Assembly (NCBI GenBank): GCA_037379345.1
Contig: CM074517.1
Coordinates: forward strand, 21,018,001-21,082,000
Direction of reading: 5' to 3'
Length of the DNA stretch: 64,000 bases
Origin: Perna viridis
Taxonomy: Eukaryota
Position 1 is the stretch's first letter, and each line of letters starts with the position of its first letter. Below are positions 1 through 64,000 of the stretch, piece after piece. The translations under genes were made by a program, and so were the position numbers. The notes below the pieces were generated by a model, which was not told where the DNA came from, searched no databases, and saw only the letters and a list, made by a program, of their open reading frames with translations.

Positions 1-3000
1 TTTCTCATGAAAAAAATGTTTTTTGTTTATTCAGTCTATCGTTTTTGTGTGGTAGGTTATCATTTGTTAACTGGAACTGGATATCGGGATGCCAATCAAC
101 CATCATAGTTACTTCCTTGACACCTTAATGCCTATCAAAATAATGTTAGCAAATGTAATCTTCTAGTTAAAACTTGAAACTGTAAAAGTTGAAACAAAAT
201 TAACGCATGAATTGAGCAGATGTGTTGGAGTCTTTATTGTAAATGCCAAGAAAATTAGATTTACAGTGTTAATATACTCTGATTGAGCATTTTGTTCCAT
301 ACTGAGACCTTTATCTATGGACAGGGATAGTATTGTAATAAAAATTCCTAAACGAAAATAAGCTTTTCATGATTTTTTATGTAGTTATGTAGAAAATTGA
401 ATAATATTTCGAATGATACCAAATTAGAGACGTTTTTGTCGTTCAATAACTTGTAGAGTCAAATTTTAAGAGTTTTAAGAAAAAATGTTTAGCAATGTTT
501 GATAAACTCTTACTTTAAAAATCGTTACAAGTCATGAAAAACAAAAACAAAAACCAAACACCCCCCCCCCCCAAAAAAAAAAAAAAAAAAAAACCAAACA
601 AACAAACAAACACGTATCAATTGCGATAGTTCTAAGCAGAAAATACCACAATAAGCCATTTCTTACTTAAACATTCTCTAGGGTTTTTTGACATGAATAA
701 TATGTCAATGTTCTGATGGGGTAGGCGTACATATTTCACATACTGCAATTTATATAATTCTATTGGAGAGCTGAGACGTTGGGCTACCTCATGATACATA
801 TATGGATTTACTTTACTTCTTTCTGATGCCCCAAGATGATTCAAACGCTCTAACAATGGCGACAGAAACAGCCTCACTTTTTACCAAGTAGGTTGCAAAG
901 ATAGGCTTGTACCGAAAAAGAGTCGAATAATATTCTTTTGCAACAAATTGATTCGTAAACAGGAGATATTTAGGGACCTGAAAAATCATCATGAAGTTGA
1001 TGAGTAGGGGGTGTGCACGGTGGACCCTCCAAGTCTACGGACTAGCACTGTCTTGTTTTTTATGGAAGCTTTCAGTATTGTTACAAAACTATCGCTTTGC
1101 TATTATTCGAATGGAAACGCCATGTTGCTAGATATCTAACATTCGAGTTAAGTTGCGTAGTTCGTTCATTTTACGTGACTAAACATTGCTCTATGAAAGT
1201 TTGAGCGTGCGCCGCTTGACATTATAATTGTTACTTATCCTCGTGACGGGTGCATGCATTCACACTATGCTAGCTAGAAGTAGTTAGAATTAAGTATGCA
1301 CTTGATTTCCCTAAAGACGTTTGCTGATTAATGCTTAAACAATTTGTTACCTTACAGGTTCAGTAACAATATACTTAAGTTCATTTATTTAATGCATAAT
1401 ATTTATCACCCAGAAGGTACTTTTATCTCCACACTCTAAATAATGGTTAAAATAAAACTGTTTTGAGCATTATTCCAATCACTAAGTAAGATGTGAAAAA
1501 AAACAACGCTTTTTATAAGGCATTATACCTATAGAGAATGAATACGTCTTTTTCCTGTAATTTTGAGTTATACACATAATTTGCAATATTTTTTTCTTAG
1601 GGGATTTTCCTTTTTTATTTGAAATCAGACATTTCCAGTGTCCCGTAATTGGTCGTCCCGGTCTTACGACTTTCAACTTCATGTGACAAAAAAAGAATGC
1701 AAGAATAATGATGTTTGATGAGATGCTTTAATTCTAATTATGCATTCGATGCTCGTTTAGGAATGAATGATATATAATTACACAAAGCTTACTGATATAC
1801 GTTCAAGAAGATGTCAAGTATATTTAAAGCAGTCAGTCGCAGACACGTTGAAGAGACAGTGATTTTTTTTACGAATTGACATAGAATCGTTAACATGAAT
1901 TCAGCAAACATCTTACATAGATTCTCTATTATATCAACTACGTCACTTGATCATCTTTCTTTAGTTTCTTTCATACAGATGGTGATGGATTACATTGTTT
2001 ATTTTATACATAATTTGTTGTATGAAGCTAGTTTCATTACACAATATAATCGACGGTTTGCATAGCTTGATGCATGATACTTTACATTTTTTTACTTTAT
2101 TTACACTACATTAGAGTTAAAGGTAACTTCTTCATCAATGGCTAGAGTGATTAACCTGAAATTTATATATTTTCGTTTCAACCCGTTGCACTTTACCGAT
2201 TTGCCTTTTAACAACAGAAACAATAACGCACATTCAGCCATTATATACCTAAAGCGCATGCATATTTATATAGTAGAATAGATTTTACTGTATTTCCGTA
2301 ATTGGCCAGCTCATATATCTTTAGAAAGCCAAAGCTCGTCTTCTGGAGTATGGAGTAAGGCAAGAAAAGAAATCTGCACCATTATTTCGACTAGATGCGT
2401 ATTTTGCGGTTAGAACAACCAATAACTATTGCGTGGACTATTTCTAGTTTCAATGGAAACGATCGTCAATAGGCATTTGTAAATTCAACAGATCAATCAC
2501 AAACAAAAATTCACAAACTTATTTTTTACGGTCCGATATTCTCCTTAGTCATCAATTGTTATCATTAACACATATATATGGAACCTTTGTCACTTGTGCA
2601 CAAATTTGTTCATTTCTGTAAAGTATTTTGATACATGTACAAAATCCAATGAAATTAAGATATTTTCAAAGTTGGTATATTTGTATCATCTGATGTCCTC
2701 ATATTTGAACTAATCAAATAAAATGAGACGAAATTTTCTTCGAGATATTTAGTAATGTTGATTATTGTCACTTTTGATTCTTATGAAAAAAAATCTTTTA
2801 ATCTTTTAAACAGTTTATTTTGGTCTTAAGACATATACATATATACAAATATTTTGCAAAATCATTAAGCTCCATATACATTTTATTATTAAATACATAG
2901 CGATATACTTTACAGATATGAAAAATGTAATAGGTTTGAAGGTAAAATCCATTTCAATCATCGATATAAGTACTACTAAAATATACTATGAAAACAATAA

Positions 3001-3070
3001 TAAAAATGCTATATCAAAAAAACAAAACTCAAAAAATGAAGTAAATTTTGCATTATTATCTACACTGCAG

Positions 3071-6000
3071 CAAATAAAGGTTCAACATATATTGTATCAA
3101 CAAAAACTGCTGCAAGAAAAGAAACAACAGTACTGCCACGCACGACAGAAGGTACATCAGAATCAAGAATAAACGAGGAAATAACGACAGGAAGTACAAC
3201 TGTAACGTCAACAGGAGGGGGAACACCTCAAACTTTGTCAGTTAAAGAAACTGCCACTGGTGTCCAAGCAACATCTTCTGAAGCTGTGACTTCAGGAGAA
3301 CAAATTCTTTCCACTACTTTCGAATCATCAAAAACTACAGCAACGGCAAGTGATACTTCTACTGTTACATCAACAACAGCAGATGAAACTACTACTAGTT
3401 ATGTAACCCAAACGATGTCAGAAGTAACAACAAAATTACCTACCGAACAAACTACTTCTGAAGAATCACAAACAACATCAACAAGAAAATCTTCTATTAC
3501 AGCTGAAACAGAAACTTCGTCAGTCACTACTGTTCAAGCAACATCTTCCGAAGCTGTGACTTCAGGAGAACAAATTTCCACAACCACTTTCGAATCATCA
3601 ACAGTAGCTAGCGAAACATCTTCAACACTGGAAACTGCATCTGTAGTACAAACAACTTCTTCGGAACCTGCAACAACATCAGTCGGACAGTTCACTACAA
3701 CTGGAGTGGAAGCAACATCATCTGGAGTAACTACCACAACGGCAAGTGATACTTCTACTGAAACTAGTACATCAAGAACAGCAGATGAAACTACTACTAG
3801 TTATGTAGACCAAACGACGTCAGAAGTAACAACAAAATTACCTACCGAACAAACTACTTCTGAAGAATCACAAACAACATCAACAAGAAAATCTTCTATT
3901 ACAGCTGAAACAGAAACTACGTCCGTCACAGGAACTGCCACTACTGTTCAAACAACATCTTCTGAAGCTGTGACTTCAGGAGAACAAAGTTCCACAACCA
4001 CTTTCGAATCATCAACAGTAGCAAATGGAATAACCTCTACACTGGAAAGTGCATCTGTGGAACAAACAACTACTTCAGAACCTGCAACAACGTCAGTCGG
4101 ACAGTTTACCACAACTGGATTGGAAGCAACTTCGTCTGGAATAACTACCAGACCAGCAAGTAATACATCTACTGAAACTAGTACATCAAGAACAGCAGAT
4201 GAAACTACTACTAGTTATGTAGACCAGACGACGTCAGAAGTAACAACAAAATTACCTACCGAACAAACTACTTATGAAGAATCACAAACAACATCTACAA
4301 GAAAATCTTCTAGTACAGCTGAAACAGAAACTTCGTCAGACAAAGAAACTGCCACTACTGTTCAAGCAACATCGTCCGAAGCTGTGACTTCAGGAGAACA
4401 AATTTCCACAACCACTTTCGAATCATCAACAGTAGCTAGCAAAACATCTTCAACACTGGAAACTGCATCTGTAGTACAAACAACTACTTCGGAACCTGCA
4501 ACAACATCAGTCGGACAGTTTACTACAACTGGAGTGGAAGCAACATCATCTGGAGTAACTACCACAACGGCAAGTGATACTTCTACTGAAATTAGTTCAT
4601 CAAGAACAGCAGATGAAACTACTACTAGTTATGTAGACGAAACGACGTCAGAAGTAACAACAAAATTACCTACCGAACAAACTACTTATGAAGAATCACA
4701 AACAACATCTACAAGAAAATCTTCTAGTACAGCTGAAACAGAAACTTCGTCAGACAAAGAAACTGCTACTACTTTTCAAGCAACATCTTCCGAAGCTGTG
4801 ACTTCAGGAGAACAAATTTCCATAACCACTTTCGAATCATCAACAGTAGCTAGCGAAACATCTTCAACACTGGAAACTGCATCTGTAGTACAAACAACTG
4901 CTTCAGAACCTGTAACAACGTCAGTCGGACAGTTTACTACAACTGGAGTGGAAGCAACATCATCTGGAGTAACTACCACAACGGCAAGTGATACTTCTAC
5001 TGAAACTATTACATCAAGAACAGCAGATGAAACTACTACTAGTTATGTAGACCAGACGACGTCAGAAGTAACAACAAAATTACCTACCGAACAAACTACT
5101 TCTGAAGAATCACAAACAACATCAACAAGAAAATCTTCTATTACAGCTGAAACAGAAACTACAACTACGTCCGTCACAGGAACTGCCACTACTGTTCAAA
5201 CAACATCTTCTGAAGCTGTGACTTCAGGAGAACAAAGTTCCACAACCACTTTCGAATCATCAACAGTAGCAAATGGAATCACCTCTACACTGGAAAGTGC
5301 ATCTGTGGAACAAACAACTACTTCAGAACCTGCAACAACGTCAGTCGGACAGTTTACCACAACTGGATTGGAAGCAACTTCGTCTGGAATAACTACCAGA
5401 CCAGCAAGTAATACATCTACTGAAACTAGTACATCAAGAACAGCAGATGAAACTACTACTAGTTATGTAGACCAGACGACGTCAGAAGTAACAACAAAAT
5501 TACCTACCGAACAAACTACTTATGAAGAATCACAAACAACATCTACAAGAAAATCTTCTAGTACAGCTGAAACAGAAACTTCGTCAGACAAAGAAACTGC
5601 CACTACTGTTCAAGCAACATCTTCCGAAGCTGTGACTTCAGGAGAACAAATTTCCACAACCACTTTCGAATCATCAACAGTAGCTAGCGAAACATCTTCA
5701 ACACTGGAAAGTGCATCTGTAGCACAAACAACTTCTTCGGAACCTGAAACAACATCAGTCGGACAGTTCACTACAACTGGAGTGGAAGCAACATCATCTG
5801 GAGTAACTACCACAACGGCAAGTGATACTTCTACTGAAACTAGTACATCAAGAACAGCAGATGAAACTACTACTAGTTATGTAGACCAAACGACGTCAGA
5901 AGTAACAACAAAATTACCTACCGAACAAACTACTTCTGAAGAATCACAAACAACATCTACAAGAAAATCTTCTAGTACAGCTGAAACAGAAACTTCGTCA

Positions 6001-9000
6001 GACAAAGAAACTGCCACTACTGTTCAAGCAACATCGTCCGAAGCTGTGACTTCAGGAGAACAAATTTCCACATTCACTTTCGAATCATCAACAGTAGCTA
6101 GCAAAACATCTTCAACACTGGAAACTGCATCTGTAGTACAAACAACTACTTCGGAACCTGCAACAACATCAGTCGGACAGTTTACTACAACTGGAGTGGA
6201 AGCAACATCATCTGGAGTAACTACCACAACGGCAAGTGATACTTCTACTGAAATTAGTTCATCAAGAACAGCAGATGAAATTACTACTAGTTATGTAGAC
6301 CAGACGACGTCAGAAGTAACAACAAAATTACCTACCGAACAAACTACTTATGAAGAATCACAAACAACATCTACAAGAAAATCTTCTAGTACAGCTGAAA
6401 CAGAAACTTCGTCAGACAAAGAAACTGCCACTACTGTTCAAGCAACATCTTCCGAAGCTGTGACTTCAGGAGAACAAATTTCCACAACCACTTTCGAATC
6501 ATCAACAGTAGCTAGCGAAACATCTTCAACACTGGAAAGTGCATCTGTAGCACAAACAACTTCTTCGGAACCTGAAACAACATCAGTCGGACAGTTCACT
6601 ACAACTGGAGTGGAAGCAACATCATCTGGAGTAACTACCACAACGGCAAGTGATACTTCTACTGAAACTAGTACATCAAGAACAGCAGATGAAACTACTA
6701 CTAGTTATGTAGACCAAACGACGTCAGAAGTAACAACAAAATTACCTACCGAACAAACTACTTCTGAAGAATCACAAACAACATCAACAAGAAAATCTTC
6801 TATTACAGCTGAAACAGAAACTACAACTACGTCCGTCACAGGAACTGCCACTACTGTTCAAACAACATCTTCTGAAGCTGTGACTTCAGGAGAACAAAGT
6901 TCCACAACCACTTCCGAATCATCAACAGTAGCAAATGGAATAACCTCTACACTGGAAAGTGCATCTGTGGAACAAACAACTACTTCAAAACCTGCAACAA
7001 CGTCAGTCGGACAGTTTACCACAACTGGATTGGAAGCAACTTCGTCTGGAATAACTACCAGACCAGCAAGTAATACATCTACTGAAACTAGTACATCAAG
7101 AACAGCAGATGAAACTACTACTAGTTATGTAGACCAGACGACGTCAGAAGTAACAACAAAATTACCTACCGAACAAACTACTTATGAAGAATCACAAACA
7201 TCTACAAGAAAATCTTCTAGTACAGCTGAAACAGAAACTTCGTCAGACAAAGAAACTGCCACTACTGTTCAAGCAACATCTTCCGAAGCTGTGACTTCAG
7301 GAGAACAAATTTCCACAACCACTTTCGAATCATCAACAGTAGCTAGCAAAACATCTTCAACACTGGAAACTGCATCTGTAGTACAAACAACTACTTCGGA
7401 ACCTGCAACAACATCAGTCGGACAGTTTACTACAACTGGAGTGGAAGCAACATCATCTGGAGTAACTACCACAACGGCAAGTGATACTTCTACTGAAATT
7501 AGTTCATCAAGAACAGCAGATGAAACTACTACTAGTTATGTAGACGAAACGACGTCAGAAGAAACAACAAAATTACCTACCGAACAAACTACTTATGAAG
7601 AATCACAAACAACATCTACAAGAAAATCTTCTAGTACAGCTGAAACAGAAACTTCGTCAGACAAAGAAACTGCTACTACTGTTCAAGCAACATCTTCCGA
7701 AGCTGTGACTTCAGGAGAACAAATTTCCACAACCACTTTCGAATCATCAACAGTAGCTAGCGAAACATCTTCAACACTGGAAACTGCATCTGTAGTACAA
7801 ACAACTACTTCAGAACCTGCAACAACGTCAGTCGGACAGTTTACCACAAGTGGAGTGGAAGCAACATCATCTGGAGTAACTACCACAACGGCAAGTGATA
7901 CTTCTACTGAAATTAGTTCATCAAGAACAGCAGATGAAATTACTACTAGTTATGTAGACCAGACGACGTCAGAAGTAACAACAAAATTACCTACCGAACA
8001 AACTACTTATGAAGAATCACAAACAACATCTACAAGAAAATCTTCTAGTACAGCTGAAACAGAAACTTCGTCAGACAAAGAAACTGCCACTACTGTTCAA
8101 GCAACATCTTCCGAAGCTGTGACTTCAGGAGAACAAATTTCCACAACCACTTTCGAATCATCAACAGTAGCTAGCGAAACATCTTCAACACTGGAAAGTG
8201 CATCTGTAGGCCAAACAACTTCTTCGGAACCTGAAACAACATCAGTCGGACAGTTCACTACAACTGGAGTGGAAGCAACATCATCTGGAGTAACTACCAC
8301 AACGGCAAGTGATACTTCTACTGAAACTATTACATCAAGAACAGCAGATGAAACTACTACTAGTTATGTAGACCAAACGACGTCAGAAGTAACAACAAAA
8401 TTACCTACCGAACAAACTACTTCTGAAGAATCACAAACAACATCAACAAGAAAATCTTCCATTACAGCTGAAACAGAAACTACGTCCGTCACAGGAACTG
8501 CCACTACTGTTCAAACAACATCTTCTGAAGCTGTGACTTCAGGAGAACAAATTTCCACAACCACCTTCGAATCATCAACAGTAGCAAATGGAATAACCTC
8601 TACACTGGAAAGTGCATCTGTGGAACAAACAACTACTTCAGAACCTGCAACAACGTCAGTCGGACAGTTTACCACAACTGGATTGGAAGCAACTTCGTCT
8701 GGAATAACTACCAGACCAGCAAGTAATACATCTACTGAAACTAGTACATCAAGAACAGCAGATGAAACTACTACTAGTTATGTAGACCAGACGACGTCAG
8801 AAGTAACAACAAAATTACCTACCGAACAAACTACTTATCAAGAATCACAAACAACATCTACAAGAAAATCTTCTAGTACAGCTGAAACAGAAACTTCGTC
8901 AGACAAAGAAACTGCCACTACTGTTCAAGCAACATCTTCCGAAGCTGTGACTTCAGGAGAACAAATTTCCACAACCACTTTCGAATCATCAACAGTAGCT

Positions 9001-12000
9001 AGCGAAACATCTTCAACACTGGAAACTGCATCTGTAGTACAAACAACTACTTCAGAACCTGTAACAACGTCAGTTGGACAGTTTACTACAACTGGAGTGG
9101 AAGCAACATCATCTGGAGTAACTACCACAACGGCAAGTGATACTTCTACTGAAACTATTACATCAAGAACAGCAGATGAAACTACTACTAGTTATGTAGA
9201 CCAAACGACGTCAGAAGTAACAACAAAATTACCTACCGAACAAACTACTTCTGAAGAATCACAAACAACATCAACAAGAAAATCTTCTATTACAGCTGAA
9301 ACAGAAACTACAACTACGTCCGTCACAGGAACTGCCACTACTGTTCAAACAACATCTTCTGAAGCTGTGACTTCAGGAGAACAAAGTTCCACAACCACTT
9401 TCGAATCATCAACAGTAGCAAATGGAATAACCTCTACACTGGAAAGTGCATCTGTGGAACAAACAACTACTTCAGAACCTGCAACAACGTCAGTCGGACA
9501 GTTTACCACAAGTGGATTGGAAGCAACTTCGTCTGGAATAACTACCAGACCAGCAAGTAATACATCTACTGAAACTAGTACATCAAGAACAGCGGATGAA
9601 ACTACTACTAGTTATGTAGACCAGACGACGTCAGAAGTAACAACAAAATTACCTACCGAACAAACTACTTATGAAGAATCACAAACAACATCTACAAGAA
9701 AATCTTCTAGTACAGCTGAAACAGAAACTTCGTCAGACAAAGAAACTGCCACTACTGTTCAAGCAACATCTTCCGAAGCTGTGACTTCAGGAGAACAAAT
9801 TTCCACAACCACTTTCGAATCATCAACAGTAGCTAGCGAAACATCTTCAACACTGGAAAGTGCATCTGCAGCAGAAACAACTTCTTCGGAACCTGAAACA
9901 ACGTCAGTCGGACAGTTCACTATAACTGGAGTGGAAGCAACATCATCTGGAGTAACTACCACAACGGCAAGTGATACTTCTACTGAAACTAGTACATCAA
10001 GAACAGCAGATGAAACTACTACTAGTTATGTAGACCAAACGACGTCAGAAGTAACAACAAAATTACCTACCGAACAAACTACTTCTGAAGAATCACAAAC
10101 AACATCAACAAGAAAATCTTCTATTACAGCTGAAACAGAAACTACAACTACGTCCGTCACAGGAACTGCCACTACTGTTCAAACAACATCTTCTGAAGCT
10201 GTGACTTCAGGAGAACAAAGTTCCACAACCACTTTCGAATCATCAACAGTAGCTAGCGAAACATCTTCAACACTGGAAAGTGCATCTGTAGCACAAACAA
10301 CTTCTTCGGAACCTGAAACAACATCAGTCGGACAGTTCACTACAACTGGAGTGGAAGCAACATCATCTGGAATAACTACCACAACGGCAAGTGATACTTC
10401 TACTGAAACTAGTACATCAAGAACAGCAGATGAAACTACAACTAGTTATGTAGACCAGACGACGTCAGAAGTAACAACAAAATTACCTACCGAACAAACT
10501 ACTTATGAAGAATCACAAACAACATCTACAAGAAAATCTTCTAGTACAGCTGAAACAGAAACTTCGTCAGACAAAGAAACTGCCACTACTGTTCAAGCAA
10601 CATCTTCCGAAGCTGTGACTTCAGGAGAACAAATTTCCACAACCACTTTCGAATCATCAACAGTAGCTAGCAAAACATCTTCAACACTGGAAACTGCATC
10701 TGTAGTACAAACAACTACTTCGGAACCTGCAACAACATCAGTCGGACAGTTCACTACAACTGGAGTGGAAGCAACATCATCTGGAATAACTACCACAACG
10801 GCAAGTGATACTTCTACTGAAACTAGTACATCAAGAACAGCAGATGAAACTACTACTAGTTATGTTGACCAGACGACGTCAGAAGTAACAACAAAATTAC
10901 CTACCGAACAAACTACTTCTGAAGAATCACAAACAACATCAACAAGAAAATCTTCTATTACAGCTGAAACAGAAACTACAACTACGTCCGTCACAGGAAC
11001 TGCCACTACTGTTCAAACAACATCTTCTGAAGCTGTGACTTCAGGAGAACAAAGTTCCACAACCACTTTCGAATCATCAACAGTAGCAAATGGAATAACC
11101 TCTACACTGGAAAGTGCATCTGTGGAACAAACAACTACTTCAGAACCTGCAACAACGTCAGTCGGACAGTTTACCACAACTGGATTGGAAGCAACTTCGT
11201 CTGGAATAACTACCAGACCAGCAAGTAATACATCTACTGAAACTAGTACATCAAGAACAGCGGATGAAACTACTACTAGTTATGTAGACCAGACGACGTC
11301 AGAAGTAACAACAAAATTACCTACCGAACAAACTACTTATGAAGAATCACAAACAACATCAACAAGAAAATCTTCTATTACAGCTGAAACAGAAACTACA
11401 ACTACGTCCGTCACAGGAACTGCCACTACTGTTCAAACAACATCTTCTGAAGCTGTGACTTCAGGAGAACAAAGTTCCACAACCACTTTCGAATCATCAA
11501 CAGTAGCAAATGGAATAACCTCTACACTGGAAAGTGCATCTGTGGAACAAACAACTACTTCAGAACCTGCAACAACGTCAGTCGGACAGTTTACCACAAC
11601 TGGATTGGAAGCAACTTCGTCTGGAATAACTACCAGACCAGCAAGTAATACATCTACTGAAACTAGTACATCAAGAACAGCGGATGAAACTACTACTAGT
11701 TATGTAGACCAGACGACGTCAGAAGTAACAACAAAATTACCTACCGAACAAACTACTTATGAAGAATCACAAACAACATCTACAAGAAAATCTTCTAGTA
11801 CAGCTGAAACAGAAACTTCGTCAGACAAAGAAACTGCTACTACTGTTCAAGCAACATCTTCCGAAGCTGTGACTTCAGGAGAACAAATTTCCACAACCAC
11901 TTTCGAATCATCAACAGTAGCTAGCGAAACATCTTCAACACTGGAAAGTGCATCTGTAGCAGAAACAACTTCTTCGGAACCTGAAACAACGTCAGTCGGA

Positions 12001-14065
12001 CAGTTCACTATAACTGGAGTGGAAGCAACATCATCTGGAGTAACTACCACAACGGCAAGTGATACTTCTACTGAAACTAGTACATCAAGAACAGCAGATG
12101 AAACTACTACTAGTTATGTAGACCAAACGACGTCAGAAGTAACAACAAAATTACCTACCGAACAAACTACTTCTGAAGAATCACAAACAACATCAACAAG
12201 AAAATCTTCTATTACAGCTGAAACAGAAACTACAACTACGTCCGTCACAGGAACTGCCACTACTGTTCAAACAACATCTTCTGAAGCTGTGACTTCAGGA
12301 GAACAAAGTTCCACAACCACTTTCGAATCATCAACAGTAGCTAGCGAAACATCTTCAACACTGGAAAGTGCATCTGTAGCACAAACAACTTCTTCGGAAC
12401 CTGAAACAACATCAGTCGGACAGTTCACTACAACTGGAGTGGAAGCAACATCATCTGGAATAACTACCACAACGGCAAGTGATACTTCTACTGAAACTAG
12501 TACATCAAGAACAGCAGATGAAACTACTACTAGTTATGTAGACCAGACGACGTCAGAAGTAACAACAAAATTACCTACCGAACAAACTACTTATGAAGAA
12601 TCACAAACAACATCTACAAGAAAATCTTCTAGTACAGCTGAAACAGAAACTTCGTCAGACAAAGAAACTGCTACTACTGTTCAAGCAACATCTTCCGAAG
12701 CTGTGACTTCAGGAGAACAAATTTCCACAACCACTTTCGAATCATCAACAGTAGCTAGCGAAACATCTTCAACACTGGAAAGTGCATCTGTAGCAGAAAC
12801 AACTTCTTCGGAACCTGAAACAACGTCAGTCGGACAGTTCACTATAACTGGAGTGGAAGCAACATCATCTGGAGTAACTACCACAACGGCAAGTGATACT
12901 TCTACTGAAACTAGTACATCAAGAACAGCAGATGAAACTACTACTAGTTATGTAGACAAAACGACGTCAGAAGTAACAACAAAATTACCTACCGAACAAA
13001 CTACTTCTGAAGAATCACAAACAACATCAACAAGAAAATCTTCTATTACAGCTGAAACAGAAACTACAACTACGTCCGTCACAGGAACTGCCACTACTGT
13101 TCAAACAACATCTTCTGAAGCTGTGACTTCAGGAGAACAAAGTTCCACAACCACTTTCGAATCATCAACAGTAGCTAGCGAAACATCTTCAACACTGGAA
13201 AGTGCATCTGTAGCACAAACAACTTCTTCGGAACCTGAAACAACGTCAGTCGGACAGTTCACTACAACTGGAGTGGAAGCAACATCATCTGGAATAACTA
13301 CCACAACGGCAAGTGATACTTCTACTGAAACTAGTACATCAAGAACAGCAGATGAAACTACTACTAGTTATGTAGACCAGACGACGTCAGAAGTAACAAC
13401 AAAATTACCTACCGAACAAACTACTTATGAAGAATCACAAACAACATCTACAAGAAAATCTTCTAGTACAGCTGAAACAGAAACTTCGTCAGACAAAGAA
13501 ACTGCTACTACTGTTCAAGCAACATCTTCCGAAGCTGTGACTTCAGGAGAACAAATTTCCACAACCACTTTCGAATCATCAACAGTAGCTAGCAAAACAT
13601 CTTCAACACTGGAAACTGCATCTGTAGTACAAACAACTACTTCAGAACCTGTAACAACGTCAGTCGGACAGTTTACTACAACTGGATTGGAAGCAACATC
13701 ATCTGGAGTAACTACCACAACGGCAAGTGATACTTCTACTGAAATTAGTTCATCAAGAACAGCAGATGAAACTACTACTAGTTATGTAGACCAGACGACG
13801 TCAGAAGTAACAACAAAATTACCTACCGAACAAACTACTTCTGAAGAATCACAAACAACATCAACAAGAAAATCTTCTATTACAGCTGAAACAGAAACTT
13901 CGTCAGTCAAAGAAACTGCTACTACTGTTCAAGCAACATCTTCCGAAGCAGTGATTTCAGGAGAACAAATTTCCACAACCACATTCGAATCATCAACAGT
14001 AGCTAGCGAAACATCTTCTACACTGGAAACTACATCTGTAGAGGCTGTGACTATAATAGAACGAG
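3071..14065 (+). CDS. Giant mucin exon A (10,995 bp, phase 1-1), Thr/Ser/Glu-rich repeats
   Basis: Frame of ORF 3235-14109 is open from 3040; acceptor ctgcag|c at 3070/3071; donor g|gtgagg at 14065/14066. Confidence 0.85.
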
Positions 14066-17000
14066 GTGAGGCAGGTCGAGGTCTGTCTGTTCCTTTTTCC
14101 ATTTTGTAAGAATTTAATAAATATTCTATGATGCAATCTAACGGGTACCAACAGAAAGGCGGGGGTTTGTTTTAGCGACATTGATTGTATCGTTTTTCAG
14201 TCCTCTAGAATACCTTCCTTGTGATAATTGAAGTGTTTGTATGGAACTATTCCCTTAATTATACTACTTTTATGCTGGTGCATCATTATCAGAATAGCTA
14301 AAGTTATAATGACAACATCATGTTATTTTGTTGAAAGCGTTATTTGAATTTTTTTTTTCCTTTTTCAGGTAGGGAAATGTCATCAACTATTCATAACACA
14401 AAGTTTTGATTTATTCTCTAGTTAATTAAGTTTTTTTATATAATTTTCTAAAATAAATTCAAATTGGAAAACTTAATTTTTCAAAATTAACTCACCAAGA
14501 ACATACACAATAATATTAGGTAGTAAGAGTAATGTTAGAACACGTTTGATTGAAGTCAAAAAGCTAGTTTTATCTAATAAAGGACCGAATTCATAACATT
14601 AGTATATAAATGTTGAGTCCAAATTCTCATACTAAACATGCAAGATTTAATATAAAGTCAATGTTTATTCAGTGAAAATGGTCTTAATTAACCACTTTTG
14701 ATCAATTTAGATAGATGCTTGGTTTACCATTGTTAAAAATTCATTAAATTAACATAGAAGGACTTTAAAAGTGTTTGGGTTAGACAGGTTTTTCGATTAA
14801 TCAATGTGCAGTTTTTACATGTTTCAATCAAATCAAATGCACTACCTTAGATAAATGGGATATGGGTTTAAACTACATGTATGTGCTATTTGAAGTAGGC
14901 AGTAATTTGAATAGATTTACTTTCCGCTTTGGACTTTCCGCTTTGTGGTCATACAAGGCCTTGGTTATTAAAACATTTTTGTATTTCTTTTCTTATCAAA
15001 GTTAGGCCAAACAACTTTTGAAGGATTCATATTTTCATGTAAGGAAATTCAAAAGAAGAACTCTGTTTTTAGAGAAGAGCATATGAATAAAGCTTTCAAA
15101 TGTACAAAAAAACTAAGACAAATTTGACGATAGATTTATATGAAAGTCGACAATATGATATATTTTCGCCACGCCCCTATTTTTGCCGATATTGAATATA
15201 TCGAACAATAGTTCTTGTTCGATGATTAGAAAATGATTATTGGAGAGAATATATAATTAAGAAAAAAATCATCGAAACTCCATTTTGTATTAGAAAATGA
15301 TTATTGGAGAGAATATATAATTAAGAAAAAAATCATCAAAACTCAATTTTGTATTTGTTTTACCGCAGGCTGCCTATTTATGTCGCATTGTTTAACCTTC
15401 ATATTTTTGAATAGACGCAGCCTATGTGTCGCACGAAATGTTAGTCTGTGTTCATCACTTTTTTAAATGGCTGTGCTCTAAAGAGCTTTGAAGCACATCA
15501 TACTAGAAGTTATTCTATATCCAAAACAAAATTACATGACGTATGATTCACTGCAAATTTCTCGACAATAATTCAAAATGACAGTTACACTATTGTAACC
15601 GAAAAAAAAACCATTTAGTTATTTTTTAATTTTGATAAATGGTAAAGAGAAATACACATGTATATCGCCAAATAAACCCCTAGAAAAAATAGTACAACGA
15701 TTTTGTGAATTAAGTGAAAATGTTCGACAGTGTGTAAAAGTCCCTTCCTTTCATTTGTATTTTTTACCCGAACTGAAAATCCCGGAACATACGAAAATAC
15801 ATTAAGCCTAAAATGTTGACTACATTTAAGCGTGAAGTCGTATCTTAAGTTAATTATGTTATTTGCTATCATTTTATTTACCATGTGTCTCATCTACTTT
15901 TGTTGGAACTATTCCAACATCAACATCAGTAACAACAGAAACATTTGTTACAGAAGACACAACCACTACAGGAACAACCGAAACTGTCGGTATTGACACA
16001 TCATCAACATCTGTTGACACACAGACTACTTCTGTCGTAACGTCTGCATCTGTTGGTACAACTGAAACATCTACACCAGGAAGTACACAAACTGTCATGA
16101 CAGAGACATCAACCACTGCAGGAACAACCGAAACTGTTGGTATCGAGACAACATCAACATCTGTAGGCACACAAACCTCTTCTTTCGAAACGTCTGCATC
16201 TGTTGGTACAACTGAAACATCTACTCCAGAAAGTACACAAACTTTTGTAACAAAGACGTCAACTACTGTAGGAACTACCGTTACTGTCGGTATAGACACA
16301 TCATCAACATATGTTGGCACACAAACCTCTTCTTTCGAAACGTCTGCATCTGTTGGTACAACTGAAACATCTACACCAGGAAGTACACAAACTGTCATGA
16401 CAGAGACATCAACCACTGCAGGAACAACCGAAACTGTTGGTATTGACACAACATCAACATCTGTTGGCACACAGACTACTTCTGTCGTAACGTCTGCATC
16501 TGTTGATAGAACTCAAACTTCTACACCAGGAAGTATACAAACTATTGTGACAGAGTCATCAACCACTGCGGAGACAACCGAAACTATTGGTGTCAAGACA
16601 ACACCAACATCTGATCGCACACAAACTACTTCTGTCGTAACGTCTGCATCTGTTGGTACAACTGAAACATCTACTCCAGGAAGTACACAAACTGTTATGA
16701 CAGAGACATCAACTACTGCAGGAACAACCGAAATTGTTGGTATCGAGACAACATCAACATCTGTTGGCACACAAACCTCTTCTTTCGAAACGTCTGCATC
16801 TGTTGGTACAACTGAAACATCTACACCAGGAAGTACACAAACTGTCATGACAGAGACATCAACCACTGCAGGAACAACCGAAACTGTTGGTATCGAGACA
16901 ACATCAACATCTGTTGGCACACAAACCTCTTCTTTCGAAACGTCTGCATCTGTTGGTACAACTGAAACATCTACTCCAGAAAGTACACAAACTGTTGTAA

Positions 17001-20000
17001 CAAAGACGTCAACTACTGTAGGAACTACCGTTACTGTCGGTATAGACACATCATCAACATCTGTTGGGACACAAACTACTTCTGTCGAAACGACTGGGTC
17101 TGTTGGCGAAACTCCAACTTCTACACCAGGAAGTACACAAACTATTGTGACAGAGACGTCAACCACTGCAGGAACAACCGAAACTGTTGGTACCGAGACA
17201 ACACCAACATCTGATCGCACACAAACTACTTCTGTCGTAACGTCTGCATCTGTTGGTACAACTGAAACATCTACTCCAGGAAGTACACAAACTGTTATGA
17301 CAGAGACATCAAGCACTGCAGGAACAACCGAAACTGTTGGTATCGAGACAACATCAACATCTGTTGGCACACAAACCTCTTCTTTCGAAACGTCTGCATC
17401 TGTTGGTACAACTGAAACATCTACTCCAGAAAGTACACAAACTGTTGTAACAAAGACGTCAACTACTGTAGGAACTACTGTTACTGTCGGTATAGACACA
17501 TCATCAACATCTGTTGGCACACAAACTACTTCTGTCGAAACGACTGGGTCTGTTGGTGAAACTCCAACATCTACCCCAGGAAGTACACAAACTATTGTGA
17601 CAGAGACGTCAACCACTGCAGGAACAACCGAAACTGTTGGTATTGACACAACATCAACATCTGTTGGCACACAGACTACTTCTGTCGTTACGTCTGCATC
17701 TGTTGGTACAACTGAAACATCTACACCAGGAAGTACACAAAGTGTCATGACAGAGACATCAACCACTGCAGGAACAACCGAAACTGTTGGTATTGACACA
17801 ACATCAACATCTGTTGGCACACAGACTACTTCTGTCGTAACGTCTGCATCTGTTGATACAACTCAAACTTCTACACCAGGAAGTATACAAACTATTGTGA
17901 CAGAGTCATCAACCACTGCGGAGACAACCGAAACTATTGGTGTCAAGACAACACCAACATCTGATCGCACACAAACTACGTCTGTCGTAACGTCTGCATC
18001 TGTTGGTACAACTGAAACATCTACTCCAGGAAGTACACAAACTGTTATGACAGAGACATCAAGCACTGCAGGAACAACCGAAACTGTTGGTATCGAGACA
18101 ACATCAACATCTGTTGGCACACAAACCTCTTCTTTCGAAACGTCTGCATCTGTTGGTACAACTGAAACATCTACTCCAGAAAGTACACAAACTGTTGTAA
18201 CAAAGACGTCAACTACTGTAGGAACTACCGTTACTGTCGGTATAGACACATCATCAACATCTGTTGGCACACAAACTACTTCTGTCGAAACGACTGGGTC
18301 TGTTGGTGAAACTCCAACATCTACCCCAGAAAGTACACAAACTGTTGTGACAGAGACGTCAACCACTGCAGGAAAAACCGAAACTGTTGGTATTGACACA
18401 ACATCAACATCTGTTGGCACACAGACTACTTCTATCGTAACGTCTGCATCTGTTGGTACAACTGAAACATCTACACCAGGAAGTACACAAACTGTCATGA
18501 CAGAGACATCAACCACTGCAGGAACAACCGAAACTGTTGGTATTGACACAACATCAACATCTGTTGGCACACAGACTACTTCTGTCGTAACGTCTGCATC
18601 TGTTGATAGAACTCAAACTTCTACACCAGGAAGTATACAAACTATTGTGACAGAGTCATCAACCACTGCGGAGACAACCGAAACTATTGGTGTCAAGACA
18701 ACACCAACATCTGATCGCACACAAACTACTTCTGTCGTAACGTCTGCATCTGTTGGTACAACTGAAACATCTACTCCAGGAAGTACACAAACTGTTATGA
18801 CAGAGACATCAACTACTGCAGGAACAACCGAAATTGTTGGTATCGAGACAACATCAACATCTGTTGGCACACAAACCTCTTCTTTCGAAACGTCTGCATC
18901 TGTTGGTACAACTGAAACATCTACTCCAGGAAGTACACAAACTGTTATGACAGAGACATCAACTACTGCAGGAACAACCGAAACTGTTGGTATCGAGACA
19001 ACATCAACATCTGTTGGCACACAAACCTCTTCTTTCGAAACGTCTGCATCTGTTGGTACAACTGAAACATCTACTCCAGGAAGTACACAAACTGTTGTAA
19101 CAAAGACGTCAACTACTGTAGGAACTACCGTTACTGTCGGTATAGACACATCATCAACATCTGTTGGCACACAAACTACTTCTGTCGAAACGACTGGGTC
19201 TGTTGGCGAAACTCCAACTTCTACACCAGGAAGTACACAAACTATTGTGACAGAGACGTCAACCACTGCAGGAACAACCGAAACTGTTGGTACCGAGACA
19301 ACACCAACATCTGATCGCACACAAACTACTTCTGTCGTAACGTCTGCATCTGTTGGTACAACTGAAACATCTACTCCAGGAAGTACACAAACTGTTATGA
19401 CAGAGACATCAACCACTGCAGGAACAACCGAAACTGTTGGTATCGAGACAACATCAACATCTGTTGGCACACAAACCTCTTCTTTCGAAACGTCTGCATC
19501 TGTTGGTACAACTGAAACATCTACACCAGGAAGTACACAAACTGTCATGACAGAGACATCAACCACTGCAGGAACAACCGAAACTGTTGGTATTGACAAA
19601 ACATCAACATCTGTTGGCACACAAACTACTTCTGTCGAAACGACTGGGTCTGTTGGCGAAACTCCAACTTCTACACCAGGAAGTACACAAACTATTGTGA
19701 CAGAGACGTCAACCACTGCAGGAACAACCGAAACTGTTGGTACCGAGACAACACCAACATCTGATCGCACACAAACTACTTCTGTCGTAACGTCTGCATC
19801 TGTTGGTACAACTGAAACATCTACTCCAGGAAGTACACAAACTGTTATGACAGAGACATCAACCACTGCAGGAACAACCGAAACTGTTGGTATCGAGACA
19901 ACATCAACATCTGTTGGCACACAAACCTCTTCTTTCGAAACGTCTGCATCTGTTGGTACAACTGAAACATCTACTCCAGAAAGTACACAAACTGTTGTAA

Positions 20001-23000
20001 CAAAGACGTCAACTACTGTAGGAACTACCGTTACTGTCGGTATAGACACATCATCAACATCTGTTGGCACACAAACTACTTCTGTCGAAACGACTGGGTC
20101 TGTTGGTGAAACTCCAACATCTACCCCAGAAAGTACACAAACTGTTGTGACAGAGACGTCAACCACTGCAGGAAAAACCGAAACTGTTGGTATTGACACA
20201 ACATCAACATCTGTTGGCACACAGACTACTTCTATCGTAACGTCTGCATCTGTTGGTACAACTGAAACATCTACACCAGGAAGTACACAAACTGTCATGA
20301 CAGAGACATCAACCACTGCAGGAACAACCGAAACTGTTGGTATTGACACAACATCAACATCTGTTGGCACACAGACTACTTCTGTCGTAACGTCTGCATC
20401 TGTTGATACAACTCAAACTTCTACACCAGGAAGTATACAAACTATTGTGACAGAGTCATCAACCACTGCGGAGACAACCGAAACTATTGGTGTCAAGACA
20501 ACACCAACATCTGATCGCACACAAACTACTTCTGTCGTAACGTCTGCATCTGTTGGTACAACTGAAACATCTACTCCAGGAAGTACACAAACTGTTATGA
20601 CAGAGACATCAACTACTGCAGGAACAACCGAAATTGTTGGTATCGAGACAACATCAACATCTGTTGGCACACAAACCTCTTCTTTCGAAACGTCTGCATC
20701 TGTTGGTACAACTGAAACATCTACTCCAGGAAGTACACAAACTGTCATGACAGAGACATCAACCACTGCAGGAACAACCGAAACTGTTGGTATCGAGACA
20801 ACATCAACATCTGTTGGCACACAAACCTCTTCTTTCGAAACGTCTGCATCTGTTGGTACAACTGAAACATCTACTCCAGGAAGTACACAAACTGTTGTAA
20901 CAAAGACGTCAACTACTGTAGGAACTACCGTTACTGTCGGTATAGACACATCATCAACATCTGTTGGCACACAAACTACTTCTGTCGAAACGACTGGGTC
21001 TGTTGGCGAAACTCCAACTTCTACACCAGGAAGTACACAAACTATTGTGACAGAGACGTCAACCACTGCAGGAACAACCGAAACTGTTGGTACCGAGACA
21101 ACACCAACATCTGATCGCACACAAACTACTTCTGTCGTAACGTCTGCATCTGTTGGTACAACTGAAACATCTACTCCAGGAAGTACACAAACTGTTATGA
21201 CAGAGACATCAACCACTGCAGGAACAACCGAAACTGTTGGTATCGAGACAACATCAACATCTGTTGGCACACAAACCTCTTCTTTCGAAACGTCTGCATC
21301 TGTTGGTACAACTGAAACATCTACACCAGGAAGTACACAAACTGTCATGACAGAGACATCAACCACTGCAGGAACAACCGAAACTGTTGGTATTGACAAA
21401 ACATCAACATCTGTTGGCACACAAACTACTTCTGTCGAAACGACTGGGTCTGTTGGCGAAACTCCAACTTCTACACCAGGAAGTACACAAACTATTGTGA
21501 CAGAGACGTCAACCACTGCAGGAACAACCGAAACTGTTGGTACCGAGACAACACCAACATCTGATCGCACACAAACTACTTCTGTCGTAACGTCTGCATC
21601 TGTTGGTACAACTGAAACATCTACTCCAGGAAGTACACAAACTGTTATGACAGAGACATCAACCACTGCAGGAACAACCGAAACTGTTGGTATCGAGACA
21701 ACATCAACATCTGTTGGCACACAAACCTCTTCTTTCGAAACGTCTGCATCTGTTGGTACAACTGAAACATCTACTCCAGAAAGTACACAAACTGTTGTAA
21801 CAAAGACGTCAACTACTGTAGGAACTACCGTTACTGTCGGTATAGACACATCATCAACATCTGTTGGCACACAAACTACTTCTGTCGAAACGACTGGGTC
21901 TGTTGGTGAAACTCCAACATCTACCCCAGAAAGTACACAAACTGTTGTGACAGAGACGTCAACCACTGCAGGAAAAACCGAAACTGTTGGTATTGACACA
22001 ACATCAACATCTGTTGGCACACAGACTACTTCTATCGTAACGTCTGCATCTGTTGGTACAACTGAAACATCTACACCAGGAAGTACACAAACTGTCATGA
22101 CAGAGACATCAACCACTGCAGGAACAACCGAAACTGTTGGTATTGACACAACATCAACATCTGTTGGCACACAGACTACTTCTGTCGTAACGTCTGCATC
22201 TGTTGATAGAACTCAAACTTCTACACCAGGAAGTATACAAACTATTGTGACAGAGTCATCAACCACTGCGGAGACAACCGAAACTATTGGTGTCAAGACA
22301 ACACCAACATCTGATCGCACACAAACTACTTCTGTCGTAACGTCTGCATCTGTTGGTACAACTGAAACATCTACTCCAGGAAGTACACAAACTGTTATGA
22401 CAGAGACATCAACTACTGCAGGAACAACCGAAATTGTTGGTATCGAGACAACATCAACATCTGTTGGCACACAAACCTCTTCTTTCGAAACGTCTGCATC
22501 TGTTGGTACAACTGAAACATCTACTCCAGGAAGTACACAAACTGTCATGACAGAGACATCAACCACTGCAGGAACAACCGAAACTGTTGGTATCGAGACA
22601 ACATCAACATCTGTTGGCACACAAACCTCTTCTTTCGAAACGTCTGCATCTGTTGGTACAACTGAAACATCTACTCCAGAAAGTACACAAACTGTTGTAA
22701 CAAAGACGTCAACTACTGTAGGAACTACCGTTACTGTCGGTATAGACACATCATCAACATCTGTTGGCACACAAACTACTTCTGTCGAAACGACTGGGTC
22801 TGTTGGCGAAACTCCAACTTCTACACCAGGAAGTACACAAACTATTGTGACAGAGACGTCAACCACTGCAGGAACAACCGAAACTGTTGGTACCGAGACA
22901 ACACCAACATCTGATCGCACACAAACTACTTCTGTCGTAACGTCTGCATCTGTTGGTACAACTGAAACATCTACTCCAGGAAGTACACAAACTGTTATGA

Positions 23001-26000
23001 CAGAGACATCAACCACTGCAGGAACAACCGAAACTGTTGGTATCGAGACAACATCAACATCTGTTGGCACACAAACCTCTTCTTTCGAAACGTCTGCATC
23101 TGTTGGTACAACTGAAACATCTACACCAGGAAGTACACAAACTGTCATGACAGAGACATCAACCACTGCAGGAACAACCGAAACTGTTGGTATTGACAAA
23201 ACATCAACATCTGTTGGCACACAAACTACTTCTGTCGAAACGACTGGGTCTGTTGGCGAAACTCCAACTTCTACACCAGGAAGTACACAAACTATTGTGA
23301 CAGAGACGTCAACCACTGCAGGAACAACCGAAACTGTTGGTACCGAGACAACACCAACATCTGATCGCACACAAACTACTTCTGTCGTAACGTCTGCATC
23401 TGTTGGTACAACTGAAACATCTACTCCAGGAAGTACACAAACTGTTATGACAGAGACATCAACCACTGCAGGAACAACCGAAACTGTTGGTATCGAGACA
23501 ACATCAACATCTGTTGGTACAACTGAAACATCTACACCAGGAAGTACACAAACTGTCATGACAGAGACATCAACCACTGCAGGAACAACCGAAACTGTTG
23601 GTATTGACAAAACATCAACATCTGTTGGCACACAAACTACTTCTGTCGAAACGACTGGGTCTGTTGGCGAAACTTCAACATCTACACCAGGAAGTACACA
23701 AACTATTGTGACAGAGACGTCAACCACTGCAGGAACAACCGAAACTGTTGGTACCGAGACAACATCCACATCTGATCGCACACAAACCACCTCTGTTGAT
23801 ACAATTGCATCTGTCGGTACAACTCTAACATCTACACCAGGAAGTACACAAACAGAAATGACAGAGATATCATACACTGCAAGAACAACAGAAACTGTTG
23901 GTATCGAAACAACATCAACATCTGATCGCACACAAACTACTTCTGTCATAACGTCTGCATCTGTTGGTACAACTGAAACATCTACTACAGGAAGTACACA
24001 AACTGTTATGACAGAGACATCAACCACTGCAGGAACAACCGAAACTGTTGGTATTGACACAACATCAACATCTGTTGGCACACAAACCTCTTCTGTCGAA
24101 ACGTCTGCATCTGTTGGTACAACTGAAACATCTACTCCAGGAAGTACACAAACTGTTGTGACAGAGACGTCAACTACTGTAGGAACTACCGTTACTGTCG
24201 GTATAGACACATCATCAACATCTGTTGGCACACAAACCACTTCTGTCGACACGACTGGGTCTGTTGGTGAAACTCCAACATCTACTCTAGGAAGTACACA
24301 AACTGTTGTGACAGAGACGTCAACCACTGCTGGAACAACCGAAACTGTTGGTATCGAAACATCAACATCCGTTGGCACACAAACTACTTCTGTCGTAACG
24401 TCTGCATCTGTTGGTACAACTGAAACATCTACTCCAGGAAGTACACAAACTGTTGTGACAGAGACATTAGCCACTGCAGGAACATCCGAAACTGTTGGTA
24501 TTGACACAACTTCAACATCTGTTGGCACACAAACCTCTTCTGTCGAAACGTCTGCATATGTTGGTACAACTGAAACATCTACACCAGGAAGTACACAAAC
24601 TATCGTGACAGAGACGTCAACCACTGCAGGAACAACCGAAACTGTTGGTATTAACACAAAATCAACATATATTGGCACACAAACTACTTCTGTCGAAACG
24701 TCTGCATCTGTTAGTACAACTCCAACATCTACACTAGGTAAAACAGAAACTATTGTGACAGAGACGTCAACCACTACAGGAACAACGGAAACTGTCATTG
24801 TTGACACAACATCAACAAATGTTGGTATAACTGAAACATCTATACCAGAAACAACAAAAACTGTTGTGACAGAGACATCACCCACTGCAGGAACAACCGA
24901 AACTGTTGGTATTAACACAAAATCAACATATATTGGCACACAAACTACTTCTGTCGAAACGTCTGCATCTGTTAGTACAACTCCAACATCTACACTAGGT
25001 AAAACAGAAACTATTGTGACAGAGACGTCAACCACTACAGGAACAACGGAAACTGTCATTGTTGACACAACATCAACAAATGTTGGTATAACTGAAACAT
25101 CTATACCAGAAACAACAAAAACTGTTGTGACAGAGACATCACCCACTGCAGGAACAACCGAAACTGTTGGTATTGACACATCAACATCTGTTGGCACACA
25201 AACCTCTTCTGTCGAAACGTCTGCATCTGTTGGTACAACTGAAACATCTACACCAAGAACAACTAAAACTGCTGTGACAGAGACATCAACCACTGCTGAA
25301 ACAACCGAAACTGTTGGTATCGAATTAACATCAACACCTGTTGGAACCCAATCAATTTCTGTCGAAACGTCTGCATCTGTTGGTACAACTCCAACATCTA
25401 TACCAGGGACTACAGAAACTTTTGTGACGGAGACGTCAGCCATTACAGGAACAACCGAAACTGTTGGCATCAAAACAACATCAACATCTGTTGGCACTCA
25501 GATCTCTACTGGAAGTACAGAAATTGTGACAAAGAGGACCACGGGTACAGAAACAACAACGGTAGCGGTCACTACTACAACGCAGGCTGTAATTACAACT
25601 GCTGAGCAAGCGACCACTACAACTTCAAAAATTACCACAGCGGTTGAATCCCTTTCAACATCTACGACAGCTACTTCTACTACAGCTGTACCAGTTTCTT
25701 CAATAGGTATGTATCGTGCATGTCGTTATGAATATGAAAAGGAATCTTGTTATTATTATTTGTAGAAAATAGCCATGCATCAATTGCTTTTGACTTTTCT
25801 ATTATGTGAGTATGTTTATCATGTTTTGTATAATTTGTGTTTGTTTGTTGGAAGTATATAAAATCAGTTCACTTTTCTCATAGATTGCGCAGTACAGCAC
25901 TAAACTTAATATGTTTTTGGTATTTTAGAGCTATTGGCATTTGGAGCGTCTGCAGGCGATAACGACGGTTCTTTGGGAGATGACGTTGAGGTTGCAAGTG

Positions 26001-29000
26001 TAGACAACCCGATCGGATTCACATGCAATTGTGAAGTGTCCAGGCAAATATATGTAAGTTGCATTATTATACCCCCTATTTGGAATGGGAAGTATGTAGT
26101 GATAGGGGTATCCGTCCTTCCCTTCGTTACACAGAGGGGTGCCAATATCTTATCCGTCACTCCTCCTACACCACTGAATGGAATTTAATGAAACTTTCAC
26201 ATAATCTTTATTACATATATCAGTGTGCACCTTCTGTTTTAGATTTTAATCCAAATGTTATTAAATAGGGGAGTGGCGTATCAATCTATGAGCAATGCTT
26301 ACAGTTTTTTCCAGGTTTTGTGTTTAAAAATATATAAGATAAAACTATAAGTTTACCCCCTGTATTTTTATCTCTTCCTTTTATCCCAAAAAAGCTGAAG
26401 AAATGTCAGGGCAGATCCAGGCAGTTCGATAAGCCGGCGTTCCTCAGAAAATGTGGTGCTAGGACATTTTTGCCATTTTTTTGTCAATTTTACACGTGAA
26501 AATGAAAATGTATCCCCCTCTGGATCTGCCACTGAATGTAGAGAATTCTTAACCTATTGGTACATCAGATTCTTGTGTTCTATGTTTCGTATGGAATTCT
26601 TGTAGCTGGGTACATTTGGTTTCTCGAATTGTTCGTTGTTTCTGGGTGCCTTTTCCATACTTTATCTTGGCCTCTTGAATTCCGAATTGTTATTGTCCTA
26701 AATGAATGTATTATAGTCTGAATGTTGTTAGTTATACCAATCTGGTGGTTTTTAATCTGAATGTTGATTACCTTATAGTATATGTCGTATATAGATAAAA
26801 GAGTTTTACAATGATATTATAATGTACTTTTTGCATGAGTTTAAATACCTGGATAATTATTTTTAAAAGTTAATTTGATAATATGATTCAGTTTGCTCAC
26901 ATTCAATCTTCCAGATATATTCCAACGGTTACATCACATTAGATTCTCAATTCTCGTCCAACAAACCAAGAGCATTTCCTTCAAGATATACCAACAAAGT
27001 AAAGATAATAGCTCCATTTTGGGCAGATATTATGCCAGAAGACGCAAACACGCATATCTGGTATCACCTCTACAATAAATACCGTCCAGATGGAAAAACC
27101 ATTGCTTTCTTGAATACTGCAAAGCAATTGTTAGTGGACTATTTTCCTAGCTCCAATCAAATTCAGAATTTCGAACCAAATACAGCATTAAAAGTGACAT
27201 GGGCAAATATCTATCCTAACCCAATGATTCAAGCAGAGGTAAGTAGACTTAGCTAATTTCTGGTGTAACGAGGACTTTTGTAAAGGTGCTATAAGTTGTA
27301 TCATAGTATGGGTTACTGGGATCTCACTGTATCACGGCAAATAATTGTTTTCAAGACTGAGGAAAAGTGTTTGGTTTGAAGTTAATACAAAATGTAATCT
27401 TTAATTGCATTAAACTTATTTTTCTGATGCAGCATATTTAAATCTCGGTAATACTAATTGTTTGCAAAAAGATGGGGTAAAATTATCTGCTTTAAAAGAT
27501 GTTCCCATTGTGTCACTGTATTGAAAAGAAAATTATTTCTAATAAATTACTTCTATAAAACTCAATGGATCATGATATTTAGTATTATTCAAATGGACAG
27601 AAACTTTCGAAAAAATTGAAAATGGCCGAAAATCACATCAAAATTTTGAGCTTGTCTTTAGGAGAACTTGATAAATATGTGACTTGGACCCGTGTTTAAA
27701 CGCAACAAATACTGGGTATATGCAGTGTTCCATGTTCTTGTTCTAGCTATACCGTGATACAGTGGGATCTACGATTACTTCGATTATCAAGTGACATTTT
27801 AAGAGGGTGTCCATGCAACAACTAGGCAGTTGGTGGCACATGAAAAATTGTATTTTCACTCATTTCATACAACAAATGCATCCTTTCTCAAAGTTGAAAG
27901 TTGGTTTTTGATTAACTTCAACGATTAAAGAAAAATAAATTGCACAGAAAACATTGAAATTCATTGAAGAAATTGTGATAACTATTTAATTTGAACAAAA
28001 TGTTGTTGCATTGTTAAGGACTTTATAGCGAGCGCCGCGAAGCGGTGTGAGCTCTACCGTTATTACGTTTACATTCTAAATTTCCCTTAAGTTTCCCAAT
28101 ATACTAACGAAAAAAAGTCATGTCCCGGAAGTAACAAAAAGTGACTGTCCTTAGACCTTACGGTGAAAATTCATCATTTCCTTCAGTCAAACAAATAAAA
28201 AAAATACAGGTTAAGATTACGTTTCAGTAAAAACAGATTCATCCTTTCAAATTTGTTTTACTCATTTAAAGAAGTGAATGTTATGTTTATAAAAACTTCG
28301 GAAATGCCACGTGGATGTACGTACGTGTATCTCCGCTGTTCCACTGTTGCTGTTTTCAAGAACATAACCCACCTCGGAGAAAATATAACTCCGATTATTT
28401 TATCAAAATCGAAGCATAGCTTTTCTAAGATAGGAAAGGCAATCATTTTCTTGTTTGGAATTTGCAGCTGTCGTCTGAATTTTGTTTAGGTCACATGATA
28501 AGTGTTAAATATTCCCACCATCCATGGAGAACTGTAATATTTCCGGTATCTGTACAAATTGATCTGACAGGCCAAAACTGAAATGGATGTTGCTAGAGAT
28601 GCCCTTAAGGGATAAAAAATGTAAAGCATTGCGAAGTGCTATAAAGTTATTGACCATTTTGAGAGCGAGGGGAAAGGGGGGGGGGTTATAGGGTTGGAAT
28701 TTTGGGGGAAAAAATGTTCAAGTTATTCATTATTGAAAAAACTCCCCCATTAATTAACAAGACATATTTTCAAATAGAAATATTGATTTTGCTTGCTGGT
28801 TAAATATAAATAAAAATATTGCACTTGCGAAGCAAAAATTTTCATCCGGGTCGCCCGTGCTTTGTAATGTCCATTATTATTTTTACGAGTCTCGCAAAGA
28901 CGGTACATTTATATAGTAAAGCTCACGGTGCTCGCTGATTTAGGAAATGCCTACCTCATATTACTATTTGATATACATTTGTACATTTCTTTACAATGGA

Positions 29001-32000
29001 ACAAAAAATTCAGTGGGATAAAATTCACCCTGTGCCACCCATACATAGAATCGGCCTGGTTTTTAAATGAATAGCCTCGTAAACAACATGTTCAAACAAA
29101 AAATATTCGTCAATAGGTCTGTAAGATGTATGATATTATGGATAGCAGCTGTCAACTAAAAGGTATTTTTACTGTCTCCGGAAATTTTCATTAATTTTGA
29201 ATCTTCTTAAAACATACACTAGATCATGGTTAGCCTGACATTTACGCGGGAGAAAGATGATAGTTTCAAATTGCGGTGAATGGTCTTCTTCTTGTTAAGT
29301 ACAAAACCACCACCTGGTGTATCCTCGTACTGGTTGGTGACTATATACAAAAGTGATCGGTGCTGGAAGGACCCAAGGTGCAAGTTGAAATCCATATTTA
29401 CAGTGCAGCTAAAAACGAGGATGTGTAAATTCGATGATATAAGAATTGAACACTTTCGTTAATTCTTCACATGAAAATCATTTCAGAAATATTTTTGCAA
29501 GCAAAAATTTACTGTAGTATAATCTGTTATAAAGTTAAGCCCTTTTAATTTTGGTTTGGGCCAACTGGGGGACAAGTCCAAGAATATTCGATACTTAATA
29601 TGAAGATTTTTAGGTCCCTTCTGCTCTTTTAAAACCCTATTCCCCAATATCCCTACATTATCACCAAGGCAAGTATATGATATGGAACCCAGGTGACATT
29701 TGGAACCGTTTATGTGGGAGATTCTCCCTTATTGACACTGCATGTCTTGTGAGGAAGACTTGTAACGTAAAAGCAAAAGTTCTATTACTTGCAGTGTAGT
29801 ATTTTTGACAGAAATTATAGTGATTTTCACTAAAACCTTCTACAAATCTTACATTTTGTAGGAGATTCTAAATGTTTCATTGAATTTGTGGGAGTCCTCC
29901 CCCTCCCCCAATGTTGGAGGGTTACCAGGTGTGACTGGGTCCACAACAGGGACTTTGTGTGACAGGGTCAGGTGGCTTCATTATCAAACAATGTCTGCTG
30001 AATATAATGTCGCCAGGTATATATGTTGGGTAAACTGAAAACTTGCTATAGATGGTATGTCACATACATTTACATGTACATGTACATGTATGTGAATTAT
30101 TCATACCATAGGAACAAGAATTTTTTTCAATGTTTAGTTTATACATGTAGACCCTACATGTAAGTTTACAAGTGAAAGTTTAAACCTGAAATGCATCTGA
30201 AGACAAATTATAGTTTATACCCCCAATTAAAATTTTTAATGGAATGTTTCACATGTTTTGTTGTGGTGTCAATAAATTGTGGGAGTTAGAGTATATTCAT
30301 GTGCCATTGACCCATTTTTAGCCATCTTGCACTGAAGGAAGGTGTGTTTTCAAAATATGTAAAATGTAAAAAATTACCTGAAAAAAATTAATAGATGTTG
30401 TTAAGTGAAAAAAAATACTGATTTTTCCTTCTCAGCATAGGCAAGGATTTATGTATAGCAAGGATTGGAATCTTGCACAATTTTACATAGTACGATAATA
30501 AATATGTTGCGTGGGGCGATATACAGTGAGATTACCCATGATGCATTTCATTGATGCTGAGCGTACCCTGTTAATGACGGACGATTTCCATTGCTTCAAC
30601 ATTTCATCACGATAAATGTAGGTATTCTGACCCATATGGTTTGAAAAAAAATTAAAATATCCCACCTCAAGTTGCCTCCAGACTTTTTCAATGTTTTGTT
30701 TTGAACATTACCTCGATTCAAGACCTTAATCTCTTATCAAATTTTCAACCTGGTCCCACTTTCAAAGGCGGTCTCTCGTCCTCATTTAAAATTCAAACTC
30801 TTTTTTTTCCAAACCTGATCAGTCGTCATAAAATTAGTTTGAAATGAATCAGAAATGGTATGAAGGTATATATAAGGAGTTGCATAGCTGAAGCTTTCCT
30901 TGCATTTGTGATATCAATGTTTTTATATGCCTTGGTTTTGACTCCTGACTGCATAGCCTGCCTTTGAAGGCGGTTTCCCCTCCTCATTTAAAATTTAAAC
31001 TCCTTCTTCAAAACCGGTTTTATCACAAAATTTGTTGAAATTTGAACAAAAATAGTCTGAGGGTATATATAAGGAGTGTTATAGCCGTAGCTCCACCTTC
31101 CTTCCTGATATCAACGTTTTTATTTGACCTACTTTTGACTTTTTAAAAAATGGTGGCCGGAGTCAACTCCCTCAAAGACAGTTTTCCCTCCAAATTTAAA
31201 ATTCAAACTCCTTCTTCAAAATCTGAACCATCATCATAAAATTTGTTTTAAATTGAACAAAAATAGTCTGAGGGTGTATGTAAGAAATTTTATAGCTGTT
31301 GTCTCCCATTCTTTTGTGGTGTCTAATGTTTTTATTTGACCACCTTTTGATATAAAAAAAATGGTGGCCGGAGTCATGCCCTCAAGAAAGGTATTCCCTT
31401 CTCAATTAAAACTAAATCCTTCAAAACCTGAATGGTTGTCATAAAATTTGTTTTAAATTGATAAAAATATGGTCTGAGGGTGTAAGGATGTTGATATCTA
31501 ATTTCCCCTAGATTTGTAATATCAATATTTTATATGACCTATTATTGACTTCAATAGCAGTATAGGTGGCAAGTAGCTGTGGCGAGTAGACCGATATCTC
31601 ACCACGCGAGATGTTGTGATAAATTATGAGATGCGAATCCCTCTATATTTAACTCCCTGGCTACAATTGTAAATTATTTGAAAGATAGACTAATCAATTC
31701 TGTACTTCAGTTGATACTTATTGTTTAAAAACATAGGTAACAAGTATGTTATTGGATGCCAGGTATGAAGCATATGCCTAGCATTAATCAGCCTATTTTG
31801 CATGCTGTACTGTAGCTTGAGAAGCCATCTCTGTATGTTAAGAATTTTGGGAATAAGTGAACGTTTTTTTCAATTTTTATAAAAAAATCTGTTGACACAT
31901 ATAACAAAAAAAAAAAATCATGTATTTGTTGATATTTTTCTGGGATGTCAGTAGTATTTTAGGTACAAGGAAAAAAAGAAAAAGTAGCAGATAAACTAAT

Positions 32001-35000
32001 GGAAATTTTGCAAGAGCTCACCTATTTTTGAAAATAGAGTAGCCATCAAAGTATGAGCAAGTAGCCGTACAATATTGTCGGTTGACGGCTTAACTGAGTG
32101 AATAATAAGGATCATTTGTTTCTTTTCTAGAATGCTACTGTGCAGATGATAATAGTGTCAGATGGGGTCACAACATTTACCGGTTTCCTGTATGGTAATG
32201 TGTACTGGTCGCCAGATGTACCAAGAGAAATAGTCTCAGCATGGCAATGTGGTGGAAAAAGTGGACGATATACCCATCCTGCATCCTTAGATACAAATTT
32301 TCCTGTTGAGATAGTTAGCACCAGTAATACAAGTTAGTGTTAAATGATACCAATCAAGTCACAAATGGGTCATTTTTTAAGTTTGTTAGAAACATTTTAA
32401 AAAATATATACAAAATATTATTAAAGAAAGATAAAATGCAAAATGAAATAATCTAATTACTACGTATACATGTATGTATTCTGCGTGTACATGAACAGAT
32501 TATTCTATAGAAAACCAGATCAGAAAATTAAAGACTTGCAAGATTTAGGAGTCATCGTCTTCGAATGTTTCTTATTTCAGTTTTACTACTGTACACTGAT
32601 GTTGGAAATGGTTACTCTAAAATGAAGTCAATGAATAATTATGTACCATAAAATCAATATACATGTACAAGTATGTCTGCCATGTCATTGTTTCCAGTCA
32701 CAATTAAATACTGTGTTAATCACCTCTGTTACAGTTTTAGAAACTGAATTTTTTGTCAACATAGACCCATCATAATTTTACATAGAATGCACTGTACATT
32801 TTAAAGCAACATGAGTCAGTTTCATCATAGTCTTGCTTGATTTTACATAGACTCGGTCCATGAGTCTACTGCTAATGTCTTTCACTGCTATTATATAAAA
32901 TTATGCAATTTACAGTTATTTTCATTTTATGGAAAGATACTCAAAGTATTCAAAATTAAAATGTGTATAGTTTTCTTTTTTAATTTGTCATTAGCTGGCT
33001 GTGAATAGTTAATGTAAAGCGAAATTATTGTTAAAATGAATTTCTTATACAAACTGAGGGATTTGTTGTTTTACCAATTAAGGTAATGTTTTGGGTAAGT
33101 TTTGAACATTATGTACATAATTTAGAGGAATTAAGCAATTTTATGTGAATAAGATTTTAATATTGACCAGAGTAAGAAATAGTTTTTTTTTTTTTATGAA
33201 TTCCAATGCAATTAGCAGGTACAAATGTATGTGAATCCACAGTGCATGTTTTACATGATACACAGAAGTATTGTTTTCAATTTAAACCTTTACATAATTT
33301 TTTTTTTTTTTTTATAAACGTCCAACTTTCTATTTAATTTCAGGAGTACCTAACAATGGTCTATGGCTCTATAAAGTTGATTCGTGTACTGCTACCAGTG
33401 TCAACTATGCTCGGCAGTGTTATGATTGGGTCACAAATGTTGCAGTCACGCAAAGATTCATGACCTTTTTCCTCAACGTCTTTTTGCCAGCATGTCCATG
33501 TAATCTTCCCCAAGCCATGCGTGATCCTGCTTTTTATAGAGAGAAGGGAACTGACTGTTTCTTAACTACTTACATTCCTTTTGTACGAGGTGCAAGGGTT
33601 AGTATTTGTACCTTTAATGAAAAAAATAAAAAGTAAGTGATTTACATTTTATTTCTAAAGATATATGTGAATTTAACCAACCCATTCTCTCAAGTCTTTA
33701 TTTCACATGCATACATTGTAGAAAATTCATGAAAGAGTGTAATTGATAATATGCATGTTAAAGAGCAATTAAGTGAGCCAAGATTCAAGCAGAAAACAAA
33801 AGTATGTAATCCAGGGACAAAGACTAGACATGGAAAACAGACACACACAACAAAGAACATTAAATAAAAAAAAATCATATGGTTTCTCCCCTTGACATTG
33901 ATTATGTTCATTGTCATCATTACAGAAATGTTGCTATTCAAGAAAGACAGAATCACTGCTGACCAACACAGCTTCCAGTGGATATTTGATGATGTATCAT
34001 CCTCAGACCATGAATTACTGGTATTGGTACCCGTTGCATCAGACCATTGATATCTTACCTTTCGACCAATGCTGTATAAAAGGGGGACTCTGTAACCTAT
34101 TCTTCCAACAAAGAGTCTCCAGTAACTGTTTTGGATATATACCTCCTGACTTGGGTAATTTTCATGTGTTCCATTATATCCTTCAGGGCCTAATCTAGAC
34201 ATCGATGTCAAGGTGAAGTTTTAGTAAATCCTATTTGAAAAATAACAGTATTGACATTTTTGACTATGTTATCTATGTTACAAAAAACTTCTCCCTGTCA
34301 TAAACAAATGGGAGAAGTTTTTTTCTGATTTCTCCCTCTAGATTAGGTGTTGAATTGCTTGTCTTTAAACAGACTTATTTAACTTCTTTATTTCTTAATT
34401 TTGTCTTCCTATCCTGAAAATTTGCCTTACCCCCGAAATATGTTAATTTTTGGTATTTTTTTATTATCAAGTGTGTCAAATTCAGACTGAATTTTAAGCC
34501 TTTCTTATTTTCAACCAAATATTGCTTTTTATATCTAAGTGGCAATCATTTTTTTTGTTGAGAAAATGGGGACTTGTCTGTGCAATATAACTATAAAAGT
34601 ATTAAGTGGATTCTTTTCAAATTTACAAAAAATAGTGCATTCTACAATGTGTCAAGTCTGAGTTGCAATTAAATCAAATTTCAATGTGTGAAAATCTGTT
34701 TTATGTCAACCAACCAATGAATTTTTAACGTATTGCAATATATGATTAATTCCTTTTAGGTCTGACATCTGGTGACCCTCATTTTAAGACCTTAGATGGC
34801 TTGGATTACACCTACAATGGTATCGGGGAGTACACATTACTTGCATCCTATAACAGGACAAATGATGATAAAACATTTGAACTACAGACCAGAACTTTAC
34901 AAGCCAAAGATAAAAATGGTACCTTAATTGCAGCCACCATTTTTGGAGGATTTGCTGCAAAAGAATTATTTGAAGATGGTGGTTCTTGTGAAGTGGAAAT

Positions 35001-38000
35001 GAACACTGAGAGAAATGGTAAATTGAATTAATTTAACAAGTTTAATAATTAATGAAGCAAAATTAAAGTAATTAGGCCAATCAAAAATAATTTTTTGGTT
35101 TTCTGCTTTTTCCTCTATAAGACTGCAACATGACCCATTTCAATAAAATTAATAGAAACTCCATTCTCCCTATTTTTTCTGCCTATGAACAGTATAAAAA
35201 ACACCCTTGTCACATCTTTGGGGCAATAAATACCTCTTGTAGTTAAAGGAAATGCCTCCATCCCTTATTGGTTTTTATGAAAATTTGTATAAGAACTATG
35301 AAGTTAACTTAAGGCGGTAGACCTAGGATTAGGGACACAACTCTTACAAATCATTAGAATGTTTATATTGATCATTTTACATCAATCTAATGTAAGCATC
35401 AATGTAACTTGGACTGATTTCATTCTGATTCAAAGGAAAGCTTGAAAGGCTTTGGTGAAATTGAATATGATACAAACATATCACTGATTTCAAGAGTTAC
35501 GTCCCTTACCCTATAGGTCTACCTCAAGAGGGCATTACTATATACTGAGCAAGTAAGACTTGACATTCGTACAATACAGTATCCTTTACTATTCATAGAT
35601 ATAAAAACTTTTAACTCTTTTGAAGTTGAACTGAATCTGCCTAATTATTTACTTGGTTATTTAACTTTTAGTTCTGTTTTTAATGAAAGTTCTACTGTGT
35701 AAGTGATTTTTTTCTTGGGTTGAAAATTTCATGTTTTTTGTTTAAAAAAAAGGTGATTTTATTTGTGCTGTCCTGAAATATATCGTATATTTGTATGAAA
35801 AGCAATAATCCTAAATTTTTGAGTATAAGGTGGGGTAAAAACTTTTTTTTTTATTTTTGTGTCCTGGCGTCTACTGCAAATATAGTGAAACTGAATCACA
35901 GGAAAAAATATTGCATTTATTTTTTTCTATAAAAGTACACATTTTACAAAGCATTTATTGCAAACCTCCTATCTACACATATTGTCTAATGTGTATAATT
36001 TATTTCTGCTGCCTTCTTTTCAGGATTGATTGTAAGAATAAATAGACGGGATTTCACAGTCTTATTTGCTAACAGTTCAACTTTCTCAGAGAATCAAGAA
36101 AGTATTGTAGTTGAAAAGACAGGTCCTAATTCATTGACTGCTAATTTCCCAAGTTCAGGTATGATTAAAAAAGATGTTTACTTTCAAATACATAAATGAA
36201 TGAGCTATACTGTGTAAATGAGTCTGCTGTATTGTTTAACCACATCTTTAATGAAAACACCTTTTTCAAGATGCCATTTTACAAATACATGCTTGATTCA
36301 TTCAAATTCAAACTGAATAATGTTTCTTTTCAATACTCATCAGAGTTTTAACATGCAATTTATTTTTACTCACTTTCTAAGTAGGAAAGTTATGTGAAAA
36401 TAAATTGCCATGAATAAGTCCGTTTATTATAGAAAAGGTGTTAGGCATAATATAAGTTACGAAAATAAATGACAGCAAAATGGAATTGATTTCCTGAAAT
36501 TCAAAAAACAATTGTGTTTATAGTAATTCTTTTACTTCTTGATCATCAGGATATGAAACTTAGCTGACATGTTTGATAATGTGATAGTTTTAAATCATTG
36601 TAGGTGTAGCGTTGCAGGTGTCACTCAAAGTTGGTATGCTTGAGAACAAAATTATCCTGCAAAATAGATTCAAGAACAGTTACAGATTCAGTGGCCTTCT
36701 TGGCAATGTCAATGGCAATCCTGATGATGATTTTGAACTTCCAAATGGTACAACTCTGCCTTCGAACTTAACAGAATCTGAAATATACACTCAGTTTGGA
36801 GAACATTGTATGTACTTAGCACTAAGCTTGTCTGATTTATGGGATCCAATTCAATGTTTATCGGCAGTTAAAATTTTTCCTTTGTTCTTACAGCCAGATA
36901 TTTTGTAAATTGGGGCCTTTGTTGTCGTACTGGAAAGTCTCTGTCCATATAACAAGCACAAAGAAACACAATAATGATTATGACATTGCTGATTAAAGTT
37001 ATTTATCAATTTTTTATAACAATTATATTTTCATTATCTATTGTTATTAGTAAGATAGTGAAATTGTACAATGTTGCACAAGATATATCTTCATATGTTC
37101 AAATGGAACCATATCAAGAAAGATATACCTTGCAAAGTGCCTATTTCATGTACAATCTACATTGTATATATTTTTTATCTCAAAAGTGCAACAACCAAAT
37201 GAAAAACTAGGACTAGTTATGTGATCAGTAACTGCTCCTGAACAAGAAATAAAACTGAATTTGGTGGGTTTATGGCATGCATGAATCACAATCTGTCTGA
37301 TTTTTAGAAAGACTGCTACTAAATAAGTCATTTTCCACTTCTTTGTTGATCATATAAAATAGGTATGCGTTCACCCAATCATTGAAAAATCAATCTTTTT
37401 TAATTTTAGGGAGAACTAATGAAAGTTCTTCTGTATTTACCTATGAGCCTGGATTTTCATGGGAAAGTTTTCAGAATACAACTTTTGTTCCTGTGTTCAG
37501 TGATACCTTCAGCCAAACAGACCTTCATGGGGCTAAAGCCATCTGTGGTGATAACCAGGGCTGTATGTTTGATTACATAGCTTTGGGACAAGATGTAGAG
37601 GTGGCTAATAATACTAGAATTATACAAGAATCAACACAGCTGGAAATAGTTCAGGCTGGTAAGGAAAATGTGATTTTTAGGCAATGTCAGACTTTGATTT
37701 TCTTCTGCTATAAAGTAGAATTCTGCCTGTGCAAATCTAGATTTGACCAATATGAGTTTTATATTTACCAAGCTTCACACAGTGGCAATCATTCTTTTTC
37801 TCTCTTGCTAACCATTGCAGACAAGCCCTCTGAAATTCTCAACCTGATTCAAATCAAACTTCATTTGACTAAAAGATTAATCATTCGCTTTTTCTTGACT
37901 GCAAGATTCTTGCATTTTCATAGAGAGTTGTCAGACCTTGTGCAGGGGCAAGAGCTTGTAAATTTACTTCCTATTTTGCCAAATTCTGCTTTTTGTTTTT

Positions 38001-41000
38001 GAGCTCATTATATGTGCACTGTTTTTCATCAAGGTAGTAAAAAAGGCCAAAATTAAGGACTTAAAATGCATGGATATTTTGAAAAATATGTTTCTGGTGA
38101 ATTGGGTAAAAGTATACTTCGATAATGCTTGTTTATGACTTAACTTAAGAAAGTTGTTTAATACCTGTACATTAATTTGCTTTTCTTTTTCGATAGGATC
38201 TAGAAATACGTTTATACCACCACTTTAAAGCAGAACAGTCTTCAGTGATCATGATGCTTTTCCTACAGTTTTTAGCATACTTTTGTGTTAGCATTACCTC
38301 CAATTTGCTAGGAGAGAGAATTTTAGAAATAAGTTTTGAATAAAATGACATCAGTATCAGAAATATTATAATTTATCATTCAAACACATATATGCATGGG
38401 ATGAAAATACTAAATGAAAATTTCTTATGTATAGTGACTGTATATAAATGTTAACTAAAATGAAAATGATGCATTGATAGTATTTAAACTTTCTAAATGT
38501 TCCCAAGTGTAATTGAAACATTCGCATCTATCATTCCAGAGAACAAGATACCTACTGTAACAGGAACACTGAGAATCAATGCTACTGTTAATGAATCTGT
38601 TAGTTTAGTGGCTGAGGCTCAGGACGTGGATGATGAAAATGTTACTGTAATTTTTGGTGGTAGCATCACTGGCAAAATAACTAACAGACAGAATGCTTCT
38701 ATAACAACCACATGGACCCCTCAAGAGTACAATACAGACTATAATATAAGGTAGAGTTGGTTAAAAATGATAGTTTAGCATAATATATGGACACAGTTTC
38801 TTTGTACATTTCTTATATTTATCTGTTAGGTAATTGGAAAGTTACTGAACTGATAAACTCTGGGCAATTATCTAACGAAATAGTCAAAAAGGAAAGTTAA
38901 TATAACAAATGACAATAATCAAGGCAAAAACTGGAAAGTTTGAAACAACCACAATGGTCACATCTTGGTACAGGCATTTCCAATAGAATAAGTGGGTTAA
39001 ATCAGGTTGTACTGGGTGCTAAAACATAAAACGTTTCTATAATGGCTAATTGTTTCCAGTATATTGCAATACTAACAGGCAGCACTAAATTGCCTTTGGG
39101 TGAAGTTAGTAAAATCTGTATTCAAAACAGTATACAAAATGAATATATTGAATAGAGTGTAGCAAATAGTCATCGTAACATTCTGAGACGTTTGTATAAT
39201 ATTGATTTGTTGTGACATGCATCATTAATTTGATCTCTATCTTACATAATAATGCCTAGATGAATTGTCCCGTACTACCATACATCATGTACTAAGTTAG
39301 AGCCTTAGATTAATCCTACAAGGAGGAATAACCTGGCCAGTGAAAGCTATATTTTTATATAGCCTAGCAGGCCGAGTGGTGTAGGGTGGTCATCGTTTGG
39401 AATTGTTCAGACCCTTCTATAATGTTATGTTGTCTTCCCTGTATCAATTTGATCCGATGGAGCAGTGTAGCAAATAGAGTTGTCACATTCTTAGACATTT
39501 GTGTGTGTGTGGGTTAATATATATATATTATGAAAATCCATAGTCTATTATCTTTTCATCAGAAACAGAGTATTTCTCAATAAGATATGGATATTGGAAA
39601 ATTCATGTAAACCAAAATTAGGGAAACTACCTATTTGTTGCTCTTGTTACATTTTATTAACCTCTGGCAATTATTTTTCAGTTATTATGCCACGGACAGT
39701 CAGAACGGTATATCCTCAACAGAGACTGTAGCTATATATTTATGTCCAGGCTGTACAAATGGTGTTTGTGATTTTGCTAATCCCTTGGAAAGTTCATCAA
39801 AGTTCAACACTGTACCATGCAAATGTGATGTAGGATGGACAGGTTTGTTCAGGTTTACTTTAACACATGCAGTATACCTGTTAGCCTTTGAAACAGTTCA
39901 TGTGGATGATTCTCCCCCATTGACATTGTTGCATGTGGGAAAGTTTGATTTTAAAGCTAATATTTGATGTAAATATTCAGTCAGTATTTATTTCAGAATT
40001 ATTAATAATTTTAGCCAAAAACCTTTCACAAATCATACTTTTTTCTGTGGGAAATTCTAAATTGTTCATTGATTTTATTGGAGTCTCCCCCTAACATGTG
40101 AGGCTTTACAGGTACATGTATGCATCTCTGGGAATATTTTAGGACATATATGGAAGTACATGTATATGTTTTTTAAATTTGTAGAAACATTACTTTTTTA
40201 TAGGATTAAACAGCTATTTTGGTCGTTCATACTTGTATGAACCGATCTTGGAGCTCCCAAACATAACATGAACGGCCTTTGGCCGTTCATGTTATGTTTG
40301 GGAGTGGAGAAATGTATTTATAGAATCTAGTTCTGGGACAATAAAATTTTGGGGTGAATTTACTTGTAATTAGATATTCAGCATTTATAAGTTTCTTTCC
40401 CGGAGCTGAAAATTACTCTCTAAAGAAACTGTACCGGTAAAATCAATGGTGGTGCAATAAACCATTCTTACAACTATATCATCTCGTTTAGGTTGTTGTC
40501 ACACCCTTTTGAACTACACGGCTGCCATATTGGTTTCAAGTTGACTGGCATTCATGCATGTATGAACGATTTGGTGAAGTTCATGAAAGTATGAACTTCC
40601 TGGCAAAGATGTTCTTGACCAATCAAAGACGGCTTTAAGCATGAAGAATCTTATGATCAGAATTATTAATGTATAAAGTCCTGTTAAAACAGTATTATTG
40701 CCATTTGGTTTTTATTTACATTTCATTAATTAATCAAGTAGTCCATAACATTTTTTTTTCCATTTTTTTTTCATGGTGGTCCTGAACATATGAAAAACAT
40801 ATCCAGTGTTGCCCCTCATTTCACTATAGATATGAAAATATATTAATTGAAAACATTTTTTTCCTGTAATTTCTGTAAGCTCAGATTAGGTACGTGCAAA
40901 AGGCTGATGATTTTTTGTCGGTATTTTAAGCTTTGATTTCATAAAACATTTAAAGTTAAAAAAACACTTATAAGTCATGGCTCTACTCTAGAACTAATAT

Positions 41001-44000
41001 AAGATGTAACTCAAAATCTCAGAAAAAACATTATTTTAATGGTGATGAATCCAGTCTTTCACTATGCCAGTCCAAACAATTTTTATTGGTGGTCATTGCT
41101 ATTTCCATATGATATTTTGTTTATGATAAGATTTTATATTGGTACTTAAATGTTTTTTCATTGTTCTTAATGCCTGATATTTTCTATTTAAATCTACTGC
41201 CTTGATACTAAGAAATAAAGACAATTTCTAAGGCAGCTTAAACAAATTGACTGTGATGTTGCTGATGAACTGAAAAAAACTAATTTTGAATGTGTGGACT
41301 GAACTTCACATTGTGCCCCATCAGGCTCACCATGGTATTTTGTCTCAAAAACTACTGTTACTTTTTATATAGTTAGACTTGAAGTGTCTGAGTAGTCAAC
41401 GGGATGATTTTTTTTCACTTTTTTTTACACTATTTCAAATCCGGATTTTACCGTTAGGATTATTTTTTTACTGTATATTTATTTCCAATTTTGCCAATTT
41501 CCGCTTTGTTTGTAGACCTCGTTAAATCATCCCTTAGTCAATAATACTGATAGAATTTGATGTTTTGCCCATAAATGCATGAAAATGTCTGCCAATGGAC
41601 ATTATAGTAAAATCACCTAATGTACCTTTTTTATACAGGTACCATTTGTAATCAGGACATTGATGGATGTCTTAATGATGCATGTCCAGAGCTTACTAAA
41701 TGTATTGATAAAACTCCTGCCCAGCAAGAGGCTGATAAAGTCTTGTACAGCTGCTCCAATTGTCCATCAGGTTTCGAGTTGATTGATGGCAAATGTCAAG
41801 GTAGGTCTAATATAGATATTGAATTATGGGAAATAAATGATACTTAATGTAAATTTTGTATAGGGCTTTCAGTGATCAAGTTATGTTTGTATACCTATAA
41901 ATTTATCCATGTTTTTCAGATTTTAAGAATATCATTTAACCATCATTTAACATGGTTAAAAAAACTGCAAGTATCTATATATTTTATCTTGATAGGAAGT
42001 CGAAAACATTTGTACTTGATATTGATAGGAAGTAGTAGACATTTGTATTTGAATATTCAAAGATCCACAATATTTTATTATTAAAGGATTAAAATAAAAA
42101 AACAATCTCTTATTAGCTCACCTGGCCTTTGGCCAGGTGAGCAATTGCCATCACTTGGCGTCTATCGTCATCGTCCGTCGTTGTTAACAATTTTTCAAAA
42201 CTCTTCTCCTCTGAAACTACTTGACCAATTGGAACCAAACTTGGTATGAATGTTTCTTTGGGTATCTTGCATAGAACTAATATGGGGATTTTTGATCCGT
42301 TGAAAAACATGGCCACCGTTACTAAAAATATAACATAGGTGTCAGACAATAGTTTTTCACATATATCCCCAAAATGGTTAAGTTAAGCCAAATTCTGACA
42401 TGGTGTAATTGTTCAGCATGATCAGATCTATCTGTGGTCAAATTTTCATTTTAATCTATTAAGCCATGTTGGAGTTATTGCCCTTTTTCAATGTTTTTTG
42501 CTATTTTTTATGTTATTTCTTTCAAAAATCTTCTCCTCTGACACTACTTGACCAATTCAAACCAAACTAGGTATGAATGTTCCTTGGGGTATCCTGCATA
42601 GAACTGGCTTTGGGATTTCTGATCCGTTGAAAAACATGGCAGCCATTACTAAGAATAGAACATAGGGGTCAGACAGTTGTTTTTCGCATTTATCTCCAAA
42701 ATGGTTAGGTTAAGCCCAATTCTTAGCCGGTAAAAGTGTTCAGCATGATGAGATCTATCTGCGGTCAATTTTTCATTCTAATCTATTATTCTAATCTATT
42801 AAGCCATGTTGGAGTTTTTTTAGTGTTATTTCTTTCAAAAATCTTCTCCTCTGACACTATTTTAACAATTGAAACAAAACTTGGTGTAAATGTTTCTTGG
42901 GGTATCCTGCATAAAATTTAAGTGGGGTTTTTTGATCCTTTAAAAAACATGGCCACTGTTACTGAAAATAGAACATAGGGGTCAGACAGCAGTTTTTTGC
43001 ATATACATGTATCTCCAAAACCGTTAGGTTTAGCCAAATTCTTTCAATTGCTGAAATGATCCTTATTTTTTGGACTACAAAAGTCTTCAGGCATAAAATT
43101 TGTCAGATGCCTTCTTATAAGAGTTATTGCCCTTGACAGGGGAAAATGACAGGTTTTTTTTTTTACAGTTTTCAGGCAATGTCTTGAAAACTATGATAGA
43201 TTTAGACTTTCATTTACTGAAATGATCCTTATGATAAGTCCTATCAAAGTTTTATTGAGTCAAATTGTTGGACAACCTCTTGTTTAATTTATTACCCTTG
43301 AAAGGCAAAATCCAACCAGGTGAGCAATTCAGGCTCCTGGGAGCCTCTTGTCAAGTCTACCACCAATGTAAACTCCATATATTCATAATGAAGAGTATCA
43401 TATTTCTAGCATGTCAGCTGATATAAAACTGAGGAAATGTATGACTTTATATGTAGTTGACTAGGACATGGATTGTGACCATTTTGTGATGTCATTAGCA
43501 GTAGGGAATTGAAACAAGTAAATCTCAATGTTTTTGTAGATGTAAATGAGTGTACAAACACTACCCATCCAGTATGTGAACAGCAGTGTACCAACATCTA
43601 TGGTAGTTATGTGTGTTCCTGTATAAATGGATACAGACTGAGGAATGGAAAATGTCAAGGTAATGCTACCCTTTATATGGTCTGCACTGGATTTTTATCT
43701 TGCACTTATTTGAGTATTTTCCATGGAAGTCAAGAATAAGCACTGTACCACAATACTTTCCCTTAGCTCTCGTTGAATGAACTGTGATAAGTAATACCAA
43801 AATATGTACATAGAAACCTGTCTAATCTGATCCCCTTTGGACTTTGATATCGGTTCAGCTTAGACTGATGTTTGGTTAATTATGGTTCAAAATATATTTA
43901 AGTACTATTCTGTGTAAGAATTAGGCAATGGGCGGCACATCATTTGTTCCCAATTTTTTGCTTAAAATTATATAAGACATCAGAAAACTCCTGAAAAGCT

Positions 44001-47000
44001 ATTTTAATTTATCCTGAAGCGTCTGTGACATAGATAATTTTTTATGATTAATTAGGAAAAAAGTATGGGAAAATTTTCCCTCCATTTTTTCCTTGTGCAT
44101 TTCTACAATACTTGATGAATCAATATCTGAACAAAGCAAAGTTTGCAAACACTTTTATTGTTTTCTTTTGGGGTTATGAGGTTATTATATTTGGATAATG
44201 CAGTAAAATAACTGAATGCAAAATGACCTTTAAAATCTAACTATACCTCTTATGTTAAAGTTTGTATATATTTTAGGATTGTGCATTATATGTCTGAAGG
44301 TAAAATGGTGTTACTGCAGTTCTAAGTATTCAATAAAAAATGATGATGAGTTATAAATTAAAAGCTTAACTTTGTATGGACTGGTTACTCATATATCATG
44401 ATAACAAGCTTTGTCATAATTTTTTTTTCTTAATATTCAACACAAGGTTATTGTTAGGTTGATTTCCGTTCAGATTTATGTCATTCAGTATTAAGTCTTT
44501 CTGGACATTTTGATATTCTCACATTGAAGGTAGAAGGACTCCTCATGTGTGTCCTTTCCTCTTTTCATCCATCTAACGAGTTTTTTGTGCAACTACTTAT
44601 CACAGCCACTTGATATTTTGACAGAGGCTTTAAGGAGTTAAACCTAGGATAGGGGACATAATGATATGTTTGGTCCATATTCAACTTCACAAATGCCTAT
44701 CAAGCTTTCATTTGATGCAGAATGTAATCAGTCCAAGTTAATTTTATGCTTACATGAGATTGGTGTAAAATGCCAAATACAAATGTTCCAGTGACTTGTA
44801 AGAGTTGTGTCCCTTACCCTAGGTTTACCTGCTTAAATAGGTATGCCGTATCGTAGGAATTGATTACAGACTTGAGCCACATCAACTTCCTGTTTTATGA
44901 ATTTAAATACATATGTTTAGACCATATGATTTCGGGGGAGGGGATGGTTATTCTTTAGCTCACAGTTTTTTCTACGATTTTGTCTCTTTCTTAATTTTAA
45001 CAATGCCATCATATATTTTTTCTATGTTTTCAGCTGTAGAAAATGGTGATTTATTTTTTTAAAGCTAGACAATTTTAATTAAAATTATATTTCAGCTACA
45101 TAGAAAACATAGTCTCCTGCAATTTATTAAAAAGGGTTATTTCCCTTTTTCCCTGTTAGTTGTCTGAAAACTACCAATTGCATGACGTTCATTAGTTATA
45201 GTACATTATTAGATATTGAATGCACGTCGTGTATTGCCGTTTATAAATGTAAGCTACAGATTATGATAAGAATAATAAATAAGTGAACAATAATCACGTT
45301 TAAGTAGTAAAATGGAACTAGATACAAATAGAATAACAAATAAATGTATAAAAATAAAGAAAATGGGGCCCAAATTTTCTGCCTTACTTTTTGCCCCTGA
45401 CGTAAGGCCGAAAATTTGGGCCTCATTTTCTTTATTTTTATACATTTTCATTGTAATTTTATTTGTATTTTGTTCCATTTTATGTTTTTAAACGTGGCTT
45501 TTGTTCACTTATTTATTATAATTCAGCCACTTTACAACATATATTATTTTTATGCTACAGATGCATATGAACTCGTTGAATTATCAGCTGACTTACTGTA
45601 GTTATTTTTGGAGGCTCTTTTGTACCTCATGAATATTTGTGCAATTGTCCCAACAAATGGTCTAATATAACTGAGTTTTTATTGCTATTATTTGTAACAT
45701 ACTAAATCAAGTTAATGTTTAAATAGAACTTGTACTGATTGAGGTATGTATGATAACGTAACCATTACATATACGGAGGAAGATAACTAAAACTTTATAA
45801 TAAATAAAAATATGTAGGCTTTCCAGTCATGAATCACATTTTGCATGATTCTTATGTGGAGTGCTACTTAATTCTTTTATGTAAAACAAAGTCATGACAT
45901 TTATATTTACATGCTTTTTATAACTCATGCAGCATTCTAGGATTTGGGCTTTCTTCATTGAGAGGAAAGCAAAAATTAATGTACTTGTATATTAAAAGTA
46001 TCAGTACTGCAGGCATCTGACATGTTATACCCAGCGCTATCAGAAGTAGGTGCAAGGTAGCAATTTTCACCATCTACTTGACCAAATTTTGCATTGAAAT
46101 TTATGGAGGGGGAGCCATCTACTTTGGGAATTAAAGTTAACTATTCTAAGTCCTTCATACCATTTTACTATAATGACTGGTTATTACAGAATTAAGAAAG
46201 GTTATACTAATGGAAAAAATCTATTTATAGATCAATGGTATGCGCTAGATTATAAAGAATTCTCATGTGTTAGAATTGACAGGTTGTATAACCTGTTTAA
46301 ACAGATATACTACTATATAAACATTCTTGTTGTCCTTATTTATTGGGCTAGGTCTTAAGAACATCAAACTTAATTATAATATCAGTTTATTTCAGAAACA
46401 ATACATGTCCTAGTATTTTAATTTTTGTCTTTTTAAGTAGACCGATATTTTAGGAATGTTTGTATTAAAAAAATGGTCATGATTTGATTATTGAACTGAC
46501 AAGCTAATGTGAACTTATTCTTTAAAATGATCCTACAAAATCAGATAGAAATATGAGACTTTTAAGAAGATACATGTGGAATGAAAATATGTGTCTGTGT
46601 TTCTCTTGATTTTGATATTCAGTGTATAATTTGAGCTAAACATTGTATAAGAAAAAATGCAGATTTGTTGTTGTCCTCATTGGTCAAAAATAGTGTGAGG
46701 TATTGAGAGAACATGTGATAGCAGCAAATTCATATTATTATCATCTGGTTGAGTTTATCAATTGTGATAACAATTTTGTACTGTATTAAAAACAAACAAT
46801 ATTATATATGATAATCATTTAAGAGTTATGGCCCTTTTTCGCATAAAATAGTTGAAATTTTCTCTAAATTATCTTGTCTATTACCTATCATTTTTCTTTG
46901 TATTATTGTCCAATTAATATCACCACCTTAACACATTTTCAATATACATTTATACAGATGTTGATGAGTGTGTAGAAAGTACAAGTAACTGTGAACAGAT

Positions 47001-50000
47001 CTGTAACAATACGATGGGATCCTATAGCTGTGCTTGTAGGGATGGTTACATACTCAATGGTGATGGAATCACATGCTCTATTGGTATGTTATAAATACAA
47101 ACATGATTTTCTTCTGCTTTAAAGTGGGAATTGCTTTTCAAATCCAGGTTTTACTGCTTCTATTCTATTCTACTTCTAATTTTGCTAATTTCCAGCTTTG
47201 CAAAATCAGGTTTGTTGACAAGTAGTTAAGTGCATGGTGTCTTTTAAACATTTTTTATGAATCCTTAGCTCTCCTCTTGTTTCATATCATCAACTGTGAT
47301 TGATTGATTGATTATTGGGGTTTAACTCCCGAGCAGCAGTATCATCAACAGTGAAGACAGTAAGTTAAGCAGTATTATTCTGATACTTTCCTTAGATGAA
47401 AAAGGTAATGTTTATATTTTTGTTATCTCTGTACCAGAAAAAGTATTGAATTAAATTGAAGTAAGTAGGTTCTGAACAGTTAATCAAATGATTTTGCATA
47501 GACATTTTATTTTAAAGACTGTCTACTTTGAGTTTGCAATTTTCAGATTTACTATTTTTAAGTTACTTTAATTTTGTTTCATTTTTGATAAGAACCTGAT
47601 TGTTTTGTATCAACAGATCCTACATACAATACAACCCTGTGTAATGCAATCAACTGTGAGTTTGGATGTTCAGTGGAAAATAATGCTGCAAAATGTTTTT
47701 GTAAGACTGGTTACAATCTCAACAATGATGGTAGAACATGTACAGGTAAGTCACAATCTCAACTGTGAGTAAAATAAATGTACAGGTAAGTCACAAATTC
47801 AACAGTGAGTAAAATACATGTACAGGTAAGTCACAAACTCAACATTGACAAATAACTTAAACAGGTAAGTCACAAACTCAGCAGTGAGGAAAGGTCTTGT
47901 ACAGGTAAGTCAATCAGCAGTGAGAATAAGACTTGTACAGGTAAGTCACAAACTCAGCAGTGAGGAAAGGTCTTGTACAGGTAAGTCACTCAGCAGTGAG
48001 AATAAGACGTGTACAGGTAAGTCACAAACTCAGCAGTGAGGAAAGGTCTTGTACAGGTAAGTCACTCAGCAGTGAGAATAAGACTTGTACAGGTAAGTCA
48101 AAACATCAACAGTGATAATATGACTCATTAAGTCATTAACTTAACACTAAGAATTAGATTTGTACAGTTGGTCACAAACTCAATAGTGACTTAAAAACTC
48201 GTTCAGGTGAGGCAGAAATTGAAACACTGACAAAAGAACTTTAACATGTAACTTCTGTTGTAAAAGAAGTGGCCATTGTTCAGTTTTTAAATGAAGATAT
48301 TTTGTATTTATTAGTACTAACTTGGGCAAACAAATGAATTTCTCATTATCTCAAAATACTGATTTGGTAGGTTAAATAAATACATCCTTGAGACTTGTTA
48401 AGTTGTCTGTATGATGGTTGCCTTCCTTTTTTTAAACGGTGAATTATTTAATCAGCATGAATATTGATAAAAAGGCTCTGGTTGGTTTTAATTAGTGGAA
48501 TCGGGATTATATTTTTTGACAGATATCAACGAATGCTCAATCAGTAAGGCATTCTGTCCTCAGAAGTGTACCAACACAGAAGGAAGCTATAAATGTGGAT
48601 GTTATAAAGGATTCAAGATACTACCAGACCTAACATCTTGTGGAGGTTGTATTTTTTAAATTATTTTATTTTTGGTTTTTCCAGAAATCAAATAGAAGTT
48701 GGTAAGACAATAACTTGGTCTGTTTGGTCACATTTATAAAGATTACAGTGTAATTATTCACTGTAATGAGATCTAGCCTCCCATTATCTCTATGAGGATT
48801 AAACCAAAATGCATTAAATAAGCAGTTTACATTTAGAAGCTTTTCTTGTATGTACAAATGTACCAGATTCTTCCATATATATTTTTGTTTGCTTCCCTTA
48901 TATGGGACTGGAAACATAGTTAAGTGACATCAAATTTTCTCTTGCCTTTGTTTTTAATATGTCTATGAGGCTGCCACTTTTTGGACGTTTTATTGGTTAA
49001 GAGAACGAAATAAGATGGGCTGACCTGACCTCGTCTTACACAGGTCTTCTCAGCTTACAAAAGGTCATTTCCAGAAGATAATCAACATTAATCAATTGGT
49101 AATTAATTCATTTGAAGACCGAGTGGTGTACAATTAATCTGTTTTTGATAGTCAGTAAAATTCATACAAAACTATAAAACAAAATTAAGAAATATATATA
49201 CAAGTTGTCTTCCCTGTCAGAAGCTATCACCTACCGTTCATGCTTCTCTTTTTCATTTAATTGGCCACACAGTTTTTATGATTTTGCATTGAATTAGTAT
49301 GACATCTTTCCCACAACAGTCTAAGAATAAGAATATGCAGTGTGTCAAATGGTTACTTTCTAGGAATAGAGCTAGTCTTCCCATGATTGACTGTCCATTA
49401 CTTTAGGTAGTTAACTGGATAATTGACAAGAAGATCTAAACTTTCTCTTTTTCCATAGGTATTTTAATCTGATGAGTCTGACAGAAAGTTTAAATCTCTT
49501 CGTCAAGTGTCTAGTAAACTATCGAAGACATTTCATCAGGTAATGGTCATGATCATTTATTCAAGGGAAGACAACTCTATTCCCTGAAGTTAACTATATT
49601 ATCTGTAATCTTAAAAGTGCAAAATGTCTTTCTATGATTCTTATAGGAAACTGTAAAGAGATTATACTTTTATCTTTTAGAATGTGATTCCAGTCACTAT
49701 GGTGATGATTGCAAGATGAAGTGCAGTGCATGCTCCCCATATACAACAAAGTGTGACAGGGTCAAAGGTTGTATCTGTTCCTCAGGATGGACTGGTACCT
49801 TGTGTACTGAGGATATCAATGAATGTGCTCAGGAGGGTATATGTGGAACTCTTGAGGATTGTGAAAATTCTTTTGGATCTTACGAGTGTGTCTGTAAGGA
49901 GGGTTATGAAAGGGCAGCTGATGGAACATGTATAGGTATACACTATATGTTAAATGGATTTCCTGTATAGATTAAATATCACAACCATTTTCATTTTCCT

Positions 50001-53000
50001 CATCTGAAACATGTTTTATACTTAAACAGAAAATAATTTGTACATACTTTGACATGCAACTTTTTTTATCCATGTTCAATTGAATTTATAAAGTAAATTT
50101 AGATTTATATAGATTTGTATACAGACAATAACAGTGCACTGATACGACATAAAACTGATATATGGATGAGGCTTTAAACTGTGGTAAAATGCGAGGCTGT
50201 GTGATTCAGGGACAGTGTATCACTTATTTAAATATACAGTCAGTGCATTTTGACTGCTCAAATTGAACAGTTGCAGTATGAATAAGATTACCTTTCTGCT
50301 TCCTCATTTTTTAATAATCGTGAAATCCTGTTTATAGATATCAATGAGTGTACAATTGGTCAGTTCAACTGTAGTAACAATGCTGAGTGTGTCAACACTG
50401 TAGGGAGTTACCTATGTACCTGTAAGGAGGGATTTAATGGAGATGGTGTCAATTGTACTGGTAAGTAATAAAAGAAAGGTAACTCTTGTGTCAAGGTATA
50501 GGGATTTTCCTGTGTACCTATATGGAGAGATTTAGGGACGATGGTGTCACTTGTACAGGTAAGTAATAAAAGAAAAGTAGCTCATGTGTCAAGGAATATG
50601 GAGTTACCTGTGTACATGTATGGAGAGATTTAGGGACGATGGTGTCAATTGTACAGGTAAGTAATAAAAGAAAAGTAGCTCTTGTGTCAAGGTAAAGGGA
50701 GTTACCTGTGTACCTGTATGGAGAGATTTAGTAGCAATTTTATGGTGTCAAGTGGGAGGGAGGTCAGAAATAAAAGGGAGATAACTTCAGTGTGTCAATT
50801 TTGTAGAATGTTACCTGTGAGAAGGAATATAAGGGGATTAACATCAGTTTGGTAGTAAGGTCAGGAGGAATCTTGCTTTTGTGCCAATTTTATTTGTGCT
50901 ACAAGGTTGTACTTCATTTGCATGAAAGACTGATTATTTGAGATGGACATGATTCAATATAAGACAGTGAAAATTAATCTGTAATATCTGATGGCCTTGG
51001 GTATAGATTGTTAGTTGTTTTGAAAAATGGTTTATTCTAAAGGTGTAAAAAACTTGCAAAGCCAGAATAACAACAGATGTAGTTGGCATGACTGTTGTTA
51101 AAACTCTGAATAAAACACCATCATGGTTTGGACATGCAGAAAACAGGATCTGAACAACTATACATTAGAGTTAGAAAAGTGTGTTTAGTACGGGTAACAG
51201 ATCTTGCTTGTGAAAAGAAGAGGTACAAGTAAAATAATTAAAATTAGTACTATATTGTATTAAATTCACCATTAATTGTGGAATAATTCATGATTGATGC
51301 AAATTAAATATGGTTTGTGGTGGAAATGAGATTTTTTTGGCAAAAGCAATGTGTCTAGATCAGGAAAAAACTGAAGTTTACTCCAAATATTTTTTTCAGA
51401 TTCTATTCAAGAGCTTTGGTGGACTGATTCGATTTGTCTCTTTATTTTTAGTTCTTCGTTCACTATTTGTATAATTGATACATATGGAGAAAACATGGAT
51501 AACCATTAATTATAGATGAACTGCTATAAAAGATTTAACAAAATTTAGAATTAATTGGTACTAAAAAGAAGTAATAGATAAAGCTGGAACCCTATTGCTA
51601 TTCTATAGATGGGTAAAAGGTAAAATAGGATTTTGTGAATCTTCAGATCCAATTTTACAGAGGAGAACATGACACACTTTCACATACATTAAAGTTGTAT
51701 TTAGTTTGTCAAATGGTATTGTTGTACATAGGTATGGTTTGATTTCAGATATTGATGAGTGCTTCTTAAAGACAGACGACTGTCAACATACATGTGTTAA
51801 TATGGTGGGCAGCTTCAATTGTCTTTGTAATATAGGATTTCAACTGAATGCTGACAGAAAAACATGCTTTAAGATACAAGATCAAAAGGGTAAATACTTT
51901 AAAAATGCTTCATTGAAAATTTACATCTGGCTTCATTGTGAGTTAAAGACTTATATTTATGAGGGGAAATTTGGACAAATCAATTCTAGACTTAATGATG
52001 CACAATTTGATCCAATTTATAAACTGAAAGTCCTGATTAATTTAGTTTTCAAGACAGTAGTTACAGTGTACAAATTAGACAAACTTTACATATAAAAATT
52101 GTACAGTTCGTAACTGATAGGAGTACCTGTTTTGTTCAATGCCTAACTCGTATCATTAGAAATAATTTCAATTATTACTACAGTTTAAATATGATGTTTT
52201 GCCATTAAAGCTTTTTTTGTTACCTTGCAGTTGAAGACAGGTGCAGTGCCTTAGATTGTGACAAAATTAATGGTGGATGTTCTCTCAATGCAACAGAGGA
52301 TGCGTTCTGTTTTTGTAACTCAGGGTTTGAGTTTGTCGACCCTAGTAATTTTACCTGCACAGGTAATGTCATATAGCTGTTATTCGAATTTGGGAAATTG
52401 TGAAATATACATTTTTTTTAGGACTCTGGGATGAATGTAAAAGAAGAATTCTTTCTTATTTATATATATATATATATATATTGGAAACAAAGTAATTAAC
52501 ACACAATTTAGTAATTTTTTTTTCAGCATTATATGTTTAGATGATTCTTTTTTTTACACAAAATGGTGTTTAATTACAGTTAGTCTCTTGAACATAAAAT
52601 GTTTAAAAAATTATAATATTTTGTGTAGTTATTGTTGTTGATATACATTAATGTAGCTATGTTGGTGTGTATATTTTTGTAGATATTGATGAATGTAGCA
52701 ATAACAATGGAAATTGTGACCATATCTGTACTGATAATACGGGAGGCTTCACCTGTTCGTGTAGTACTGGGTATAAACTCATATCAGATGGAAAGTCATG
52801 TGAACGTAAGTTTAAACTACAAGTTTCTATAAACATTTATTGTTTATATTGCCTGTGAAGAAAGTGGGCCCTACTATTTTTCTGTCACAATCAATAAATT
52901 ACAAATCTTAACCTTAGAATTACATTGCATTTTGTGTAATATGAACAAAAGATGAGTTGCCAACATCTAGGATCTGTGATGTTAGGAGCTAATACTATAA

Positions 53001-56000
53001 CTCTTTATCTGGTCATCTGTTAAAATTACCAATTTTTTTATGGATCTTTTTGATATAATTTCAGCCTGTAATACTACAAACCGATGGGGTGCTAACTGTG
53101 CCGAGGCATGTGATTGTGGTATAGGGAGTGAGTACTGTGATACCCTGACTGGATGTGTCTGTAAACCTGGCTACAATGGGACATATTGTACTGTGGACAT
53201 AGATGAATGTCTTAACTCACCATGTCCTAACAATCAGACATGTGCCAACACAGGTGGTTCATACACATGTACATGTTCACAGGGGTATGAGATACAGAAT
53301 GATATCTGTGTTGGTAAGTGTTGAATTAGTAGTATTCCAACTAATCATAGCCCCATGTGAAAAATAGGTGGTTTATAGTGATCATTCTGTCCATTCCTCT
53401 GTTTCCAGTTCTGATCTGCACCTCCTCTCAAACTACTGAATGGAATTTGATGAAACTTTAACACATTCTGTATCATATGGTGCCATTGTGTACTTCCAAT
53501 TTTGCTTTTCCATGTGATTGACTTTCGGTTTTTCTAGATGGTTTCTAGGGAGTGGAGTTTTTTTTGTTTTTAAATGATTTCATAGTAATTTTGTGTAGGT
53601 TATTGATTAAAATTTTATATATTGAATGTAGTCTTCTCAGAATTGATCATTTAAAAGTTAAGACAAAAAAATTGATTTTACAGAAATACCAAAAAATAAC
53701 AAATAAAGAAAACAAACAAAGAGTAAACAAACATTGAATAAAAAAAATAAGGAGTAAATTCTTTTGATGCAGTTTACCATATTTATTTCCTTAGATACGG
53801 ATGAGTGCACTAAAGATACTGATACCTGTGACCAGAGATGTGTCAACAAAGTGGGAGGTTATCTATGTACATGTGAGGATGGCTTTGTACTCAATGGTAC
53901 TGATACATGTTTAAGTAAGTCTGAATTCCTTAAGTATTAATTAGATAGAAGGACACTATATACAGAACTAATTGAATATTTATGTTTGTATTTAAATGAA
54001 GGGTTTTTGACTCTCTTTTTCTGACTGATCTTTTATTGACATTGTCCATGGTAATAATGTGGTAGTGTCTTTTTCAATTTGTATTTTGTTTTCTGTTGAT
54101 GCATTGTGATTTTATCTGTTTTAAAGAATTTAAATATGCAAAAAAAGAGACCTGGGTTTTCTTTTTTAATATTTATTTCTAAAATCTGATTTTCCTCCAT
54201 TTTAAAGCATAATTCTGCTTTTTCAAATCCAGATTTTACTGTTATGATTCTTTTTTTAATGTATATTTACTACTCTGATTTTGCCAATTCTGGTTTGTTA
54301 TGTTGACCTCGTAAAATCAGGTCTGATATCTATCAAATTTTAAACTTGTATTGTAACTTATCATGGTTAATTTATAGTAAAAATCATGTCAATATGTAAA
54401 AATGTTCAGAAAAAAAATGTCAGGAAAACGGTTATTTCTGTGAATTTTGATAAGTACAAAGCCCGTAATTTCGGTAAAATTTATCAAAAAGTAAACTTGA
54501 CTTTTAACTTATCATGGTGAACTTATTAATCAAAAAAATATTTCAATATCTGCAAGTGTCTGGAAAACTTAAGATGGACTGACGGTCAGACGGACGGGTC
54601 AAACACATTATACCCTGCGAAACTGCATTGCGTGTGGTATAATTATTTAAGCTCACAGTTCTTCTGCTTTGAAATTAAGAGAACACATATTCCATAACAG
54701 ATGTAAAAGATTAGTACTGGTACTGGAGTTACGCACAATCAGGTGATAAAGGGCAAGTAATTCTTTACATTTACGACATACTGTGAGGTGAAATATTGTA
54801 TGAAATCAGTCTTTAACTTAAGCCAAAATTGTGTATGTCATTTGACCATAAGGTCAAAGGTCATGTTCAAAAGTCACACATATTGGTACATGACACTTAA
54901 CCTTAGCGTGAAATACCCACATACCAAATGTCAGGTATCTTAGTAAACAGGCAAAAAAGTTATGGCACAGGCAAAACTTTGGGGGGTATTTTGCCAAAAT
55001 GTGTATCTTATTTGACCATGAGGTTGACAGGTTAAGGTCTGTTTGTTTGTTTGTTGGGGTTTAGCAATATTTCAGCTATATTCAGATGATGAACATGAAA
55101 TGATGATGAAATGAAAAAAGGATGGGACACAAGGATAATAGGGTCGACAAATTTTGATTGCCACTAGAAAAAGGGGGGATGGGTAAGGTTGGGCAATTTA
55201 GCCTCCTGTGGCAGAGTGCAAAGGTTCCTACTCCTATCGAATACCACAGCAGGGTTCTTTAACGTGGGAGGAACATGACATCTTTCCCAACACGGTGCAC
55301 CACTATGGTTTGCGGTCAGGTTTTCCATATTATAGCCTGACAACCCAAGCATGTAACATACCAGGGGTACCCCATTCCACCATCCTAGTATGTGATGCCT
55401 GGCCTTCAGGTTTTATAACCCCATACCAAATATCAGATGTCTTAGTGAAAAGACAAAACTATTTTAGCCCAGACAAAATTTTGTATGGTATTTGGCCAAA
55501 ATTTTGTATGTCATTTGACCTTGGAGTCAAAGGTCAAGGTCAAAAGTTATCCTATCTTGAACATTACACTATACCTTAATGTGATTTACTTACATACCAA
55601 AAATCAGATATCTTGATAAAAAGACAAAAAACAGTATGGCCAAAGACAAAGTTTTTTATGGTATTTTGCCAAAACTTTTTTGTTATTTGTTCTTGGGGCC
55701 AAAGGTCAAGGTCAAAGGTCACCTACTTAAAACATTACTCCTTGCCTTGGTGTGATATACTTAAATGTCAAAGATCAGATATTTAAGTAAAAAGACCAAA
55801 AAATAATAGTACAGACAAAATTACATATCATATTTTGCCAAAATTTGTATGTTATTTGACCTTGAGGTGAAAGGTCTAGGTCAAAAGTCTCCCACTCTGG
55901 TATGCGACAATCTACCCTGAGAGGATATACCAACATACCAAATATTAGAAGTCTAGGTCAAAAGACAAAAAAGCTATGGTCTGGACAAAGTTTGTATGAA

Positions 56001-59000
56001 AAACATTAAGAAGAAGAAAAGTCCTTACAGGGGGTGATTTTGGGTCCAGATGAGCAAAAAAAGATATGCTACATATTTTTATTTTTGATATGTTTTAGTG
56101 GAGAGCACCTACTACACACTCTTGTTAGCAAAACGGGTCTGAACATAACCTTTTTTTCGTACATTTCAAATTGTCAAAAATTAAGAATTTTGGTTACTAT
56201 GGTAACCAGATCTAAACAAATCAGATTGCTTTGTACTTTATTGTAAATTGTTTCTCCTAAAATATACTTTATTAATATAATTATGTAGTTTGACAAATTT
56301 CCACCATTAAATATAAAATAATACATTCAAATTGCGATGTTTTTGTGTTTTTAGGCCCAAAATTGGGGGTTGCTAAGGAATGGTCATTGCTATGGTTACG
56401 GTGGAAACATTTTTCATTTTTTTATATTAATTTTTGTTTTTTCCATTAAATCCTACATATTGCAACTCAATTTGGTTCAAATGTCTGACATCGATAAATC
56501 ACCCACTGCATGATTCTTAGGTGGACTACTACTTAAAAAGAGAAAGACTTGGTCATTATCAGTTTTTTCATTCCCAAAAATGTTGTTATCTTTGAAAAAA
56601 ACTGATAAACTGACAATAAATGAACTAATAATTTGTAAAGCTTTATAAAGGTTTTTTGATAGAACGAATTTGAAATTATTGAAGATAAGTTATAAACATT
56701 TTAGGTTGCTACTTGGACATTAGAATATTTGAATTATGATTATTTAGATATTGACGAGTGTAGTTTGTTGAACAATGACTGTGAGCAAGAGTGTACTGAC
56801 ACCAGAGGGAGCTTCTACTGTAGCTGTAGAGATGGTTTTGTATTAAACTCTGACCAGTCATCGTGCAGCAAAGGTTAGCCATTGATATTTCATATTATAC
56901 CATCCTGTATACACAGTAAATTTATATCACTTGTGTACTACCATGAAAGTTATATTTTATATATTAAGTAAGTTTCATATTATTTAATTCCCCCATATAT
57001 TTTTCTTACTTAGTTTTTCATTTGCGCTGGATTGTTTATATCAGTTATGTGACATTGAGACAAGCGTTGAAAATTGAGAACTGGCATATCATATGCTTTA
57101 TGAAGGCATGTTTAATTAAAAAATACTTACGCTTAAATGGAAAAATCTGAATGTAATGCCAACAGTTGTTTTCTTTTACTCTTCAATAATGCCAACTTAA
57201 TCTATTTATAACTTTTTATCTATTTTAGCTGATAATCCATGTGCAGGGCAAAATATCAACTGTGGCTATGGATGTGAAATGATAAACAATGTCCCACAGT
57301 GCTTCTGTGCACAGAATTATGATCTCAGTTCAGAAGACAATCAAACTTGTCGTAGTAAGTACACTGAGAAGGATTTTTTACTTTTAAGCAGAATTCCATT
57401 TTTTCACAGATTTCATTGTATGAGTCCTTTTTTATCATAAGTTATTTAGGCAAAAAAAAACAATACTCTTGTTTCCTGCTACCAGCAATAAAAAAGATAC
57501 ATAGGTGAGAAAATTATTTTATTTTTTCAAAAATTTTTTACTTTGAGTAAATGAAGAAACAAACAAGACTTCAAGAGAGTTCGAGTCAACATGGCCATAA
57601 AATGTTTAGGGCTGGCACAAAAAACTAGGGTAGGTAAGGTAGCAAGAAACAGACATATTATTTTGTTTGCCCTTGCTGCAATCTCCAACTTTTTTTGGCC
57701 TTGTAAAATCATGTCAGAGATTGTAACCATAAGAAAATAAAACATAAAACAAAACATAAAATCTAATTCTTCAACAATGTAAGTTTTCTGCTTAACACAT
57801 ATAGATGGCCAAAGAAAAAAACTGGAATATTAATTCTAATAATCAACGCATTTCAAACCAGTAAAATTTTAACCTAGAAAAATAAATTGGTAACCTTATC
57901 AATAAAGATATCCATCTTAGTCATCTCTACAGAAACTTATTTGGAGATGTTGTTTTTTTTTCACAGTTTATAAACTGACTTATCAATGTTCATATATTTT
58001 TCCCAATTTCAGTTGTATATAACTGGGTAGATGTGACTTTAACAACAGACTATCCTTATAACAGTAATCTATCTGTAGAGACTTCAGATCTGTTCAAACA
58101 TTCCAGAGTTGATATAGCACCTTCAGTAAGTAGCCAGGGTTGATATATCACATGGTGGATATATCACCTTCTGTTAGTAGCCAGGGTTGATATATCACAT
58201 GGTGGGTATATCACCTTCAGTAAGTAGCCAGAGTTGATATATAACCTTCAGTAAGTAGCCAGGGTTGATATATCACCTTCAATTAGTAGTCAGGATTGAT
58301 ATATCACCTTTAGTACTTAAGTAGCCAGGGTTGATAAATCACCTTCAGTAAGTAGCATGGGTTGATAAATCACCTTCAGTAAGTAGTCAGAAAATAATGT
58401 ATCATAATATACAGGAAACATAAAGTTAAAAAAATTAAGCATTTATATTTCAACAATGAATTAAAATTATATTGTTAAGTTTGGTGATTGATGCCTTTCA
58501 CATAAGGGTGCAGCAGTTGTATTTAGACCTATACACAATATATAGAGGTCAGTCCAGAAAACTTAACAATCTTACAGTTTTAAGTGAAAGACAAATTTTC
58601 CTGCAATTTATTAAAGATCATTTCATATGTTTGTCTCATTTTATTTCTATTATATTTTAGATATACTTAGAAAATTGGCAATACACAGTGATGATAAAAG
58701 TAGTTCACTTAATTAGAAGCATGATCTATTAAATAGCTCGAACATGTGCTTAATAGACTTGTGAAACATTATGTGTATATTTTAATTATATAGACAGTAT
58801 AGTGTAATTACTCTTAATTACACACACACACCATTGTTTACCTCATCTTTAATGGTGAGGTGAATATTGTATGTTTATTTAGACGTAGTGAATTTGATAT
58901 TTTATTTTACAGCTACATAGTGCCTATAAGAGTGTAACAGACTTCCTTTCGTTAACTATCCATAAATTCAGGTAAACTAATGAAACGATTCTTTCTTTGT

Positions 59001-62000
59001 AAACAATATGGTCATATATTAAAATACACCACTTTTTGCTCCTTTTTTTCATACTTTTTAATGCTAGAATTGACAAAAGTAAAGGTCAAATTTTAGGCCG
59101 GTTATTTTAATAGAACTCAGTAGGGCTCAAAATTGAATTTACAGTTACAAGTTAAGATTTTTAAAGCCAAAGGCCCATTCAGTTAAAGTCATATGTCCTT
59201 TATTGAGCAGTTGTTTTGAAGATTCAGGTTATGATAATAGTCTGTAAGATTCCCGTGAACTTGTTTTTCTTCCCTTGTCCATGAAAATTGATATCCACAA
59301 ATTAAAGTGCTTTAACATTTTATGTTACTTATATGTTACTGTTTAGTCTTTCAACAATTAAAAATTTTGAATATATGTCTTTTTAGTTCTGGTAGTACTC
59401 AAATACAGTTCACCATTGTCCTAAATAATAACCTTACTGAGAGCACTATAAAGGAAATAGCCAACATGACGAACAACATCAAGCAGATTGTGGCTTTAGA
59501 GATACCATATAATGTTATTGACAAAAAATCTTTCCTTAGCTATCAAAATATTCAATTAAGTAAGTATAAGAATATCTATTTTGCATGGATTGAAGAAAAA
59601 GAATTTCTGTGCTTTACAACTTTAAAACTTGTTGGAAAATACGTAGAATGAAAAATTAGTCTGATAGAAACAATGCTCAATTTTTTTTTTTTTTTGATGT
59701 TTGAGCATGCTGAAAGCATTTCTCTTCAACATGTATATTTATAATCATCTCTTTCTTAATTTGATGGCATTTTTCATGTTATTAATTTCAGTACCATTGA
59801 CCTGTGCGTTATGTGATGGTACTTGTGTATTACTCTCCGATGCTAGCTATGAATGTAGACCTCCACTGGGTAAGTCTATTAAAACATATAAATTCACAAA
59901 CTCACAATGATGTGAAGTATATATTCTAATGAGAGATTTTCCACCTTTTTACATTTGGTAAATTTTCTACAGATTTCAAGGGAGAAACTGATTTTCCTTC
60001 GGCCTATTTTTTATTTTTACTTTTCTCCATTTTTGATGATAAAAAGTAAGTTTATAAGCATGCTCCCGAAGCTGGCATGTCGAATTTTTTTATTTTACCA
60101 TCTTGCATGGAGAAATAATTTAAATCGCTAATCACTGAAGAAGAATCTATTTGTAAATTGTATATACATGTTTTTACTTGATCATCTTTTTTTAGTTATT
60201 TCTCCAAAATTAATGCAATATTCTTTTTTTCTGCTTTTTCAGCTCAAGTTGAGAACCAGTCGTTGTTTATTAGAATCACACTTAAAAAGAATTTCCAAAG
60301 TTTTTATACCAATAAACTTCATTCAGATTACATAGCTTTTGAAGATGATGTAGAAAAAGCTGTAAGTTTAAACTTAGTAATATAATTCATCAATACAAAG
60401 TAAAAGCTTCAATCAACTAACTCAGGGCTGTTCCAGTAAAACATACATGGGACCCGGGGATGGCATTTAAAAAAAAATATATATTGGTTGTGGGTTGGTG
60501 GAAAATGCATCTATGGCACGGTACTAGGCTTGGAAATTCGCTTCTGTGAGTTGTTGTTGGGAAAATGAAGGAACTTTCTGTTGAAAGCTGTATTTTACTT
60601 TCTCGAAATGGTCCAAAATGAATCCCTGTCATTGTATAAACCTTTAGTATAGTTGAGTTATTCGCTTTTGTTGTGGGAAGTTCGCGCCATTTTTACAGGG
60701 TGTTCCACCCGGAAATCGCCTTGTATTTGGTTTGACATTATTCTCCCCTTATTTTCGGGGTTTTGCTGTGGAGCAATGGTGCGACCCGAGACACCAGAAC
60801 ATCAGAAAAGATGTCAACTTCCGTCGTTTGTTGATGTGGTTCACAAGTGTTCCTCGTCTCTGGATTTTTATGTAGATTAGACCGTTGTTTTTCTGTGTTG
60901 AAGATTGTACTTAGACTTATTATTGTGGTTTATACTTAAATAAATTGTGACTTGGATGGAGAGTTGTCTGATTGGCACTCATACCACATCTTCTTATATC
61001 TATTCAGTGTGTCTGAATTATCATCAAAGCAACTCTTCCACAATTAAACTTTTTTTGAAACTGAATTTGAACAGTTGTTAAATCACTATGTAATCATTGC
61101 ATATTGATATCAGGAATAACCCATTCCAAAACTTCAAAATGAAAGGGTATGGGCTATGGAGTGAATGTGTAGGTGACAAAAACACCAAATTATCAAAGAA
61201 CAGGGCTTTTACTTCTGTTCTTCATCTTAGAAATTGTCAGAGAGTCTACACTAATGGACAAAATTTCCATACCCTTAAACAAGATACCCCCCCCCCCCAG
61301 TGTGCAAATGAGCAGAATTGTCCATATTGATAAACATCAATATTACTTTATACTCTCTTGTGCCTCACCTGCACAGAGTGCATGCAAACTTGAGTGATGC
61401 TTACAGCAGATTTCCAGCTGAAAGTGCTAGGTATACAAGAAGGGAAGTTTTCTTGAAATCACTGATCCCCAATTAAACAAATGGATTTTAGGAAAACTTC
61501 ACACAACTATCAAGGCAATCATATGGATGAACACAGAAATTTCAACTGGTTAGATGAGATACAAAATAGTTCATGGTAATACACCAGCTTCATATACAGT
61601 CACTGTTGTACAGTGTGGATCAATAAAACTTCTGCATTATCATCTATTTCTCTTCACATACCAAATATTATTGACCTGTGATATAAAGTGGTTGTTGAAA
61701 ATTTCCTATGGACAAACACTCTTACAATTGTGAATACCAGAAAGGTAATCCCTATATTCTGGCCTTCTTCGAATTTGCTCTTAGGCAAGACAAAAATCAA
61801 GATTTAGCTATGCATTGAAAAGAGGATATGTGTACATAAAAATGAATGTTAATACGTGAAATGATTTTAATGTACAGATATATGAATGCACAATAGGTAA
61901 AAGCATTTGTCTATACATGAATATATGCAACATGCAAGAAGTAGGCAAAACAGCAAATATATATGTTTTTTAATCCGTGTCTTAGCTAGGCAAAATGGAG

Positions 62001-63783
62001 GGGCCCAGCACCCCGCCCCTCTGCCATATTACCCCCTTGGTGCCCATTAATAATTATCTGAAGATTACACTTTCGTTAATATATTACACCAAGCCAAATA
62101 AGAAGTGTCACCTTCATTTACTGTATCTTGTCGTTATTAACCCTCAGGTATATCTCAAGTAATTATTGGTGATCATTCAGCTGATCAGGGTTGTCGGATG
62201 ATGATCATTTACAAGTAGAAATTGGATCCCGATTGGATCTATCACCATTTCATTGACAGCAAATCATTGGTTAATAATTATTTTCTTTTGTACAATTAAT
62301 TTTAAAAATATTTTCAAGTTGACAGGTCTATGTTATGTAGAACCATGGGTGTAAACAATTGCATGTTGCATATGTTTGTTTATTCAATATGTCAGTTATC
62401 TCTGTCAGTTCATTTCTTTTTAAAATTTTCTATATCATAAACAGTACAGGTAATTTTTCAAAAGTTATAATTACATTAGTTAGAGAAAATAATATGATTT
62501 TGAAAATGAATTGGAGCAATATTGAATATTTGTTAGATTTCGTGCAACATTTTGCCTCATAGTATGTCATAAATGTTAAGAATCACTTGCCCTTAATCTC
62601 CTTTATGGTGTGAAAGTATACTGCTTTAAATTCTACAAAAGTAATATTAATTTTTGTCTACACGTCATTCTTGTATTATTTAATAAGAATACATACATAC
62701 AAGAAAAGCTAAACAAATAAAAAATGAATAAAGATATTTCTGACTTAATGGAAACATAAATTTAAAAAAAAACAACTTCAAATACACCAATGTTCCTTTT
62801 TGGTTGAAAAAACATGCTACGTGTTAAAGTGCCCTCTTCCTTGCCCACCCTCTATTTTCAAATCCTAGCTAGAACACTAATTATGTGTAAATGGAATGAA
62901 GCATTCATGAAATCATGCAATGTCTTGCTATTATCTGTATGAAAAACATGTATGTTACATGCAGCTGAAATATATATATAAAAAAAAGAATTACCATGGG
63001 AATACTGTTGAAGAATATATATGAATTTTAATATACAGATAAATGAAATGACGCAAGCAGTAAAAGTGCTAGTCTATACATGAATATGTGCAACATGCAA
63101 GTGATAGGCAAAACTACAGAATATGTATAAATGAAATGAAGCATTCATGAAATCATGCTATGTATTGCTATTATCTGTATGAAATGTCTCGCATGCAGCT
63201 GAACTATATAAAAAAGTAATGTACCACCATGGGAATACTGTTAAAGAATATTTATAAATTTTAATTTGCTTCTGTTTGTGCCTATAAAACTTGGGTTTTT
63301 ACCTCTATGGGTGGGTAGGAGTGGAAAAATATCACTTCTATGGGAGGTTAGCCCAATTTTCAAGTGCCTTCCCCCAGTCCCATGTATGTTTTACTGGAAC
63401 AGCCCTCAGTAACTCAGTATCAGTTTTATTTTGCAGTCACAGTGTTATCTGTTTTTATCCCTTGTCACAACAACAACATGCATTGTTTCTTGTCTGTGTG
63501 TCTGTTCTCCCATTAAGTAATCATCAATTGTACATAAAAAGGCATTTAGGAATAGAATATGTAAACAGTCAGTTGTAGGTCTTTAGAATGTTACTAGTAT
63601 CTTATGTCTTGAAATTAGTCTTTAAGTTCTCAGATAGGTACTGACAACTTGTGTTGTCAAATATGTATATTGTAAGTATTAAAAAGGAAATTTCTTTTTA
63701 AGTATTACATGATGTTTTTTGCAGATTAAAGACCTAATTAGTGGTATAGAAGGCATAGAATATGTGAATGTAACAGATTTTAG
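3071..63783 (+). CDS. Multi-exon gene (33 exons traced, 5'- and 3'-incomplete): giant MUC4-like mucin, 2 tandem-repeat exons-NIDO-AMOP-VWD-Ig/cadherin-like-EGF array-SEA-EGF-like-SEA
   Basis: Manual splicing at GT-AG sites gives one open frame with compatible phases. Motifs seen: IAPFWAD (NIDO), CPC..QA..D and CCY (AMOP), GDPH and [14 protein letters not shown] (VWD), D-[IV]-[DN]-E-C (cbEGF), F-x-x-GS (SEA). Joining the first giant exon to the rest is inferred from phase and proximity. Confidence 0.88.
3235..14050 (+). repeat. Coding tandem repeat, ~414-bp (138-aa) unit with 411- and 420-bp variants, ~26 copies
   Basis: [19 protein letters not shown] and SVGQFTT recur; the antisense shadow ORFs are spaced 414/420/828/831/834 bp. 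Confidence 0.95.
15225..15354. repeat. 64-bp intronic tandem duplication (2 copies)
   Basis: attagaaaatgattattggagagaatatataattaag starts at 15225 and 15289. Confidence 0.9.
15930..25706 (+). CDS. Giant mucin exon B (~9.8 kb, phase 1-1), Thr/Ser/Val/Gly-rich repeats; 5' boundary uncertain
   Basis: ORF 15863-25765; first available AG at 15928-15929 (alternative starts 15939 and 15954, all phase 1); donor g|gtatgt at 25706/25707. Confidence 0.8.
15960..25500 (+). repeat. Coding tandem repeat, 150-bp (50-aa) unit, ~60 copies, with an 1800-bp higher-order block
   Basis: [50 protein letters not shown] recurs; antisense ORF boundaries at 18613, 20413 and 22213. Confidence 0.95.
25929..26053 (+). 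CDS. Exon, pre-NIDO region ([14 protein letters not shown]...RQIY)
   Basis: ttttag|ag ... tat|gtaagt; phase 1-0. Confidence 0.85.
26407..26534. mobile_element. Short MITE with TIRs cagggcagatccag / ctggatctgccactg and a 5-bp flanking duplication aatgt
   Basis: Imperfect terminal inverted repeats; aatgt at 26402-26406 and 26535-26539. Confidence 0.65.
26915..27238 (+). CDS. Exon, NIDO domain (IYSNGYITL...IIAPFWADI...LKVTWANI...QAE)
   Basis: ttccag|ata ... gag|gtaagt; phase 0-0; NIDO motifs. Confidence 0.92.
27320..27769. mobile_element. MITE-like segment bounded by 18-bp inverted repeats
   Basis: gatctcactgtatcacgg (27320-27337) and ccgtgatacagtgggatc (27752-27769), 1 mismatch. Confidence 0.55.
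28020..28647. mobile_element. Possible non-autonomous element with 10-bp inverted ends
   Basis: actttatagc ... gctataaagt, with a GC-rich subterminal stretch gcgccgcgaagcgg. Confidence 0.4.
30765..31550. repeat. Diverged intronic tandem array, ~205-bp unit, ~4 copies
   Basis: tttaaaattcaaactcc...caaaac and aaaatagtctgagggt motifs recur; units start near 30770, 30970, 31180 and 31390. Confidence 0.75.
32131..32332 (+). CDS. Exon, NIDO domain ([16 protein letters not shown]...STSNT)
   Basis: tttctag|aat ... a|gttagt; phase 0-1; matches the NIDO NTFQxVLxTDG motif. Confidence 0.9.
33344..33597 (+). CDS. Exon, NIDO end and AMOP start (GLWLYKVD...CYDW...[13 protein letters not shown])
   Basis: tttcag|ga ... 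agg|gttagt; phase 1-0; absent from the ORF track, read directly. Confidence 0.9.
33926..34154 (+). CDS. Exon, AMOP domain (KCCYS...DILPFDQCC...CFGYIPPDL)
   Basis: ttacag|aaa ... g|gtaatt; phase 0-1. Confidence 0.92.
34760..35017 (+). CDS. Exon, VWD start with GDPH site (34771-34782)
   Basis: ttttag|gt ... g|gtaaat; [25 protein letters not shown]. Confidence 0.95.
35313..35525 (+). mobile_element. ~210-bp MITE, Kolobok-like (TTAA flank, purine-start TIRs); copy 1
   Basis: ttaa|ggcggtagacctaggattagggac ... gtcccttaccctataggtctacc; homologous to the reverse complement of 44634-44832. Confidence 0.7.
36024..36158 (+). CDS. Exon, VWD ([11 protein letters not shown]...ANFPSS)
   Basis: ttttcag|ga ... 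g|gtatga; phase 1-1. Confidence 0.88.
36604..36807 (+). CDS. Exon, VWD ([19 protein letters not shown])
   Basis: ttgtag|gt ... t|gtatgt; phase 1-1. Confidence 0.93.
37410..37658 (+). CDS. Exon, post-VWD Cys region ([10 protein letters not shown]...[12 protein letters not shown])
   Basis: ttttag|gg ... g|gtaagg; the split codon restores the conserved W. Confidence 0.92.
38540..38750 (+). CDS. Exon, Ig/cadherin-like segment (ENKIPTV...[10 protein letters not shown]...TWTP)
   Basis: ttccag|ag ... ag|gtagag; phase 1-2. Confidence 0.85.
39682..39842 (+). CDS. Exon, Ig-like end plus EGF-like (YYATDSQNG...CKCDVGWT)
   Basis: ttttcag|t ... g|gtttgt; phase 2-1. Confidence 0.9.
40254..40304. repeat. 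Perfect hairpin, 24-bp arms and a 3-nt loop
   Basis: ctcccaaacataacatgaacggcc-ttt-ggccgttcatgttatgtttgggag. Confidence 0.95.
41639..41800 (+). CDS. Exon, EGF ([10 protein letters not shown]...[13 protein letters not shown])
   Basis: tacag|gt ... g|gtaggt; phase 1-1. Confidence 0.92.
42113..43351 (+). mobile_element. Non-autonomous Helentron/HINE (pearl-like) element with internal ~320-bp tandem repeats
   Basis: 5' gctcacctggcc-ttt-ggccaggtgagc hairpin, cgtc-type microsatellite remnant, 3 internal units (~42196, 42523, 42836), 3' subterminal ccaggtgagc and palindrome aggctcc-tg-ggagcct. Confidence 0.8.
43540..43659 (+). CDS. Exon, cbEGF ([13 protein letters not shown])
   Basis: tgtag|at ... 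g|gtaatg. Confidence 0.93.
44634..44832 (-). mobile_element. Kolobok-like MITE copy 2, inverted relative to copy 1, TTAA on both sides
   Basis: ttaa at 44630-44633 and 44833-44836; TIRs aacctaggataggggac / gtcccttaccctaggtt. Confidence 0.75.
45271..45520. repeat. Foldback inverted repeat, ~117-bp arms and a 14-nt loop
   Basis: ...aaaatggggcccaaattttctgccttac [45388-45401] gtaaggccgaaaatttgggcctcatttt...; arms pair out to ataaataagtgaacaa / ttgttcacttatttat. Confidence 0.85.
46958..47083 (+). CDS. Exon, cbEGF ([16 protein letters not shown])
   Basis: tacag|at ... g|gtatgt. Confidence 0.93.
47300..47339 (-). mobile_element. 40-bp 5'-truncated SINE/LINE-type insertion with a 15-bp target site duplication
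   Basis: tatcatcaactgtga (47285-47299) and tatcatcaacagtga (47340-47354) flank a (tgat)n tail plus ggggtttaac. Confidence 0.6.
47617..47745 (+). CDS. Exon, EGF ([18 protein letters not shown]...DGRTCT)
   Basis: caacag|at ... cag|gtaagt. Confidence 0.9.
47710..48210 (+). repeat. 36-40-bp tandem array of exon end plus 5' splice site (10 intact cag|gtaagtca copies)
   Basis: GT at 47746, 47786, 47826, 47865, 47905, 47941, 47981, 48017, 48057 and 48093. Confidence 0.95.
48523..48645 (+). CDS. Exon, cbEGF ([16 protein letters not shown])
   Basis: gacag|at ... g|gttgta. Confidence 0.9.
49681..49935 (+). CDS. Exon, laminin-type/EGF plus cbEGF ([11 protein letters not shown]...[11 protein letters not shown])
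   Basis: ttttag|aa ... g|gtatac. Confidence 0.92.
50338..50460 (+). CDS. Exon, cbEGF ([12 protein letters not shown]...GDGVNCT)
   Basis: ttatag|at ... ctg|gtaagt. Confidence 0.93.
50388..50735 (+). repeat. 98-bp tandem array of exon 3' half plus 5' splice site
   Basis: gtaagtaataaaagaaa at 50461, 50559 and 50657; each intronic unit holds a decayed copy of the exon end. Confidence 0.93.
51749..51889 (+). CDS. Exon, cbEGF ([16 protein letters not shown])
   Basis: tttcag|at ... g|gtaaat. Confidence 0.92.
52231..52362 (+). CDS. Exon, EGF ([17 protein letters not shown]...NFTCT)
   Basis: ttgcag|tt ... g|gtaatg. Confidence 0.9.
52683..52805 (+). CDS. Exon, cbEGF ([16 protein letters not shown])
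   Basis: ttgtag|at ... c|gtaagt. Confidence 0.93.
53065..53313 (+). CDS. Exon, laminin-type/EGF plus cbEGF ([11 protein letters not shown]...[10 protein letters not shown])
   Basis: tttcag|cc ... g|gtaagt. Confidence 0.93.
53795..53914 (+). CDS. Exon, cbEGF ([16 protein letters not shown])
   Basis: ccttag|at ... a|gtaagt. Confidence 0.92.
54820..55995. repeat. ~171-bp tandem array (tttgacc...ggtcaaaggtcaagg), interrupted by an insertion
   Basis: gccaaaa...tttgacc units start near 54822, 54993, 55495, 55668 and 55837. Confidence 0.8.
55040..55372 (-). mobile_element. SINE-like fragment inserted in the 171-bp array
   Basis: (gttt)n tail followed by ggggttta..gcaatatttcagctatat; gggttctttaacgtg core-like motif; the array resumes after it. 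Confidence 0.5.
56748..56873 (+). CDS. Exon, cbEGF ([16 protein letters not shown])
   Basis: atttag|at ... g|gttagc. Confidence 0.92.
57229..57354 (+). CDS. Exon, EGF ([16 protein letters not shown]...QTCR)
   Basis: ttttag|ct ... a|gtaagt. Confidence 0.92.
57448..57673. mobile_element. MITE with imperfect ~36-bp TIRs
   Basis: aggcaaaaaaaaacaatactcttgtttcctgctacc ... ggtagcaagaaacagacatattattttgtttgccct. Confidence 0.6.
58013..58125 (+). CDS. Exon, SEA-1 part 1 ([28 protein letters not shown])
   Basis: tttcag|tt ... tca|gtaagt; phase 1-0; fits the SEA pattern Y/F-x-x-x-L-x-x-x-x-S-x-x-F. Confidence 0.82.
58103..58390 (+). repeat. ~31-bp tandem array of exon end plus 5' splice site (~8 units)
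   Basis: ccagRgttgatatatcaccttcagtaagtag; intact GTAAGT at 58126, 58220, 58251, 58348 and 58379. Confidence 0.93.
58913..58971 (+). CDS. Exon, SEA-1 part 2 ([19 protein letters not shown])
   Basis: tttacag|cta ... ag|gtaaac; phase 0-2. Confidence 0.82.
59387..59559 (+). CDS. Exon, SEA-1 part 3 ([13 protein letters not shown]...)
   Basis: ttttag|t ... a|gtaagt; phase 2-1. Confidence 0.82.
59792..59869 (+). CDS. Exon, 4-Cys EGF-like linker ([26 protein letters not shown])
   Basis: tttcag|ta ... g|gtaagt; phase 1-1. Confidence 0.82.
60243..60361 (+). CDS. Exon, SEA-2 part 1 ([14 protein letters not shown]...[13 protein letters not shown])
   Basis: ttttcag|ct ... gct|gtaagt; phase 1-0. Confidence 0.82.
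60425..63405. mobile_element. 2,981-bp non-autonomous PIF/Harbinger-like element: 29-bp perfect TIRs and TCA target site duplication
   Basis: tca|gggctgttccagtaaaacatacatgggac ... gtcccatgtatgttttactggaacagccc|tca; no transposase ORF visible. Confidence 0.8.
63725..63783 (+). CDS. Exon, SEA-2 part 2 ([19 protein letters not shown])
   Basis: tttgcag|att ... ag|gtttgt; phase 0-2; 59 bp, the same length as 58913-58971. Confidence 0.8.
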
Positions 63784-64000
63784 GTTTGTATTAAGACATC
63801 ATATTTTTCTGGGTAATACACAATTGTTTTTTTTTTTTTTAATCTGAAATTAGCTTTTCTGTTTTTGTTTGTTATCATGTGTTTATTTATGAATTTGTCA
63901 ATTTAGACTTTTTGATTTTCCTAGTTTTTCTTGACCTTGAATGACCTTTAAATTTAATGTTAAAATCATAGGTCACCTTACTTGAATTAGTGATAATAGA

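Follow-up and report, generated by a model that had tools for sequence, protein, structure and literature searches.

In Perna viridis, a coding exon of a putative MUC4-like gene is followed by a tandem array in which the tail of the exon and its 5' splice site (donor) are repeated head to tail. Splicing uses the first donor in the RNA examined, the arrays of two tandem paralogs of the gene hold unequal numbers of units, and a higher-order dimer is confined to the copy described here. We consider this array to be, with high probability, an exon-boundary ('mirage') minisatellite. A single duplication guided by microhomology likely founded it, and unequal exchange or slippage likely enlarged it; with the first donor used in the transcripts examined, it is likely near-neutral. 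Unless stated otherwise, coordinates are those of the window, that is, the whole 64,000-nt stretch of DNA analysed.

Ten exact ACAG/GTAAGTCA cores (ACAGGTAAGTCA; the slash marks the cut) lie at 47742–48100, with donor-to-donor spacings of 40, 40, 39, 40, 36, 40, 36, 40 and 36 nt. With at most one mismatch, ACAGGTAAGTCA occurs 12 times in the window against 0.66 expected by chance, and none of 100 shuffles reached 12. TRF described the array both as period 40 (9.8 copies) and as period 76 (4.4 copies). The sequence-only reading had reported ten stacked donors, this spacing and a (40 + 36) dimer, all of which were found exactly, the dimer in three copies. By alignment, the array resolves into 13 head-to-tail units of minisatellite size (u1–u13), and it is arranged with its surroundings as follows:

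47617–47745, + strand: EGF-like coding exon, 129 nt, phase 1-1, from whose last 34–36 nt the repeat unit derives (RNA junctions; Pfam FXa_inhibition/cEGF; alignment)
47742–47753, + strand: authentic 5' splice site, cut at 47745/47746, the sole donor among the RNA joints listed (three raw reads in X21; spliced contigs in X12 and X15)
47746–48522: intron holding the array (RNA junctions)
47746–47864, + strand: proximal diverged units u1–u3 (40, 40 and 39 nt), with an intact pseudo-donor at each end (alignment)
47766–47768, + strand: TGA in the reading frame of the exon (translation)
47865–48092, + strand: higher-order dimer (40-nt A unit plus 36-nt B unit) in three copies, young and confined to this gene copy (TRF, alignment, paralog comparison)
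48093–48247, + strand: distal degenerate units u10–u13, whose donor cores are broken; the paralog also has u12 and u13 (alignment)
48523–48645, + strand: next exon, EGF-like, spliced to the first donor (RNA junction)
50401–50731, + strand: second donor-spanning array of the same gene, 98 bp in 3.4 copies (8.4 in the paralog), first donor used (TRF, RNA)
58111–58390, + strand: third donor-spanning array of the same gene, 31/47-bp units with six further donor-like copies, first donor used (TRF, RNA)

The first unit spans the authentic exon-intron boundary defined by RNA. The repeat unit comprises about 34–36 nt of EGF-exon tail and 4–6 nt of intron head, which carries the donor, and the alignment of the exon tail with the unit extends over 36 of 40 positions. 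The earlier proposal that the exon end is echoed by the intron units is borne out by this alignment, which places the origin of the array in a duplication of exon tail and donor. A GT-ACAA microhomology is found between the exon from position -36 onward and the intron head, and a single duplication guided by it across the donor probably founded the array. Inner units are homogenised and border units divergent: the three 40-nt A units show no differences, the three 36-nt B units differ by one or two bases, and border units differ by up to 16. The identity of the A units fits homogenisation by unequal exchange, and the array as a whole probably grew by unequal exchange or slippage, unequal exchange also homogenising it in part. 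The array is also longer than its ten donors, with u10–u13 adding four sites whose cores are broken (TCAT/TAAG, ACAG/TTGG, TCAG/GTGAG and ACAT/GTAAC). The splice-signal core had been called invariant; since the array runs on past the ten donors, this description stands for the ten exact cores and fails for the other four of the 14 sites.

To follow donor use, RNA was mapped to 46800–59100 from one raw-read run (X21, about a fifth of which was read) and three contig sets presumed to be RNA (X12, X13 and X15), with X13 covering the exons barely at all. The junction 47745/48523 was present in three reads of X21 and in spliced contigs of X12 (depth 131) and X15 (depth 60). The RNA contigs show zero mismatches to the exon of this copy, and we therefore assign them to this paralog. 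Counting junctions per donor, as the sequence-only reading had suggested, assigned every RNA joint listed to the first donor; no downstream-donor junction was seen among the 15 joints listed (beside 40 weaker ones) in this RNA, which is shallow and blind to decayed transcripts. In the bin 47622–48032, where the exon end is followed by the first seven units, mean depth equals the exon-alone value (38.1 in X12 and 17.5 in X15), and X21 had no depth in 48033–48443. Splicing at the authentic site is thus undisturbed in the RNA examined, which is shallow enough for low-level use of other donors to be possible. The first donor is likewise the one used at the second and third arrays of the gene. RNA joins the first donor of the array to an old acceptor, 48522/48523, which is common to the paralog, and no new intron was formed. 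The array would be tolerated because its copies fall inside the intron whenever the exon-proximal donor wins.

Read-through past the first donor meets the TGA at the seventh codon after the junction codon. Because this stop precedes all nine downstream donors, each of them would include it; donors 47905 and 47941 keep the frame yet lie behind the stop. The earlier statement that downstream donor use adds a TGA seven codons past the junction codon holds for all nine. Rare use of a downstream donor would accordingly yield a premature stop and, most likely, a transcript removed by nonsense-mediated decay.

A tandem paralog of the whole gene lies about 104–113 kb downstream (G000:C7, about 21.13–21.19 Mb; L008–L014), with introns 80–93% identical to those described here. 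Its array, about 112 kb away, has five units against 13 and lacks the dimer; among the five are an A-like unit with four differences, a B-like unit that is shortened, and the equivalents of u12 and u13. The first and last units match between the two arrays. Two of the six paralog cores are exact and four are altered. Distal units shared by the two paralogs are identical at 71 of 80 positions, no better kept than plain intron (102 of 110), and the exon is identical at 125 of 129. Since the paralog has the same array, with u12 and u13 counterparts and without a dimer, the array probably predates the gene duplication and the dimer would have been amplified later in this copy. The sequence-only reading had taken the dimer to be a secondary amplification, and its absence from a paralog with single A-like and B-like units agrees with this. 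The dimer would then be a late addition. An assembly artefact could in principle produce three identical A units, and the exact number of dimers does rest on the assembly; the units are nevertheless diverged and ordered, and the homologous array of the paralog agrees in its first and last units, making such an artefact most improbable.

The sequence-only reading proposed that the donor core may be under constraint, and offered conversion as the other possible cause of its uniformity. Per-position conservation of the aligned units confirmed that the core at this locus has diverged less than the spacers (p about 0.001–0.004). Among u1–u9, there are no changes in the 12 core columns against 20 in the other 28 (p = 0.001 for a fixed window, 0.02 for the best window); among all 13 units, there are six changes in the core against 36 elsewhere (p = 0.004 and 0.09, respectively), and in the paralog, five against 23 (p = 0.06). 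This array also ranks top among its own 9-base windows. A matched test, which set the core against those other 9-base windows within each array that satisfied the same selection, gave a mean rank of 0.56 for the donor 9-mer across 17 arrays (p = 0.49). Substitutions were also counted class-wide in donor arrays, of which 32 of 35 were alignable. With the three selecting copies dropped, they numbered 133/1832 in the core and 531/6966 elsewhere (control arrays, 0.097 versus 0.069); with all copies kept, the rates were 0.049 and 0.074 (control arrays, 0.074 versus 0.065), and these latter figures leave room for a mild class-wide core effect. Constraint on the donor core as a rule is unsupported, since the core is not better kept across the 17 arrays under matched selection, and as the reason for the uniform core here it is likewise unsupported, four of the 14 sites being broken and four of the six paralog cores altered. 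We read the local conservation as the extreme end of a large class, chosen for its striking look, and leave some probability for a cause at this locus, whether mechanical or selective. The ten intact cores would then reflect recent amplification together with the singling out of one extreme array from many.

A neutral array could also keep its core uniform mechanically, if exchanges or conversions start in the longest identical stretch, including the selected authentic donor. This account departs from the minisatellite explanation solely in the cause of the uniform core, and it draws on the local conservation, which is real, and on the likeness of u1 to the exon, which is strongest beside the donor. 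The same mechanism should act in other arrays, yet the effect is not seen across the 17 tested, and border units u10–u13 have lost the core; we regard a mechanical cause as possible but rather doubtful. Selection for the extra donors, through several U1 particles that strengthen exon definition or guard against early polyadenylation, or through a reserve of spare donors, would explain the lower divergence of the core relative to the spacers and the exact identity of the nine downstream sites to the authentic donor over -3..+8. Pseudo-sites in human F7 do work once the first is mutated (PMC1557585). With five units and mostly altered cores in the paralog, no core conservation across the 17 arrays, 11 of the 14 donors of the gene without copies and a premature stop awaiting any spare donor here, this selection is improbable. 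The stop could itself be the function, such that a downstream donor adds the TGA as a regulated poison switch that tunes mRNA by decay or gives a truncated secreted mucin, at a rate set by copy number. Every downstream donor does include the TGA, and the nearest pseudo-sites of human IFI6 and CBS are used as well (PMC1557585). An early in-frame stop is, however, expected by chance in AT-rich read-through sequence, which counts against such a switch. Neither a downstream junction among the joints listed nor excess array depth was seen in the three exon-covering RNA sets, although products lost to decay would be missed in steady-state RNA. We judge a poison switch to be improbable as well, and retain the likely near-neutral exon-boundary minisatellite.

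The host encodes a predicted MUC4-like mucin/EGF-repeat protein, with long Ser/Thr-rich repeat exons, an AMOP exon, a C8-3_MUC4 exon and many EGF exons by Pfam. The gene is named from these domains only, because homolog and PDB sequence searches found nothing: a search with one AMOP exon returned no homolog among 33 candidates, and the PDB sequence search for the gene was likewise empty. Donor arrays sit on three of its 14 RNA-confirmed donors, and all three are also in the paralog with other copy numbers. Very long Ser/Thr-rich repeats occupy 3525–14041 and 15950–25494 of the window (a 414-bp repeat in 25 copies and a 150-bp repeat in 50), and about 22 kb of Thr/Glu/Ala repeats lie upstream of the window (L018–L020), the repeat set of the paralog being different. 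Just past the window, at about 65517–65650 in window numbering (L004), is a 31-bp minisatellite with donor-like CAG/GTAGTG, also present in the paralog; it was rejected as a fourth donor-anchored array, having no exon upstream.

The arrangement is a known one and likely harmless. Mirage minisatellites have been described in amphioxus Adh3, troponin C, the globins BflGb6 and BflGb9, and PGBD5, and the array matches the available portions of these descriptions on every feature tested (PMC3087553, PMC3902484). It differs from them in its host, Perna viridis, in its secondary 76-bp dimer and in a unit that is almost wholly exon-derived; genome-wide counts, given below, are absent from the portions available of the amphioxus accounts (PMC3087553, PMC3902484). 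In intron 7 of human F7, the first unit of a 37-bp VNTR spans the donor, identical pseudo-donors follow and the most upstream site alone is used, as here; its alleles hold five to nine copies, and its unit has four exon and 33 intron bases, a share that is reversed in our array (PMC1557585). IFI6 (6-16), CBS intron 13, LMNB2 and PDGF are similar to F7 (PMC1557585). In the Rogers model, introns are gained by tandem duplication of AG/GT-containing sequence, with internal tandem repeats observed in human paralogs (PMC2812944). Our tandem units likewise begin with GT and end with AG at an exon-intron boundary and vary between recent paralogs; unlike in that model, no new intron or exon has formed, and the existing acceptor, common to the paralog, lies 275 bases beyond the array (PMC2812944). 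A literature search that left most subscription papers outside showed no mollusc in which boundary-spanning minisatellites had been counted genome-wide, and the parts available of PMC10078293 and PMC13321193 hold nothing on boundary-spanning repeats. As a single array the case is ordinary, and any weight may lie in the class, at exon edges of many unrelated genes. Boundary-spanning arrays can mislead gene prediction and read mapping.

Repeats of the same kind occur in dozens of other genes of the genome, as judged mostly by eye. Three exact CAGGTAAGT sites 29–59 bp apart gave 103 matches genome-wide, forming at least 36 places among the 100 matches listed; the reversed motif gave 37, in 13 places (Fisher p = 0.002, with this one control motif), and single-site counts are alike (6131 and 5865). 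For triples of AAGGTAAGT, 72 matches in 21 places compare with 40 for the control. We examined 35 of the CAGGTAAGT places among the matches listed, one segmental duplicate being omitted, and all 21 AAGGTAAGT places. By eye, 29 of the 35 and 15 of the 21 arrays (44 of 56 together) begin at an exon end, and the units of different arrays are mutually unlike. A Pfam match lies directly upstream of 14 of the 56, where 28 of 34 and 19 of 20 open frames were scanned, alternative frames dropped and unscanned frames counted as misses. As a baseline, of 51 single sites sampled at the beginning of contig 1, 17–25 resemble real donors by eye and four have a Pfam match (32 of 35 frames scanned), and none of the exon-like sites sampled was duplicated. 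The odds ratio for arrays at real donors is then 3.8–7.3 by eye and 3.9 by Pfam (p = 0.02), and under this strict definition roughly 1–1.5% of real donors would carry arrays. Exon-anchored units are 39% GC, control units 40% and bulk DNA 33%, and base composition may account for part of the enrichment at exon edges.

Several repeats of other kinds were noted in these searches. A dispersed family with perfect CAG/GTAAGT (L135, L138, L142, L144, L155) supplied six of the 51 sampled single sites, large donor-motif arrays of about 27–57 copies reach up to 3 kb (L117, L130, L123, L116), and a 742-bp tandem repeat at G000:C1, about 0.248–0.250 Mb (L088), contains short exon-like pieces with both splice signals.

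An enrichment limited to donors was first suggested by TTTACAGAT arrays, which occupy 15 places among 21,381 sites, the motif being a true acceptor in none. This idea was dropped because acceptors seem to be affected as well: TWWTTTCAG triples gave 250 matches against 224 for the control (140,280 single sites), and of at least 29 places among the 100 matches listed, nine of 29 end at an exon start by eye, four of them with Pfam. Copies in these exon-start arrays keep the AG. The acceptor odds ratio falls from 11 to 2.5 on the assumption that 4–15% of single sites are real acceptors. In donor arrays anchored by hand, the intron share of the unit is at most 15 nt in 22 of 29 CAG arrays (28–39% expected) but in 6 of 15 AAG arrays; an automated test, whose walker stopped early in diverged arrays including this one, was not significant (p = 0.15). 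Because of the AAG replicate and the automated result, a skew of breakpoints toward donor units ending just past the GT is unproven.

The remaining lead is this apparent enrichment of minisatellites at exon edges. We advance only tentatively, and with more doubt than conviction, that exon edges are birthplaces of minisatellites and not merely sites where they are tolerated, with arrays about 4–7 times over-represented at real donors, probably also at real acceptors, when compared with other occurrences of the motif, and donor units tending to end a few bases past the GT. If true, this would suggest a germ-line mutational process linked to chromatin at exons, to transcription or to the binding of the spliceosome, and roughly a thousand natural tests of the choice among identical splice sites would become available. 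With annotation and deep RNA, first-donor/last-acceptor choice could be tested genome-wide in an invertebrate through this class, as could a higher rate of mutation to tandem repeats at exon edges.

A search with TTTTCAGAT was set aside, as it was swamped by a dispersed 33-bp satellite; the family containing TTTTCAGAT lies at many unlinked places and is possibly carried by a mobile element. In the single case of L100 (G000:C4, about 1.213 Mb), an acceptor-spanning array precedes an EGF exon, and its upstream copies are without the AG of the apparent true acceptor. At L219 (G000:C5, about 1.736 Mb), one exon with a Pfam FeS_assembly_P match has arrays over both its acceptor and its donor.
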